In this document: piece by piece, positions 1-64,000 of the stretch | Numbering within the stretch: the first letter of the stretch is position 1 | Layout of the letters: each line of letters begins with the position of its first letter | NCBI RefSeq assembly: GCF_024223415.1 | Contig: NZ_CP100500.1 | Reading direction: 5' to 3' (one strand) | Source of the DNA: Escherichia coli | Lineage (GTDB): Bacteria > Pseudomonadota > Gammaproteobacteria > Enterobacterales > Enterobacteriaceae | DNA: 64,000 nucleotides | Made by a program: the position numbers and the translations under genes | The notes under the pieces: generated by a model | What the model saw: the letters and a program-made list of their open reading frames with translations, nothing else | Databases searched by the model: none | Told to the model about the DNA's origin: nothing

Positions 1-602
1 ACGAGGTAGTGAGTAAAAAATGGCAGGGCAGAGCGGTAGTGACCTTCTGTCGTCGCCATATTGGTATTCCGCTGGAGAAAGCGCCAGGGGAGTGGGTACA
101 CAGTGTGGCTGCACCGCATGAGCTACCGGCATTATTGGCGCGTATTTATTTGATCGAGATGGAGAGCGACGATCCTGCTAACGCTCTGACGTCGACGGAC
201 AAAGCGGTCAGCGATAATGACGATATGATGATTCTGGTCGTGGATGATCATCCGATTAACCGACGTCTGCTGGCAGATCAGTTGGGATCGTTGGGCTATC
301 AATGTAAAACCGCGAATGATGGCGTCGATGCGCTTAATGTACTTAGCAAGAATCATATTGATATCGTGCTTAGCGACGTCAACATGCCAAATATGGATGG
401 TTACCGCTTGACGCAACGCATTCGTCAGTTGGGACTGACGTTGCCGGTAATCGGAGTAACTGCTAATGCGTTGGCTGAAGAGAAGCAGCGGTGTCTGGAG
501 TCCGGTATGGACAGCTGCCTCTCGAAGCCGGTAACGCTGGATGTGATAAAACAGACGCTGACGGTATATGCCGAGAGGGTCAGGAAATCGCGGGAATCGT
601 AG
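1..602 (+). CDS. rcsC: Sensor kinase RcsC, C-terminal receiver-domain fragment (5' end lies outside the window)
   Basis: Frame open to window edge; translation contains the response-regulator receiver motif (ILVVDDHPINRRLL...DVNMPNMDGY) and ends ...YAERVRKSRES; convergent with rcsB as in E. coli. Confidence 0.9.
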   Translation, partial: EVVSKKWQGRAVVTFCRRHIGIPLEKAPGEWVHSVAAPHELPALLARIYLIEMESDDPANALTSTDKAVSDNDDMMILVVDDHPINRRLLADQLGSLGYQCKTANDGVDALNVLSKNHIDIVLSDVNMPNMDGYRLTQRIRQLGLTLPVIGVTANALAEEKQRCLESGMDSCLSKPVTLDVIKQTLTVYAERVRKSRES

Positions 603-801
603 GACGGATAAGGTGTTTATGCCGCATCAGGCATTCAGTGCAAATGCCAGATGCGACGCTGACGCGTCTTATCTGGCCTACTTTAATGTAATCTGTTGAA
701 ATAATGGGAATCGTAGGACGGATAAGGCGTTTACGCCGCATCCGGCAATCGGTGCAAATGCCAGATAAGACACTAACGCGTCTTATCTGGCCTACAGGTG
801 A
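603..801. repeat. Two REP/BIME-type palindromic units between convergent rcsC and rcsB
   Basis: Near-identical ~90-bp copies (ggacggataaggtgtttatgccgcatc...gacgcgtcttatctggcctac) at about 603-690 and 710-800. Confidence 0.6.
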
Positions 802-1452
802 TTAGTCTTTATCTGCCGGACTTAAGGTCACTGAAGAGAGATAATTCAGCAGGGCGATATCGTTCTCGACACCCAGCTTCATCATCGCAGATTTCTTCTG
901 GCTACTGATGGTTTTAATACTGCGGTTCAGCTTTTTAGCGATCTCGGTCACCAGGAAGCCTTCCGCAAACAGGCGCAGAACTTCACTCTCTTTTGGCGAG
1001 AGACGCTTGTCACCGTAACCACCAGCACTGATTTTTTCCAACAGGCGAGAAACGCTTTCCGGGGTAAATTTCTTCCCTTTCTGCAGCGCGGCGAGAGCTT
1101 TCGGCAGATCGGTCGGTGCACCTTGTTTCAGCACGATCCCTTCGATATCCAGATCCAATACCGCACTAAGAATCGCCGGGTTGTTGTTCATAGTCAGAAC
1201 AATGATCGACAGGCTTGGGAAATGGCGCTTGATGTACTTGATTAAGGTAATGCCATCGCCGTACTTATCGCCAGGCATGGAGAGATCGGTAATCAACACA
1301 TGCGCATCCAGTTTCGGCAGGTTGTTGATCAGTGCTGTAGAGTCTTCAAATTCGCCGACAACATTCACCCACTCAATTTGCTCAAGTGATTTGCGAATAC
1401 CGAACAAGACTATCGGATGGTCATCGGCAATAATTACGTTCATATTGTTCAT
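802..1452 (-). CDS. rcsB: Response regulator RcsB (LuxR/FixJ family)
   Basis: ORF 802-1497; probable start at MNNMNVIIADDHPIV giving 216 aa; receiver domain plus C-terminal HTH. Confidence 0.95.
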   Translation of the reverse strand: MNNMNVIIADDHPIVLFGIRKSLEQIEWVNVVGEFEDSTALINNLPKLDAHVLITDLSMPGDKYGDGITLIKYIKRHFPSLSIIVLTMNNNPAILSAVLDLDIEGIVLKQGAPTDLPKALAALQKGKKFTPESVSRLLEKISAGGYGDKRLSPKESEVLRLFAEGFLVTEIAKKLNRSIKTISSQKKSAMMKLGVENDIALLNYLSSVTLSPADKD

Positions 1453-1468
1453 GTAATAGGCTACCTTG

Positions 1469-4141
1469 CTACAGCAAGCTCTTGACATAACTGTCAATGT
1501 CGCTGATGTATTTTTCTATTCCTGGAACATCCTTCTCACGAATCAGATGTTCCAGCGTTTCACATAACTGCTTGCCGGGTACCAGATTTAGCATGGCAAA
1601 TACGCCTTTAAGACGATGAGCCGTTTGGGCTAACGCAGCAAAGTCACTGGTTGCTGCTTCAGTATACAGCCTCTTAACATCATCCGGTACTGTGTCTACA
1701 AAGAGCGCATAATAGCCGCTGGCATGGAGTTGCGCATTTTCATCTCCGCCCAGAGGCGATTCTGTCACCTCTTCCTGCGCCAGTTGCACTTCAATTAATT
1801 GTAAGACCGCTTCCTGCATAGCGTTGCTCATATTGAAGTTGACGCACAATTGACCAGGCCCAATTTCTCGTACGCCAGACTCATCATCGCTTAAAAGCAA
1901 GCCAGAGGCAGTAAGATTAGACGGATTATCCGTTAAAAAGATATCATAATCTTGACTAATTAATCTTTCATCGGGTGTGATACAGGTTGCACCCCAATTT
2001 TCTAACTGGCGAGTGACAATATTCCGAATTTCTGCCGAAGTAACATCCACCATTACGCAGACATCATCCAGTAAACGCTCTTCTTCCTCTTCAACTTCCG
2101 GGTCAGCTGCGAGCATTTTGATATGCACAGAGTAGCGTGTACCAAGCCCATCCCGCGTTTTGATGTTTAAATGACCGCCCAGTTTACGTGCCAGTTGATC
2201 GCTCAGCCAGAATGCCAGCGGGTCCGCCTTGCCATAGCGATCGTTTTGGGTCTGGTTGATAAACGGGAAGTGCAAATTATCCATTTCATGAATGCTTACG
2301 CCTTCTCCGGTGTCCAGAATGCGGAACGTCAGGCGGTCTTCGGAGGACTCATCCTGATCAACCTCAAGGGTGATTTTTCCCAATTGCGTTGAGGTCACGG
2401 CATATTGCATCAGTAGCAGCAAAATACGTCGTAAGGCATCGCGATCGCCGCGGCGCATATCGTGTGCTTTCAGATGATTGTTAATCAGCAGTTGCAGACC
2501 TTTACGCTTGATGGCAGGCAACACTGAAGGCACAACTTCATCAATTAAATCCTGCACGGAGAACAGCACCGTCTCACTTTTCCAGCTATCGTCCGCAAGC
2601 ATGTTCGCTAACTGTATTTCATCGACCAGCCGCACCAGCACATCTGCCTGATTCGCCAGTTGTTTGCTTTCCGGGGCGTTGAGTTTAGCCGCGCTCTCCG
2701 CCAGGGACTGTGCAGGTTCTTTCAGCGCATCGCCAATGTTTTTCATAAAGGTCATCCGCCCCTGCTGGTTTTTCTCATACAGACGCTGCGCCTGCTTGAG
2801 TTTCTTGTTTACCAGCACTTCGCGATCCTGATCGCGAATAATGAAAATTTGTGTGCGCGGCGCAACCTGGCTGCGGAACATGCGGATCTCATACAGCTCG
2901 TTATTGATCGTCGCCTGAATAATCCCCTGATGCTGTTCCGCCATGGTGGTGATGTTTTGCAGATTCAAATGCGGCAGCAAATGATCGGCAATTTTGTTAC
3001 TTATGACAGTGCGGTTCGATTCCTGATCGTGAACCAGCAGGCCGAGCGGCAGCAGTGAGACTATCTCTTCATTGATTGCCCGTAAAATGCGCAATTCGTT
3101 ATTGACCGCCGTGCTGGGGACGCTTTCTGTACTGCGGCTGGAGAAATGGCGGAATGTGGTATAGCCAAATAACGCCAGCGCCAGCAAACCGATGTTCAGC
3201 AGCAGTGGCAGCAGAATGTTTTGCAACGTATCCAGCAGTAAGGTGCCATAAGGAACCTGCCAGACCAGTCGCATATCGGTAGAGTTGAGTGCCGAGGAGA
3301 TTTCAATCTTCGTACTGTTAAAGTGGATACTGACGCTATCCGTCCCTTCTTTCTCATTATCATTGTCTCCCGTTGCCGTCGCGTCTGGCTCAAGGCGGAA
3401 ACTGTCCAGCGGCATACCCGGTGGGATCAAATCATTAATCGGCAGATCAAAAGCCACGACCGTTGCCAGATGTCCCGGCTGGTTGAACGTGGTACGCAAG
3501 GTAAAGTAATGACCGTTCTGCCAGGCCAGGCGGCGCATGTTAGAAAAACTTTCGCGTTCATCGAGGGCGTTGGCCTGTTGCAACATCTCTGCACGACGTG
3601 AATCAACAATGTCACTGACGGTCGATTCTTTAAATCCGGAGGTGAGATCTTTGAGGGGCAGGGTTGAGATCAGCACCAGACTGTTATCCTGACCATTCAG
3701 GTAATACATTGACCACGGTACATTTTCTGCGCCCCACAATGTGTCCAGATAGGTGGACATCCGCTGAGTCATCTCAAGCGTTGAGTTGTCGTGAGAGCCA
3801 AAGATTAACGCTTCCGTTTTGCGACGCGGTTTTTCCAGATAGTAGACATCCTGTTTCAGGCGCGTCTCTTGTAAACCTTCGCCGGAGGAGGGGGAGGTCG
3901 TCGCGGCAATGTTGTCGTAGATCTGCCAGGTCACGTAACGCCAGGTATCGACGCGCTTTTGGATAGCGTGGGTAATGTCGACAATCTGGTAACTTTTATC
4001 TTTCAGCCAGGCGTTAACGGCGCTTTGTACCATTACCCCCATCGTCACCAGTAACACAATGATCAACAGTAAAAAGAAGCGGGTAATGCTCCCCGGTAGG
4101 AGTGAAAAGCGGGTCGTGGCCGTTGTCTCTTTCTGACGCAT
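1469..4141 (-). CDS. rcsD: Phosphotransfer intermediate RcsD (YojN)
   Basis: 890-aa ORF directly upstream of rcsB on the same strand; N-terminal membrane segments; length and position match RcsD. Confidence 0.9.
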   Translation of the reverse strand: MRQKETTATTRFSLLPGSITRFFLLLIIVLLVTMGVMVQSAVNAWLKDKSYQIVDITHAIQKRVDTWRYVTWQIYDNIAATTSPSSGEGLQETRLKQDVYYLEKPRRKTEALIFGSHDNSTLEMTQRMSTYLDTLWGAENVPWSMYYLNGQDNSLVLISTLPLKDLTSGFKESTVSDIVDSRRAEMLQQANALDERESFSNMRRLAWQNGHYFTLRTTFNQPGHLATVVAFDLPINDLIPPGMPLDSFRLEPDATATGDNDNEKEGTDSVSIHFNSTKIEISSALNSTDMRLVWQVPYGTLLLDTLQNILLPLLLNIGLLALALFGYTTFRHFSSRSTESVPSTAVNNELRILRAINEEIVSLLPLGLLVHDQESNRTVISNKIADHLLPHLNLQNITTMAEQHQGIIQATINNELYEIRMFRSQVAPRTQIFIIRDQDREVLVNKKLKQAQRLYEKNQQGRMTFMKNIGDALKEPAQSLAESAAKLNAPESKQLANQADVLVRLVDEIQLANMLADDSWKSETVLFSVQDLIDEVVPSVLPAIKRKGLQLLINNHLKAHDMRRGDRDALRRILLLLMQYAVTSTQLGKITLEVDQDESSEDRLTFRILDTGEGVSIHEMDNLHFPFINQTQNDRYGKADPLAFWLSDQLARKLGGHLNIKTRDGLGTRYSVHIKMLAADPEVEEEEERLLDDVCVMVDVTSAEIRNIVTRQLENWGATCITPDERLISQDYDIFLTDNPSNLTASGLLLSDDESGVREIGPGQLCVNFNMSNAMQEAVLQLIEVQLAQEEVTESPLGGDENAQLHASGYYALFVDTVPDDVKRLYTEAATSDFAALAQTAHRLKGVFAMLNLVPGKQLCETLEHLIREKDVPGIEKYISDIDSYVKSLL

Positions 4142-4452
4142 TCGTGTTTATGACCTGTTAAAACTTCGCGAAGTGATAGGGCAGTATAAAGGGTACAGTG
4201 TGAAATTCCAGACTCTTACCTGATTGATGATTCTCTATTCTCCCGTGATATTTATCATCCTGCATTGGGGGAAATAGATGTACAAGCGCCATTTTGCTGT
4301 ACAAATAACCTACAAAAAGCCCAACGAAAATAATTGCAAATAAACAAAGATTGCTGGAAATTATGCTGATGTTAATTATTTGTGAAATAGTTAACAAGCG
4401 TTATAGTTTTTCTCTGGTAGCACAGAATAATGAAAAGTGTGTAAAGAAGGGT

Positions 4453-4545
4453 AAAAAAAACCGGATGCGAGGCATCCGGTTGAAATAGGGGTAAACAGAC
4501 ATTCAGAAATGAATGACGGTAATAAATAAAGTTAATGATGATAGC
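4453..4545 (-). ncRNA. micF: micF antisense sRNA
   Basis: Reverse complement reads GCTATCATCATTAACTTTATTTATTACCGTCATTCATTTCTGAATGTCTGTTTACCCCTATTTCAACCGGATGCCTCGCATCCGGTTTTTTTT with a terminal hairpin and U-run; divergent from ompC. Confidence 0.85.
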
Positions 4546-4879
4546 GGGAGTTATTCTAGTTGCGAGTGAAGGTTTTGTTTTGACATTCAGTGCTGTCAAA
4601 TACTTAAGAATAAGTTATTGATTTTAACCTTGAATTATTATTGCTTGATGTTAGGTGCTTATTTCGCCATTCCGCAATAATCTTAAAAAGTTCCCTTCTA
4701 TTTACATTTTGAAACATCTATAGCGATAAATGAAACATCTTAAAAGTTTTAGTATCATATTCGTGTTGGATTATTCTGCATTTTTGGGGAGAATGGACTT
4801 GCCGACTGATTAATGAGGGTTAATCAGTATGCAGTGGCATAAAAAAGCAAATAAAGGCATATAACAGAGGGTTAATAAC
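4546..4879. promoter_or_regulatory. Divergent micF/ompC control region (OmpR-regulated promoters expected)
   Basis: AT-rich ~330-bp intergenic region between micF and ompC starts; individual binding sites not mapped here. Confidence 0.5.
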
Positions 4880-5992
4880 ATGAAAGTTAAAGTACTGTCC
4901 CTCCTGGTCCCAGCTCTGCTGGTAGCAGGCGCAGCAAACGCTGCTGAAGTTTACAACAAAGACGGCAACAAATTAGATCTGTACGGTAAAGTAGACGGCC
5001 TGCACTATTTCTCCGACAACGATAAGGTTGATGGCGACAAGACCTACATGCGTCTTGGCTTCAAAGGTGAAACTCAGGTTACTGACCAGCTGACCGGTTA
5101 CGGCCAGTGGGAATATCAGATCCAGGGCAACGCTCCTGAAAGCGAAAACAACTCCTGGACCCGTGTGGCATTTGCTGGTCTGAAATTCCAGGACGTTGGT
5201 TCTTTCGACTACGGTCGTAACTACGGCGTTGTTTACGACGTAACCTCCTGGACCGACGTGCTGCCAGAATTCGGTGGCGACACCTACGGTTCTGACAACT
5301 TCATGCAGCAGCGTGGTAACGGCTTCGCGACCTACCGTAACACCGACTTCTTCGGTCTGGTTGACGGCCTGAACTTTGCTGTTCAGTACCAGGGCAAAAA
5401 CGGTAGCGTAAGCGGCGAAGGCATGACCAACAACGGTCGTGATGCTCTTGAGCAGAACGGTGACGGTGTTGGTGGTTCTATCACTTATGACATCGGTGAA
5501 GGCTTCAGCTTCGGTGGTGCGATCTCCAGCTCCAAACGCACCGCAGAGCAGAACAACAGTGCTCGTTTCATCGGTAATGGTGATCGTGCAGAAACCTACA
5601 CTGGTGGTCTGAAATACGACGCTAACAACATCTACCTGGCTGCTCAGTACACCCAGACTTATAACGCAACTCTGGCTGGTGATTTAGGCTGGGCGAACAA
5701 AGCCCAGAACTTTGAAGTGGTTGCCCAGTATCAGTTCGACTTCGGTCTGCGTCCTTCTGTTGCTTACCTGCAGTCCAAAGGTAAAAATCTGAATGCCAAC
5801 ATCGCTGGTCGTACTTACGACGACGAAGATCTGGTGAAATATGTTGATGTTGGTGCTACCTACTACTTCAACAAAAACATGTCCACCTATGTTGATTACA
5901 AAATCAACCTGCTGGACGACAATAACTTCACCCGCGCTGCTGGCATCAACACTGATGACATCGTAGCTCTGGGTCTGGTTTACCAGTTCTAA
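4880..5992 (+). CDS. ompC: Outer membrane porin OmpC
   Basis: 370-aa ORF, signal peptide [21 protein letters not shown], porin motifs, C-terminal ...LGLVYQF; strong SD (gaggg) upstream. Confidence 0.95.
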
Positions 5993-6010
5993 TCTCGATT
6001 TCTATCGAAC

Positions 6011-6034
6011 AAAGGGCCTGCGGGCCCTTTTTTC
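6011..6034 (+). terminator. Rho-independent terminator after ompC
   Basis: Hairpin gggcctgcgggccc followed by a T-run. Confidence 0.6.
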
Positions 6035-6103
6035 ATTGTTTTCAGCGTACAAACTCAGTTTTTTGGTGTACTCTTGCGACCGTTCGCATGAGGATAATCA
6101 CGT

Positions 6104-7159
6104 ATGGAAATAAGCTTTACCCGCGTGGCACTGCTGGCTGCCGCGCTCTTCTTTGTTGGTTGCGATCAAAAACCACAACCCGCCAAAACCCACGCTACTG
6201 AAGTTACCGTTCTTGAAGGCAAAACTATGGGTACCTTCTGGCGTGCCAGCATCCCGGGCATTGACGCCAAACGCAGCGCCGAACTTAAAGAAAAGATTCA
6301 GACCCAGCTGGACGCCGACGATCAGCTGCTTTCGACCTATAAAAAAGATTCCGCGCTGATGCGCTTTAACGATTCGCAAAGTTTATCGCCGTGGCCGATA
6401 AGTGAAGCGATGGCCGAAATCGTCACTACCTCGCTGCGCATTGGCGCAAGGACCGATGGCGCGATGGATATAACCGTCGGGCCGCTGGTGAATCTGTGGG
6501 GCTTTGGCCCGGAACAACAGCCGGTTCAAATTCCGAGCCAGGAACAGATCGATGCGATGAAAGCCAAAACCGGCTTACAGCACCTGACGGTCATTAATCA
6601 GTCGCATCAGCAATATCTGCAAAAAGACCTGCCGGATTTATATGTCGATCTCTCCACCGTCGGTGAAGGTTATGCGGCGGATCACCTGGCACGCTTGATG
6701 GAGCAGGAAGGGATTTCCCGCTATCTGGTGTCGGTGGGCGGCGCGCTGAACAGCCGTGGTATGAACGGTGAAGGCCAGCCGTGGCGGGTAGCGATTCAAA
6801 AGCCAACCGATAAAGAAAATGCGGTTCAGGCCGTGGTGGATATCAACGGTCATGGTATTAGCACCTCTGGCAGCTACCGTAACTATTACGAACTGGACGG
6901 CAAACGTCTTTCCCATGTTATCGATCCGCAAACCGGGCGTCCCATCGAACACAATCTGGTATCTGTGACGGTGATTGCTCCGACGGCGCTGGAAGCCGAT
7001 GCCTGGGATACTGGCTTGATGGTCCTCGGGCCGGAGAAAGCCAAAGAGGTTGTTCGCCGGGAAGGGCTGGCGGTTTATATGATCACCAAAGAAGGCGATA
7101 GCTTTAAAACCTGGATGTCACCACAGTTTAAAAGCTTCCTTGTCAGCGAAAAAAATTAA
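6104..7159 (+). CDS. apbE: FAD:protein FMN transferase ApbE (lipoprotein)
   Basis: 351-aa ORF with lipobox (LFFVGC); position between ompC and ada. Confidence 0.85.
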   Translation: MEISFTRVALLAAALFFVGCDQKPQPAKTHATEVTVLEGKTMGTFWRASIPGIDAKRSAELKEKIQTQLDADDQLLSTYKKDSALMRFNDSQSLSPWPISEAMAEIVTTSLRIGARTDGAMDITVGPLVNLWGFGPEQQPVQIPSQEQIDAMKAKTGLQHLTVINQSHQQYLQKDLPDLYVDLSTVGEGYAADHLARLMEQEGISRYLVSVGGALNSRGMNGEGQPWRVAIQKPTDKENAVQAVVDINGHGISTSGSYRNYYELDGKRLSHVIDPQTGRPIEHNLVSVTVIAPTALEADAWDTGLMVLGPEKAKEVVRREGLAVYMITKEGDSFKTWMSPQFKSFLVSEKN

Positions 7160-7232
7160 AGCGCAAGATTGTTGGTTTTTGCGTGATGGTGGCCGGGCAG
7201 ACTAAAGGCTATCCTTAACCAGGGAGCTGATT

Positions 7233-8297
7233 ATGAAAAACGCCACATGCTTAACTGACGATCAACGCTGGCAATCTGTCTTAGCCCGCGACCCGAATGC
7301 CGACGGCGAATTCGTTTTCGCCGTGCGCACCACAGGCATCTTTTGCCGTCCGTCTTGCCGCGCCAGACATGCTTTGCGGGAAAACGTCTCCTTCTACGCA
7401 AATGCCAGCGAGGCACTCGCCGCCGGATTTCGCCCCTGCAAACGCTGCCAACCTGATAAAGCCAATGCCCAGCAACATCGGTTGGATAAAATCACCCACG
7501 CGTGTCGACTGCTGGAACAGGAAACGCCTGTAACGCTGGAAGCCTTAGCCGACCAGGTGGCGATGAGTCCGTTCCATCTGCATCGGTTGTTTAAAGCGAC
7601 TACCGGAATGACGCCTAAAGCCTGGCAACAGGCCTGGCGCGCTCGCCGTTTGCGCGAATCGCTGGCGAAAGGGGAGAGCGTGAAGACGTCTATTCTTAAT
7701 GCCGGATTCCCCGACAGCAGCAGTTACTACCGCAAAGCCGATGAAACGCTGGGCATGACGGCTAAACAATTCCGTCACGGTGGCGAAAATCTGGCGGTGC
7801 GTTACGCGCTGGCTGATTGTGAGCTGGGTCGTTGCCTGGTGGCAGAAAGCGAGCGGGGGATTTGCGCGATATTGCTGGGCGATGATGACGCGACACTAAT
7901 CAGCGAGTTGCAGCAGATGTTTCCCGCTGCCGACAACGCGCCTGCCGATCTGACGTTTCAGCAACATGTGCGTGAAGTGATCGCCAGCCTCAATCAACGC
8001 GATACGCCGCTGACGTTACCGCTGGATATTCGCGGCACTGCTTTTCAGCAACAAGTCTGGCAGGCACTGCGCACGATACCTTGCGGTGAAACCGTCAGTT
8101 ATCAGCAACTGGCTAACGCCATCGGCAAACCGAAAGCGGTACGGGCCGTTGCCAGTGCCTGTGCCGCCAACAAGCTGGCTATCGTAATTCCCTGTCATCG
8201 AGTGGTCCGTGGTGATGGCACACTTTCCGGTTACCGCTGGGGCGTGTCGCGTAAAGCGCAACTGCTGCGCCGCGAAGCTGAAAATGAGGAGAGGTAA
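7233..8297 (+). CDS. ada: Ada: O6-methylguanine-DNA methyltransferase / transcriptional regulator
   Basis: 354-aa ORF; N-terminal Cys cluster (FCRPSCRARHA), AraC-type HTH, C-terminal PCHRV active site. Confidence 0.9.
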   Translation: MKNATCLTDDQRWQSVLARDPNADGEFVFAVRTTGIFCRPSCRARHALRENVSFYANASEALAAGFRPCKRCQPDKANAQQHRLDKITHACRLLEQETPVTLEALADQVAMSPFHLHRLFKATTGMTPKAWQQAWRARRLRESLAKGESVKTSILNAGFPDSSSYYRKADETLGMTAKQFRHGGENLAVRYALADCELGRCLVAESERGICAILLGDDDATLISELQQMFPAADNAPADLTFQQHVREVIASLNQRDTPLTLPLDIRGTAFQQQVWQALRTIPCGETVSYQQLANAIGKPKAVRAVASACAANKLAIVIPCHRVVRGDGTLSGYRWGVSRKAQLLRREAENEER

Positions 8298-8947
8298 TGT
8301 TGGATCTGTTTGCCGATGCTGAACCGTGGCAAGAGCCACTGGCGGCTGGTGCGGTGATTTTACGGCGTTTTGCTTTTAACGCTGCAGAGCAACTAATCCG
8401 CGATATTAATGACGTTGCCAGCCAGTCGCCGTTTCGCCAGATGGTCACCCCCGGGGGATATACCATGTCGGTGGCGATGACCAACTGTGGGCATCTGGGC
8501 TGGACGACCCATCGGCAAGGTTATCTCTATTCGCCCATTGATCCGCAAACAAATAAACCGTGGCCCGCCATGCCGCAGAGTTTTCATAATTTATGTCAAC
8601 GTGCGGCTACGGCGGCGGGCTATCCAGATTTCCAGCCAGATGTTTGTCTTATCAACCGCTACGCTCCTGGCGCGAAACTGTCGCTGCATCAGGATAAAGA
8701 CGAACCGGATCTGCGCGCGCCAATTGTTTCTGTTTCTCTGGGCTTACCCGCGATTTTTCAATTTGGTGGCCTGAAACGTAATGATCCGCTCAAACGTTTG
8801 TTGTTGGAACATGGCGATGTGGTGGTATGGGGCGGTGAATCGCGGCTGTTTTATCACGGTATTCAACCGTTGAAAGCGGGGTTTCATCCACTCACCACCG
8901 ACTGCCGCTACAACCTGACATTCCGTCAGGCAGGTAAAAAAGAATAA
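8297..8947 (+). CDS. alkB: Alpha-ketoglutarate-dependent dioxygenase AlkB
   Basis: 216-aa ORF overlapping the ada stop (ATG/TAA overlap); HxD...H motif (LHQDKDE). Confidence 0.9.
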   Translation: MLDLFADAEPWQEPLAAGAVILRRFAFNAAEQLIRDINDVASQSPFRQMVTPGGYTMSVAMTNCGHLGWTTHRQGYLYSPIDPQTNKPWPAMPQSFHNLCQRAATAAGYPDFQPDVCLINRYAPGAKLSLHQDKDEPDLRAPIVSVSLGLPAIFQFGGLKRNDPLKRLLLEHGDVVVWGGESRLFYHGIQPLKAGFHPLTTDCRYNLTFRQAGKKE

Positions 8948-9022
8948 AAATAAGAATTATTATTGCTGTGCGCGCGAAGATGTTTAAACTGCGGGCTGTA
9001 ATTCATTGTCCGGGTTTTCTGC

Positions 9023-10666
9023 ATGGAACTTCTTGTACTTGTCTGGCGGCAGTATCGCTGGCCATTTATCAGTGTGATGGCGCTAAGCCTCGCCAGTGCG
9101 GCTTTAGGCATTGGCTTAATTGCTTTTATCAATCAGCGCCTTATCGAAACGGCGGATACCAGTCTGCTGGTGTTGCCGGAGTTTCTGGGATTATTGCTGC
9201 TGTTGATGGCAGTCACTCTCGGATCGCAACTGGCGCTCACCACTTTGGGGCATCACTTCGTTTACCGACTGCGTAGTGAATTTATCAAGCGGATTCTGGA
9301 TACCCACGTCGAGCGCATTGAACAACTCGGTAGCGCCTCGTTGCTGGCGGGATTAACCAGCGATGTGCGCAATATCACCATTGCTTTTGTGCGTCTGCCG
9401 GAACTGGTGCAGGGGATCATTCTCACTATCGGTTCCGCGGCGTATCTGTGGATGCTGTCGGGCAAAATGTTGCTGGTAACGGCTATCTGGATGGCAGTCA
9501 CCATCTGGGGCGGTTTTGTGCTGGTGGCGCGGGTGTACAAACATATGGCGACCCTGCGTGAAACCGAAGACAAGCTGTACACGGATTTTCAAACTGTACT
9601 TGAAGGGCGCAAAGAGCTGACTCTGAACCGGGAACGCGCCGAGTATGTGTTTAACAACCTCTACATTCCTGATGCGCAAGAGTATCGCCATCATATTATT
9701 CGCGCAGACACCTTCCATCTTAGTGCCGTGAACTGGTCAAACATCATGATGCTGGGCGCTATCGGCCTGGTGTTCTGGATGGCGAACAGTCTCGGTTGGG
9801 CTGATACCAACGTTGCCGCGACCTATTCGTTGACGCTTTTATTCCTGCGTACGCCGCTGCTTTCGGCGGTTGGCGCATTGCCGACGCTGCTGACGGCGCA
9901 GGTGGCGTTTAACAAGCTGAACAAATTCGCGCTCGCGCCTTTCAAAGCAGAATTTCCGTGCCCGCAGGCGTTTCCAAACTGGCAAACGCTGGAGCTGCGT
10001 AATGTGACGTTTGCTTATCAGGATAACGCGTTTTCCGTTGGTCCGATTAATCTCACCATCAAACGTGGCGAGCTGCTGTTTCTGATTGGCGGCAACGGTA
10101 GCGGAAAATCGACGCTGGCGATGTTGTTGACGGGCTTGTATCAGCCACAAAACGGCGAAATCTTGCTGGATGGCAAACCTGTCAGCGGCGAACAACCGGA
10201 AGATTATCGCAAACTGTTTTCGGCAGTGTTTACCGATGTCTGGCTGTTTGATCAACTGCTGGGGCCGGAGGGTAAACCCGCTAACCCGCAACTGGTTGAG
10301 AAGTGGCTGGCGCAGCTGAAAATGGCTCATAAGCTTGAGTTAAGCAACGGGCGTATTGTTAACCTGAAGTTATCAAAAGGGCAGAAAAAACGCGTGGCGC
10401 TGTTGCTGGCGCTGGCAGAAGAACGCGATATTATCCTGCTGGATGAATGGGCGGCGGATCAGGATCCACACTTCCGTCGTGAGTTTTATCAGGTGTTGCT
10501 GCCGCTGATGCAGGAGATGGGTAAAACTATTTTCGCTATCAGTCATGATGATCATTACTTTATCCACGCCGACCGCCTGCTGGAAATGCGCAACGGGCAA
10601 CTTAGCGAGCTGACGGGCGAAGAGCGCGATGCTGCTTCGCGTGATGCCGTTGCCCGGACGGCATAA
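9023..10666 (+). CDS. yojI: ABC transporter permease/ATPase YojI
   Basis: 547-aa ORF; N-terminal TM domain, C-terminal Walker A (GGNGSGKST) and ABC signature. Confidence 0.85.
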
Positions 10667-10871
10667 TATTACGACGCTGACCTGGCGGACTGCTGCCGCC
10701 AGGTCAATATGCTACAAATCCCTTCATTTCTAATAACCCTATAATTAATCAACGAAATTATAATGTTTCTAAAATTAGAATATAATTTATAAACATTATT
10801 TAAATGTTGTTACTTAAGTGTTACCGTTGATGCCGCGCAAATCTCACCTGCAATAAAGCGACTAAAAGTAA

Positions 10872-12530
<1,659 letters not shown>

Positions 12531-12534
12531 TGAT

Positions 12535-12927
12535 GTGCCACATCCGGCATGGTATGCCGGATGTGGCGTATGCTGATAAGACGCGCCAGCGTCGCATCAG
12601 GCAACCGGCTTGGGTGTTAGATGTCGGATGCGGCGTAACCGACTTATTCGACCTACGGGGTGGAGCACTTCACAGCGGTGTAGGCCTGATAACACGCGTC
12701 AGCGTCGCATCAGGCAACCGGCTCGGGTGTTAGATGTCGGATGCGGCGTAACCGACTTATTCGACCTACGGGGTGGAGCACTTCACAGCGGTGTAGGCCT
12801 GATAAGACGCGTCAGCGTCGCATCAGGCAACCGGCTCGGACGTTGGATGTCGGATGCGGCGTAACCGCCTTATCCGACCTACGGGGTGGAGCACTTCACA
12901 GCGGTGTAGGCCTGATAACACGCGTCA
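12535..12927. repeat. Tandem BIME/REP array (about three ~130-bp units)
   Basis: Repeated units ...gatgtcggatgcggcgtaaccgacttattcgacctacggggtggagcacttcacagcggtgtaggcctgataa.acgcgtcagcgtcgcatcaggcaaccggctcgg... Confidence 0.7.
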
Positions 12928-12969
12928 TGAACTGCACCCCAAATGTTGGACATAATCTGACATCTGAAG

Positions 12970-13500
12970 GTGCAGTTTATGAAACATTCATTTGAAGTAA
13001 AACTTGCCGCTGTAAATCATTACCTGGCCGGTCATGCAGGCATCATTTCTACGGCAAAACTCTTTCAACTTTCTCACACCAGCCTCTCACACTGGATTAA
13101 TCTTTTTCTTCTTCACGGTCCTCAGGCACTGGATTGCAGACACAAGCGTAGCTATTCTCCTGAAGATAAACTTTGCGTGGTTCTTTATGCTCTCGGGCAT
13201 TCTGAGTCTCTACCCCGGGTAGCTGCCCGGTTTAACATTCCCAGCCACAACATGGTTAAAAACTGGATAAAAGGCTACCGCAAATCTGGTAATGAGGCCT
13301 TTATCAGGCGCAGGAAGGAGAAAAGCATGACCCGTTCTGATGATACCCATGAAAACGAGGCAAACATGACGCCGGAAGAGATGAAGAATGAGCTGCGTTA
13401 TCTTCGCGCAGAAAATGCATATCTGAAAGCCATGCAGGAGCATCTCCTGGAAAAAAAGCGCCAGGAGCTGGAGAAAAAACGAAAGTCATCCAGAGCCTGA
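12970..13500 (+). CDS. IS3-family transposase OrfA (HTH / leucine-zipper part)
   Basis: 176-aa ORF inside the IS, N-terminal HTH, C-terminal coiled-coil (LRYLRAENAYLKAMQEHLLEKK). Confidence 0.8.
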   Translation: MQFMKHSFEVKLAAVNHYLAGHAGIISTAKLFQLSHTSLSHWINLFLLHGPQALDCRHKRSYSPEDKLCVVLYALGHSESLPRVAARFNIPSHNMVKNWIKGYRKSGNEAFIRRRKEKSMTRSDDTHENEANMTPEEMKNELRYLRAENAYLKAMQEHLLEKKRQELEKKRKSSRA

Positions 13501-13604
13501 AGTGCGGACACTGCCAGTCTGACCTGTTAAAGGCTGCAGGGCTGGCCAGAAGCACGCTGTACTACCAGCTGTCACTGCAGAAGGCTAAGGACAAGTATGC
13601 TGAT

Positions 13605-14359
<755 letters not shown>

Positions 14360-14452
14360 GTCAGCGTCGCATCAGGCAACCGGCTCGGGCGTTAGATGTC
14401 GGATGCGGCGTGACCGCTTTATCCAACCTACGGGGTGCCGCACTTCACGGCA
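14360..14452. repeat. REP unit, right flank of the IS insertion
   Basis: gtcagcgtcgcatcaggcaaccggctcgggcgttagatgtcggatgcggcg... continues the interrupted REP. Confidence 0.55.
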
Positions 14453-14454
14453 GT

Positions 14455-14943
14455 TTAGCGAACTACCGCGTTGTCAATTTTCTCTTCCGCCTTCCAGACG
14501 CGGTACTTCACATCTACATTGTCTGGCGTATACACCACGATCGGCAGCTTGCTGTTGTAACGCAGCATTCCAGCATCGCCCAGATACGCGGTGACAAATT
14601 TCTTCTCTTTCTTGCCATCCGGGCAGGCCATCATCGTGGAAACCGGCGAGCTAACTTTATCAAAGACATAATAATCATAGCCCCAGCCTTCCAGCGTTTT
14701 GCTTTCCAGCTTCCCGCCGAGACGATGCAAATTGCAATCGACTTCCAGCGTCTGACCGATTAACAGTTCTACTTTCAGGGTAGATTCATCTTCTTGCGGG
14801 GTTAACTGAATCACCTGACGCTTCATGCCTTTTTCAGCTTGTGGATAAGGCGCGATTTTTTCCAGTGGCTGGACGCTCTCTGCCGCCCAGGCGGAAGTGG
14901 TGGCGAAAGCGGCAAACAATACTGCAGGTAGAATGGTCTTCAT
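14455..14943 (-). CDS. eco: Ecotin (periplasmic serine protease inhibitor)
   Basis: 162-aa ORF with signal peptide [20 protein letters not shown]; sequence recognisable as ecotin. Confidence 0.9.
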
Positions 14944-15349
14944 TTTTTGCTTTCCTTCTTCATTTATAGGTTTGCACCGATGATGTCGCTGAAGGTTAAC
15001 ATATTCATCAGATTTATTAATTTGCTTTATGAATAACTTAAAGAATATTCAGACAATTTTACCTGCTCTTTTAGTGTTAAATTCTGATGAGAGAGCAAAC
15101 CAGCAGAAATATCTCTGGTGAATTAATCGCTATATAAATATATTTATAACCATTTGAAATGTGAGCAAAAGCCCGTTTTTGCCACGCTTCCCGCCACTCT
15201 TTTGATCCTGCTACAGGTTTTACCTCGATCGGGGTATGCATCTTTGACACATCCTTTAATATCTTAGCGGCTATAAAAATGGCTTATTAATTATGCGGTT
15301 TATTTGGTCGCTCTCAATTTTCAGAGCGCGTTAATGATGGAAGGTCAAT
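14944..15349. promoter_or_regulatory. eco/napF divergent intergenic region (nap operon promoter expected)
   Basis: ~400-bp AT-rich region upstream of napF; regulator sites expected from known nap regulation but not mapped. Confidence 0.4.
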
Positions 15350-15844
15350 GTGAAGATTGATGCATCCCGTCGGGGCATACTCACTGGTCGCTGGCGCAAA
15401 GCCAGTAACGGTATCCGTCCGCCCTGGTCCGGTGATGAATCTCATTTTCTGACCCATTGCACCCGCTGCGACGCCTGTATTAATGCTTGTGAAAACAACA
15501 TCCTGCAACGCGGCGCGGGCGGCTATCCGAGCGTTAATTTCAAAAATAACGAGTGCAGCTTCTGTTACGCCTGCGCGCAGGCTTGCCCCGAATCGCTATT
15601 TTCTCCGCGCCACACCAGGGCCTGGGATTTGCAGTTCACCATTGGGGACGCGTGCCTGGCGTATCAGTCAGTTGAATGCCGCCGCTGTCAGGATAGCTGT
15701 GAGCCAATGGCAATTATCTTTCGCCCGACGCTCTCCGGGATCTACCAGCCGCAACTTAATAGCCAACTTTGCAACGGATGTGGAGCATGTGCAGCCAGCT
15801 GTCCGGTATCAGCCATAACTGCGGAGTATCTCCATGCACACTAA
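15350..15844 (+). CDS. napF: Ferredoxin-type protein NapF
   Basis: 164 aa, multiple CxxCxxCxxxCP 4Fe-4S motifs. Confidence 0.9.
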   Translation: MKIDASRRGILTGRWRKASNGIRPPWSGDESHFLTHCTRCDACINACENNILQRGAGGYPSVNFKNNECSFCYACAQACPESLFSPRHTRAWDLQFTIGDACLAYQSVECRRCQDSCEPMAIIFRPTLSGIYQPQLNSQLCNGCGACAASCPVSAITAEYLHAH

Positions 15845-16097
15845 CTGGCAAGTTTGCAGCCTGGTCGTGCAGGCCAAAAGCGAACGAATTTCAGACATCA
15901 GCACCCAACTGAACGCCTTTCCCGGCTGTGAAGTTGCTGTCAGCGACGCGCCGAGCGGTCAGTTGATTGTGGTGGTGGAAGCAGAAGACAGCGAAACGCT
16001 GATCCAAACCATTGAGTCAGTACGCAACGTAGAGGGCGTGCTGGCGGTGTCGCTGGTTTATCACCAGCAGGAAGAGCAAGGTGAGGAAACACCATGA
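15834..16097 (+). CDS. napD: NapA chaperone NapD
   Basis: 87 aa, overlaps napF end and napA start. Confidence 0.9.
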
Positions 16098-18580
16098 AAC
16101 TCAGTCGTCGTAGCTTTATGAAAGCTAACGCCGTTGCGGCCGCTGCGGCGGCTGCCGGTCTCAGCGTGCCGGGCGTTGCCCGCGCCGTTGTTGGTCAGCA
16201 GGAAGCCATTAAATGGGACAAAGCGCCGTGCCGTTTCTGCGGTACTGGTTGCGGCGTTCTGGTCGGAACGCAGCAGGGGCGTGTGGTGGCCTGTCAGGGC
16301 GACCCGGACGCACCGGTTAACCGTGGCCTGAACTGCATTAAGGGCTATTTCCTGCCCAAGATCATGTACGGTAAAGACCGTTTGACGCAGCCGCTGCTGC
16401 GTATGAAAAACGGTAAATATGACAAAGAAGGCGAATTTACCCCAATCACCTGGGATCAAGCCTTCGATGTGATGGAAGAGAAATTCAAAACCGCCCTGAA
16501 AGAAAAAGGGCCGGAATCGATCGGTATGTTCGGTTCTGGTCAGTGGACTATCTGGGAAGGTTATGCCGCGTCCAAGCTGTTTAAAGCGGGCTTCCGTTCG
16601 AACAACATCGACCCGAACGCGCGTCACTGTATGGCGTCGGCAGTAGTTGGCTTTATGCGTACCTTTGGTATGGATGAGCCGATGGGCTGCTATGACGACA
16701 TCGAGCAGGCTGACGCGTTTGTGCTGTGGGGTGCAAACATGGCGGAGATGCACCCGATCCTCTGGTCACGCATCACTAACCGTCGTCTCTCTAACCAGGA
16801 CGTCACCGTGGCGGTGCTTTCAACCTACCAGCATCGTAGCTTCGAGCTGGCGGATAACGGCATCATCTTTACGCCACAGTCTGACCTGGTGATCCTGAAC
16901 TACATCGCCAATTATATCATTCAAAACAATGCGATAAATCAGGACTTCTTCAGCAAACACGTTAACCTGCGCAAAGGGGCGACGGACATCGGCTACGGTT
17001 TACGTCCGACCCATCCGCTGGAAAAAGCAGCGAAGAATCCGGGTTCTGACGCCTCCGAACCGATGAGCTTTGAAGATTACAAAGCCTTCGTTGCTGAGTA
17101 TACGCTGGAAAAAACCGCTGAAATGACTGGCGTACCAAAAGATCAGCTGGAACAACTGGCGCAGCTGTATGCCGATCCGAACAAGAAAGTCATCTCCTAC
17201 TGGACGATGGGCTTCAACCAGCATACTCGTGGCGTGTGGGCCAACAACCTGGTCTACAACCTGCACCTGCTGACCGGCAAAATTTCCCAGCCGGGTTGCG
17301 GTCCGTTCTCCCTGACCGGGCAGCCTTCCGCGTGTGGTACTGCGCGTGAAGTGGGCACCTTTGCTCACCGTCTGCCTGCGGACATGGTGGTAACTAACGA
17401 GAAACATCGTGATATCTGCGAGAAGAAGTGGAATATCCCGAGCGGCACCATTCCGGCAAAAATCGGTCTGCACGCGGTGGCACAAGACCGTGCGCTGAAA
17501 GACGGCAAGCTGAATGTTTACTGGACCATGTGTACCAACAACATGCAGGCCGGGCCGAACATTAATGAAGAGCGTATGCCGGGCTGGCGCGATCCGCGCA
17601 ACTTCATCATCGTCTCCGATCCGTATCCGACAGTCAGTGCGCTGGCAGCGGACTTGATCCTGCCGACCGCAATGTGGGTAGAGAAAGAGGGCGCTTACGG
17701 TAACGCCGAACGCCGTACTCAGTTCTGGCGTCAGCAGGTACAGGCGCCAGGCGAAGCGAAATCGGACCTCTGGCAGTTAGTCCAGTTCTCCCGCCGCTTC
17801 AAAACTGAAGAAGTATGGCCGGAAGAGCTGCTGGCGAAGAAACCGGAACTGCGTGGCAAAACGCTGTACGAAGTTCTGTATGCCACCCCCGAAGTGAGCA
17901 AATTCCCGGTATCCGAACTGGCGGAAGATCAGCTGAACGATGAATCACGCGAGCTGGGCTTCTATCTGCAAAAAGGGCTGTTCGAAGAGTACGCATGGTT
18001 TGGTCGCGGTCACGGTCACGATCTCGCGCCGTTTGATGACTACCACAAAGCGCGCGGTCTGCGCTGGCCGGTGGTGAACGGTAAAGAAACGCAGTGGCGT
18101 TACAGCGAAGGTAACGACCCGTACGTGAAAGCGGGCGAAGGCTATAAGTTCTACGGTAAACCGGATGGTAAAGCGGTGATCTTCGCGCTGCCGTTCGAAC
18201 CGGCGGCAGAAGCACCGGATGAAGAGTACGACCTGTGGCTCTCTACCGGACGCGTCCTGGAGCACTGGCACACCGGCAGTATGACTCGCCGTGTGCCGGA
18301 ACTGCACCGCGCCTTCCCGGAAGCGGTCCTGTTTATTCACCCGCTGGATGCGAAAGCGCGCGATCTGCGCCGTGGCGACAAAGTGAAAGTGGTTTCTCGC
18401 CGTGGCGAAGTGATCTCGATTGTCGAAACGCGCGGTCGTAACCGTCCGCCGCAGGGCCTGGTGTACATGCCGTTCTTCGACGCCGCACAGCTGGTTAACA
18501 AACTGACGCTGGATGCGACCGATCCGCTCTCGAAAGAGACGGACTTCAAGAAGTGCGCGGTCAAACTGGAGAAGGTGTAA
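16094..18580 (+). CDS. napA: Periplasmic nitrate reductase catalytic subunit NapA
   Basis: 828 aa, Tat signal ([20 protein letters not shown]), N-terminal Cys cluster. Confidence 0.95.
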
Positions 18581-18586
18581 GCCATT

Positions 18587-19282
18587 ATGTCCCGGTCAGC
18601 GAAACCTCAAAATGGCCGCCGCCGCTTTCTGCGCGATGTCGTTCGCACAGCAGGCGGGCTGGCTGCCGTGGGTGTGGCGCTGGGGTTACAACAGCAAACC
18701 GCACGCGCATCTGGCGTGCGGTTGCGCCCGCCCGGAGCCATAAACGAGAACGCCTTTGCCAGTGCCTGTGTGCGTTGCGGTCAGTGTGTTCAGGCTTGCC
18801 CTTACGACACCTTAAAACTGGCGACGCTGGCTTCTGGCCTGTCGGCGGGCACGCCATATTTTGTCGCACGGGATATTCCTTGCGAAATGTGTGAGGACAT
18901 TCCGTGCGCCAAAGTGTGCCCGAGCGGTGCGCTGGATCGTGAGATCGAATCGATCGACGAAGCGCGGATGGGGCTGGCGGTACTGGTGGACCAGGAAAAC
19001 TGTCTCAACTTTCAGGGGCTGCGCTGCGATGTTTGTTATCGCGAATGCCCGAAAATTGATGAGGCCATCACCCTAGAGCTGGAGCGCAACACGCGTACCG
19101 GTAAGCACGCCCGCTTTCTGCCGACGGTTCACAGCGACGCCTGTACCGGCTGCGGTAAGTGCGAAAAAGTGTGCGTGCTGGAACAACCGGCAATCAAGGT
19201 GTTACCGCTGTCACTGGCGAAAGGGGAGTTAGGTCACCATTACCGCTTCGGCTGGCTGGAGGGGAACAATGGCAAATCGTAA
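18587..19282 (+). CDS. napG: Ferredoxin-type protein NapG
   Basis: 231 aa, Tat-like N-terminus, four Fe-S Cys motifs. Confidence 0.9.
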
Positions 19283-20132
19283 ACGTGACGCCGGGCGCGA
19301 GGCGCTGGAGAAAAAAGGCTGGTGGCGCAGTCACCGTTGGCTGGTGTTACGTCGCCTTTGTCAGTTCTTCGTGCTGGGGATGTTTTTTAGCGGTCCGTGG
19401 TTTGGTGTGTGGATCTTGCACGGCAACTACAGCAGTAGCCTGTTATTCGACACCGTTCCGCTGACCGATCCGCTGATGACGCTGCAAAGTCTTGCCAGTG
19501 GTCATCTGCCTGCCACGGTGGCGTTGACCGGTGCGGTGATTATCACCGTGCTCTACGCCCTGGCAGGAAAGCGATTATTTTGCAGCTGGGTCTGCCCGCT
19601 GAACCCGATTACCGACTTAGCGAACTGGTTACGCAGGCGCTTTGACCTCAATCAGTCTGCGACGATCCCTCGCCACATTCGCTACGTGCTGTTGGTGGTC
19701 ATTCTGGTGGGATCAGCCTTAACTGGCACGCTCATCTGGGAATGGATCAACCCCGTTTCCCTGATGGGGCGTAGCCTGGTAATGGGCTTCGGCAGCGGCG
19801 CGCTGCTTATTCTCGCGCTGTTTTTATTTGATCTACTGGTCGTTGAACACGGCTGGTGCGGGCACATTTGTCCGGTTGGCGCGCTGTATGGCGTGCTGGG
19901 TAGCAAAGGTGTGATTACCGTTGCGGCCAGCGATCGGCAGAAATGTAACCGCTGTATGGATTGTTTTCATGTTTGCCCGGAACCGCATGTGCTACGTGCC
20001 CCGGTGCTGGATGAACAAAGCCCGGTGCAGGTCACCAGCCGCGATTGCATGACGTGCGGTCGCTGCGTGGATGTCTGTTCTGAGGATGTATTTACAATAA
20101 CTACACGATGGAGTTCGGGAGCGAAATCATGA
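19269..20132 (+). CDS. napH: Membrane ferredoxin-type protein NapH
   Basis: 287 aa, TM segments plus C-terminal Cys clusters. Confidence 0.9.
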
Positions 20133-20578
20133 AAAGCCATGACCTGAAGAAAGCGCTGTGTCAATGGACGGCGATGCTGGCCCTGGTGGTAAGCGGCGCG
20201 GTTTGGGCGGCTAATGGCGTCGATTTTAGCCAGTCGCCGGAAGTATCCGGGACGCAGGAAGGGGCCATTCGGATGCCAAAAGAGCAGGATCGGATGCCGC
20301 TGAACTATGTGAATCAGCCGCCAATGATCCCGCATAGCGTTGAAGGTTATCAGGTAACGACCAATACCAACCGCTGCTTGCAGTGCCACGGTGTCGAAAG
20401 CTATCGCACCACTGGCGCGCCGCGTATCAGTCCTACTCACTTTATGGACAGCGACGGCAAAGTGGGCGCGGAAGTGGCTCCGCGTCGTTATTTCTGTCTG
20501 CAATGTCACGTACCGCAGGCCGATACCGCGCCAATCGTGGGGAATACCTTTACCCCATCAAAAGGTTACGGGAAATAA
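20129..20578 (+). CDS. napB: Dihaem cytochrome c NapB
   Basis: ORF 20108-20578; likely start MKSHDLKK (149 aa); two CxxCH motifs. Confidence 0.85.
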   Translation: MKSHDLKKALCQWTAMLALVVSGAVWAANGVDFSQSPEVSGTQEGAIRMPKEQDRMPLNYVNQPPMIPHSVEGYQVTTNTNRCLQCHGVESYRTTGAPRISPTHFMDSDGKVGAEVAPRRYFCLQCHVPQADTAPIVGNTFTPSKGYGK

Positions 20579-20587
20579 GAGGTTATT

Positions 20588-21190
20588 ATGGGAAATTCTG
20601 ACCGTAAGCCTGGTCTGATTAAGCGCCTGTGGAAATGGTGGCGTACCCCCAGCCGTCTGGCGCTGGGGACGCTGCTGTTGATCGGTTTTGTCGGCGGCAT
20701 CGTCTTCTGGGGCGGCTTTAACACCGGGATGGAAAAAGCCAATACCGAAGAGTTCTGCATTAGCTGCCACGAAATGCGTAACACGGTGTATCAGGAATAC
20801 ATGGATTCCGTGCACTACAACAACCGTAGCGGCGTCCGTGCGACCTGTCCGGATTGTCACGTTCCGCACGAGTTTGTGCCGAAGATGATACGCAAGCTCA
20901 AAGCAAGTAAAGAGCTGTATGGTAAAATTTTTGGCGTTATTGACACGCCGCAGAAATTTGAAGCTCATCGTCTGACGATGGCACAGAATGAGTGGCGGCG
21001 CATGAAGGACAATAACTCGCAGGAGTGCCGTAACTGTCACAACTTCGAGTATATGGATACAACCGCCCAGAAATCGGTTGCCGCGAAGATGCATGACCAG
21101 GCGGTGAAAGATGGGCAAACCTGTATTGATTGCCATAAAGGGATAGCGCACAAGCTGCCCGATATGCGTGAAGTCGAGCCAGGTTTTTAA
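20588..21190 (+). CDS. napC: Tetrahaem cytochrome c NapC
   Basis: 200 aa, N-terminal TM anchor, four CxxCH motifs. Confidence 0.9.
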   Translation: MGNSDRKPGLIKRLWKWWRTPSRLALGTLLLIGFVGGIVFWGGFNTGMEKANTEEFCISCHEMRNTVYQEYMDSVHYNNRSGVRATCPDCHVPHEFVPKMIRKLKASKELYGKIFGVIDTPQKFEAHRLTMAQNEWRRMKDNNSQECRNCHNFEYMDTTAQKSVAAKMHDQAVKDGQTCIDCHKGIAHKLPDMREVEPGF

Positions 21191-21202
21191 CAGGGTTATT
21201 GC

Positions 21203-21826
21203 GTGGGTATGCTTGAAGTCAGAGAGTTACTTTGTGAGCGGGATGAACGAACCTTATTTAGTGGCTTGTCATTTACGCTGAACGCAGGAGAGTGGGTACA
21301 AATCACCGGTAGCAACGGCGCGGGGAAGACAACGCTTCTCCGTTTGCTGACGGGGTTGTCTCGCCCTGACGCAGGCGAGGTTCTCTGGCAAGGGCAGCCC
21401 TTGCATCAGGTACGCGACAGCTACCATCAAAACCTGTTATGGATAGGCCATCAGCCGGGGATCAAAACCCGGCTGACGGCGTTAGAAAATCTGCACTTTT
21501 ATCATCGCGATGGCGATACCGCACAATGTCTGGAAGCCCTGGCGCAGGCCGGGCTTGCCGGATTCGAAGATATTCCGGTAAATCAACTTTCTGCCGGGCA
21601 ACAACGCCGCGTCGCTTTAGCGCGTCTGTGGCTGACCCGTGCCACGTTATGGATCCTCGACGAGCCTTTTACCGCGATTGACGTCAACGGCGTCGATCGT
21701 CTGACCCAGCGTATGGCGCAGCATACGGAGCAGGGGGGGATTGTGATTCTGACTACCCACCAGCCGCTCAACGTTGCTGAAAGTAAAATTCGCCGCATTT
21801 CACTGACGCAAACGAGGGCTGCATGA
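21203..21826 (+). CDS. ccmA: Haem exporter ATPase CcmA
   Basis: 207 aa, Walker [13 protein letters not shown] signature. Confidence 0.9.
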
Positions 21827-22485
21827 TGTTCTGGCGCATTTTCCGTCTTGAGCTGCGCGTAGCGTTTCGCCATAGCGCCGAAATCGCCAACCCGCTGTGG
21901 TTCTTCCTGATTGTAATTACCCTTTTTCCGCTCAGTATCGGTCCGGAGCCGCAACTGCTGGCGCGTATTGCACCGGGCATTATCTGGGTTGCTGCGCTGC
22001 TTTCATCCTTGCTGGCGCTGGAACGACTGTTCCGTGACGATTTGCAGGACGGCAGTCTTGAACAATTGATGTTGTTGCCGTTACCCTTGCCCGCCGTTGT
22101 GCTGGCGAAGGTGATGGCGCACTGGATGGTAACCGGTCTGCCGTTACTCATCCTTTCGCCCCTGGTAGCAATGCTACTGGGAATGGATGTTTATGGCTGG
22201 CAAGTGATGGCGTTAACGCTACTGCTGGGAACGCCTACGCTTGGCTTTCTTGGTGCACCGGGCGTGGCGCTGACAGTGGGACTTAAGCGCGGTGGTGTGC
22301 TGCTCAGCATACTGGTGTTACCGCTGACTATCCCATTACTCATCTTTGCCACCGCCGCGATGGACGCGGCTTCTATGCATTTGCCCGTTGACGGGTATCT
22401 GGCAATTTTAGGCGCGTTGCTGGCAGGCACCGCGACATTAAGTCCTTTTGCGACGGCGGCAGCGTTACGAATCAGCATTCAATAA
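21823..22485 (+). CDS. ccmB: Haem exporter permease CcmB
   Basis: 220 aa, polytopic membrane protein, overlaps ccmA stop. Confidence 0.9.
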
Positions 22486-22526
22486 CGCTGGATTACTGAT
22501 TTTTGTTCGAGTCTGGTATCGAAACT

Positions 22527-23264
22527 ATGTGGAAAACACTGCATCAACTGGCGATCCCACCACGGCTGTATCAAATCTGTGGCTGGTTTATACCGTGGCT
22601 GGCAATTGCCAGTGTGGTCGTGCTTACCGTCGGCTGGATCTGGGGATTCGGCTTTGCTCCGGCTGATTATCAACAGGGAAATAGCTACCGCATTATTTAC
22701 CTGCATGTGCCTGCGGCGATCTGGTCGATGGGCATTTATGCATCAATGGCGGTGGCGGCGTTTATTGGCCTTGTCTGGCAGATGAAAATGGCCAACCTGG
22801 CGGTGGCGGCGATGGCCCCCATTGGTGCCGTGTTTACCTTTATTGCCCTGGTTACCGGCTCTGCATGGGGAAAACCGATGTGGGGCACCTGGTGGGTATG
22901 GGATGCACGTCTGACTTCTGAACTGGTGCTGCTGTTTTTGTATGTGGGTGTGATTGCCCTGTGGCACGCCTTCGACGACCGCCGTCTGGCGGGCCGTGCG
23001 GCAGGTATCCTGGTGCTGATTGGCGTGGTGAATCTGCCGATTATTCATTACTCCGTGGAGTGGTGGAACACCCTGCATCAGGGATCAACGCGGATGCAGC
23101 AAAGTATCGATCCGGCGATGCGTTCGCCGCTGCGCTGGTCGATTTTTGGCTTCCTGCTCCTGTCTGCCACGCTGACGCTGATGCGGATGCGTAATTTGAT
23201 TTTGCTGATGGAAAAACGCCGTCCGTGGGTGAGTGAACTGATACTGAAAAGAGGCCGTAAATGA
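22527..23264 (+). CDS. ccmC: Haem exporter CcmC
   Basis: ORF 22503-23264; likely start MWKTLHQLA (245 aa); WGxxWxWD motif. Confidence 0.85.
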   Translation: MWKTLHQLAIPPRLYQICGWFIPWLAIASVVVLTVGWIWGFGFAPADYQQGNSYRIIYLHVPAAIWSMGIYASMAVAAFIGLVWQMKMANLAVAAMAPIGAVFTFIALVTGSAWGKPMWGTWWVWDARLTSELVLLFLYVGVIALWHAFDDRRLAGRAAGILVLIGVVNLPIIHYSVEWWNTLHQGSTRMQQSIDPAMRSPLRWSIFGFLLLSATLTLMRMRNLILLMEKRRPWVSELILKRGRK

Positions 23265-23470
23265 CCCCTGCATTTGCTTCCTGGAATGAATTTTTCGCAA
23301 TGGGCGGTTACGCCTTTTTTGTCTGGCTGGCGGTGGTGATGACCGTTATTCCGCTGGTGGTTTTGGTCGTGCACTCGGTGATGCAGCATCGCGCAATTCT
23401 GCGTGGTGTGGCGCAACAGCGGGCGCGTGAGGCGCGTTTACGTGCTGCGCAACAGCAGGAGGCTGCATGA
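23261..23470 (+). CDS. ccmD: CcmD
   Basis: 69-aa single-TM protein with overlapping start/stop codons to neighbours. Confidence 0.85.
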
Positions 23471-23946
23471 ATATTCGCCGTAAAAACCGCTTGTGGATTG
23501 CCTGTGCCGTGTTGGCAGGGCTGGCGCTGACTATCGGTCTGGTGCTATATGCGCTGCGCTCGAATATCGATCTCTTTTATACGCCGGGGGAAATTCTCTA
23601 CGGCAAGCGTGAAACTCAGCAGATGCCGGAAGTCGGTCAGCGTCTGCGCGTTGGCGGGATGGTGATGCCGGGTAGCGTGCAGCGCGATCCCAATTCGCTG
23701 AAAGTGACCTTCACCATTTACGATGCTGAAGGCTCAGTGGATGTCTCTTACGAAGGCATTTTGCCGGATCTGTTCCGTGAAGGGCAGGGCGTTGTGGTGC
23801 AGGGCGAGCTGGAAAAAGGCAATCATATCCTCGCAAAAGAAGTGCTGGCGAAACATGATGAAAATTATACGCCGCCAGAAGTTGAGAAAGCGATGGAAGC
23901 TAACCATCGTCGCCCGGCGAGTGTTTATAAGGACCCAGCATCATGA
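23467..23946 (+). CDS. ccmE: Haem chaperone CcmE
   Basis: 159 aa, N-terminal anchor, OB-fold region. Confidence 0.9.
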
Positions 23947-25886
23947 TGCCGGAAATTGGAAACGGGCTGCTGTGCCTGGCGTTAGGGATTGCGCTGCTGC
24001 TGTCCGTGTATCCGCTATGGGGCGTGGCGCGCGGAGATGCGCGCATGATGGCGTCTTCCCGCTTGTTTGCCTGGCTGCTGTTTATGTCTGTGGCTGGCGC
24101 ATTTCTGGTGCTGGTCAATGCTTTCGTGGTCAACAACTTTACCGTCACCTATGTTGCCAGCAACTCCAATACCCAGCTTCCGGTGTGGTATCGCGTGGCG
24201 GCTACCTGGGGCGCGCATGAAGGTTCGCTTCTGCTGTGGGTGCTGCTGATGAGCGGCTGGACCTTTGCGGTGGCGATTTTTAGTCAGCGTATTCCGCTGG
24301 ATATTGTGGCCCGTGTACTGGCGATAATGGGGATGGTCAGCGTCGGCTTTTTGCTGTTCATTCTCTTTACCTCTAACCCGTTCTCACGCACGCTGCCGAA
24401 CTTCCCGATTGAAGGGCGCGATCTTAACCCGCTGTTACAGGATCCGGGGCTGATCTTCCATCCGCCTCTGCTCTATATGGGGTACGTGGGTTTCTCGGTG
24501 GCGTTTGCTTTTGCCATTGCTTCTTTGTTGAGCGGGCGTCTGGACAGCACTTATGCGCGTTTTACTCGTCCGTGGACACTGGCAGCGTGGATCTTTCTGA
24601 CGCTCGGCATTGTGCTCGGTTCCGCATGGGCCTATTACGAACTCGGCTGGGGCGGCTGGTGGTTCTGGGATCCGGTAGAAAACGCCTCATTTATGCCGTG
24701 GTTGGTGGGGACTGCGCTGATGCACTCACTGGCGGTCACTGAACAACGCGCCAGCTTCAAAGCGTGGACATTACTGCTGGCAATCAGTGCCTTCTCGTTG
24801 TGTCTGTTGGGGACTTTCCTCGTGCGTTCCGGCGTGCTGGTATCGGTACACGCGTTTGCGTCTGATCCGGCGCGCGGTATGTTTATCCTCGCCTTTATGG
24901 TGCTGGTGATTGGCGGTTCGCTGCTGCTGTTTGCCGCGCGTGGACACAAAGTTCGCTCACGCGTAAACAATGCGCTGTGGTCGCGGGAATCTCTGCTGTT
25001 AGCGAACAACGTTTTGCTGGTCGCCGCGATGCTGGTGGTGTTGCTGGGGACGCTGCTGCCGCTGGTGCACAAGCAACTGGGACTAGGCAGTATTTCGATT
25101 GGCGAACCGTTCTTCAACACCATGTTTACCTGGCTGATGGTGCCGTTTGCGCTACTGCTGGGTGTCGGTCCTCTGGTGCGCTGGGGGCGCGATCGCCCAC
25201 GTAAAATCCGCAATTTATTGATTATCGCCTTCATCTCTACGCTGGTGCTGTCTCTGCTGTTGCCGTGGCTGTTCGAAAGCAAAGTTGTGGCGATGACGGT
25301 GCTCGGCCTGGCAATGGCCTGCTGGATTGCGGTGCTGGCAATTGCGGAAGCTGCGCTACGTATTTCACGCGGCACGAAAACCACCTTCAGTTATTGGGGG
25401 ATGGTGGCGGCTCACCTGGGGCTGGCAGTGACAATTGTTGGCATTGCCTTTAGCCAGAATTATAGCGTTGAGCGTGATGTGCGCATGAAGTCCGGCGATA
25501 GCGTCGATATTCATGAATATCGCTTCACCTTCCGTGATGTCAAAGAGGTGACTGGCCCGAACTGGCGTGGCGGTGTGGCGACTATCGGCGTAACGCGAGA
25601 GGGTAAACCGGAAACGGTGCTGTATGCGGAAAAACGTTATTACAACACTGCCGGGTCGATGATGACCGAAGCGGCGATTGACGGCGGCATCACCCGTGAC
25701 CTGTACGCCGCGCTCGGTGAAGAACTGGAAAACGGTGCCTGGGCTGTTCGTCTCTACTACAAACCTTTTGTTCGCTGGATCTGGGCGGGCGGGCTGATGA
25801 TGGCGCTGGGCGGGCTGCTGTGCCTGTTTGATCCTCGCTATCGTAAGCGCGTGAGCCCGCCAAAAACTGCGCCGGAGGCTGTATGA
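23943..25886 (+). CDS. ccmF: Cytochrome c haem lyase subunit CcmF
   Basis: 647 aa polytopic membrane protein with the [12 protein letters not shown] motif. Confidence 0.9.
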
Positions 25887-26440
25887 AGCGCAAAGTATTG
25901 TTAATTCCGTTGATTATCTTCCTGGCGATTGCCGCGGCGCTGCTGTGGCAGCTGGCGCGTAATGCCGAAGGGGATGATCCGACCAATCTGGAATCGGCGC
26001 TCATTGGCAAGCCTGTGCCGAAGTTTCGTCTCGAATCACTGGACAATCCGGGGCAGTTTTATCAGGCGGATGTGCTGACTCAGGGCAAACCTGTGCTGCT
26101 TAACGTCTGGGCGACCTGGTGTCCGACCTGCCGTGCGGAACATCAATATCTGAATCAGCTTTCTGCGCAGGGCATCCGCGTGGTCGGCATGAACTATAAA
26201 GACGATCGCCAGAAGGCAATCAGCTGGCTGAAAGAGCTGGGCAATCCTTACGCGCTAAGCCTGTTTGATGGCGACGGCATGTTAGGGCTGGATCTCGGTG
26301 TCTATGGCGCGCCAGAAACGTTCCTTATTGACGGCAACGGCATCATTCGCTATCGCCATGCGGGCGATCTGAATCCTCGCGTCTGGGAAGAAGAGATCAA
26401 GCCGCTGTGGGAGAAATACAGTAAGGAGGCCGCACAATGA
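25883..26440 (+). CDS. ccmG: Thiol:disulfide interchange protein CcmG (DsbE)
   Basis: 185 aa, thioredoxin motif WCPTC. Confidence 0.9.
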   Translation: MKRKVLLIPLIIFLAIAAALLWQLARNAEGDDPTNLESALIGKPVPKFRLESLDNPGQFYQADVLTQGKPVLLNVWATWCPTCRAEHQYLNQLSAQGIRVVGMNYKDDRQKAISWLKELGNPYALSLFDGDGMLGLDLGVYGAPETFLIDGNGIIRYRHAGDLNPRVWEEEIKPLWEKYSKEAAQ

Positions 26441-27489
26441 GGTTTTTATTGGGCGTGCTGATGCTGATGATCTCCGGCTCAGCGCTGGCGACCATCGACG
26501 TGTTGCAGTTTAAAGATGAAGCACAGGAACAACAGTTCCGTCAGCTCACTGAAGAACTGCGCTGCCCGAAATGTCAGAATAACAGCATTGCCGATTCCAA
26601 CTCGATGATTGCCACCGACCTGCGCCAGAAAGTGTATGAACTGATGCAGGAAGGCAAAAGTAAGAAAGAGATTGTCGATTATATGGTGGCGCGTTACGGC
26701 AACTTCGTCACTTACGATCCGCCGTTAACGCCGCTGACCGTGCTGCTGTGGGTGCTTCCGGTAGTGGCTATTGGTATTGGCGGTTGGGTCATTTACGCCC
26801 GCTCGCGGCGTCGGGTACGCGTGGTACCGGAAGCGTTTCCTGAACAAAGCGTGCCGGAAGGTAAGCGTGCCGGATATGTTGTTTATCTGCCGGGTATTTT
26901 AGTGGCGTTAATTGTAGCTGGCGTCAGCTACTACCAGACTGGCAATTATCAGCAGGTGAAAATCTGGCAGCAGGCCACGGCACAGGCTCCGGCGTTGCTG
27001 GACAGGGCGCTGGATCCGAAAGCCGATCCGCTCAACGAAGAAGAGATGTCGCGCCTTGCGCTGGGGATGCGTACTCAACTGCAAAAAAATCCGGGAGATA
27101 TAGAAGGCTGGATTATGTTGGGCCGCGTTGGCATGGCGCTGGGTAACGCCAGTATCGCCACCGATGCATACGCTACTGCGTATCGCCTCGATCCGAAAAA
27201 CAGCGATGCCGCACTGGGTTATGCTGAAGCGTTGACACGTTCATCTGATCCCAACGACAACCGCCTCGGCGGCGAACTGCTGCGCCAGTTGGTGAGAAGC
27301 GACCACAGCAATATCCGTGTGTTAAGCATGTATGCGTTTAATGCCTTTGAGCAGCAGCGATTTGGCGAAGCCGTTGCCGCGTGGGAGATGATGTTGAAAC
27401 TCTTACCTGCCAACGATACTCGCCGTGCGGTGATTGAACGTAGTATCGCGCAGGCGATGCAACATTTGTCGCCGCAGGAGAGTAAATAA
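26437..27489 (+). CDS. ccmH: Cytochrome c maturation protein CcmH
   Basis: 350 aa, N-terminal LRCPKCQN motif, C-terminal TPR-like region. Confidence 0.9.
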   Translation: MRFLLGVLMLMISGSALATIDVLQFKDEAQEQQFRQLTEELRCPKCQNNSIADSNSMIATDLRQKVYELMQEGKSKKEIVDYMVARYGNFVTYDPPLTPLTVLLWVLPVVAIGIGGWVIYARSRRRVRVVPEAFPEQSVPEGKRAGYVVYLPGILVALIVAGVSYYQTGNYQQVKIWQQATAQAPALLDRALDPKADPLNEEEMSRLALGMRTQLQKNPGDIEGWIMLGRVGMALGNASIATDAYATAYRLDPKNSDAALGYAEALTRSSDPNDNRLGGELLRQLVRSDHSNIRVLSMYAFNAFEQQRFGEAVAAWEMMLKLLPANDTRRAVIERSIAQAMQHLSPQESK

Positions 27490-27492
27490 AAA

Positions 27493-27523
27493 GAGGCCCG
27501 ATGGTGATGCCATCGGGCTATTT
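27493..27523. terminator. Bidirectional terminator between ccmH and narP
   Basis: Hairpin gcccgatggtgatgccatcgggc flanked by A-run and T-run. Confidence 0.6.
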
Positions 27524-28171
27524 TTATTGTGCCCCGCGTTGTTGCAGGAACAGAATGGTGGCTGCCACGCGTGAGCGGACATTGAGTTTGCGCAGCAGAT
27601 TGCGAATATGTACTTTTACTGTCTGCTCGGAAATATTCAACACCGAGGCAATCTGTTTATTTGACAGCCCCTGTGCCAGCTCGTGCAGAACATCCAGCTC
27701 GCGCTCCGTCAGCACGCTGAAGGGATCTTCTTCCGCGCCAAACATTTCACGTTCATGTAAGTACTGATTGACGCGTTCGCTAAAGACTTTGCTGCCTTTC
27801 GCTCCGGCACGAATCGCTTCCAGCAACACTTCCGGGTCGCTGTCTTTCAACAGATAACCGTCTGCGCCTGCGTCTATCAGCGCAAAGACATCGCTGGAGG
27901 CATCTGATACGGTCAGGATAATAATTTGCGCGGTAACGCCATCCCTGCGCAAGGCATTGAGGGTATCCAGGCCACTCATACCTTTCATATTGAGATCCAG
28001 CAAGATCACGTCGATATCCAGTCTATTCGCCAGATCGATCGCGCTCGCGCCGTCGCCTGCTTCGGCGACCACTTCAAAGCCACGATCAAGCTCCAGTAAC
28101 TGACGAACACCGCGTCGCATAAGTGGATGATCATCCACAATCATCACCTGAAAAGGCGTTGCTTCAGGCAT
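27524..28171 (-). CDS. narP: Nitrate/nitrite response regulator NarP
   Basis: ORF 27524-28201; probable start MPEATPFQVMIVDDHPLMRRG (215 aa); receiver plus LuxR HTH. Confidence 0.9.
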   Translation of the reverse strand: MPEATPFQVMIVDDHPLMRRGVRQLLELDRGFEVVAEAGDGASAIDLANRLDIDVILLDLNMKGMSGLDTLNALRRDGVTAQIIILTVSDASSDVFALIDAGADGYLLKDSDPEVLLEAIRAGAKGSKVFSERVNQYLHEREMFGAEEDPFSVLTERELDVLHELAQGLSNKQIASVLNISEQTVKVHIRNLLRKLNVRSRVAATILFLQQRGAQ

Positions 28172-28490
28172 AGTAGTCTCCTGAGGTTTTATTAGAATCA
28201 TTATGTTTGAGCGTAGCGTTGGTAACGCTACCAGGCGCGTGAATGTTACCCCATTTTATGTATGGACATGTAGCGAAAACTACAACCTTGTCGTTCGCTT
28301 TGGCATCATTTTCATTATAAAGACGGAATTTTGCATCAGCTTCTCATCAAGAAAAACAACTAAAAAATCAATCACAATACTTGTGCATTTCTTTAAACAG
28401 TTTTTAAAAACTGACTCCGGGTATGGAGCTATGGGTATTTTCTCTACCCAATGCTTTTAACAGCAATTAATTTCATAGGATGAAAGCTCA

Positions 28491-31082
28491 ATGCATCAAT
28501 CTGGTTCTGTTTCTCTTTGTCGTTCCGCAATATCTGTTCTGGTGGCTACAGCGTTATATTCACCCATAGCATTGGCATCAACAGTTGAGTATGGTGAGAC
28601 AGTTGATGGTGTTGTCCTGGAAAAAGATATCCAGCTGGTTTATGGGACCGCCAATAATACGAAAATCAATCCTGGCGGAGAACAGCATATTAAAGAATTT
28701 GGTATAAGTAGTAATACTGAAATTAACGGCGGGTATCAGTACATTGAAATGAATGGCACCGCAGAATACTCAGTATTAAATGATGGTTATCAAATTGTTC
28801 AAATGGGTGGCGCGGCAAACCAGACTACGCTCAATAATGGTGTGCTACAGGTTTATGGCGCGGCGAATGATCCCACGATTAAAGGCGGGCGCTTAATTGT
28901 TGAAAAAGATGGGATTGCCGTCTTTGCCGCTATCGAAAAGGGAGGATTACTGGAGGTTAAAGACGGGGGATTAGCATTTGCGGTAGATCAGAAGGCAGGC
29001 GGTGCTATTAAAGCAACCACGCGGGTCATGGAGGTATTCGGAACAAACCGTCTCGGTCAGTTCGATATCAAGAATGGAATTGCAAACAATATGCTGTTGG
29101 AAAACGGCGGAAGTTTGCGAGTTGAAGAAAATGACTTCGCTTATAATACTACTGTAGATAGTGGCGGCTTACTGGAGGTTATGGATGGCGGGACTGCAAC
29201 TGGCGTTGATAAAAAAGCAGGCGGAAAATTAATTGTCTCAACGAATGCGCTGGAAGTGAGTGGTACAAACAGTAAAGGCCAATTTAGTATAAAAGATGGT
29301 GTGTCAAAAAATTATGAACTGGATGATGGTTCCGGGCTTATTGTTATGGAGGACACGCAGGCCATTGACACTATCCTTGATGAGCATGCCACTATGCAAT
29401 CGCTGGGAAAGGATACTGGGACGAGAGTGCAGGCAAATGCGGTATATGATCTCGGTCGATCAGATCAGAATGGAAGTATCACGTATTCCTCAAAAGCCAT
29501 CTCTGAAAATATGGTTATCAACAATGGCCGCGCTAACGTCTGGGCTGGCACAATGGTTAACGTGTCAGTCAGAGGGAATGATGGCATTCTTGAGGTCATG
29601 AAGCCGCAAATAAATTATGCACCCGCAATGTTGGTGGGTAAGGTAGTGGTTTCTGAGGGCGCTTCTTTTAGAACGCATGGTGCCGTGGATACCAGCAAAG
29701 CGGACGTTTCGCTCGAAAATAGCGTATGGACCATCATTGCCGATATCACTACGACGAACCAAAACACCCTCCTCAACTTAGCCAACCTTGCGATGTCTGA
29801 CGCAAATGTGATTATGATGGATGAGCCAGTGACTCGTTCATCAGTGACGGCAAGTGCGAAAAATTTCATTACGTTGACCACCAATACCCTGTCGGGAAAC
29901 GGCAATTTTTATATGCGTACCGATATGGCTAATCATCAGAGCGATCAGCTCAACGTCACCGGTCAGGCAACAGGTGATTTCAAAATATTCGTGACGGACA
30001 CCGGTGCCAGCCCGGCAGCAGGAGATAGCCTTACACTGGTAACAACGGGCGGCGGTGATGCTGCATTTACGTTGGGCAATGCCGGAGGTGTTGTTGATAT
30101 CGGTACGTATGAATATACCTTGCTGGATAATGGCAACCATAGCTGGAGTCTGGCAGAGAATCGCGCGCAAATTACCCCTTCAACCACTGATGTGCTGAAT
30201 ATGGCGGCCGCACAACCGCTGGTATTTGATGCAGAACTGGACACCGTGCGTGAGCGTCTTGGTAGCGTAAAAGGCGTTAGTTACGATACGGCGATGTGGA
30301 GTTCGGCAATTAACACCCGCAACAACGTGACCACTGATGCGGGAGCTGGTTTTGAGCAAACATTGACGGGCCTGACGCTCGGTATCGATAGCCGTTTCTC
30401 CCGTGAAGAAAGCAGCACAATTCGCGGCTTGTTCTTTGGTTACTCTCATTCTGATATTGGTTTTGATCGCGGCGGCAAAGGCAATGTCGATAGCTATACC
30501 CTGGGTGCTTATGCCGGTTGGGAGCATCAGAACGGTGCCTATGTTGATGGGGTGGTGAAAGTTGACCGTTTTGCCAACACCATCCATGGCAAGATGAGTA
30601 ATGGGGCAACAGCGTTTGGAGATTACAATAGTAACGGCGCGGGTGCTCATGTTGAGAGCGGGTTCCGTTGGGTTGACGGATTGTGGAGTGTTAGACCCTA
30701 TCTGGCCTTTACCGGCTTTACCACAGATGGTCAGGACTACACGTTATCAAACGGCATGCGCGCGGACGTGGGAAATACCCGGATATTACGCGCTGAAGCG
30801 GGAACGGCGGTAAGCTATCACATGGACCTGCAAAACGGTACGACGCTGGAACCCTGGCTGAAAGCCGCCGTGCGTCAGGAATACGCCGATTCTAACCAGG
30901 TGAAAGTTAATGACGATGGCAAATTTAATAATGATGTGGCTGGAACCAGTGGCGTTTATCAGGCTGGGATAAGGTCATCGTTTACCCCGACGTTAAGCGG
31001 TCATTTGTCAGTCAGCTATGGCAATGGCGCAGGGGTAGAATCGCCGTGGAATACCCAGGCGGGTGTGGTCTGGACGTTCTGA
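28491..31082 (+). CDS. yejO: Autotransporter YejO (apparently intact; passenger plus C-terminal beta-barrel)
   Basis: 863-aa ORF with signal peptide, repetitive passenger domain and C-terminal barrel ending ...GVVWTF; adjacent to narP as in E. coli. Confidence 0.8.
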   Translation: MHQSGSVSLCRSAISVLVATALYSPIALASTVEYGETVDGVVLEKDIQLVYGTANNTKINPGGEQHIKEFGISSNTEINGGYQYIEMNGTAEYSVLNDGYQIVQMGGAANQTTLNNGVLQVYGAANDPTIKGGRLIVEKDGIAVFAAIEKGGLLEVKDGGLAFAVDQKAGGAIKATTRVMEVFGTNRLGQFDIKNGIANNMLLENGGSLRVEENDFAYNTTVDSGGLLEVMDGGTATGVDKKAGGKLIVSTNALEVSGTNSKGQFSIKDGVSKNYELDDGSGLIVMEDTQAIDTILDEHATMQSLGKDTGTRVQANAVYDLGRSDQNGSITYSSKAISENMVINNGRANVWAGTMVNVSVRGNDGILEVMKPQINYAPAMLVGKVVVSEGASFRTHGAVDTSKADVSLENSVWTIIADITTTNQNTLLNLANLAMSDANVIMMDEPVTRSSVTASAKNFITLTTNTLSGNGNFYMRTDMANHQSDQLNVTGQATGDFKIFVTDTGASPAAGDSLTLVTTGGGDAAFTLGNAGGVVDIGTYEYTLLDNGNHSWSLAENRAQITPSTTDVLNMAAAQPLVFDAELDTVRERLGSVKGVSYDTAMWSSAINTRNNVTTDAGAGFEQTLTGLTLGIDSRFSREESSTIRGLFFGYSHSDIGFDRGGKGNVDSYTLGAYAGWEHQNGAYVDGVVKVDRFANTIHGKMSNGATAFGDYNSNGAGAHVESGFRWVDGLWSVRPYLAFTGFTTDGQDYTLSNGMRADVGNTRILRAEAGTAVSYHMDLQNGTTLEPWLKAAVRQEYADSNQVKVNDDGKFNNDVAGTSGVYQAGIRSSFTPTLSGHLSVSYGNGAGVESPWNTQAGVVWTF

Positions 31083-31143
31083 TAACAGACAATAAACAGG
31101 CCGTGATGTGTCGCGGTCTGTTTATCGAATTAAATGCAGATAT

Positions 31144-31176
31144 AAAAAAACCAACCTTTACGGTTGGTTTTTTTTG
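31144..31176. terminator. Terminator hairpin after yejO
   Basis: aaaaaaaccaacctttacggttggtttttttt. Confidence 0.6.
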
Positions 31177-31183
31177 GGATTTT

Positions 31184-31196
31184 TGGTCCACGAGAG
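31184..31196. other. Putative distal att site (degenerate repeat of tRNA-Pro 3' end)
   Basis: tggtccacgagag versus tRNA 3' end tggtcggcacgagagg; imperfect, so the exact boundary is uncertain. Confidence 0.35.
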
Positions 31197-31257
31197 TAGT
31201 TTAATTGAGTGTGTAACCACATGATTTTAAATAATATGCTTGATTCAACTTTTAAAT

Positions 31258-31284
31258 CGTATAACCAAACGTATAACTAAAATC
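31258..31284. promoter_or_regulatory. Putative integrase arm-type repeats (left island end)
   Basis: cgtataaccaaacgtataactaaaatc; same motif recurs at 42233-42290 next to int. Confidence 0.4.
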
Positions 31285-31447
31285 ATTTGCTGAAAAAGTG
31301 TACAATTTAAAGGCGAGTTTTCCCAGAGGTTTATTAAACTACGAAAATTTCGTAGTTTGTGAATATATTCCGGCCTGCTGGTTAACAGTCCTCAGATGTG
31401 AGGGATGTAGCCAGCGCAATTTTGCGCTTTGCTTTAATCTCAGTCAG

Positions 31448-31729
31448 TTATCGCCGTAACCGCTCCGGCTTCTTCCAGTGGTACGTAATTTTTTCTTTCT
31501 CCCGATACAGTTCAACGCGGCGATTGTAGGCCAGCATTTCCAGAACGCGGATCCGTATGTCGCGCATATCCACGCCGTTAAGCTCAATACCGTCACGGCG
31601 CATCACCTCAGCAACCACACGCGCATAATTTTCGGCGGTCACGCTGTCCGGCTGCGTGGCCTGTTCGTCAGCCTGCTGGCTGATTCCGGCAACGCGACGG
31701 ATTAATCGCAGTAGTTCGGCTTCTGTCAT
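31448..31729 (-). CDS. Hypothetical protein, cos-adjacent
   Basis: 93-aa ORF, plausible composition; no family recognised. Confidence 0.45.
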   Translation of the reverse strand: MTEAELLRLIRRVAGISQQADEQATQPDSVTAENYARVVAEVMRRDGIELNGVDMRDIRIRVLEMLAYNRRVELYREKEKITYHWKKPERLRR

Positions 31730-31761
31730 TGTGCCCCCATCGTTCTGATAGTCTGGTGTCG

Positions 31762-31836
31762 TCGGGTCCTTCCTGGAATTATGGCCCGTTACGGGGCGTC
31801 GACCTCGCGGTTTTTCGCTATTTATGAGATTTTTTG
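31762..31836 (+). other. Lambda-like cos site, copy 1 (cosQ-cosN-cosB start, + orientation)
   Basis: cgggtccttcctgg...cccgttacg|GGGCGTCGACCT|cgcggtttttcgctatttatgag resembles lambda ACGGGTCCTTTCCGG...GGTTACG|GGGCGGCGACCT|CGCGGGTTTTCGCTATTTATGAAAA (lambda sequence from memory). Confidence 0.6.
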
Positions 31837-32285
31837 AGGGGGTGGTTGTTGTTTAATTGTTTGGTATATCTAATTGATAAGTAAGGTAAAAATAAAATAA
31901 ATACAACAACCTTACGGTGTATTTTGATGTCATTAATGTGAAAAAATTCAATGATATCAAATGGTTTTGTAAAAACATATGGTTGTTGTATCGCGTATTT
32001 GATGGCGTAACAGAAAGTGATTTTTAACTTTACCGCTCTGTAACTACGGATTATTCCATGCTGGCACGGAGAACGGCTACGGCATGACGCCACCCAGCCT
32101 ATACAGAACAGTAAAGCCGATAAATTGTTAATCACGCGCAGCAATGCGTGTGATTTTTGCACACTTCCGGTTAACGGGTACGATGTCCGGTTTGTTTGTA
32201 CATTTTTTGCACATGTCCGGTTCGCAGAAAGCATGTTTTTATATTTTTCATATAGTTAACTTGCAGAGAAACCGGACATGGATCC

Positions 32286-32360
32286 CGAAAAATTTTCATA
32301 AATAGTGAAAACGCGCGAGGTCGACGCCCCGTAACGGGTCCACATGCCGGAAAGGACCCG
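32286..32360 (-). other. Lambda-like cos site, copy 2 (inverted; reads cosQ-cosN-cosB on the minus strand)
   Basis: Minus strand reads cgggtcctttccggcatgtggacccgttacg|GGGCGTCGACCT|cgcgcgttttcactatttatgaaaattttt; closer to lambda than copy 1. Confidence 0.65.
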
Positions 32361-32384
32361 CAAAAAAAGCCGGATTTCTCCGGC
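32361..32384 (-). terminator. Terminator after the capsid-module operon
   Basis: Minus strand gccggagaaatccggc followed by a T-run. Confidence 0.5.
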
Positions 32385-32390
32385 CTTGTC

Positions 32391-32804
32391 TCAGATGGTT
32401 TTCAGTATGCGATCGATGTTGCCGTCATCGACCGGGTTTCTGCCATCGTATGCCATGCCAGCTGATACGGCTTTCGGGCTGTGCATGTCCATAAAGTTTT
32501 CAAAGGCTGAAGTAAGCTGTGGTGCAACCTTCGGGCGTTCCTGCTCTATGGTCATGCTAAGGATGCTTTTAGCCGTACCAACATCGATACAAGGCACGTT
32601 AGCCATTGCACGTAACAGCGGCTGGTAGTCGTCAGATTCATGAAGCGCCATAATCGCATCAGCGCGCTGCTTGTCCTGTTCTTCCAGTTTGTTTAGTCGG
32701 TGTATGGCCTCGTAGGTTGATAAACCTCTGTCAGCCATTGCCCGCGCTTCGGCTTTAAATTTACTCGCCAGCGGTAGCGTCATGATACTTTCATTCGTTG
32801 CCAT
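32391..32804 (-). CDS. Hypothetical protein, last gene of the capsid-module operon
   Basis: 137-aa ORF immediately downstream of the gpD-like gene; no family recognised. Confidence 0.55.
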   Translation of the reverse strand: MATNESIMTLPLASKFKAEARAMADRGLSTYEAIHRLNKLEEQDKQRADAIMALHESDDYQPLLRAMANVPCIDVGTAKSILSMTIEQERPKVAPQLTSAFENFMDMHSPKAVSAGMAYDGRNPVDDGNIDRILKTI

Positions 32805-32816
32805 CGTTCCCCCTGC

Positions 32817-33152
32817 TTATCGGGCCAGCGGCTGAACGGATACGCCGGAACCCGCAAAGGCGGCGCATTTTTTCGCATCGGTGTCGACGCTGTCAGGCCA
32901 GTTAACGGCGGCAATATTGAATATCCCCGTTTTGTAACACTGTGCTGATTTCTGCTTTGACGTGTCCACGGGGTGCGAAGTCAGATAAACAGCTTTGCCA
33001 GATTCCTGACCATCCCACGCCTTAAACTCGCCATTGTCTGCCAGCATCAGCGGGGTAAATTCCTGAATAACGCCAGCATCAGCGGCAAAATGTACCAGCG
33101 TCGTGGATACCTGCTGGCTGCCTGCAAATAACTCAATATATGGAGCGTCCAT
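32817..33152 (-). CDS. Head decoration protein, lambda gpD-like
   Basis: 111 aa; conserved blocks shared with lambda gpD as recalled (TPLMLxD...AWDG...YKxGxF...WP...KKxAFAG). Confidence 0.65.
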   Translation of the reverse strand: MDAPYIELFAGSQQVSTTLVHFAADAGVIQEFTPLMLADNGEFKAWDGQESGKAVYLTSHPVDTSKQKSAQCYKTGIFNIAAVNWPDSVDTDAKKCAAFAGSGVSVQPLAR

Positions 33153-33163
33153 AGAATCCCCCG

Positions 33164-34219
33164 TTAAGCAATTTTGACGGTAACAAATTTGCGAATATCT
33201 GCCGGTACCGGCTGCGGTGCGCTGTGCGTCTGCACGTACTCAATCGCCGGATCGCCGTCCTCAATCCAGTTTTTCGGGTAGTACATGTTTTGCGTTGCGC
33301 CCGTTCTTACCGCTTCCTGATCCATAATCGCACCATATGCCACAAGCCCTTTATTGTTGGTGTTACCCAGGACAAGCAAATCAGGCTCAAGGAAATATTT
33401 TTCGGTGCCGTCGCTGTCAGTGTATTTGCCGGAATAGACGATAAGGGCCAGATCACCAAGATAGCCTTTAAAGCTCACCACTTCGCCCAGGTTTTTACAG
33501 GCCAGCTCGGCGGCGGATTCTGAGCCACGGTAAAGATCGTACAGTTCACGGAATTTTTTAAAGCTGCGTAATGTGCGCCATGCCTCACCGCCCATAATCA
33601 TGACGTTGGCGGGGCAACCTGCCTGATCAGCATAAAGCTCGATGTCATAGATTGGGTCGTGCATGTCTTTATCCTGCTGGGACCATTTTTTACCACTGGC
33701 CTGCTGTATGATGCAGTTTTCCGGTATTTTCCAGTCGATTTCATAGCGTTCTATGCCTTCGCCCTCAATGATGTTTTTTCCGGTCGTTACCGCATTCACC
33801 GCCAGCCATTCCACGCGCGCCTTAATGGCGTTTATCTGGCGGCGCATGTTGCCAGTAATCAGGCGCATACGGCGGTAAGTTGGATCGTTAAGCTGTGCCG
33901 GATCTTCTCCAGCCATGCGCATGATGGTCTTTGTTGGATCGATTTCGTGCTTTGGCTTCATGTAGCCTGGTTTAATCGTGCTGGTTTCGTACCCTTTATC
34001 GCGCTGGACCTGACTACCCACCATAGGAGAACAGAACGCTGACATCGTAACCTCTTCAATGTCCAGGGTGTCCAGCATGATGTTTTGGGTGTTGAAGGTC
34101 GCCACGTTCGGGAAAAACAGCGTGGTAAACAGCGGACTAAATTTAAATTCCGAAATATCCCCGCGATTCAGGTACGCGAAAAGCTGGTTAGTTGTAAGTG
34201 CCGTTGCTTTGCCTGTCAT
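33164..34219 (-). CDS. Major capsid protein, lambda gpE-like
   Basis: 351 aa; blocks shared with lambda gpE as recalled (FKFxPLF, PGYMKPKHE, DPxYRRMR, YSGxY, YPKNW, GDPA). Confidence 0.8.
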   Translation of the reverse strand: MTGKATALTTNQLFAYLNRGDISEFKFSPLFTTLFFPNVATFNTQNIMLDTLDIEEVTMSAFCSPMVGSQVQRDKGYETSTIKPGYMKPKHEIDPTKTIMRMAGEDPAQLNDPTYRRMRLITGNMRRQINAIKARVEWLAVNAVTTGKNIIEGEGIERYEIDWKIPENCIIQQASGKKWSQQDKDMHDPIYDIELYADQAGCPANVMIMGGEAWRTLRSFKKFRELYDLYRGSESAAELACKNLGEVVSFKGYLGDLALIVYSGKYTDSDGTEKYFLEPDLLVLGNTNNKGLVAYGAIMDQEAVRTGATQNMYYPKNWIEDGDPAIEYVQTHSAPQPVPADIRKFVTVKIA

Positions 34220-34425
34220 TATTCACCTCCGTGAACCTGATTGATACCCAGCGCCGCACGTAAATAGGTACGCACCTGCCAGCCTGTTGACGGCTCAACC
34301 ATCGCCAGCGGATCAAGTCCTGCCGCAATGCCTGCTTTTACATTCTGCTGGTGGCGTTCCTTGAGCGCCTCCACGATGTCGGGGCTTATGTAGACCGTCA
34401 CCCCGCCTTTTTTCTCTTCTGCCAT
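34219..34425 (-). CDS. Hypothetical small protein, first gene of the capsid-module operon
   Basis: 68-aa ORF whose stop overlaps the gpE-like start. Confidence 0.45.
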   Translation of the reverse strand: MAEEKKGGVTVYISPDIVEALKERHQQNVKAGIAAGLDPLAMVEPSTGWQVRTYLRAALGINQVHGGE

Positions 34426-34592
34426 AGTCAGAAATTCCTCTTTGACTTAAAAAATCATAACTGGATGTTCATCCAGTCCTGATTATAATCATGATTGCAT
34501 TTTGCGCAACAATATTGAGTTACGTTGCAAATTATGAAATGATTATCCCGATCATGTGTGCCAGTGCACCATAAAAAACCTCGTATACAAAA

Positions 34593-34660
34593 GCCCGATA
34601 AGCCCCCTGTGACCTTATCGGGCTTTTTTTAGGCGTAAAAAAGCCGGATTGCTCCGGCTT
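34593..34660. terminator. Pair of terminator hairpins between the finO-like gene and the capsid operon
   Basis: gcccgataagccccctgtgaccttatcgggc + T-run, and agccggattgctccggct preceded by an A-run. Confidence 0.5.
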
Positions 34661-34683
34661 CGTCTCTTCATGTGGTCAGGGTT

Positions 34684-35268
34684 TTATGCTTTCCGTACGC
34701 CCGAGGAACTGGCATTTTTCAGAATAATATTATGCCCTGCTGGTGGCTTACCGTTATGCTTATTTTCTGCCTTCATGTTTCTGCGCTCCTGCTGTTTTTT
34801 CTTCATCTCATCCAGTCGCTTCCCCGCGTTCAACTGGTGCTCCTGTGTCACCTCCCCGCACGGATGGCCTTTCAGGTCGTAACGCACGCCACCAGCCATC
34901 AGGGAACGGTAATATCGCACTGAACTGACATAATACGCCAGCGTTGCGCGAAGCGCTCCCTGACCTAATGAAATACCTCTCGCAGTAATATCCTCCATCA
35001 GGTCATCAAATATGCCAACCTTAAGCGGTCTGGGCGATTCCTGGCTGAAAAGTTCAGGCCAGAGCGCGGCAAGGCGTTCAACGCGTCTGATATTTTTTTT
35101 CCGGCTCTTTTCTGATTTGCGTTTTGCTGCCGTCTTCTGTTGTGTTTTCTGCTCGCGGCTCTGCTTTTGCGCTGGTGTGGTTTTATCCGGCTGTTCAGCC
35201 TCCTGCGTCTTTTTCTGCGGTGTGCCGTATATGCCTTTTGGTTTTCGGTTAATGGTCAGCTTTGTCAT
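34684..35268 (-). CDS. FinO/ProQ-domain RNA-binding protein with a basic N-terminal extension
   Basis: Likely start MTKLTINRKPK (SD ggggagaa upstream); C-terminal region shares blocks with the ProQ N-terminal FinO domain as recalled (LWPELF, RPLKVGIFDDL, DLxGxPCGE). Confidence 0.65.
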   Translation of the reverse strand: MTKLTINRKPKGIYGTPQKKTQEAEQPDKTTPAQKQSREQKTQQKTAAKRKSEKSRKKNIRRVERLAALWPELFSQESPRPLKVGIFDDLMEDITARGISLGQGALRATLAYYVSSVRYYRSLMAGGVRYDLKGHPCGEVTQEHQLNAGKRLDEMKKKQQERRNMKAENKHNGKPPAGHNIILKNASSSGVRKA

Positions 35269-35347
35269 GTTCTCCCCCTTTGTGCTGTTCCACCAGCGGC
35301 ATCTGCTACCCCGTGTCGCTCCCGCTGGTGTCGTGTTTCCCCGCCTG

Positions 35348-35668
35348 TTAATAACCGTCATCATTTACGTTATCAGGGTAATCACGCCATATTTCATCAG
35401 TAAGCGACGGTAGCCCCATCTGTTGTATTGTCCTGTCTGCGGCCCTTCTGACTGCGTGAACATCATAACGGTTTTCAGGTATCGGGCGCTTTGCCTTCCT
35501 GATACATTCCCTTGCTCTCATTGCCGCAAGTTCTCTGTGCCTGTCTTCCTGAAGAGTAATCATCACATCCTGCCACCTTCTGGCAGCCCGTCGCCACAGT
35601 CCCCTGCTCTCGAGTTCTTCTGCTGTCGCGTCGCTTATTGTCCGGTTCTTCGGTGTGCTGTTGTTCAT
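35348..35668 (-). CDS. PerC-family transcriptional activator-like protein
   Basis: 106 aa with AEELESRGLWRRAARRWQDVM, resembling the conserved PerC/Pch motif as recalled. Confidence 0.5.
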   Translation of the reverse strand: MNNSTPKNRTISDATAEELESRGLWRRAARRWQDVMITLQEDRHRELAAMRARECIRKAKRPIPENRYDVHAVRRAADRTIQQMGLPSLTDEIWRDYPDNVNDDGY

Positions 35669-35685
35669 GTTGCTCCCCGCCTGAT

Positions 35686-36096
35686 TCAGAAGGGTATATC
35701 ATCTCCGTAGGGGTCATCGCCTCCCGCTGGTGGCTCATTCCCCTGTGTGCCTGTGGTTTTGCGTCTGTTCCCGCCATGACGTGCCGCACGCGCACTGATT
35801 ACGCTGTCTGCGATAACCTGCCAGCCCTGCCGCGTTTCCCCGTTCTGTCCGGTCCACTGGCTCACCTGCATGTTACCCGCCACGCTCAGGAGTTCACCTT
35901 TGCGGTGCTTTGCCAGTGCTTCGGCCTGTCTGCCAAACGCCAGCACAGATAACCACATCGTCGCCGTTCCGTCATCTGCCTGGCTGCACGGAAGGGGGAC
36001 CGCCATACTCGCCATCGCCATTTGTGTCCCCTTGCTGGTGGTCTTTAACTGCGGGTCAGCCACCAGCCGCCCGTAAGCCGCTATCTGTGCTGTCAT
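35686..36096 (-). CDS. ssb: Single-stranded DNA-binding protein (phage-type SSB)
   Basis: 136 aa; OB-fold pattern (GRLVADPQLK...WLSVLAFGRQAE...) and acidic C-terminal tail GDDIPF typical of SSB. Confidence 0.7.
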   Translation of the reverse strand: MTAQIAAYGRLVADPQLKTTSKGTQMAMASMAVPLPCSQADDGTATMWLSVLAFGRQAEALAKHRKGELLSVAGNMQVSQWTGQNGETRQGWQVIADSVISARAARHGGNRRKTTGTQGNEPPAGGDDPYGDDIPF

Positions 36097-36344
36097 GCTG
36101 TATGCTCTCCGGTTTTAACGTTGATGGTTGTCACCTGTTCCGCTCCGGCAATCTCCCGTTCTGTCAGCGTGGCAAAATTTGCCGCTACCGTTGTCATGAA
36201 TGCGCTTATCAGTTCGGGATGTGCTTTCGCGTATCCTTCTCCCGCGTGGCGGTCTATCGTTCTGATTGCCACCTTTAAGGCGTGCTCTGTCATGTCTAAC
36301 GCTTTATATTTTGGCGCTGTCTTATCTCTGGTTTTTCTGTTCAT
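36093..36344 (-). CDS. Hypothetical protein
   Basis: ORF 36093-36374; likely start MNRKTRDK, just downstream of the iterons. Confidence 0.45.
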   Translation of the reverse strand: MNRKTRDKTAPKYKALDMTEHALKVAIRTIDRHAGEGYAKAHPELISAFMTTVAANFATLTEREIAGAEQVTTINVKTGEHTA

Positions 36345-36560
36345 TCCCCACCACTCCCCACTTTTGCTCCCCACTTTTTAAATTCCCCACTTGCTCCCCA
36401 CCTCGTTTTTTGAGTGAATCTAATGCTTTGTTTTTCATTGCGTTTTTTACTCCCCACTTTTTTGGATGTATACAGGTGGGAAAGTGGGGAATTATGTTTC
36501 AATTTTGTTAAATTCCCCACTCTCCCCACTTTTACTACCCACTTTTTACAGTGGGTAAAC
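36344..36560. repeat. Iteron cluster, putative island replication origin
   Basis: At least nine direct and inverted copies of (a/c)TCCCCAC(TTTT), e.g. actccccactttt, gctccccactttt, attccccacttg, plus inverted gtgggaaagtgggga, next to the primase/helicase gene. Confidence 0.6.
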
Positions 36561-37961
36561 ATCATCCCCATCGACACAAATCACGCCGTCTTTTTCCAGC
36601 TTGGACAGCCAGCGCCGGAAGTGCTTCATCTCATACCCCAGCTTTTTCATATCGTCGCGGAGAAGGGCGATAGTGCATGGCTCTTTGTGTGCCGTCCGCG
36701 TTCTGATGCACTGCCATAGCGCGGTATGGTTTTCCGTCTTGTTGCCTGCCTCCTCGATGCGCTCCAGTTCAACGGGAGAGCGCGGCTTATCAACCACCAC
36801 CAGCGACGTGATTAACTCCCCGTCAGCGTCGGTAAAAAGCTCCACCACGCGTAAATCGTAGGCGGCCTCTTTCAGTTCCTCCGCGTCCTTCATTTTGGTG
36901 CAGGATATAACCAGGGCTTTACTGTCTGCACCTTCTCGGCGAATACGGTATTCAGCGTCCAGAGATGCACGAAATGCACTGGAACCACGCGCCCCCTTTG
37001 TTTCATCCTTGCCGGAATGGTGGACCACCAGCACCGTGGCCCCTGTGCGTCGTTTCAGGTCGTCACATCCACGGATAAACGCCCCCATATCCCGCGCGTC
37101 ATTTTCATCATTACCGCCAAAGCAACGCGCCAGCGTATCCAGAATAATCATGCGTACCGGTTTACCCGTTTCCCGTTCAACCTGGCGGGAAGCGATAACC
37201 ATTTCATCAACATCAAGCGGGGCTGCCGGAAAAATCGGGCGGTTTACCAGGTACAGATTTTTCACCCGTTCATCATTAACGATTTCCCATGCCTTGATAC
37301 GACGGGGGACACCAATGCCACCTTCACCGACAACATACATCACCGAACCATGCGCCACCCTGCGGCCTCCCCAGTGGCGCCCCGTGGCAACATGACACGC
37401 CCAGGAACACGCAAGGAATGATTTATAGGAACCGCTCGCACCGTATGTGCTGCACAATGAATTAGCCGGAATCACGCCCTTAACGACATAATCAAGCTGT
37501 GTGTCGTATCCTGCAGATCCAATGCTCATGGGTAGCGTGGTTTTTCGCTGGCTGTATTGCTCATCAGTAAGTATTTCCCCGCGCTCTGCCTGTTCGCGGA
37601 TCCGTTGCAGGTAGTCGCGCCATTCCTCCCGCTTCTGGCTGTGCATTCCCTCGGGGTAATAACTCGCATCCCGTATACCTGCCGCCGCCAGTTTTTGCCC
37701 GATGGCATTAATATTTGATGGCTTGATGTGGCCTGCCTTGTACAGCCGGACACAATAGCGACCATCGTCGATAATTTTCAGGTCTGCCAGTTCGTCAAGC
37801 TGACTGTCTCCCAGCCATACTGGCGGGACGTTATCGCCAGCAAGTCGCCCGTCCTGTTCCTGCCATTGTTTTGCGTGCGCCCAGGCATCACTACCTGCAA
37901 AAATAATGACTTCGGTCATTTTGTTGTGTGGCTGTTTTTTTAAGTTCGGTGCCAGTTTCAT
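36546..37961 (-). CDS. Replication protein: putative primase/helicase (RecA-like NTPase, AAA_25/RepA-like)
   Basis: 471 aa; P-loop-like GASGSYKSF and Walker B-like MIILDTLARCF; position typical of satellite pri-rep genes. Confidence 0.55.
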   Translation of the reverse strand: MKLAPNLKKQPHNKMTEVIIFAGSDAWAHAKQWQEQDGRLAGDNVPPVWLGDSQLDELADLKIIDDGRYCVRLYKAGHIKPSNINAIGQKLAAAGIRDASYYPEGMHSQKREEWRDYLQRIREQAERGEILTDEQYSQRKTTLPMSIGSAGYDTQLDYVVKGVIPANSLCSTYGASGSYKSFLACSWACHVATGRHWGGRRVAHGSVMYVVGEGGIGVPRRIKAWEIVNDERVKNLYLVNRPIFPAAPLDVDEMVIASRQVERETGKPVRMIILDTLARCFGGNDENDARDMGAFIRGCDDLKRRTGATVLVVHHSGKDETKGARGSSAFRASLDAEYRIRREGADSKALVISCTKMKDAEELKEAAYDLRVVELFTDADGELITSLVVVDKPRSPVELERIEEAGNKTENHTALWQCIRTRTAHKEPCTIALLRDDMKKLGYEMKHFRRWLSKLEKDGVICVDGDDVYPL

Positions 37962-38257
37962 TTTTTATCCCTGAATCCGTTAATCATGGTTTTCATCTTC
38001 TGAATATTGGCGCGTGCTTTCTCCCTGCTGGTTGGTTTACTGCGGGGCGCTGCCTGTACCAGAGAAAAATCACGCCGGAACTGATAAACAGGCATCACGC
38101 AGTCATATTCGTAGCCATCACGGCGGTAAGTGATGCGCCGTTCTGCCACGCCTTTAATCGTTACCGTACCGCCGTAGTTATCACGGAAAATATCGCCGGG
38201 ACGGATTTCAGGCCGAGCGGGGCCGCTGGCAGTAAAGCCAGAATTTTTCTTTTTCAT
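37958..38257 (-). CDS. Hypothetical protein
   Basis: 99-aa ORF overlapping the primase start (ATGA). Confidence 0.45.
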   Translation of the reverse strand: MKKKNSGFTASGPARPEIRPGDIFRDNYGGTVTIKGVAERRITYRRDGYEYDCVMPVYQFRRDFSLVQAAPRSKPTSREKARANIQKMKTMINGFRDKK

Positions 38258-38261
38258 GGTT

Positions 38262-38462
38262 TTATTTTCCTGTCAGTGATTCCGGCTTTATTCCGGCGCG
38301 AATACAGGCTTCAGAAAAAAAAGCCAGAGAACCAATAACCTCATTATTTCTAAGGCGGCATTGCGATTTCACTTTCCCTTTATCCAGGAATATCAAAACG
38401 CGCCCCGTATAATCAGATGGCACATTAAGCACTACAGGTAAGTGCGCTTCATGATTATTCAT
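38262..38462 (-). CDS. Hypothetical small protein
   Basis: ORF 38262-38531; likely start MNNHEAH (66 aa). Confidence 0.35.
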   Translation of the reverse strand: MNNHEAHLPVVLNVPSDYTGRVLIFLDKGKVKSQCRLRNNEVIGSLAFFSEACIRAGIKPESLTGK

Positions 38463-38742
38463 GGCTAACCACCTCCTGGAATTTTCTTCTGTAACGCGCC
38501 TCTGCCACATATTCAGCATAGTCCGACGCAATATTGAGAATATCGCTACCCGTTCCTGAATGTTCGGCGGTTTCCAGTAAAAAACATGCAGCTTTTACCA
38601 TGTCAGCAACACATAACAGCGCAATATCTGTATCTTCCGGTGTGCCATCAAATTCCTGTTTCAGGGCATTAAAACGATCATCACGCATAACCCCATATTC
38701 ACAATCAGCAATCAGGATGGCTTTGGCCTCATTCAGTGCCAT
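38455..38742 (-). CDS. Hypothetical protein (C-terminal, protein-like part of a 595-aa stop-free frame; true start uncertain, could extend to about 38898)
   Basis: Last ~95 codons of frame 38455-40242 are acidic and helix-like; upstream part looks non-protein-like. Confidence 0.4.
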   Translation of the reverse strand: MALNEAKAILIADCEYGVMRDDRFNALKQEFDGTPEDTDIALLCVADMVKAACFLLETAEHSGTGSDILNIASDYAEYVAEARYRRKFQEVVSHE

Positions 38743-38896
38743 ATCAGCGGTAAGCTGTGCGTAGGCCAGCAAATGCGGGATTATTGCCCCTGTATATTCC
38801 GGCTCTCTGATAATGTGGTCGGATGTGTTGATTAAATAGTTTGTGCGAAAAATGCACCTGTAACCATCAGTTAACAACGGATATACAGGGGGGACC

Positions 38897-39067
38897 ATGA
38901 ATGATAAGGGGGTGCCGTTTGATGTGCTCCTGCAAAAGCTGAATGCTGCACGCGCCGCAAGGGAACGTGAGCGCATGAGTAATAACCCTGTCCCTCCTGA
39001 ATTACCTCGCCCTGAACATTTTCCGCTTGAGGATTTCATCAGGGGACGAATCCGAACAAAACGATAA
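38897..39067 (+). CDS. Small ORF a (56 aa); paralogous to ORF c
   Basis: MNDKGVPFDVLLQKLNAARAARERERMSNNPVPPELPRPEHFPLEDFIRGRIRTKR; G-rich SD-like sequence upstream; shares the FPLE-FI / RERER motif with ORF c. Confidence 0.3.
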   Translation: MNDKGVPFDVLLQKLNAARAARERERMSNNPVPPELPRPEHFPLEDFIRGRIRTKR

Positions 39068-39310
39068 CCGCCGCCGTGATATGAGGCATCACGACGCAAT
39101 GCATTACAGGTGAGCACCATGAACAAATCCATATTATCCCCCACAGTTCTGGACGTAAACACAAAGCAGCGACAGATATTATTACGCGCCGTCATTAAAG
39201 CCAGACACGAGAAATTAAACCAAATCTTAAAATAAGATACGCCGCTACCGCTGTAAGTCTTCATCAGAAACAGAAAACGCCAGAGCAGATGAGCACGGAG
39301 GTAACTCTTT

Positions 39311-39505
39311 ATGAAAATAAACGAATCAGGGGAAATTACCGAAGCCAGCGTGGTACGCCAGCGGAGGCGGGAACGACGGGTACGGCCCCCCGCGCCATCC
39401 GATAATTTCCCGCTTGAGCGCTTCATCAGTGAACGGCCCCGCATACGCTGGAACGGCACAACCCCATACCCCGAGGAGAGACAGACAAAAAACAAACAGC
39501 GATGA
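39311..39505 (+). CDS. Small ORF c (64 aa); paralogous to ORF a
   Basis: SD ggagg 8 nt upstream; contains RRRERRVRPPAPSDNFPLERFISERP. Confidence 0.3.
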   Translation: MKINESGEITEASVVRQRRRERRVRPPAPSDNFPLERFISERPRIRWNGTTPYPEERQTKNKQR

Positions 39506-39681
39506 TGAAATCTGGAGGCCAATACCATCACGCAGCCATCAGGAGATTGCTGACGCGCTTCCTGTTCGCTGGTGGCCTCGATGGTAATCACGCGCGGTTG
39601 TGCAGTGCTCAGGGCGATAAAACGCCACACAAAGGCCGTTTGTGTGTGCGCAAGGCGTGGGGTATGCTGTGTTCCAGCCAT
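39460..39681 (-). CDS. Icd-like (host cell division inhibitor-like) protein; 3' end undefined because the frame has no stop until 38455
   Basis: Strong SD (aggag, 9-nt spacer) before ATG at 39681; MAGTQHTPRLAHTQTAFVWRFIALS...TSEQEARQQ... resembles Icd-like proteins of satellite elements as recalled. Confidence 0.35.
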
Positions 39682-39808
39682 AATCGTTACTCCTGTTAAC
39701 GGTTTGGTTAGACGCCCTGCATGTGTGCCACCACTGCGGGGCGTTGTTTTTGTGGTGTCATTGGTATACATTGTCACCTTAATGGCATTATCACTACAGA
39801 GGTTTATC

Positions 39809-39985
39809 ATGTCAACCAATGACAACAAAAAAGAAAGATTTTCCGTACAACTACGCCTAGACGCAGATTTGTTCGAGCGTTTAAGTATTGCCATGAAAGA
39901 AGATGGCGACGATAACCGATCTGGATGGATCAAAAGGCTTTTACGACGCGAATTAGATAAACGCGGCATTGAGTCAAAAAGCTGA
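39809..39985 (+). CDS. Ribbon-helix-helix (Arc/Mnt-like) DNA-binding protein
   Basis: 58 aa; ERFSVQLRLDADLFERLSIAMKEDGDDNRSGWIKRLLRRE parallels the Arc repressor pattern (beta-strand then two helices) as recalled. Confidence 0.5.
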   Translation: MSTNDNKKERFSVQLRLDADLFERLSIAMKEDGDDNRSGWIKRLLRRELDKRGIESKS

Positions 39986-40078
39986 CAGCCAACCAGCAAG
40001 CCAGCACACTGATCACATTGCCCACCAGCCGCAAATGTGGCATTGTTGGTGATGCTTTTGTTTTCCCTTGTTCCCACT

Positions 40079-40108
40079 GGCGACCCTTTTGCGGTCGCCT
40101 TTGTTTTG
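40079..40108 (+). terminator. Rho-independent terminator after the RHH gene
   Basis: ggcgacccttttgcggtcgcc + tttgtttt. Confidence 0.55.
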
Positions 40109-40202
40109 CCTGTTATCCGGCAATTGTGGCGCTTCGCCACACGGTTTATATAACCCCACTGCTCAGATTCATTTTTTGCGCAGTAGGTTAATTGTTCGCA
40201 AG

Positions 40203-40231
40203 GGCGGCTCCTTATCGGGGCCGCTTTTTTC
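40203..40231 (+). terminator. Second plus-strand terminator before alpA
   Basis: gcggctccttatcggggccgc + tttttt. Confidence 0.5.
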
Positions 40232-40256
40232 GTGTTTGTCATATCTGTGATACCCG

Positions 40257-40463
40257 TTAAGCAGCCGTTCCGCGTGCTTCCTGTTCGCGTTCTTTCTGCC
40301 AGGCCAACACATCATCCTCATACCATCCGCGACGGCGTAAACCAACGCGAAAACCCTGCGGAAATTCTCCGGCGTTGATCATGCTTTGCAGCGTGCTGTC
40401 TGCCTTGATGTGGATAATTTTTTTTACTTCCTGGCGAAAGATAATTTTTCTGATTGCTTCCAT
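40257..40463 (-). CDS. alpA: AlpA-family regulator / excisionase-like protein
   Basis: 68 aa; HTH region LQSMINAGEFPQGFRVGLRRRGWYEDDVLAW typical of AlpA-family proteins. Confidence 0.7.
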   Translation of the reverse strand: MEAIRKIIFRQEVKKIIHIKADSTLQSMINAGEFPQGFRVGLRRRGWYEDDVLAWQKEREQEARGTAA

Positions 40464-40593
40464 CGTGATTTACCTTGTGAATCCGGTGTATTCCGGTGAC
40501 AAATACGGTAAATCATCGGATATGGGTAAAAACAGTTCCCACCGTTTTTAAACGGTATACACCGTTTTTTATATTGATGATTTGAAATGGAAT

Positions 40594-40622
40594 TATAAAA
40601 AAAGCGGCATTTCTGCCGCTTC
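40594..40622 (-). terminator. Terminator between the int-proximal ORF and alpA
   Basis: Minus strand agcggcagaaatgccgct followed by a T-run. Confidence 0.45.
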
Positions 40623-40630
40623 CAGGATTG

Positions 40631-40882
40631 TTACCGCCATTTTTTGGGCCTGCCTCCGATCTTCATAGATGCCGGACGTACGACCTTATCAATACTTACC
40701 GCCAGATTTCTGGAAGCGCCACGGGATACCAGAAAATCTACTACCTGTTTTTTTGATGGGGCCGTCGTCCTGTCCTCCGGATCGTAGGTTGACCAAAATT
40801 CATGCTGAACCATCAGGGCCAGTTGCAGCCCGTCGCAATTGCATCTGATATTTTTTTGCATCTTAACGGTTTCATGTTTCAC
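40631..40882 (-). CDS. Hypothetical protein between int and alpA
   Basis: 83-aa ORF with basic C-terminus (GGRPKKWR). Confidence 0.4.
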   Translation of the reverse strand: MKHETVKMQKNIRCNCDGLQLALMVQHEFWSTYDPEDRTTAPSKKQVVDFLVSRGASRNLAVSIDKVVRPASMKIGGRPKKWR

Positions 40883-40959
40883 GGCCTTGTCGTTAAATTT
40901 GATGCAATTATACGACGGTTTTACATGGTTTTCGTAGTTTTTACTGGTTTTCTGTACAG

Positions 40960-42219
40960 CTACACGGCTCGGATACCCCTTTTACCACTGGCGAGGGTTA
41001 CGCCCGTCGCCGCAGCCTCGACAAATTCGCCCCACCAGCGCATCAGCACGATGCGTTTTTCTATGTAGTTGCTCCGGTTGTATGCCCGTCTAACTTCGTT
41101 GGTGTCGACGTGGGCAAGTGCCGCCTCTATTACGTCCGGCTCGAATCCTTCCTCGTTCGCTGCTGTGCTGAATATGGCGCGTAATCCATGAGACACCAGC
41201 ACGCCAGCGAATCCCATACGCCGCAATGCTGCGTTAGCTGTCTGGCTGTTCATCGGCTGCTGTGGGTCTTTCAGACTTGGGAAAACGTAATTGCGGTGGT
41301 GGCTGATTGGTTTCATGGCCTCCAGCACCGCCATAGCCTGACCGGAAAGCGGGATAACGTGATCCCTGCGCATCTTCATGCGTCCGGCAGGTATCGTCCA
41401 TTGCTTCGCGTCCAGGTTGATTTCATCCCACCGCGTTGATGACGCTTCGGCGGGACGGGTTACGGTCAGTAACTGCCATTCAATCAGTAATCTGGTCTGC
41501 CGTTCTGTTGCCGATACTGATAAAGCCTGCATAAGCTCGGGCAGCTGTTCGGGGCGGATTGTTGGCATATGTTTTTTTACAGGTGAGGGAAACGCCTTAC
41601 GCACATTCATAGCCGGATTGGCATCAATCAGCCCACTGTTGGCGGCGTAATCCATTACCTCATTAACGCGCTGTAAAACCCGCTTGAGTGTTTCCAGGTT
41701 GCCGCGCTCCTTGATGGGGGTAAGCACTTCAACGAACCTTCGGGCGGTGAGGGTATCTATTGGCGTGTTGCCGATGAACGGGAATACATATTTATCCAGC
41801 GAACGCCAGATGTCTTTAATCGTGTTGGGGGCCAGATTCTGGCTGATTTTCACCTGGTACCATGCCGCCGCCACATTTTCGAACGTGTTCCCTTGTCTTC
41901 GGGCCTCTGTCTCTCTTTTTTGCCTCTCGTGGTCCTGCGGGTCAGTTCCGGCACTGATTAACGTCCTGTACTCGCTACGGCGTTTTCTGGCATCAGCCAG
42001 GGAAACATCTTCAAGCGATCCAAAACTCAGCAATATTCTTTTTTTGTCCGATGGTCGGTAGTAGGAAAATCTCCAGAGTTTTGATCCAGACGGTTTGACC
42101 AGGAGAAAAAGCCCTCCGCCGTCCTGCAGGGTGTACTCCTTTTGCGCTGGTCTGGCTGCTTTGATCTGCACTGTGGTTAATGGGTGTGTTTTTCTCGCCA
42201 TATGTCTATGATTCCACAC
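40960..42219 (-). CDS. int: Tyrosine recombinase / integrase (P4-type)
   Basis: 419 aa adjacent to tRNA-Pro; N-terminal arm-binding region (LFLLVKPSGSKLWRFSYY) and C-terminal catalytic domain (HGLRAIFST...LAHV...RAYNRSNY). Confidence 0.9.
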   Translation of the reverse strand: MWNHRHMARKTHPLTTVQIKAARPAQKEYTLQDGGGLFLLVKPSGSKLWRFSYYRPSDKKRILLSFGSLEDVSLADARKRRSEYRTLISAGTDPQDHERQKRETEARRQGNTFENVAAAWYQVKISQNLAPNTIKDIWRSLDKYVFPFIGNTPIDTLTARRFVEVLTPIKERGNLETLKRVLQRVNEVMDYAANSGLIDANPAMNVRKAFPSPVKKHMPTIRPEQLPELMQALSVSATERQTRLLIEWQLLTVTRPAEASSTRWDEINLDAKQWTIPAGRMKMRRDHVIPLSGQAMAVLEAMKPISHHRNYVFPSLKDPQQPMNSQTANAALRRMGFAGVLVSHGLRAIFSTAANEEGFEPDVIEAALAHVDTNEVRRAYNRSNYIEKRIVLMRWWGEFVEAAATGVTLASGKRGIRAV

Positions 42220-42232
42220 GAAAAAACAGGGT

Positions 42233-42290
42233 TTTAGTTATACGGCTTTAGTTATACGTCAGCCCGTATAACTAAACGTATAACTAAAAA
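42233..42290. promoter_or_regulatory. Cluster of putative integrase arm-type sites
   Basis: ttagttatacg x2 (inverted) and cgtataactaaacgtataactaaaa between int and the tRNA. Confidence 0.4.
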
Positions 42291-42419
42291 ATCCGGCTGA
42301 TAGCTTATAAATCCGGTGATGTTCGGTGACTAAAAAACATAAAAAAACCCGCCAATCAAGTGATTAGCGGGTTATCCCTGTCTTATCCGGTGCTTTCCGG
42401 TGATATCCGGTGGGCGATT

Positions 42420-42496
42420 TGGTCGGCACGAGAGGATTTGAACCTCCGACCCCCGACACCCCATGACGGTGCGCTACCAGGCTGCGCTACGTGCCG
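42420..42496 (-). tRNA. proL: tRNA-Pro (proL-type)
   Basis: Reverse complement reads CGGCACGTAGCGCAGCCTGGTAGCGCACCGTCATGGGGTGTCGGGGGTCGGAGGTTCAAATCCTCTCGTGCCGACCA (77 nt, cloverleaf-compatible). Confidence 0.9.
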
Positions 42497-42570
42497 ACTC
42501 GTGGCTGTTAATACTACCGTTTTCCACACCGATTGCAAGTAAGATATTTCGCTAACTGATTTATAATTAA

Positions 42571-44331
42571 TCAGTTAGCGATAAAACGCTTCTCGTCTGT
42601 CAGTACTTGCAATAACAAACTTAACTGTGGTTTTTCATCTTTCACTCTTTCACCACGTAAGTTGTAAGTGCGGTATTTACCGTTATTGTTCAGCACCAGC
42701 GTCTTTTTCGGGGTGGTAATTGCCAGCGTATCGTTATCCGCTGCGGTAACCCAGTAATGACGGCGTTGAGGGTTGAACAAATCCTGACCTTGCGAATATT
42801 CGCTGGCAGGTGTGCTGACATGTAGCAGGCGTTGCATCAGCGTCGTCATCAGATCGGTATGATCAGTCAGCGCATTAATACGCTGCGCCGGCGTGCCTGG
42901 CCAGTGAATCACTAATGGCACCTGCAGGTGACCGTGGGACCAGTCAAAGGTTTCTTCCTCTTCGCTCAGTGGAATACCCCGACCGGCAGTGATAATCACC
43001 ACCGTATTGCCCAGTTTGCCAGAATCACGCAGTGCATTGAGCACGCGGTTGATCTGGTCATCGACATTGCCTGCCGCCCGGCTATATTTCCGTGCAAATG
43101 CCTGCTGATTGCTGTCGTCAATGTTGGTGCCATTGAAAGAGACCCACGAGAACCAGCGGTTATCTTCTTGTGCGTAGCGTCCCAGCCAGTTGATCCACTG
43201 CGTGGCGGTCTGCTCGTCGGATTGGGTGCGTACGCTCGGCATCGAGAAATCTGACAACAATGCCTGACGATAAAGCGGACTGGTAAAGCCATCTGACGAG
43301 AATAGGCCCAACTGATAGCCTTGCTGGTTGAGAGCGGTAATTAACGCCGCAGGCGTACGGGTCGACAGAATGCCGTCCATATAGCTCGGTGAGATGCCAT
43401 AGAACAGGCCAAAGATGCCGTTGTCTGTAGTGTTGCCGGAGCTCATATGGCGCGTGAACGAAATATTTTGCTCAGCAAAACCTGCCAGCGCAGGCATCTG
43501 CTTCTCGAAGCGTGAGTAGTTCAGGCCATCGACAGTAATCAACAAGACATTCTGCCCGGTGCCCATATCGCGATAGCGCAGTTCGCTTAACGGATACTGA
43601 ACGGAAACGGCGTCTGGATTACCTTGCTCAATAAGACGGCGTTGATACTCCTGTGCATCAAGCAGGCCATGCTTTTCAAGAAAACGTCGCGCCGTCATCG
43701 GGTACGAAAGCGGCAGGTTAGCGCGCTGCATGGTGATCGGGCGATAGAAGTTGGCATCGGCCCAGATATACACCACATGCGAGGCGATAAAGGCGATAAA
43801 TAAGAATGCGGCCAGCGGACGCGCGAAGCGCCGACGACGCGTCAGGCTGCGCAGCTTTTGCCAGCTCCACGTCGCAAACACCAGTTCAAGCAATAAAATA
43901 ACCGGCACGCTGATGAACATCAGCTGCCAGTCGCGCGCCATCTCATTTTCGTCTGGGTTGATAACCAGTTGCCAGACGATGGGATTAAGATGGAGATGGA
44001 AACGAGTAAAGACTTCGCTATCGATCAGTAATAGCGTCATTCCCGCCGTTGCCAGAATGACGGACAAAAACCTCATCAGCCTCTGGGAGCCGACGATAAA
44101 GGTCAGCGGGAAGAGGATCAGCAAGTAGGTGGCGAACACCAGGAAGCTGAAATGGCCGATAATGCTTACGTAGGAATAAATGCGACCAGCAAGCGTGGTC
44201 GGCCAGTCGGCGATAAACAGGTAACGGCTGCCAATGACGAGCGAAAGCAGAATATTGAACAGTGCAAACCAGTGCCCCCAACTGACCATCTGGGAGACTT
44301 TTTCACGGTAGCGCTGACGATGAGTTACCAT
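42571..44331 (-). CDS. yejM: Inner membrane protein YejM (LapC), sulfatase-like
   Basis: 586 aa, N-terminal TM helices and periplasmic sulfatase-like domain. Confidence 0.9.
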   Translation of the reverse strand: MVTHRQRYREKVSQMVSWGHWFALFNILLSLVIGSRYLFIADWPTTLAGRIYSYVSIIGHFSFLVFATYLLILFPLTFIVGSQRLMRFLSVILATAGMTLLLIDSEVFTRFHLHLNPIVWQLVINPDENEMARDWQLMFISVPVILLLELVFATWSWQKLRSLTRRRRFARPLAAFLFIAFIASHVVYIWADANFYRPITMQRANLPLSYPMTARRFLEKHGLLDAQEYQRRLIEQGNPDAVSVQYPLSELRYRDMGTGQNVLLITVDGLNYSRFEKQMPALAGFAEQNISFTRHMSSGNTTDNGIFGLFYGISPSYMDGILSTRTPAALITALNQQGYQLGLFSSDGFTSPLYRQALLSDFSMPSVRTQSDEQTATQWINWLGRYAQEDNRWFSWVSFNGTNIDDSNQQAFARKYSRAAGNVDDQINRVLNALRDSGKLGNTVVIITAGRGIPLSEEEETFDWSHGHLQVPLVIHWPGTPAQRINALTDHTDLMTTLMQRLLHVSTPASEYSQGQDLFNPQRRHYWVTAADNDTLAITTPKKTLVLNNNGKYRTYNLRGERVKDEKPQLSLLLQVLTDEKRFIAN

Positions 44332-44350
44332 AACCTGTTATCTGTTTCCC

Positions 44351-44578
44351 TTAGTGCGCTTTGTCTTCGTTGATAGAGGACTGTAAGGCGCGGGCAAAAG
44401 AGTTGGCAATTGCCTGGCGTTGGGCCGGGGCAATGCTGGTGTTGATAAGGTTAGTGACCATGTTGCCTAACACCATCAGGGAAAGGTCGGTCGGAGCCTT
44501 ATGTTTTTCCAGTACGTTGAGCAGCTCTGCGAGCAATTGTTCAACCTGTTCATCACTGTAGCGGGAAATTTGTGGCAT
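44351..44578 (-). CDS. yejL: UPF0352 protein YejL
   Basis: 75-aa ORF upstream of yejM on the same strand. Confidence 0.85.
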
Positions 44579-44759
44579 AAATCGAAATCAGTTAGTTGAT
44601 GAAAGGGCAACATATTACCGTAGCAACGGTTTTTTTTCTGCTTTTTTATGCGTTAAATCATTCTCGTTACGCTGCCTTCTGTAAAATGACCGCCATCTTT
44701 TATTGCGTCGCTTAACCGGCGGTGGTTGAATACCGCCCGGTCTTAAAGGAGAGTTTATC

Positions 44760-45767
44760 ATGAGTCTGGATATCAACCAGATTGCTCTGCACCAGCTTAT
44801 CAAGCGTGATGAGCAGAACCTTGAGCTGGTGTTGCGCGATTCATTGCTGGAACCGACAGAAACCGTCGTTGAGATGGTGGCAGAACTGCATCGGGTCTAT
44901 AGCGCCAAAAATAAAGCTTACGGCTTGTTTAGCGAAGAGAGTGAACTGGCGCAGACGCTGCGCTTACAGCGTCAGGGCGAAGAGGACTTTCTGGCATTTA
45001 GCCGCGCGGCAACCGGTCGCCTGCGTGACGAATTAGCGAAATATCCTTTTGCTGACGGTGGATTCGTGCTGTTTTGCCACTACCGTTATCTGGCGGTGGA
45101 GTATCTGCTGGTGGCAGTTCTGAGCAACCTGAGCAGTATGCGCGTTAACGAAAATCTCGACATCAACCCAACCCATTATCTTGATATCAATCATGCGGAT
45201 ATTGTTGCGCGTATCGATTTAACCGAATGGGAAACCAATCCAGAGTCGACCCGCTATCTCACTTTCCTGAAAGGGCGAGTAGGGCGCAAAGTGGCGGATT
45301 TCTTTATGGATTTCCTCGGGGCCAGCGAAGGATTGAACGCGAAAGCGCAAAACCGTGGGCTGTTGCAAGCGGTTGATGATTTCACTGCCGAAGCACAACT
45401 GGATAAAGCAGAGCGACAGAACGTGCGCCAGCAGGTTTATAGCTACTGTAATGAGCAGCTGCAGGCAGGCGAAGAGATCGAACTGGAATCGCTGTCGAAA
45501 GAGCTGGCAGGCGTCAGCGAAGTGAGCTTCACGGAGTTTGCGGCTGAAAAAGGCTACGAACTGGAAGAGAGCTTCCCGGCAGACCGTAGCACACTGCGTC
45601 AGTTGACGAAGTTTGCCGGTAGCGGCGGTGGCTTGACTATTAATTTTGATGCGATGCTGTTGGGCGAACGGATTTTCTGGGATCCGGCGACCGATACCCT
45701 GACTATTAAAGGCACGCCGCCGAATTTGCGCGATCAATTGCAGCGCCGGACGTCCGGCGGCAATTAA
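44760..45767 (+). CDS. yejK: Nucleoid-associated protein YejK (NdpA)
   Basis: 335-aa ORF divergent from yejL. Confidence 0.9.
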
Positions 45768-45861
45768 TCGGTTTTGTGTTATGAATGCCAGATGCGGCGT
45801 GAACGCCTTATCTGGCCTGCAAAAAATAGCAATATCGTAATCAGGCATAATCTGCAGATAC

Positions 45862-45890
45862 AAAAAACCCCGCCGGAGCGGGGTTTTTTA
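45862..45890. terminator. Bidirectional terminator between yejK and rplY
   Basis: aaaaaaccccgccggagcggggtttttt. Confidence 0.6.
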
Positions 45891-45905
45891 CAACTTATTC
45901 AGCAA

Positions 45906-46298
<393 letters not shown>

Positions 46299-46314
46299 TC
46301 AATCAAAACTACCA

Positions 46315-48075
46315 TTAACCGCGTAATTCGTGTGCCCGACGAAAACGACCTTCGTAATCGAACACTTTTTCACGCACTTGCCAGTACTGACCTTTCATGC
46401 GGGCAACGACAAAATCCGGGTGTCGCAATAAGGCTTGCTGGGCGAGGATATCGGCGGCGGTGATCCAGCGCAGAGGGATGCCCGGTGTGCGCGTATGCGG
46501 GCGGATAAAAAGCTGCTCGAAGGCAGTTCGCTGGGCGGGCGTTTGCAGACGGAAACGCTCACTCACATCCGCGCCGTCTTCATCGTAATAGGTGATTTTC
46601 AACCATTCGCCTTTCTCGTCGTGCCCATGCTGCAAAGACATGCCGCTACAGCGTAATACCAGCGCATCTTTCAGTCGTAGCGCCGCTTTTAACATATCAT
46701 CCGGATCAACCAGTACCGTGTCACATTCGCGGCAGCGGCGAGCGGCAATATCATTTTCTGCGTTACATTGCGGGCAATTTTTAAAACGGAAACGGAAGTC
46801 ACACTGTTCGCGATGACCGTCGTCATCTTCAAACCATCCCTGACAGCGGCGACCAAAGTGTTCAATCAATGTCCCGTCGGCGGTCGTTTTCCCCCAAAAG
46901 GTGTTGGCAAAACCGCAGGCAGGGCAGAAAACCTGTACCGGAACGTTGTCACTTTTGCCTTTCGGTGTACCAACTTCCGGCGCGTAGAGATCGTGAGGAT
47001 TACCCGCATAATCAAGAATTAAGCAATCAGTCTTGCCAGGAGCGAGACGCAGACCGCGCCCGACAATTTGTTGGTAAAGACTCACTGATTCGGTAGGGCG
47101 CAGAATGGCGATAAGATCGACGTGCGGGGCGTCAAATCCGGTGGTCAGTACCGCGACGTTGACCAGATAGCGAAAACGCTGGGCTTTAAAATCTTCAATT
47201 AACACATCGCGCTCAGCGCCGGGGGTGTCGCCAGTAATCAGTGCAGCATCTTCGGCGGGTAGTAATCCCACAATCTCTTTTGCGTGTTCAACGGTGGCGG
47301 CGAAAATCATCACCCCTTTGCGCGTTGCAGCAAACTCCATAATCTGGCTGATGATGTGCGGGGTAATACGTTGTTGTTTTTTTAGCTCGCGGTTGAGATC
47401 GGCTTCGCTGAATAGCCCGTTACTCTGTGCCTGCAAGCGGCTGAAATCGTATTGCACTACTGGCATATCCAGTCGTTCTGGCGGCGTCAGATAGCCGTGT
47501 TTAATCATATAACGCAGCGGCAGTTCATAAATGCAGTCACGGAAAAGGGCTTTCTCATCGCCGCGTACCATGCCGTGATAATGGAACTGGTAGATCCAGC
47601 CTTTGCCCAGTCGAAAAGGCGTGGCAGTCAGCCCCAGCAGGCGTAAGTGGGGATTCACTTTTGTCAGGTGAGTGAGGATTTGCTGATACTGGCTCTCTTC
47701 ATCGTCACCAATACGGTGACATTCATCGACAATCAACAGCGAAAATTCACCCTGAAAGGCATCAAGATTACGGGCGACCGACTGCACGCTGCCAAATACC
47801 ACTTTACCGTGGCTCTCTTTGCGCTTTAGCCCGGCGGCAAAAATATCGGCTTCCAGCCCCAGCGCCTGATACTTTGCATGGTTTTGCGCCACCAGTTCTT
47901 TAACGTGTGCCAGCACCAGCACGCGACCACGAGCCAGCCGCGCAAGTTCCGCTATCACCAGGCTTTTACCTGCACCGGTGGGCAGCACGATAACGGCAGG
48001 GGTTTTATGATGACGAAAATGGTTGAGCGTGGCATCCACGGCTTCTTGCTGATATGGGCGAAGTGTAAAAATCAT
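46315..48075 (-). CDS. radD: ATP-dependent helicase RadD (YejH)
   Basis: 586 aa, Walker A LPTGAGKS, DExH box LIVDECH, C-terminal zinc-finger Cys motifs. Confidence 0.9.
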
Positions 48076-48224
48076 GGTCTCGCGTAGGTAGATTATTCTG
48101 CTAATAGTATGCCACGGATCTTTTTCCCTTGAGGGATGTTATTAGACCGCTATACTGGGCAGACAACAGTTCAGATTTTCGGGTCATTACCCGACCTCCG
48201 TTTTTTACAGGCAAAATCACACAC

Positions 48225-48920
48225 ATGCGACTTGATAAATTTATCGCACAGCAACTCGGCGTTAGCCGTGCTATTGCCGGGCGTGAAATCCGCGGCAATC
48301 GTGTCACCGTCGATGGCGAAATCGTCCGTAATGCAGCGTTCAAACTGCTTCCTGAACATGATGTCGCTTATGATGGCAACCCGCTGGCGCAGCAACACGG
48401 TCCACGTTACTTCATGCTCAATAAGCCTCAGGGCTATGTTTGCTCCACGGACGACCCTGATCACCCAACGGTGCTCTATTTTCTAGATGAACCAGTGGCG
48501 TGGAAACTGCACGCCGCAGGGCGGCTGGATATCGATACCACCGGTCTGGTGCTAATGACTGATGATGGTCAGTGGTCGCACCGCATTACTTCTCCGCGCC
48601 ATCATTGCGAGAAGACCTATCTGGTGACGCTGGAATCACCCGTAGCTGACGATACGGCAGAGCAATTTGCTAAAGGCGTGCAGCTGCATAACGAAAAAGA
48701 TCTCACTAAGCCGGCGGTGCTGGAAGTGATTACCCCAACGCAGGTTCGTCTGACCATCAGCGAAGGGCGTTATCATCAGGTGAAACGCATGTTCGCCGCT
48801 GTGGGTAACCATGTGGTTGAGCTGCATCGTGAACGTATTGGCGGCATTACGCTGGATGCTGATTTAGCCCCCGGTGAATATCGTCCGTTAACTGAAGAAG
48901 AAATTGCCAGCGTCGTCTAA
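48225..48920 (+). CDS. rsuA: 16S rRNA pseudouridine516 synthase RsuA
   Basis: ORF 48129-48920; likely start [15 protein letters not shown] (231 aa); S4 domain plus pseudouridine synthase core. Confidence 0.85.
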
Positions 48921-48947
48921 CTTTTCAATGACTTTCAGGAGCCCGTT

Positions 48948-50138
48948 GTGACCACCCGACAGCATTCGTCGTTTGCTATTGTTTTTATCCTTGGCCTGCT
49001 GGCCATGTTGATGCCGCTGTCGATTGATATGTATCTGCCCGCGCTACCGGTAATTTCAGCGCAGTTTGGCGTACCGGCGGGCAGTACGCAGATGACCCTC
49101 AGTACTTATATTCTGGGCTTTGCGTTGGGGCAGTTAATCTACGGGCCGATGGCAGACAGCTTCGGGCGTAAGCCGGTGGTTCTTGGCGGTACGCTGGTGT
49201 TTGCCGCCGCCGCGGTGGCGTGTGCGTTGGCACAAACCATCGATCAGCTGATTGTGATGCGTTTCTTCCACGGGCTGGCGGCGGCTGCGGCCAGCGTGGT
49301 TATCAACGCCTTGATGCGTGATATCTACCCGAAAGAAGAGTTCTCGCGGATGATGTCGTTTGTCATGCTGGTGACAACCATTGCACCGCTGATGGCACCG
49401 ATAGTTGGCGGCTGGGTGCTGGTGTGGCTGAGCTGGCATTACATCTTCTGGATCCTCGCCGTGGCGGCGATTTTGGCTTCGGCAATGATCTTCTTTCTGA
49501 TCAAAGAAACCTTACCACCGGAGCGTCGCCAGCCTTTTCACATTCGTACCACTATTGGTAACTTTGCGGCGCTGTTCCGCCATAAACGTGTCCTGAGCTA
49601 CATGCTTGCCAGTGGTTTCAGCTTTGCCGGGATGTTCTCGTTCTTAAGCGCCGGACCGTTTGTCTACATTGAAATTAACCACGTCGCGCCGGAAAACTTT
49701 GGTTATTACTTTGCACTAAACATTGTTTTCCTGTTCGTGATGACCATCTTTAATAGCCGCTTCGTCCGCCGTATTGGCGCGTTAAATATGTTCCGCTCTG
49801 GGTTGTGGATACAATTTATTATGGCAGCGTGGATGGTCATCAGTGCGCTGCTGGGGCTGGGATTTTGGTCGCTGGTGGTTGGCGTTGCGGCGTTTGTGGG
49901 CTGCGTGTCGATGGTGTCATCCAATGCGATGGCGGTCATTCTTGATGAGTTTCCCCATATGGCGGGAACGGCATCTTCGCTGGCAGGAACCTTCCGTTTT
50001 GGCATAGGGGCAATTGTTGGCGCATTGCTTTCTCTTGCGACCTTTAACTCTGCATGGCCGATGATTTGGTCAATTGCATTCTGCGCAACCAGCTCCATTC
50101 TCTTCTGTCTGTACGCCAGTCGGCCGAAAAAACGGTGA
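48948..50138 (+). CDS. bcr: MFS efflux transporter Bcr
   Basis: 396-aa 12-TM MFS protein. Confidence 0.9.
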
Positions 50139-50470
50139 TCTATTGCACAACGAGGAAGCTAAAAGGCTTCCTTTGTTGATGCATGTCAACCACAAATCTA
50201 TCATTCCCCCGATATATGTTTATTTTATGTAAAATCAATTTATGTAAAAAGTCACATCATTGTAGTTAAAAAGGTTGAGTTAGATCGCAGAAACGGGTAC
50301 ATATAGCCCCGCAAACGTGACCACGCCCGCAGATATTACTTAAATCAGAGCCATAGAGGCCACGCAGGCGAGGCATCAATCTTTACGATCTGTATAAAGA
50401 CGGATTGTTGATGATGTGTTAAAATTGATGTAAACAAATTGTGAAGTAAATGTGCTTCCGGGGAAAATAA

Positions 50471-50815
50471 GTGACTTCATTACAACTCTCAATCGTCCAT
50501 CGACTGCCGCAGAACTATCGCTGGTCTGCTGGTTTCGCAGGTTCGAAGGTTGAACCGATTCCGCAAAATGGACCGTGCGGTGACAACAGCCTGGTGGCGC
50601 TTAAATTGCTTAGCCCGGATGGTGATAATGCATGGTCGGTGATGTATAAACTAAGCCAGGCGTTAAGCGACATCGAAGTTCCATGTTCGGTGCTGGAGTG
50701 TGAAGGTGAGCCGTGCCTGTTTGTAAATCGCCAGGACGAGTTTGCTGCAACATGCCGATTGAAAAATTTTGGTGTGGCAATTGCCGAACCCTTTTCAAAC
50801 TACAATCCTTTTTAA
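50471..50815 (+). CDS. yejG: Uncharacterised protein YejG
   Basis: 114-aa ORF between bcr and yejF. Confidence 0.8.
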
Positions 50816-50818
50816 GCG

Positions 50819-52408
50819 TCAGCTCAACGCCAGTAGCTGACGCGTATACTCCTGCTGCGGTGTGGCAAACACGCGCGCGCACGGTCCTTGTTCCACTACT
50901 TCCCCTTGTCGCAGTACGATAACCTGATGACATAACGCGCGGACAACGTGCAAATCATGGCTGATAAACAAATAGGCCAGTTGATGCTTTTGTTGCAATG
51001 ATTTCAATAGCGTTAATATTTGCGCCTGTACCGTTTTGTCGAGTGATGATGTCGGTTCATCAAGTATGATCAGCGAGGGCTTAAGAATTAATGCCCTGGC
51101 AATCGCAATACGTTGTCGCTGACCACCAGAGAACTCCGCCGGATAACGGTGGCGTGTTTCAGGATCTAATCCCACTTCATGCATCACGGCTATCACTTGT
51201 TGTTCGCGTTGTGCGGCAGAAAGCGTCGGCTGGTGAACCCGTAAGCCTTCCTCAATAATCTGCAAAACGTTGAGTCGTGGGTTGAGCGAGGAGTTTGGAT
51301 CCTGAAATACCACCTGAATGCGATGACGAATAGGTAACAGCTGGCGGCGATTTAAATTTTGCAGTGGCTGACCGTCAAAGATGATGCTGCCCTGAGAATT
51401 AATCAGTCGCAGCAGCGCCAGTCCCGTCGTGCTTTTCCCGGAACCGGACTCGCCCACTAAACCCAGTGTTTCACCCGCCCGTAACGTAAAACTGATGTTT
51501 TTCACCACCACATTATGATCCACAATGCGCTTCAAAATCCCTTTGCGAATGGGGAAGGCAACCTGAAGCTGTTCAACATCCAGCAACGTTGAGGCAGGTT
51601 CTGGCAATGGCACCGGGTCGCCTGACGGTTCACTGTTGAGTAGCTTTTGTGTGTAAGGATGAGTGGGTGAGGCAAATAGCGTAGCGGCGTTATTTTGCTC
51701 GACACAGCGACCGTTTTGCATTACCGCCACGCGGTGGGCCAGTTTTCTGACAATGCTGAGATTATGAGTAATAAACAGCATGCCCATATTCAGCTCGCCT
51801 TGCAGTTCGCGCAACAGCTGTAAAATCTGCGCCTGGACAGAGACGTCCAGTGCGGTGGTCGGTTCATCGGCAATTAATAATTCCGGTCGCGTTAACAGTG
51901 CCATCGCAATCATCACCCGCTGGCGTTCGCCGCCGGAGAGCTGATGCGGATAATCTGTCAGCCGTTTTGCCGCCTGGCGGATACCGACGCGATCAAGGCA
52001 GTTAAGAATTTCGCCACGAGCCGCTTCCCGACGCATCCCGCGGTGGAGTGAAAGCACTTCATAAAGCTGTTTTTCCAGGGTATGCAATGGATTTAACGAC
52101 ACCATCGGCTCCTGAAAAATCATGGCGATCTTATTACCGCGTACACCGCGCAACGTTTGATCGCTGGCATGAAGCAGCGATTCGCCATGAAAACGAATAT
52201 CGCCGGAGAGATATTCAACCGGCGGGGAAGGGAGCAGGCGTAAAATTGACAGCGCGGTAACGCTTTTGCCTGAACCTGACTCACCCACCAGCGCCAGCGT
52301 TTCGCCAGCCTCAATCTGTAGTGAAACATCATTTACTACTGTACGTACGGTTTGCTGATGGCGAAAACCCACCGACAAATCTTCAATCGCTAACAGAGTT
52401 TGCGTCAT
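50819..52408 (-). CDS. yejF: ABC transporter ATPase YejF (two ATP-binding domains)
   Basis: ORF 50819-52456; probable start [11 protein letters not shown] (529 aa); duplicated Walker A (GESGSGKS). Confidence 0.9.
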
Positions 52409-52409
52409 G

Positions 52410-53435
52410 CTACACCGCCTTATTAGGATCAAATGCGTCGCGGACGGCTTCACCAATAAAGATCAGCAAAGACAATAATATCGCCACCGACAAGAAGGCG
52501 GTGATCCCAAGCCACGGGGCCTGAAGGTTATTTTTCCCTTGTAACAGCAGTTCACCGAGTGACGGTGAACCGAGCGGCAGACCGAAGCCGAGGAAATCGA
52601 GTGAGGTCAGGGTGGTTATCGAACTACATAAAATAAACGGTAAAAAGGTGAGGGTCGCGACCATGGCATTAGGCAACATATGACGCAGGATGATACTGCG
52701 ATCGCTGACGCCAAGCGCCTGCGCCGCACGAATGTAGTCGAAATTACGGGTACGTAAAAACTCCGCCCGCACCACGCCGACCAGACTCATCCAGCCAAAC
52801 AAGACAGTAATTGCCAGCAGCCACCAGAAGTTAGGCTGTACGACGCTGGAAAGTAAAATAATCAAAAACAGCGTCGGCATCCCCGACCATACTTCAATAA
52901 AGCGCTGCCCCCAGAGATCGACCTTACCGCCGTAATAGCCTTGTAGCGCCCCCGCCAGCACGCCCATCACGCTGGAACAAAGAGTCAGCATCAGGCCAAA
53001 CAGAACCGAGATCCGCGTGCCATAGAGAATACGTGCCAGCACATCGCCGCCGTTGGCATCCGTTCCCAGCCAGTTTTGCCGGGAGGGGGGAGAAGGGAAG
53101 GGCTTATCGGTAGCAAAGTTGATACTGGTAGCACCAAAGCGAATCGGTGCCCACAGTACCCAGCCATTATTTTCCAGCCGTTGTTTCAGCCACGGGTCCT
53201 GATAATCAGCCTGACTTGCCAGAGGGCCGCCAAAATCGCTTTCACTGTAATTTTTCAACAACGGGAAATACCAACTGCCGTCATAACGCACCAGCAACGG
53301 TTTATCGTTGGCGATAAGTTCAGAACACAAACTCAAACCAAACAAAACGAGGAAAATCCATAACGACCAGTAGCCGCGACGGTTATGGCGAAAACGCGCC
53401 CAACGGGTCTGATTGACGGGGCTGAGTCGCGACAT
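52410..53435 (-). CDS. yejE: ABC transporter permease YejE
   Basis: 341-aa polytopic permease. Confidence 0.9.
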   Translation of the reverse strand: MSRLSPVNQTRWARFRHNRRGYWSLWIFLVLFGLSLCSELIANDKPLLVRYDGSWYFPLLKNYSESDFGGPLASQADYQDPWLKQRLENNGWVLWAPIRFGATSINFATDKPFPSPPSRQNWLGTDANGGDVLARILYGTRISVLFGLMLTLCSSVMGVLAGALQGYYGGKVDLWGQRFIEVWSGMPTLFLIILLSSVVQPNFWWLLAITVLFGWMSLVGVVRAEFLRTRNFDYIRAAQALGVSDRSIILRHMLPNAMVATLTFLPFILCSSITTLTSLDFLGFGLPLGSPSLGELLLQGKNNLQAPWLGITAFLSVAILLSLLIFIGEAVRDAFDPNKAV

Positions 53436-54529
53436 TAACGTCCCTCAAAATCTATACGCGGATCGACCAGCGTATAGCTGATATCACTGACAATATTCAG
53501 CAGCAGGCCAATCAGGGTGAAAATATACAAGGTACCAAACATTACAGGATAATCGCGCGAGACGGTCGCTTCGTAGCCCAGTAAGCCAAGACCATTGAGT
53601 GAAAACATCACCTCAATCAGCAGCGAGCCGGTAAAAAACATGCTGATAAACGTCGCCGGAAAACCGGCAATCACCAGCAGCATGGCGTTGCGGAACACAT
53701 GTTTCCAGAGAATATTTTTTTCACTTACCCCTTTCGCACGCGCGGTCACCACGTATTGCTTGCGCACTTCATCAAGGAATGAGTTTTTTGTCAGCATAGT
53801 CAGCGCCGCAAAGCCACCAATCACCGTCGCCAGCACCGGCAGCGTGATATGCCACAGATAATCGGTGATTTTCTGATACCACGGCAGCGAATCAAAGTTA
53901 GCGGAAACCAGGCCGCGTAGAGGGAACAGGTCGAAATAGCTGCCGCCTGCGAAGAAGACAATCAGCAGGATGGCAAACAAAAAGGCCGGAATGGCGTAGC
54001 CGATGATGATAAATGCGCTACTCCAGACGTCAAAGCGGCTCCCATTATAAACAGCTTTGCGAATGCCTAACGGAATCGACACCAGATAGATAATCAGCGT
54101 GCTCCACAATCCGAGGGTGATGGAAACCGGCAGACTGTCTTTAATCAGCGTCAGCACCGAGGCGCTGCGAAACAGGCTATCGCCAAAATCAAAGCGGATG
54201 TAGTCCCAGAGCATTTTGAAGTAACGTTCATGGATCGGCTTATCGAAACCGTAGCGATGAGTGATCTCGGCGATCACTTCTGGATCTAATCCGCGTCCGC
54301 CACGGTAATTACTGTCGCTGATATTGCCGACACCCGTTTGCGCATGGCTGGCACGAACACCTTCACCGCCTGCGCCGGGTAATACTCCGGCATTACCAAA
54401 CTCAATGGCGGCGATGGCCTGGTCGACCGGACCGCCAGGCGCAATTTGCACGATGAAAAAGTTGATAGTGATAATCGCCCATAACGTTGGGATCACCAGC
54501 AACAGACGGCGAATCAGATAAGCGCCCAT
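53435..54529 (-). CDS. yejB: ABC transporter permease YejB
   Basis: 364-aa polytopic permease. Confidence 0.9.
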
Positions 54530-56350
54530 CTACTCTCCCTGTTGTCTGGCTGACGGCAGTTTGGCCGCTTTATTAACGTCATACCACCAGGTATCGATAC
54601 CCAGGCTGTAAACAGGGCGTACAGCGGGTTGGGAGAATTTATCCCACCAGGCGAGACGGTCTTCCGCCATGTACCACATTGGCAGCATGTAATAATTCCA
54701 CGTTAATACGCGATCCAGTGCTCGCCCCAACGGCAGTAATTTTTCTTTATTTCCCTGCGCGGCAATAATTTGGTTGATCAGCGAGTCGATAACCGGGCTT
54801 TGCACGCCGGGGGCATTATAAGTGGAATTGATATATTCCGATGACCAGGAAATCTGTAAATCGGAACTGGGCCACGGCATCGCCCGCCATACGCGCGGCA
54901 TCATGTCATAGTCGCGATTGCGCATGCGGTTGGTGATTTGCGAGTTATCCACCTTGCGAATGTCCATGTTGATACCCAGCCGTTGCAGGCTGTACTGGAA
55001 CGGCAATACCCACTGACTATTGCTGCTTGCAGGAAGCAATAATTCAAAGCTGAGCGGCTGACCCGTAGTGGCATTAACGCGTTGCTGACCTTTCAGCACC
55101 CAGCCTGCTTCGTTAAGAAGTTTGTCGGCTTTTAACAGGTTGTCACGATCGTAGCCATCGCCTTTAGATACCGGCGGCTGGTAGATTTGTGTGAAGACTT
55201 CTGACGGTAGATCTTTTTTCATTGGTGCCAGAAGCACCAGCTCCGCGGCGTCGGGGTAATTTCTGGCCGCGTATTCGGTATTCTGAAAATAACTGTTCGT
55301 GCGACTCCAGGCATTGTAAAACAACGCCTTGTTCATCCATTCAAAGTCAAAGGCGAGGGTGATTGCTTCCCGGACCCGGCGATCGCTGAATACCAGACGT
55401 TGGATATTAAACGCCAGCCAGCGCGTATCCTGGGCTGATTCGTTCTTTTGCTCATCTTTGATGATGTATTTTTTATCGAAATTTTTACCGGTATAACGCG
55501 TGGCCCAGTTTTTAGCGTCGTTTTCCATACGCAAATCAAAAGCACCTGCTTTAAACGCTTCAAAGGCGACATTATCATCGAGGTAATAATCGTAGCGAAT
55601 GGTGTCGAAATTCCAGCGTCCACGGTTTACCGGTAAGTTTGCTGCCCAGTAATCTTTCACGCGGGAATAGACAATATTTTGCCCCATTTTCCAGGACGTA
55701 ATTCGGTACGGACCACTGGCAAGCGGAGGCGTGGCGAGCGGATCGCTAAGTTTGTGATCCTTCCAGTACTTTTCTGGAAATACCGGCAGCGAAAACAGAC
55801 TCAACATATCTTCTTTGCCGGGTTTAGCTAACTCAATGCGCACGGTTAACGGCGCAATGGCTTTGACGGTGGTGCCTTTGTAGACCAGACGAAATTGCGG
55901 CACGCCTTCGGTCATAAATTTTTGAAAAGTAAACTCTACATCGCGGGCAGTAATGGGCGAACCATCATGAAAACGGGCGCGCGGATTAATAGCGACCTCC
56001 ACCCAGGAATAATCGTCAGCATAGCGTGCACTTTCAGCAATCAGCGGGTAATAACTGCCTGGTTCGTCATCGGAAGTCGTAAATAGCGTGTCGTACAGCT
56101 GCTCGGTGCGTGCGCCCGGGTTGCCGCGCAGTGCATAGCGGTTGAAATTATCGAAGGTACCGAGGGCTGACAACGTTATCTGCCCACCTTTTGGCGCGGC
56201 GGGGTTCACATAATCAAAATGGTTGAAATTAAACGCGTACCGGGGTTCGCCCAGCACGGCAAAGACATAGCTTTCCTTGATAGCCTGCGCCTGCGCACCA
56301 AAGGTGAACAGAGCGATAAACAGCAGCAGTATGCGCACAATCATCTGCAA
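54530..56350 (-). CDS. yejA: Periplasmic substrate-binding protein YejA
   Basis: 606-aa ORF with signal peptide (start may be 2 codons downstream). Confidence 0.9.
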
Positions 56351-56425
56351 CGGATTTCCTTTTACTCATCATTAGCCGCAATCCGGCATGCTTTCACTAT
56401 GAATAATAAGGGACGTAAGCACACC

Positions 56426-57982
56426 TTACCACTGCGGCGTATACGGTTTCTTCAGCCAGCGGACAAAATCGTCCAGCGGTAACGGGCGACTAATCCAGTA
56501 GCCTTGCATGAAATTAACGCCGCGTTCGCTTAGCCATCGCGCCTGTTCCGGCGTTTCGACCCCTTCAGCAACCGTCAGCATATTGAGGCGTTTCGCCAGC
56601 GTCAGCACCGCGTCAAGTACGGGGGAAGTGATCGTTTCCGTACCGATGGCGTTGATAAATCCACGGTCAATTTTCAGATAATCGAGCGTAAAACGCTCAA
56701 GATAGATAAGCGCGCTGTGCCCGGTGCCGAAGTCATCAATAGCAATTTCTATGCCGACCGAGTGCAGCCAGGCGAAGAGTTGTGTGGCTTCTTGCTCTTT
56801 CAGCATATCGCGCTCGGTAATTTCCAGCACAATCTGGAAATGGTGTGCGGGTAGGGAAGTGAGCAGTTTCTGGATATCTGCTTTAAAGCTTTCGCTGTGC
56901 AGATGGTCCGGCGCAATGTTAATGCCAAATTTGACGCCTACCGGCAGAACTTTTTCTAATTCTGCGGCATCGCGGGCAATTAACTCAAACAGGTGCTGAG
57001 TCAGCGGCACAATCATCTTTTGCGATTCGGCAAAGTTAATGAAGGCATCCGGGGGAATTTCTCCCGCGACAGGATGCCGCCAGCGTAGCAGTACTTCCAG
57101 GCCCGTTACTCGCAAAGCTTGTGTATCCACCACCGGTTGATACGCCACGTAAAATTGTTCGCGCTTGATGGCGGTCATGATTTCTCTGCCGGGGCGCATA
57201 CGTACGCTCATCAGGTAATAGCAGAGCAGGCCAACGACAGTTCCACTCATGCCGCCCAGTAAAAATGCGTACCACACATCGTTCCATGTCCAGTCATCTG
57301 CATAAAGCCGAACGGTCAGAGGAATGCCCGCAATTTTAGTTTCACGGACTGGCATGTCGGTTAATTCGTTAACGTTCATCAAACGTGAAGAAAAGGTAGA
57401 TAGCGCAGTATTGCCAATAATGAGGGCGACGCCATCGTAATCTTCCTGCCGTGAACTATAAAAGAGTGAAGGCGTCAGGTTGAGATTCAGAGCGGCAAAG
57501 ACGCCGCTATTTTTCAGCAAAGGGTTGCGATACCAGATGACGATTGCGGGTTTGTTCGGCACCATCGGCGTGCCGGGTAAGATCGCCATATCGACATTTT
57601 TATTAATGTCGAGCGCCGGAATCAATTCATTGAGTGGAATGTCCATCTCACCGGTCGCAGATGAACAGAATGTTTTTTTATCTTTCACCAGCACAAACGT
57701 ACGGACATTCATGCTAAACGCCGCGCGGGCGGTCAGTTCGGGGTTAGCCTGCTGGCAGGTATCTAAGGTCAGCGGCTGAAGCCGGTCAGTAGTGGATTTC
57801 AGGTCGGCAAAATAGGTATCGAGATACTTTTGTACGTCGGTAATCAGTGTGTCGTATTTGACTTCGTGCTTATGCCAGGCCACCAAAAACTGAAGGCAGC
57901 TCACCAGTATCGCAATCATCACGCCTGCAACAATGCAGGTAAGCAGGAGCTTACGTCCAGAATTGGGAGCGCGTATGAACAT
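56426..57982 (-). CDS. pdeN: Cyclic-di-GMP phosphodiesterase PdeN (Rtn), EAL domain
   Basis: 518 aa, N-terminal TM/periplasmic region and C-terminal EAL domain. Confidence 0.85.
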   Translation of the reverse strand: MFIRAPNSGRKLLLTCIVAGVMIAILVSCLQFLVAWHKHEVKYDTLITDVQKYLDTYFADLKSTTDRLQPLTLDTCQQANPELTARAAFSMNVRTFVLVKDKKTFCSSATGEMDIPLNELIPALDINKNVDMAILPGTPMVPNKPAIVIWYRNPLLKNSGVFAALNLNLTPSLFYSSRQEDYDGVALIIGNTALSTFSSRLMNVNELTDMPVRETKIAGIPLTVRLYADDWTWNDVWYAFLLGGMSGTVVGLLCYYLMSVRMRPGREIMTAIKREQFYVAYQPVVDTQALRVTGLEVLLRWRHPVAGEIPPDAFINFAESQKMIVPLTQHLFELIARDAAELEKVLPVGVKFGINIAPDHLHSESFKADIQKLLTSLPAHHFQIVLEITERDMLKEQEATQLFAWLHSVGIEIAIDDFGTGHSALIYLERFTLDYLKIDRGFINAIGTETITSPVLDAVLTLAKRLNMLTVAEGVETPEQARWLSERGVNFMQGYWISRPLPLDDFVRWLKKPYTPQW

Positions 57983-58085
57983 GATTCCGTTAATTTCCTG
58001 AAATTACGACAACATTTAAAAGATAACAATGACCGGACTATAGCCTGGATCAAGACGCGGAAACATCATTTTCTCTGATGAATGA

Positions 58086-58116
58086 AAACAAAAAAGCACT
58101 GCCTAAGCAGTGCTTT
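58086..58116 (-). terminator. Terminator after mepS
   Basis: Hairpin aagcactgcctaagcagtgctt followed by a T-run on the minus strand. Confidence 0.55.
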
Positions 58117-58162
58117 CAGTTAACTCGTCAGGATAGCCAAGGGATTGCATCCAAACGGTTTA

Positions 58163-58729
58163 TTAGCTGCGGCTGAGAACCCGGCGTGCTTCGTTGTAAC
58201 GCTTCTTCCAGTACGGTTCATTCATGCTGGAAATAATAACACCACTGCTGGTGGAAGCATGGACAAACTGATTGTTGCCGATATAAATACCGACATGGCG
58301 TCCCGTTGAACCGGCACGGAACAGAACTAAATCACCCGTACGCAAATTACTGCGGGAAACAGATTTACCCATTTCCTGCTGTTCGTAAGTCGAACGCGGA
58401 AGTTCTAAGCCAAATTGCTCACGGAATGTACGCTGTACGAAACCAGAACAATCGATACCTTTTTTAGTGCTGCCGCCCAGACGATAACGTACGCCTTTCC
58501 AGTCAGCATACTGATCCATAATTCGCGATTTTACGTCGACATTACGAACCAGGTTTTCAAATTCATCCTGAGAAGCTTGCAGTGATGATGTTTCACTACC
58601 CACTGCACGTGTCTCAGGATGCATATTCTTTGCGGTGTTATTTGCACTACATGCAGAAAGCAGAACCGCTACTGCAATCGCGGGGATCCCGCGCAAGATA
58701 TATCTCAAAATCGGTTGAGATTTGACCAT
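58163..58729 (-). CDS. mepS: Murein DD-endopeptidase MepS (Spr), NlpC/P60 lipoprotein
   Basis: 188 aa, lipobox LLSAC, NlpC/P60 Cys and His motifs. Confidence 0.9.
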
Positions 58730-59140
58730 GTTGTTTGTTTTCCCTTGAAGTCCTTAACGACAAATATCGTTATAAAAAAATGCCAAGCGACACGAGACTA
58801 ATTACCTGGGCATGTTGAAACAATTCCTTAAGGCCAAATCTGTGGACTAACGCACAAAATTATATGCTGTGAGGATAATCTACCGCCGAGGCAAAACGAG
58901 TTCGAGATTACCCGATTGGTGCGGTCTTGGCGAGCGGTTTTACATGATTTTTTATAAGAAAAAGTGATACAGAAAGTTAATAAGCGGGATTGGTCAATTA
59001 AAGTACGATTGAGTGAAACGCATGCAATCCATTCATTTACTTAGAGAATGATTTTTGCTTTCGATGGATGAAAGCACGGTGCGCATCATCAGGATTATCC
59101 TCACTATAAAAATAAACCTGATGATGTTAATTACTGTGAG

Positions 59141-59854
59141 TTATTTGTTTTGGAAATGTTTGTTTTTTCCCGGTAGTGATTTGTCAAAAAAGGTGATTAA
59201 TCGATCACTTAATGGCGTCAGCAACACCCAGGGCAAACCGATCAATATCACGGTCATCGAACCGACAATGATGTCAGTAAACCAGTGTGCGCCAATCATT
59301 ACTCTGGGAAACGCAAAAACCACAAAAATAATAAGGGCGATAAGACCTGCAACTTTGCCGAAATAACGCCACATGAATGCCGAAAAAATAAGCAGCATCA
59401 TGCCGTGATCGCCGGGAAAGCTATCTCGTGAGGCATCTTTCGTGGGGACAGAGAGCAGTTCGCTGACGCAGTTAATATCGGTAAAAGTCAATGTTGGGCT
59501 GGCCCGTTTTACAGGAATTAATGCCTGACCCAGCTGGTTTAATACCACTGCAGTTAATAGCATGACCAGACCAATAATCACGATACGTCGTCTGCCTGGG
59601 GCGTTTTCTTTCAGCCAGAAACTCAGCATCAACATTCCCATCGCCAGCAGTGAACAACCGTCGAAAGCGCGATTGTTGGTCAATGCAACCAGCCACAAAA
59701 AGGCCTTACTTTCGACCAGTTTCTGATTAAAGAAATAAAAAATATCCGCATCAATCGGCAACCAGAATCCATGATTAACGGGAATATACCAGGAAAGAAA
59801 CAGCGCGAGGCCGACAATATTCAACAACACTATTTGCGGCAAATTTTTAATCAT
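59141..59854 (-). CDS. lpxT: Lipid A 1-diphosphate synthase LpxT (YeiU)
   Basis: ORF 59141-59890; probable start MIKNLPQIVLL (237 aa); PAP2 membrane protein. Confidence 0.85.
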   Translation of the reverse strand: MIKNLPQIVLLNIVGLALFLSWYIPVNHGFWLPIDADIFYFFNQKLVESKAFLWLVALTNNRAFDGCSLLAMGMLMLSFWLKENAPGRRRIVIIGLVMLLTAVVLNQLGQALIPVKRASPTLTFTDINCVSELLSVPTKDASRDSFPGDHGMMLLIFSAFMWRYFGKVAGLIALIIFVVFAFPRVMIGAHWFTDIIVGSMTVILIGLPWVLLTPLSDRLITFFDKSLPGKNKHFQNK

Positions 59855-59892
59855 ATTTTCTCTAATTATCTTACTGAAAAACGCAGGCAACC

Positions 59893-60879
59893 TTACGCGG
59901 TAGTCGCTAAACGAAGCTTCAACAGCGCGCTCTGCAAGGCATTCCAGTCAGCTTCGCTGCTGGAAATCAGCTCAATACGGCTGTCCGGTGGCGCAACGTT
60001 TTGCGTTTCAATGTGCAGGTCATCGCCCTGACGGTTGATTCGCACCAGCCCTTCGGGAATACGCAGCACGCCTTTGACGCGTTCCACCGGTGCAAGTCGC
60101 GCCCATTCCAGAATGCCAATGGTGTCGAATACCGTATCAGCGTCGAATATCCAGCCGCAGGCCTGATGTCCTTGTCCACTGTTCAGACTGCGACGCCAGC
60201 GTTGATGCTCTGGCAGGCTTAACGCTGCTAACCCTTTTTTCACGACATGCTGATGAGAATGCGCGGCGCTGGCGGGCAACTCGGCTAAATTGCGACGCGG
60301 CAAATCCAGAAGATGACCGTCAACTTTCCCATGCTCACTGTGAATTAATTGCCGATCGCCACCATTTTGCTGCCACCAGCGCTGTAGCGCTTGCTCGCTT
60401 TCAGGTGTCGCACGGTCGGATTTATTGGCGACAATGATGTCTGCGGCAGCCAGCTGGTCACGGAAGTTTTCATTGCTGGCGCTTTTTTCGGCCAGCAGCA
60501 GGCGTGGATCGAGAATGCACAACGTGGCGCGTAGATCTATCCACGGTTCATAGACTGGTGCGGTTAACAGATCGAGGATCTGTTTCGGATGGCCCAGCCC
60601 AGTCGGCTCTATCAACAAGCGGTCTGGTTTTCCCTGACGCAGTAAGGTATTCAACCCTACCTGCATGGGTAAACCATTAACGCAGCACATGCAGCCGCCG
60701 GGGATCTCTTTCAGCAATGCGCCGCTATCGGCGAGCAAAGCACCATCAATTCCGACTTCCCCAAATTCATTAACCAGTACCGCCCATTTTTCGTTGGGAT
60801 CTTTATGGGCTAACAGATGAAGAATCGACGTGGTTTTCCCGCTGCCGAGAAAACCGGTGATGAGGTTGGTCCTGGTCAC
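59893..60879 (-). CDS. yeiR: Zinc-binding GTPase YeiR (CobW/COG0523)
   Basis: 328 aa, P-loop GFLGSGKTT and CxCC metal-binding motif. Confidence 0.9.
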   Translation of the reverse strand: MTRTNLITGFLGSGKTTSILHLLAHKDPNEKWAVLVNEFGEVGIDGALLADSGALLKEIPGGCMCCVNGLPMQVGLNTLLRQGKPDRLLIEPTGLGHPKQILDLLTAPVYEPWIDLRATLCILDPRLLLAEKSASNENFRDQLAAADIIVANKSDRATPESEQALQRWWQQNGGDRQLIHSEHGKVDGHLLDLPRRNLAELPASAAHSHQHVVKKGLAALSLPEHQRWRRSLNSGQGHQACGWIFDADTVFDTIGILEWARLAPVERVKGVLRIPEGLVRINRQGDDLHIETQNVAPPDSRIELISSSEADWNALQSALLKLRLATTA

Positions 60880-60996
60880 AACGGCTCCGCAATACTCTGG
60901 TAAGTTAACTGAGCGTTAATCCTGGCTAAAAACGGCAGAAAAGAGAAGGGGAGAGCGGACGAAGGCGAGTTTCATCCGCTTTAACCGCAGAAATCG

Positions 60997-62472
60997 TTAA
61001 ATTTTGAGGGTGTTTAATAGCGCCTGATGTGCGCCGAATTGTACGATTTGTTGCCAGGCTTGTTCGATGGCCTGCACAAAATGCGGGTTATCTGGCAGAT
61101 CATCACCGAAAACTTCACGCAGGGAAAGCAGGGCGGTGACGCGTTGTTCACTGCTGCTGCCCGCAACAAGTTCGCGAATTTTATCGCTAAGCGGATCGCG
61201 AACATCAATGGCATTTCCGGCATCATCAACGCCGCTGACGTAACGCATCCAGCCTGCAACGCCTAATGCCAGCAACGACCAGTCCGTTTCGCGCCCCAGA
61301 TGTATGCGAATACCTGCCAGCATGCGTTGCGGTAATTTCTGGCTGCCATCCATCGCGATTTGCCAGGTCTTATGTTTCAGCGCCGGATTAGCAAAACGTG
61401 CAATTAACTTATCCGAATATTGTGTTAAATCGACATCTTTAATCCGCAGTGTCGGCGCTTGCTCATCCAGCATTAATGTTCTGGCAGCATGGCGAAATGC
61501 GCGATCCTGCATGCAATCACTGATATGGGCGAATCCTGAGAGGTAACCCAGATAAGCGAGAAAAGAGTGGCTGCCATTAAGCATACGCAGTTTCATCTCT
61601 TCCCATGGCAGGACATCATTCACCATTTGTACACCTGCGACTTCCCAGGCAGGACGCCCAGCGACGAAGTTATCTTCCACCACCCACTGGATAAACGGTT
61701 CGCAGCTAATCGCGCAGGGATCATTTACCCCCAGATGCTGGCTGATTTCTGCCAGTGATTCGTCGGTTGCAGCCGGAACAATGCGGTCGACCATGGTTCC
61801 CGGAAAACTGACGTGTTCTTTTATCCACCCGGCGAGTTCTGGCGAACGTTTTTCTGCCATTCCCAGCACCGCGTTTTTCACCACATGGCCATTGTCGGGA
61901 ATATTGTCGCAGGAGAGCACGGTAAACGGTGTAAGGCCGCGCTCACGGCGGCGTTTCAGTGCTTCGACGAGAATACCCGGTGCGGAGTGAGGTTCTTCAG
62001 GGGTTTGTAGATCGTGAATAATCCGCGGATTGCTGGTGTCGAGTGCACCGGTGGCCGGGTCAATACAATAGCCTTTTTCGGTAATCGTCAGGGAAACAAT
62101 TGCCACCTGTGGCTCGCAAAATTTCTCAATAATTGCCGCTAAGGAATCCAGTTTTGCATTCAGGCATTCGTGAACGGCACCGACAATTATCGCCTGATTG
62201 CCGTCCGCCCCTTTCTCCAGCACGGTATATAAATGGTTCTGTGCGCGGAGCTGGCTCATCAGTTGATCACCGCTGAACAAGCTGATTTCACAGATCCCCC
62301 AGTCGCCGCCCTGGGCATTCAGCACACGATCGGTCAGTAACGCCTGATGTGCGCGGTGAAAGGCTCCAAAGCCAAAATGAACGATACGTGATTGCAACTG
62401 CTGGCGATCGTAGCGTGGAGCGTGTACATGATGCGGGAGCGTAACGGAGGCGATTGTATTCATAGGAGTCAC
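60997..62472 (-). CDS. yeiQ: Mannitol dehydrogenase-family oxidoreductase YeiQ
   Basis: 491 aa, NAD-binding Rossmann N-terminus. Confidence 0.85.
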   Translation of the reverse strand: MTPMNTIASVTLPHHVHAPRYDRQQLQSRIVHFGFGAFHRAHQALLTDRVLNAQGGDWGICEISLFSGDQLMSQLRAQNHLYTVLEKGADGNQAIIVGAVHECLNAKLDSLAAIIEKFCEPQVAIVSLTITEKGYCIDPATGALDTSNPRIIHDLQTPEEPHSAPGILVEALKRRRERGLTPFTVLSCDNIPDNGHVVKNAVLGMAEKRSPELAGWIKEHVSFPGTMVDRIVPAATDESLAEISQHLGVNDPCAISCEPFIQWVVEDNFVAGRPAWEVAGVQMVNDVLPWEEMKLRMLNGSHSFLAYLGYLSGFAHISDCMQDRAFRHAARTLMLDEQAPTLRIKDVDLTQYSDKLIARFANPALKHKTWQIAMDGSQKLPQRMLAGIRIHLGRETDWSLLALGVAGWMRYVSGVDDAGNAIDVRDPLSDKIRELVAGSSSEQRVTALLSLREVFGDDLPDNPHFVQAIEQAWQQIVQFGAHQALLNTLKI

Positions 62473-62685
62473 GTCTTAGTAACGATTAATTAACAATGAC
62501 AGTGTAAAGTTATATGACAGCAATTGAAATTGGTCTGGATTGTTAATGCGATGAAGTGTGAGGGCGATCAATCAACGAGTGAAAATTGAGGGCGTAAGGT
62601 GTTCAGGAAGCGCAAAATAGAAGATTGGTATAATAAATTAAAAAAGGGACAGCCTGAGCTATCCCTTTTCTGCATGCGGCTGAAG

Positions 62686-63258
62686 TTAGTCAGCACGCCC
62701 CATATAACGGCGTTCTTCGATATGGATACGAATTTTTTCGCCCGGGCTTAAATATTCTGGTACCTGAATCACCAGACCAGTGCTCAATGTCGCCGGTTTG
62801 TTACGGGCGCTTGCAGATGCCCCTTTGATGCCTGGTGCGGTTTCAACGATTTCCAGATCAACGGTCTGCGGCAGCTCAAGCGCCAGCAGTTGACCGTCCC
62901 AGGTCAGCACCTGCATGTCCGGCATGCCGCCCTCTGGCATAAACAGCAACTCTTCTTCAATCTGATCTTTGGTGAAGGTATACGGGGTATAGTCTTCTTT
63001 ATCCATAAAGACATATTCGTTGCCATCGACATAGGAGAAGTCAACGTAACGGCGGGTCAGCGTCACGGTGTCAACGATATCATCACCTTTGAAACGCTCT
63101 TCTACTTTCAGCCCGGTACGGACATCAGAAAAACGCATTTTGTACAGCGTAGCGGCACCGCGGGCAGTGGGCGACTGAATATCAATGTCCTTAACCAGCA
63201 GCAGTTTGCCGTTGTAATTCAGTACCATACCTTTTTTAATTTCGTTCGCTCTTGGCAT
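62686..63258 (-). CDS. yeiP: Elongation factor P-like protein YeiP
   Basis: ORF 62686-63513; probable start [13 protein letters not shown] (190 aa); EF-P fold. Confidence 0.85.
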
Positions 63259-63412
63259 CGAAAAATTCCTGTAGTCGAAAATGTCAAAAATATCGCGACA
63301 AAGTACTCGCGACGGGCCTTTCGGGCAAGTGGTATTCGCACTTTTGCTGGTGCAAAAAAGGTGGTACTGTGCGCGCTCATCAATCCGGTGGTTAACCTTA
63401 AGAGAACAACGT

Positions 63413-63667
63413 ATGGAATGCCGTCCGGGTTGCGGGGCGTGTTGCACTGCCCCTTCAATTTCCAGCCCTATTCCCGGTATGCCTGATGGCAAGCCCGCCA
63501 ATACTCCCTGCATTCAGCTTGATGAACAGCAACGCTGTAAAATTTTCACCTCGCCACTGCGGCCGAAAGTCTGTGCAGGCTTACAAGCCAGCGCTGAAAT
63601 GTGCGGTAACTCGCGTCAGCAGGCAATGACCTGGCTTATCGATCTGGAAATGCTGACCGCGCCTTAA
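63413..63667 (+). CDS. yeiW: YeiW (UPF0153 Cys-rich protein)
   Basis: ORF 63281-63667; probable start [11 protein letters not shown] (84 aa). Confidence 0.75.
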
Positions 63668-64000
63668 ACATCTTTAATCCGCAGTAAGCAAAACAGAGTG
63701 GCGATAATCATCACCATCGCAAACCAGAACACAGCGTGATAATTCCAGATCTCGGCGACGATGCCCGCCACTGATCCTGCGATGATCCAGCCCACGCGCG
63801 ACGTGTTGGTATAGAGCGTGGTGGCTGAACCCGCTTGACCGGGCATCAGATCCTGAAAATAGAGCATCCCGATGCCGCCCAGAATGCCAATAAAAATAGC
63901 ATTTAGCAGCTGCAAGCCCAACAGAATGGCAGGTGAATGCGCCATCAGCATTCCTGCGTAAAAACAGACGCCACCCACGGCAGCAACGCGCATTAAGAAA
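63664..64000 (-). CDS. setB: Sugar efflux transporter SetB, C-terminal fragment (5' end lies beyond the window)
   Basis: MFS C-terminal TM helices; frame runs to the window edge. Confidence 0.7.

Follow-up and report, generated by a model that had tools for sequence, protein, structure and literature searches.

Two intrinsic terminators of the same strand, lying one behind the other opposite the 3' end of alpA, raise the question of whether a separate small RNA gene occupies the interval between them. The locus lies in a satellite of Escherichia coli, within the 64,000-nucleotide stretch of DNA analysed here (the window). For Gram-negative and capsid-forming PICIs, which are induced through alpA, both the silencing of alpA and the replication operon and the content of the junction between the int-alpA and icd-rep units are poorly described.

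The satellite and its gene neighbourhood

Judged by its gene layout, the host element is a capsid-forming PICI/P4-like satellite. Its integration site in the E. coli window is tRNA-Pro(GGG) (42420-42496), and MicF, the rplY leader and yejM-proL were found in the same 64 kb. The minus strand of the satellite carries int (42219..40960), a small ORF of 76 aa between int and alpA, alpA itself (40463..40257, with its stop codon at 40257-40259 and a weak match to Pfam Phage_AlpA), an Icd-like gene (ATG at 39681; NCBIfam NF033153, E = 3e-16), a DUF4222 gene, a RepA-type helicase (37961..36546) with an iteron-rich putative ori directly downstream (36345-36545), and genes for ssb, PerC, a ProQ/FinO-domain protein and the capsid. 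Helper-phage induction of PICIs needs alpA (bioRxiv 10.1101/2022.09.08.507074).

Between icd and alpA lies a plus-strand unit whose first gene (39809-39985; 58 aa, an ORF with an AGAGG Shine-Dalgarno sequence) is RHH-like and of the YlcI/YnfO type. It matches NikR-N and YlcI_YnfO_N weakly and short of the threshold, and homologous islands have YlcI/YnfO annotated at this position. The gene is divergent from the sigma-70 promoter of the Icd-like gene (39815..39787, minus strand; TTGACA-17-GATAAT, 11 of 12 consensus matches) and is followed by a 270-nt non-coding stretch.

Terminators and the hairpin between them

A consensus scan recovered two plus-strand intrinsic terminators, T1 and T2, where the earlier interpretation of this locus from its sequence alone (the sequence-only reading) had placed them. 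The T1 stem (40079-40099; GGCGACC-CTTTTGC-GGTCGCC) has seven pairs, six of them G-C, and a U-tract follows at 40100-40108 (TTTGTTTTG). The stem of T2, with 12 pairs of which seven are G-C, lies at 40200-40228, and its six-T run at 40225-40230. The hairpin that had been reported between the terminators was also recovered, as a plus-strand palindrome at 40125-40141 (gtggcgcttcgccac/TGTGGCGCTTCGCCACA; TGTGGCG-CTT-CGCCACA). The position relative to alpA had been described correctly as well: the minus-strand gene alpA has its stop codon 26 nt past the last T of T2, so that T2 and the alpA coding sequence converge without overlapping.

The 3-kb region contains nine terminator-like sites, compared with 3.3 +/- 2.0 in shuffles, and T1 and T2 have the highest G-C pair counts among the nine. 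The plus strand of 40109-40240 folds at -47.5 kcal/mol (z = -3.65), and the fold of the longer interval 39986-40240 has z = -4.06. The argument that a second terminator would be redundant unless a short transcript started between the two is invalid taken by itself.

Conservation of the block across E. coli genomes

The block at 40000-40230 is matched in 1,275 of 5,426 complete E. coli genomes, 264 of which cover at least 80% of it. At every locus examined it is placed between a YlcI-type plus-strand unit and an int-alpA minus-strand unit. The latter also includes a BRO-N gene in some islands. The right-hand neighbour of the block is not alpA in all cases, being BRO-N or other sequence in other islands. 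To retrieve 80 satellite contigs, among which there are 37 distinct tandem-type alleles, we searched with a pattern from the core immediately ahead of T2; the pattern excluded the TGATATAAT box discussed below.

Conservation stops exactly at the T-run of T2, beyond which at least three unrelated right flanks were found. A second boundary falls at 40108, the end of the T1 U-tract, where the BLAST matches of another group of genomes end. These genomes have only the part of the block that closes with T1, a putative small-RNA module with its own promoter (P_A, RNA-A and T1) that the earlier account had overlooked. This module stands alone in loci L153, L167, L189 and O157:H7 L211, with unrelated sequence right after the T-run of T1. 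Nissle-type islands (L087) have a single predicted RNA of ~85 nt, which combines a P_A box (TTGCCC-17-TATCAT) with the same core GGUUAAUUGUUC/GGTTAATTGTTC and T2 as in the tandem type. To judge from these boundaries, the RNA-A module and the module that ends at T2 (RNA-B) recombine independently among islands.

The substitutions within the stems were compared. T2 is 98.5% paired over the 37 alleles, with one compensatory change from C-G to A-U, a U·G pair in 36 of the 37 and further C-to-U changes that give G·U; the allele of the window has an extra G-C pair, formed by changes in both arms. Between the two main variants of T1 a G-C pair is flipped to C-G, and three independent changes create G·U pairs. 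The hairpin at 40125-40141 keeps 82% of its pairing overall. Nineteen of the 37 alleles have G·U at one of its pairs, and in another allele its place is taken by a different palindrome (TGGTC-ATTTC-GACCA). Covariation is not significant, as the alleles are too similar: the one double-sided change was reached by 86 of 500 shuffles, and the score was not above controls. Read on the minus strand, the G·U pairs of all three stems are A·C mismatches, and the stem pairing is thus specific to the plus strand. The stems of T1, T2 and the hairpin are kept in hundreds of E. coli genomes with substitutions that preserve plus-strand pairing, which indicates that they are not there by chance.

No RNA is annotated at the block in the sampled RefSeq records. 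PGAP either makes no call at this place or predicts a spurious ORF across it, named 'Icd-like' or 'hypothetical'.

The predicted RNA-B module and its promoter

The family consensus has a perfect extended -10 element (TGnTATAAT), TGATATAAT, ~75 nt ahead of the T2 end. Both its sequence and its position are invariant in 36 of the 37 distinct alleles, and the columns that flank it are polymorphic. The perfect TGnTATAAT occurs only twice in the 64-kb window, both strands included. In the window this promoter, P_B, lies on the plus strand at 40146-40154 (hexamer 40149-54) and reads TTATATAAC, which departs from the consensus at 40147 (G to T) and 40154 (T to C); the extended -10 has thereby lost its TG and the hexamer its last T. 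The TTATATAAC allele is unique among the 37 and is common only to the window and strain 135. As both key positions of P_B are mutated, RNA-B is probably weak here or produced only through read-through of T1, and it may even be silent. No recognisable -35 was found for P_B. Although a missing -35 is usual for extended -10 promoters, its absence still makes the evidence for P_B weaker.

Transcription from P_B would give a plus-strand RNA of ~70 nt (~40161-40230), predicted to fold into a weak, AU-rich hairpin at the 5' end and T2 at the 3' end, with a core between them that stays single-stranded (GGUUAAUUGUUC, 40186-40197). The proposal of a separate short transcript starting between the terminators is therefore favoured by the comparison of alleles and islands (the invariant -10, the end of the module at T2 and the finding of the modules singly), while the mutated promoter of the window allele speaks against it. 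Two details of the proposal need revision. The transcript had been expected to measure ~100 nt, longer than the predicted RNA-B, and to include the hairpin. gtggcgcttcgccac lies upstream of the P_B-derived start, at about -36 to -20 relative to it, where it overlaps the -35 region, and is thus absent from RNA-B.

The predicted RNA-B fold has z = -2.75 in the window and z = -3.74 in the consensus allele. These folds leave an A/U-rich stretch of 12-15 nt, AGGUUAAUUGUUC, unpaired directly 5' of T2. The 5' hairpin is poorly conserved, its inner pairs being broken in more than half of the alleles. The U-tail has six U in the window and is interrupted in the common allele (UUUUUGUU). Neither an AUG nor a Shine-Dalgarno sequence was found in RNA-B. 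From 40178 onward, the T2/alpA side of the window is 98% identical to the Nissle-type allele, which makes the window locus a recombinant joined inside the conserved core.

The predicted RNA-A module

The promoter P_A (40018-40046, plus strand) has a -35 element TTGCCC at 40018-23, a 17-nt spacer, a -10 element CATTGT at 40041-46 and a TG at 40038-39. It is intact in the window (TTGCCC-17-TGgCATTGT), with the weak -10 CATTGT of the window type. Across alleles P_A keeps the -35 (TTGCCC, TTGTCC or TTGCCA), the 17-nt spacing and A2 and T6 of the -10, which occurs as CATTGT, TATCAT, TATGAT and CATAGT; the spacer and the downstream sequence diverge. A second, imperfect palindrome, GCCGCAAATGTGGC, lies in the spacer. 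The left boundary of conservation is located ~10 nt upstream of the P_A -35 and not at the ylcI stop.

The predicted RNA-A (~40052-40108, plus strand, ~55 nt) ends at T1 and folds at -15.1 kcal/mol (z = -4.45). An alignment of its variants with comparison of their frames revealed no conserved ORF: the indels are not multiples of three, and the conserved AUG frame stops after six codons in the common variant and is open through T1 in the window variant. A small hydrophobic ORF at 40037-40153 was considered as a type I toxin and rejected: it is not conserved, its frame being closed after 11 codons in the common variant, and T1 would cut it short.

In the O157:H7 FRIK2455 satellite next to yljB (L211, 3360-3460), an RNA-A-type module is the only one present and is directly convergent on an alpA-like gene. 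It consists of TTGCCC-17-TATGAT, a body of ~55 nt and then GGCGACCGCCACAGGTCGCC-TTTGTTTTA.

Searches for known families, targets and partners

Rfam searches of both strands, with the C4 family included, gave nothing relevant at the gathering threshold over the 64 kb or at E <= 10 over 39600-40700. No match to 39700-40500 was found in the phage database by distant blastn, and no paralogues of the RNA modules are present in the 64-kb window. In species-representative genomes the core pattern gave only chance matches in unrelated phyla, and the exact core is therefore absent from the representative genomes of other species. Literature searches, including sequence strings, yielded no link between PICI, P4-like or alpA regions and RNA-A or RNA-B, which the supplementary tables of EHEC, EPEC and UPEC sRNA surveys might hold. 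The RNA-A/RNA-B family thus has no record in Rfam 15, the sampled RefSeq annotation or the searchable literature, although sRNA genes with their own promoter and terminator on a mobile element are an ordinary kind of element.

The complementarity to island mRNAs that the sequence-only reading had suggested looking for did not lead to a conserved target in scans with the core complement and in duplex predictions. With up to two mismatches, the complement of the core has no conserved site in 92 island loci. Duplexes with 1.2 kb of upstream minus-strand RNA reached only ordinary best z values of -2.2 to -3.7, at scattered positions and with no conserved site. For neither RNA did the duplex scans reveal complementarity to the icd leader or a top match in it. 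A weak duplex match recurs in the 3' coding region of icd, with no compensatory change between the tandem and Nissle types, and an RNA-B duplex match at 30318-30359 (plus strand) falls on the non-coding strand of the island.

Two candidate roles were tried and discarded. RNA-A is complementary to the AGTGGGGAG/GTGGGGAAT iterons of the putative ori (36345-36545; -29.4 kcal/mol), as an RNA that controls the ori might be, without co-variation with iteron type: islands with the A1 variant of RNA-A have AGTGGGGA or TAACCCGCA iterons, and four different types accompany the A2 variant. This match was rejected as a coincidence of pyrimidine and purine tracts. A partnership with the ProQ/FinO-domain protein was also considered; the protein is genuine, yet it is encoded in only nine of 59 module-bearing islands, so that its gene is accessory cargo.

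Interpretation of the locus

The explanation that we prefer, and to which we would give about an even chance, is that the interval contains the promoter and body of the RNA-B gene, which is the downstream member of a tandem pair of sRNA modules placed behind the RHH-like gene and converging on alpA. Each module appears to have its own sigma-70 promoter and an intrinsic terminator specific to the plus strand. The terminators, the conservation of the promoters, the module boundaries and the strand specificity are observed in the alignments, and from these we infer transcription itself.

If both RNAs are made, their function need not concern alpA. They could be trans-acting base-pairing sRNAs of the Hfq type, dependent on a chaperone, with targets elsewhere, in the host, the helper phage or the island, the adjacency of alpA being incidental. 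The predicted architecture is classic for such RNAs, with a 5' hairpin, the A/U-rich single strand AGGUUAAUUGUUC, a G+C-rich terminator hairpin and a U-tail; the modules travel between islands with differing flanks, and the 3' half is kept while 5' halves and promoters are swapped between tandem and Nissle-type alleles. A variable 5' seed with a conserved 3' half is typical of sRNA families. We nevertheless consider this reading, the main rival, less likely than not, given that no convincing target emerged in the island from the core-complement and duplex scans, that the iteron match of RNA-A does not follow the iteron type, that the U-tail is interrupted in the common allele (UUUUUGUU) and that the island ProQ/FinO protein accompanies the modules in so few islands (9 of 59). 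A different possibility is that there is no separate transcript at all, T1 and T2 being fail-safe tandem terminators with a structured 3'UTR of the ylcI-type operon that insulate int-alpA from converging plus-strand transcription, and TGATATAAT being kept for some other reason. Tandem terminators are common at convergent operon junctions. Some read-through of T1 is plausible, as its U-tract is interrupted (TTTGTTTTG); the G·U-preserving changes in the hairpin at 40125-41 suggest transcription upstream of the RNA-B start, and the window allele tolerates the loss of the -10 consensus. Fail-safe terminators, however, hardly explain why 36 of 37 alleles have the 9-nt extended -10 consensus without a mismatch, between polymorphic flanks and at a set spacing to T2. 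Nor do they account for the promoter-like box that single-module islands retain, with -35, 17 nt and -10 kept and the spacer diverged, or for a conserved block that begins ~10 nt before the P_A -35 and not at the ylcI stop, and we regard this explanation as improbable.

The block might instead act as DNA: the RHH-like protein, AlpA or a different regulator of the island would bind its palindromes as operators, and the RNAs would be irrelevant. TGTGGCGCTTCGCCACA overlaps the -35 region of P_B and is replaced by a different palindrome in another allele, the imperfect palindrome GCCGCAAATGTGGC lies in the P_A spacer, and the RHH-like gene directly upstream would encode a DNA-binding protein. The first of these palindromes, however, is imperfect in most alleles, with G·U pairs (in 19 of the 37) that fit the plus strand alone, and operators leave both the strand-specific terminators and the end of conservation at T-runs unexplained. 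Moreover, an operator role is compatible with regulated sRNA promoters and is no alternative to them, and as a sole explanation it is very improbable. The least credible reading, to which we attach almost no weight, puts the functional RNA on the minus strand, as an immunity RNA of the P4 CI, P1 C4 or N15 CA type that is processed from alpA read-through and acts on the icd leader. In P1, N15 and P4, icd/kil-type genes are controlled by small processed RNAs; an Icd-like gene is nearby, and on the minus strand, too, the interval folds stably (-41.3 kcal/mol, z = -3.78). Against it stand the lack of an Rfam match on either strand even at E <= 10, the C4 family included, and the A·C mismatches into which the G·U pairs of the three stems turn on that strand. 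In addition, the element is ~320 nt from the icd start, past a plus-strand gene and the icd promoter and outside the icd leader, and no complementarity to that leader was found in the duplex scans.

A possible role in silencing alpA

For the preferred reading, two tandem plus-strand sRNA modules, the transcription of alpA itself suggests a function. The scan found no minus-strand terminator-like site between the alpA stop at 40257 and 39997, and the complements of T1 and T2 have A·C mismatches and no U-runs. Lacking an intrinsic terminator of its own, the alpA transcript should run antisense over both RNA genes. Such read-through would continue from the RNA genes into the RHH-like gene and on toward the icd-rep operon, and would be fully complementary to RNA-B and RNA-A. 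The two RNAs, and their convergent transcription, could pair or collide with it; alpA mRNA would be limited, less antisense transcription would reach the RHH-like gene and the icd-rep operon, and the island would be helped to stay quiescent until a helper phage induces alpA. We tentatively suggest that RNA-A, RNA-B and convergent transcription oppose read-through and damp alpA in this way, much as lambda OOP opposes cII, a possibility to which we give somewhat less than even weight. RNA-B stops 26 nt short of the alpA coding sequence, so that an effect in cis would require the putative alpA 3'UTR.

A broader and more speculative proposal, which we think is unlikely, is that Gram-negative PICIs owe their maintenance or 'immunity', for which a determinant has been missing, to RNA-A and RNA-B, together with the single-module Nissle and O157 forms. 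The widespread antisense pair and the RHH-like protein would then hold alpA read-through and icd-rep off until a helper phage induces alpA. Such a role would parallel that of P4 CI RNA in function, but with RNAs from the opposite strand and from independent promoters.

Comparison with known systems

The 77-nt OOP RNA of lambda resembles the predicted RNA-B as a short RNA of a mobile element with its own promoter, constitutive in the case of OOP and putative in that of RNA-B, and an intrinsic terminator. OOP converges on the 3' end of cII, a key lifestyle regulator gene, and is thought to damp cII, much as RNA-B would converge toward alpA. However, OOP overlaps the cII coding sequence, whereas RNA-B ends 26 nt before the alpA stop and could pair only with a putative 3'UTR or read-through transcript. 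There is also no sequence similarity between them, and two RNAs are predicted here in tandem.

The CI RNA of P4, C4 of P1/P7 and CA of N15 are likewise small RNAs in the control region of an element with an Icd-like gene, and an RNA brake on the lytic or replication operon is plausibly shared with these systems. They are cut from the icd/kil leader, on the same strand, and pair with leader repeats. In contrast, RNA-A and RNA-B are on the strand opposite to icd, have their own predicted promoters and terminators, and lie beyond the intervening RHH-like gene.

Hfq-dependent prophage sRNAs of E. coli such as DicF and the Pas sRNAs have in common with the predicted modules that they are poorly annotated or unannotated sRNA genes of mobile elements, with a variable 5' part and a conserved 3' terminator module, a mosaic distribution among strains and copy variation. 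Pas sRNAs are found in lambdoid prophages, beside structural or lysis genes (bioRxiv 10.64898/2026.05.13.724894). Unlike RNA-A and RNA-B, they are not in PICI/P4-like satellites, and no sequence relation between the two groups was found.

About one in four complete E. coli genomes has the conserved pair of predicted sRNA genes at the int-alpA/icd-rep junction, for which neither RefSeq nor Rfam has an annotation; the pair is a candidate regulator. The natural promoter-down allele of the window offers a ready-made comparison. If the RNAs act in trans, they would add a satellite-borne sRNA family to the accessory regulome of E. coli.

Other features of the island

On the minus strand, a frame of 595 codons without a stop extends over 38455-40242, and PGAP calls it as one 'Icd-like' protein in the identical strain 135. 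The Icd-like model matches 39502-39681 only, and further upstream the frame is the antisense shadow that the RNA and RHH-like genes cast. Normal Icd-like homologues end in DGCVMVFAARIRQGVRHVQ followed by a stop codon. The window diverges from them after DGCVMV, which indicates that the 3' end and stop of icd have been replaced by a rare inserted segment (38540-39520), of which at least 80% is covered in only nine of 5,426 genomes. The rare segment has two paralogous small ORFs on the plus strand, at 38897-39067 and 39311-39505, which are convergent on icd. Both share an invariant F-x-L-E-x-F with a 'hypothetical' gene that follows ylcI elsewhere (for example Nissle L087, 2758-2931), and the ORFs with this motif form an uncharacterised family of arginine-rich small proteins of these satellites.

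In the minus-strand interval 39626-39815, a ~100-nt leader that contains a strong hairpin (ACGCCCCGCA...TGCAGGGCGT) separates the near-consensus icd promoter from icd, and a terminator-like hairpin with a U-run lies inside the first 20 codons of icd (39646-39626). By comparison with immunity regions of the P4/P1 type, the latter may serve for attenuation; no RNA resembling C4 was found in the interval.

The iteron-rich region at 36345-36545 contains the repeats AGTGGGGAG and GTGGGGAAT in both orientations, and related islands have at least five iteron types. This region is probably the replication origin of the satellite. The ProQ/FinO-domain RNA chaperone-like protein (Pfam E = 1e-26) and a PerC-family activator (E = 1e-26) are encoded by adjoining minus-strand genes at 34684-35268 and 35348-35668.

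Between the 76-aa ORF and alpA, a terminator-like hairpin on the minus strand (40623-40600) is followed by TTTTTTTAT. On the plus strand, a hairpin at 40550-40567 is followed by TTTTATAT, and a weak promoter-like site lies at 40547-40575. The interval 40550-40623 is possibly a second convergent or bidirectional signal upstream of alpA.

Follow-up and report, generated by a model that had tools for sequence, protein, structure and literature searches.

The window analysed here, a 64-kb stretch of Escherichia coli DNA, contains an 11.2-kb phage satellite of the EcCICFT073 (PICI) type, located at about 31189-42417 and inserted at the 3' end of its integration target, the tRNA-Pro(GGG) gene proL (42420..42496, minus strand). 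Assignment to the PICIs was based on a size of about 10-15 kb, an int-alpA-replication-morphogenesis gene order and the presence of flanking att repeats, all of which are found in this island. Its gene content matches that of EcCICFT073 module by module, with att repeats on both flanks, and both elements present the same order and cargo (int, alpA, Icd-like, DUF4222, replication helicase/primase, SSB, PerC, capsid and decoration). They differ in their int and alpA alleles, in the repeated motif that they carry and in the integration site, which in EcCICFT073 is not a tRNA gene. Reconstruction of the attachment site by alignment of both junctions with the empty site of E. coli K-12 identified TTTGGTC as the crossover (core) sequence common to the two junctions and the K-12 site. 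The tRNA-proximal copy (42418..42424) overlaps the CCA end of tRNA-Pro, and the distal copy (31182..31188) has the native proL terminator preserved to its left.

The gene adjacent to the tRNA encodes a P4-family tyrosine integrase of 413 amino acids (40960..42201, minus strand), in which a Pfam Arm-DNA-bind_3 domain (E=5e-23) is accompanied by the central (Phage_int_M) and catalytic (Phage_integrase) domains, and which is 34% identical to P4 Int (E=1e-80). Downstream of it, alpA (40257..40463, minus strand; named after the RefSeq product) encodes a 68-amino acid winged-helix protein of the AlpA/Vis family, our proposed binder of the repeats described below. This protein shows 31% identity with P4 Vis (E=3e-8), and its subfamily profile matches the 'AlpA family phage regulatory protein' of PDB entry 8c3t (E=7e-10); the score against the Pfam Phage_AlpA model, 17.6 bits, lies under the 21-bit cut-off. 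A tblastn search with AlpA against phage records returned no match, and a word-indexed protein search returned only near-identical E. coli proteins. The sole other small open reading frame nearby, orf83, has no homologue in the relatives of the island outside E. coli.

Four 12-bp arm-type repeats with sequence CGTATAACTAAA, two inverted and two direct, occupy positions 42233..42288, 32-87 bp 5' of the int start codon, and two tandem repeats, CGTATAACCAAA and CGTATAACTAAA, are found on the plus strand of the distal arm (31258..31281), about 70 bp from the crossover. Exact copies start at 42233(-), 42247(-), 42265(+), 42277(+) and 31270(+), with a one-mismatch copy at 31258(+), against an expectation of about 0.008 exact 12-mer matches in 64 kb. 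An initial sequence-only reading of this locus had placed an arm-type motif at both island ends, and the four copies beside int and two distal copies, one of them with one mismatch, bear this out. The resulting arrangement (int start, 12-bp arm repeats, about 130 bp, core and then two tandem arm repeats) is identical to that of the annotated P4 attP, in which 12-bp arm repeats likewise lie by the start of int and the opposite arm has a tandem pair. In a sister lineage whose integrase is 82-83% identical and carries N-terminal substitutions, all six arm repeats present an A to G change at position 7, with CGTATAGCTTAA and CGTGTAGCTAAA at the equivalent place of the distal arm. On this sequence comparison the arm repeats change in concert with the integrase, which together with the layout supports the designation of the CGTATAACTAAA repeats as putative arm-type sites of a P4-family integrase, as that reading had proposed.

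A second repeat, TCCGGTG on the plus strand and CACCGGA on the alpA-coding strand, occurs in exact form at 40482, 40492, 42312, 42386, 42396 and 42406, and with a single change at 42322 (TTCGGTG) and 42292 (TCCGGCTG). These eight copies fall into three groups, all in the same orientation, and their start-to-start spacing is 10 or 20 bp within every group. The pair upstream of alpA (40482-40488 and 40492-40498, minus strand), a proposed AlpA operator, lies 19-35 nt 5' of the ATG and 5 nt 5' of the Shine-Dalgarno sequence AAGG. The two other groups, both proposed as AlpA (RDF) sites on the minus strand, are located between the int-proximal arm repeats (42233-42288) and the tRNA-proximal crossover (42418-42424). 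Group A (42292..42328) comprises the copies at 42292, 42312 and 42322, spaced by 20 and then 10 bp; it directly abuts the arm-type repeats and possibly overlaps the int promoter. Group B (42386..42412) comprises the three exact copies at 42386, 42396 and 42406, situated between the tRNA 3' end and an island-supplied rho-independent proL terminator (42346..42373, minus strand) and ending 5 bp short of the crossover sequence. The terminator thus separates the two groups, and its loop and stem contain a perfect match to the IHF consensus AATCAAGTGATTA at 42354-42366 (plus strand), one of six perfect WATCAANNNNTTR matches in the window and not conserved in relatives outside E. coli. Inspection of the distal arm (31189-31330) by eye detected no YCGG-type site, and no match fell in this arm either in the window scan for exact TCCGGTG or in a scan of the island for chains of phased 6-mers. 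The motif had first been described as an octamer with two copies by alpA and at least five at 42311-42410. The placement was retained, with two copies by alpA, four exact and one near copy in 42311-42412 and one more degenerate copy, but the terminal A of the octamer occurs in only three of the six exact copies (40492, 42312 and 42396) and in TTCGGTGA at 42322.

The number of TCCGGTG instances across the window (15, against 7.0 +/- 2.9 in shuffled sequences) is, taken alone, weak evidence against chance, and spacing and orientation were therefore used as the test. Three same-strand pairs exactly 10 bp apart were observed, against none in 300 second-order Markov simulations. It is hence the arrangement, and not the count, that decisively separates these repeats from chance, and confirms them as real and far from chance. 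The empty K-12 site lacks any TCCGGTG or CGTATAACTAAA motif, indicating that both are a property of the island.

Relatives of the island were identified in about ten genera (Int 68-82% identical, AlpA 48-64% identical), the distant ones being gathered by anchoring on the integrase. A search for exact phased 5-mers that occur both 5' of alpA and in the att arm proved too strict for most of these relatives, and a degenerate YCGGW pattern compared with background provided a workable criterion. On the coding strand, 38 instances were observed in the att arms of the relatives against 9.0 expected, and 21 against 2.9 in the region 5' of alpA, an enrichment whose P values are inflated because the relatives are not phylogenetically independent. 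The comparison outlined a family motif, AYCGGWWW, which occupies matching positions in the att arms and, again, immediately 5' of alpA. In the relatives a pair of ACCGG or TTCGG sites with 10-bp spacing is found 5' of alpA, and phased sites occupy conserved positions in their att arms, with family sites at positions 10, 20 and 30 from the tRNA end. Sites at the two locations alike favour A at -1 and W at +2 and +3, which sets them apart from background, and CCGGA is located beside the first arm repeat in 17 of 21 aligned sequences, with ACGGA in two more. Within E. coli, the alpA-proximal pair is kept in diverged lineages, one of which presents a third 10-bp unit; a lineage with 78% identity combines strong alpA-proximal sites with weaker att-arm sites (ACCGATG, TCCGATA; one copy absent). 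Among the relatives, L025 has att-arm sites and none within 60 nt of alpA.

The AYCGGWWW motif persists where the arm repeats change from the TTAGTTATAC type to an unrelated GGGACTAGA type, and is therefore independent of the arm-binding specificity of the integrase. In two relatives, L010 and L015, the motif is missing 5' of alpA and in the att arm alike, and both of these encode an AlpA with an altered recognition helix (Fisher estimate, p about 0.03). The 10/20-bp layout of L010 is the same, with CGTT replacing CGG, and in L015 (Buttiauxella) no convincing motif was identified that its att arm has in common with the sequence 5' of alpA. Of the two candidate binders, integrase and AlpA, these comparative data point to AlpA. 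The arrays also follow the RDF pattern, consisting of direct repeats in one orientation, one per helix turn, on one att arm of an element that encodes a winged-helix protein. By this evidence, and by analogy with the systems discussed below, we assign a probability of about 0.65 to the interpretation that the TCCGGTG sites bind AlpA, which would act both as excision directionality factor and as autoregulator. The earlier proposal of a shared binding motif linking the att region to alpA is upheld as a prediction by the phased repeats, their RDF-like placement, the presence of AYCGGWWW in both places and its joint loss with changes in the AlpA helix.

A different binder for the repeats appears very unlikely, whether the integrase, for which the repeats would be additional arm sites of another class or core-type sites, or some other protein, for instance orf83 or one supplied by the host or a helper phage. 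The proximity of group B to the crossover is where core-type integrase sites would be expected, but attB carries no such motif, so the repeats are not core-type sites, and this observation, together with the constancy of the motif when the arm repeats switch type, led us to reject the integrase. The absence of orf83 from relatives that retain the motif speaks against this protein, the loss of the motif follows changes in AlpA, and TCCGGTG is unlike the IHF consensus, which was found separately at 42354. It is scarcely credible that the repeats arose by replication slippage of a 10-bp unit and have no function: the extra unit 5' of alpA in one E. coli genome indicates that slippage does occur, but across about ten genera the spacer bases have diverged and the positions, phase and core have not, and the repeats lie at three separate places in identical orientation.

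The two other alternatives concern the sites upstream of alpA, which the sequence-only reading had placed at the alpA promoter. They lie 19-35 nt from the ATG, beside the ribosome-binding site and inside a possible leader hairpin, and a scan with the sigma-70 consensus placed no promoter on the alpA or int strand, and the term operator is accordingly used here by inference. By eye, the hexamers flanking the alpA-proximal sites are poor matches to -35 and -10 elements. A perfect TATAAT at 40597-40592 was considered and discarded, having a poor -35 and, by eye, no conservation in the sister lineage; also discarded was a -35-like hexamer located between two att-arm sites, which relatives keep as TTTACA but which reads CTATCA in this island. 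The leader itself can form a possible hairpin (40466..40516, minus strand) with the AlpA sites as its loop, in which UGAUUUACC (40516..40508) pairs with GGUAAAUCA (40474..40466), the latter arm overlapping the Shine-Dalgarno sequence (40476..40473). According to the folding model, this structure could hide the alpA ribosome-binding site, and the pair might then act as RNA, in the loop and inner stem, keeping AlpA translation low, with the similarity to the att-arm sites being secondary. The predicted minimum free energy of -16.4 kcal/mol (z = -2.5) was not equalled by any of 200 shuffled sequences, the stem is 100% paired, and in lineage L005 it is preserved through an A-U to U-A swap. In Brenneria L017 (z = -3.8) and Pectobacterium L016 (z = -3.2) a hairpin particular to each relative surrounds the sites; its stem pairs the Shine-Dalgarno sequence in the former and stops just beside it in the latter. 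We regard this explanation as unlikely, although it may coexist with DNA binding. The swap in L005 is a single compensatory pair, probably one event, and comes without G-U evidence, so that a palindrome in the DNA would account for it just as well. For L019 and L026 the alpA leader gave no significant structure, yet both keep phased sites, and the six att-arm copies are left unexplained. It is more doubtful still that AlpA loads onto RNA polymerase at the alpA-proximal sites and works as a processive antiterminator instead of a classical activator or repressor. The analogy is with P. aeruginosa AlpA, for which an element GGGACG-N5-GGTA between -35 and -10 and the bypass of terminators by RNA polymerase have been described (PMC7969949, PMC9371919), and it would be compatible with the many hairpins along the island operon and with the use of downstream fusions to measure PICI AlpA 'activation' (PMC6092414). 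Against it, there is no convincing -35/-10 pair around the two sites, the island AlpA is only a distant relative of the family, and the att-arm arrays are not accounted for.

If AlpA is the directionality factor and autoregulator, successive monomers of the protein would line up head to tail on the int-proximal att arm, each helical turn taking up one of them. Of the two arrays so formed, the first would lie beside the arm-type sites and the second beside the crossover, with the IHF-like site and terminator hairpin in between. Binding would bend this arm and thereby allow the integrase to adopt the configuration for excision, bridging the arm sites and the core. AlpA would also bind the two sites just 5' of its own ribosome-binding site, a proposal under which alpA expression would be tied to AlpA concentration. 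In this scheme we infer AlpA binding, DNA bending, the sign of the autoregulation and any effect on the int promoter. The literature presents AlpA as master regulator of the phage satellites of Gram-negative bacteria, and in EcCICFT073 it is required for excision and induction and activates its own promoter, with Pint activity unchanged by AlpA (PMC6092414). A direct role as directionality factor, if true, would explain the need for AlpA in excision without a change in int transcription. AlpA of EcCIMP1 has also been reported to be positively autoregulated (PMC11773190), and that of CP4So works as an excisionase (PMC5148205).

No published AlpA binding sites for PICIs were found in the accessible literature, and the present analysis outlines a candidate conserved operator, AYCGGWWW in general and CACCGGA here, repeated one helical turn apart in the att arm and the alpA leader. 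These candidate sites provide defined sequences for footprinting, mutation and specificity-swap work. Most likely, the system represents the ordinary way in which such mobile islands control excision and their own regulator and not a new kind, leaving the general picture of direction control in tyrosine-recombinase elements unchanged. A broader proposal, that every AlpA allele of Gram-negative satellites has its own phased-repeat code in the att arm and alpA leader, with control at the two levels of DNA and leader RNA in this island, is improbable. Candidate codes may be CACCGGA here, a CGTT-type sequence in an E. albertii relative, whose AlpA helix differs from that of the island by Q26T, S27E and A31K, and RACAAC in EcCICFT073, and since the operator forms the loop of the hairpin that would hide the alpA ribosome-binding site, AlpA could act on both DNA and its own leader RNA. 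An allele-specific code, if true, would make AlpA a direct excision directionality factor as well as a master switch, and would insulate co-resident satellites from one another. EcCICFT073 presents its own RACAAC arrays, phased at exactly 10 bp and found only near both ends of the element and between int and alpA. Each end has a copy of a 31-bp direct repeat, and the array there flanks it on the same side in both cases.

Sites of RDFs are direct repeats one helix turn apart that are bound cooperatively, and 186 Apl binds att and a promoter region through the same motif (PMC7498355). Like the island, 186 Apl, P2 Cox and lambda Xis use direct repeats 10-11 bp apart, which in those systems are bound cooperatively with bending. 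Apl and Cox differ in being lysis-lysogeny switch proteins of full temperate phages, and their promoter arrays (seven sites for Apl) lie between face-to-face promoters, not beside their own ribosome-binding site. The P. aeruginosa AlpA shares the family name and recognises a bipartite DNA element with half-sites about one turn apart, but is an antiterminator at chromosomal lysis genes, without att sites or an excision role (PMC7969949).

The closest comparison is with P4, whose integrase and small regulator Vis are homologous to those of the island and which differs from it in target tRNA, repeat sequences and cargo (sid/psu in P4, a lambda E-like capsid and gpD-like decoration here). In P4, Cali in 2004 is said to have found Vis bound to two boxes between int and core, and Polo in 1996 reportedly described negative autoregulation of Vis. 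The sign of autoregulation is hence positive in the published PICI work and reportedly negative for P4 Vis. A secondary source reports binding of Vis to the attP region, by EMSA and footprint, as well as RNA binding (PMC2603039), and Vis represses Pint (PMC7286903). P4 itself carries CGGA at 3973, 3983 and 3993, 10 bp apart and beside its own arm repeats, in an orientation relative to int that is apparently opposite to that of the island.

Rescanning of the island confirmed the presence of exact TCCGGTG copies on the plus strand at 40482 and 40492, upstream of alpA (40257-40463, minus strand), and at 42312, 42386, 42396 and 42406, with variant copies at 42322 (TTCGGTG) and 42292 (TCCGGCTG). 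The island copies lie on one strand only, and their starts are 10 or 20 bp apart inside each group. The coordinates and counts of these and of the arm repeats in the sequence-only reading were correct, although half of the copies lack the trailing A of the octamer that it described. The total of 15 instances in the window is unremarkable (7.0 +/- 2.9 in shuffles); same-strand pairs exactly 10 bp apart were observed three times, and never in 300 simulated windows. Apart from these, only one non-trivial phased chain of three units was found in the island, a T-tract run at 40917-40955, where four GGTTTT(A/C) units recur every 10 bp in the interval separating the int stop codon (40960-40962) from the 83-codon orf83 (minus strand). 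They could be phased A/T-tracts that curve the DNA intrinsically, or another binding array; the corresponding position in EcCICFT073 holds six phased units.

The island extends for ~11.2 kb to the left of tRNA-Pro(GGG) (42420-42496, minus strand), the sole tRNA detected by ARAGORN in the window, on the E. coli chromosome near yejO, proL and yejM. Its main genes are all on the minus strand and include, besides alpA and orf83, a P4-family integrase (40960-42201; Arm-DNA-bind_3, Phage_int_M and Phage_integrase domains), an Icd-like gene, a DUF4222 gene, and genes encoding a RepA/AAA_25 helicase, SSB, PerC, ProQ/FinO, a lambda E-like major capsid protein and a gpD-like decoration protein. Of 5,426 complete E. 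coli genomes, 310 carry the int-alpA-tRNA segment at a coverage of at least 80%.

The junctions were set by aligning the two ends of the island to the unoccupied K-12 site, which placed the crossover inside TTTGGTC (42418-42424 and 31182-31188). Because the crossover falls there, the native terminator of proL is retained at the distal island end and an island-borne terminator for proL lies at 42373-42346 (minus strand), 42202-42417 is island DNA in its entirety and constitutes the int-proximal arm of attP. The island terminator hairpin (42346-42373) carries a perfect IHF consensus at 42354-42366; non-E. coli relatives have a different hairpin, AACCCGCATTCTCACTGAGTTTGCGGG, near-invariant between genera including its loop. 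Six copies of CGTATAACTAAA (five exact, one with a single mismatch) were identified; 42233-42288 holds four of them, as two inverted and two direct copies, and the distal end holds the other two (31258-31281). The P4 record shows the same arrangement, with annotated 12-bp attP arm repeats beside the start codon of int and a tandem pair beyond the core. A sister E. coli lineage carries G in place of A at repeat position 7 in 4/4 int-side and 2/2 distal copies; its integrase shares 82-83% identity with that of the window and differs at many sites in the N-terminal arm-binding domain. The P4-like layout and this concerted change with the integrase variant support the earlier proposal of an arm-type motif at both island ends, with the 12-bp repeats as putative integrase arm-type sites. 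In other genera they are replaced at the same positions by repeats of an unrelated GGGACTAGA type.

An integrase scan of species-representative genomes yielded ~25 Enterobacterales loci, nearly all at tRNA-Pro(GGG), with AlpA 48-64% identical in thirteen of them. Most present, on the coding strand, a pair of ACCGG[AT] or TTCGGT sites with 10-bp spacing immediately before the alpA ribosome-binding site, phased sites at ~10, 20 and 30 after the tRNA end, and further sites at ~93-124, flanking an island-borne terminator on both sides. Coding-strand YCGGW was observed 38 times in the att arms (9.0 expected) and 21 times upstream of alpA (2.9 expected), although the corresponding P values overstate significance because the loci are related. 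Sites in both regions share flanking preferences not seen in background YCGGW, defining the motif AYCGGWWW. This motif is unchanged across the switch in arm-repeat type and therefore does not follow the integrase. Two loci, and no others, lack it in the att arm as well as upstream of alpA, namely those of E. albertii (L010) and Buttiauxella (L015); their AlpA recognition helices read SDSTLTEMVNKG and SRNALNAMIDAG, versus SDSxxQxMINAG in other relatives; the E. albertii locus keeps the 10/20-bp layout, with CGTT cores. No homologue of orf83 was found in the non-E. coli relatives. Conservation, flanks and joint loss hence support the suggestion of a shared motif tying the att region to alpA, and the TCCGGTG repeats behave as candidate AlpA sites.

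The placement of the repeats and the family of the protein are consistent with this assignment. Both att-arm groups sit on the int side, between the arm-type sites and the core, and Cali reportedly described in 2004 the binding of P4 Vis to two boxes between int and core. With P4 Vis, the AlpA of the window shares 31% identity (E=3e-8), and its subfamily profile matches an AlpA-family protein structure (PDB 8c3t, E=7e-10); the single window sequence scores below the Pfam Phage_AlpA cut-off. EMSA and footprinting place P4 Vis on the attP region (PMC2603039), and P4 Vis represses Pint (PMC7286903). Cooperative head-to-tail binding to direct repeats one helix turn apart is the mode that recombination directionality factors have in common, and 186 Apl uses one motif at att and at a promoter region (PMC7498355).

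In the mechanism that we infer, comprising AlpA binding, bending, the sign of autoregulation and any Pint effect, AlpA would occupy both att-arm arrays, between which the terminator hairpin with the IHF consensus lies, and bend the arm, favouring the excisive integrase complex, and would also bind the sites beside its own ribosome-binding site, feeding back on its own expression. A scan for promoters gave none on the relevant strand. The AlpA of EcCICFT073 is needed for excision and induction and activates its own promoter, and that of EcCIMP1 is positively autoregulated (PMC6092414, PMC11773190); in CP4So, AlpA is an excisionase (PMC5148205). Pint is not regulated by AlpA in EcCICFT073 (PMC6092414), and a direct architectural role at att would reconcile this with the excision requirement. 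Such control is of an ordinary, well understood type, exemplified by P4 Vis, 186 Apl and lambda Xis; no earlier description of such sites for this satellite was found in the literature searched.

The alpA-proximal pair may instead be part of a leader RNA hairpin, acting as a second control layer, or of a DNA palindrome. In the alpA transcript a stem can form between UGAUUUACC (40516-40508) and GGUAAAUCA (40474-40466), the latter overlapping the Shine-Dalgarno, with the two sites in the loop, where their CCGG cores can pair. The predicted hairpin (40466-40516, minus strand) has an MFE of -16.4 kcal/mol (z = -2.5), and its stem is preserved in the sister lineage by one compensatory A-U to U-A change. 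Brenneria and Pectobacterium have their own hairpins around the sites (z = -3.8 and -3.2), the Shine-Dalgarno being paired in the former and the stem stopping just beside it in the latter, but two other relatives show no significant structure, and a hairpin cannot account for the att-arm copies. Core-type integrase sites were excluded, since attB lacks the motif. The main internal inconsistency for the repeats as AlpA sites is a 78%-identity E. coli lineage that keeps the alpA-proximal sites and has weaker att-arm sites, one copy fewer and still 10 bp apart, a pattern that fits the relaxed specificity reported for such directionality proteins (PMC7498355). Elsewhere in E. coli, one genome has three 10-bp units before alpA instead of two.

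EcCICFT073 (E. coli CFT073, NC_004431 1377930-1389200), which serves as the prototype of Gram-negative phage-inducible chromosomal islands, has its genes in the same order and carries the same cargo as the window island, but has unlike int and alpA alleles. Over 17.4 kb, RACAAC / ACAA[ACG] sites phased at exactly 10 bp are confined to three places, with six in the interval from the int stop to alpA (7188-7238), four upstream of int (5845-5875) and three at the distal end (17064-17084). An extra ACACAA pair (7457/7467) lies ~60-70 nt upstream of alpA. In P4, CGGA at 3973, 3983 and 3993 adjoins the arm repeats, and GCACCGGATAAG lies upstream of vis. These patterns, seen by eye and in simple counts, hint that the phased code may be specific to each AlpA/Vis allele. 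A 31-bp direct repeat, including GGTGTAGTTAAT tandem repeats, was also noted at both ends of EcCICFT073.

Several further features were observed in these loci. A ~50-nt block at 40540-40575, conserved between diverged island lineages, contains CACCGTTTTT twice, at 40540 and at 40560. It also contains a terminator-like hairpin on the plus strand, AAACGGTATACACCGTTT, with a T-run after it, whose stem is kept while the loop varies between lineages; the block may halt antisense transcription into the int side or be part of alpA control. Citrobacter sp. FP75 (L025) is the one relative that has att-arm sites but lacks any in the 60 nt next to alpA; immediately before its alpA (5700-5805) is an apparently degraded second HTH reading frame of excisionase type (…VSTVWRYAKTASFPKPYKLSKGVTVFDANLIRKW). 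In the int-alpA interval of the E. albertii locus (4790-4940), four GGAGCCAATTT units recur in tandem every 11 bp, and a ~22-bp repeat, CATTATTTAAAGT(C/T)AGAAG, is found three times; these look like iterons or operators of another regulator. The satellite has its own lambda E-like major capsid and gpD-like decoration genes (32817-34219); the stretch at 31800-32390 lacks a convincing ORF and may be decayed. The window island is without the small terminase gene that a sister island carries (L009, 9496-10080). Finally, the 595-aa 'Icd-like' ORF in the RefSeq annotation (38455-40242) is probably an annotation artefact, because sister islands carry several short genes on both strands there, one of them YlcI/YnfO-like.
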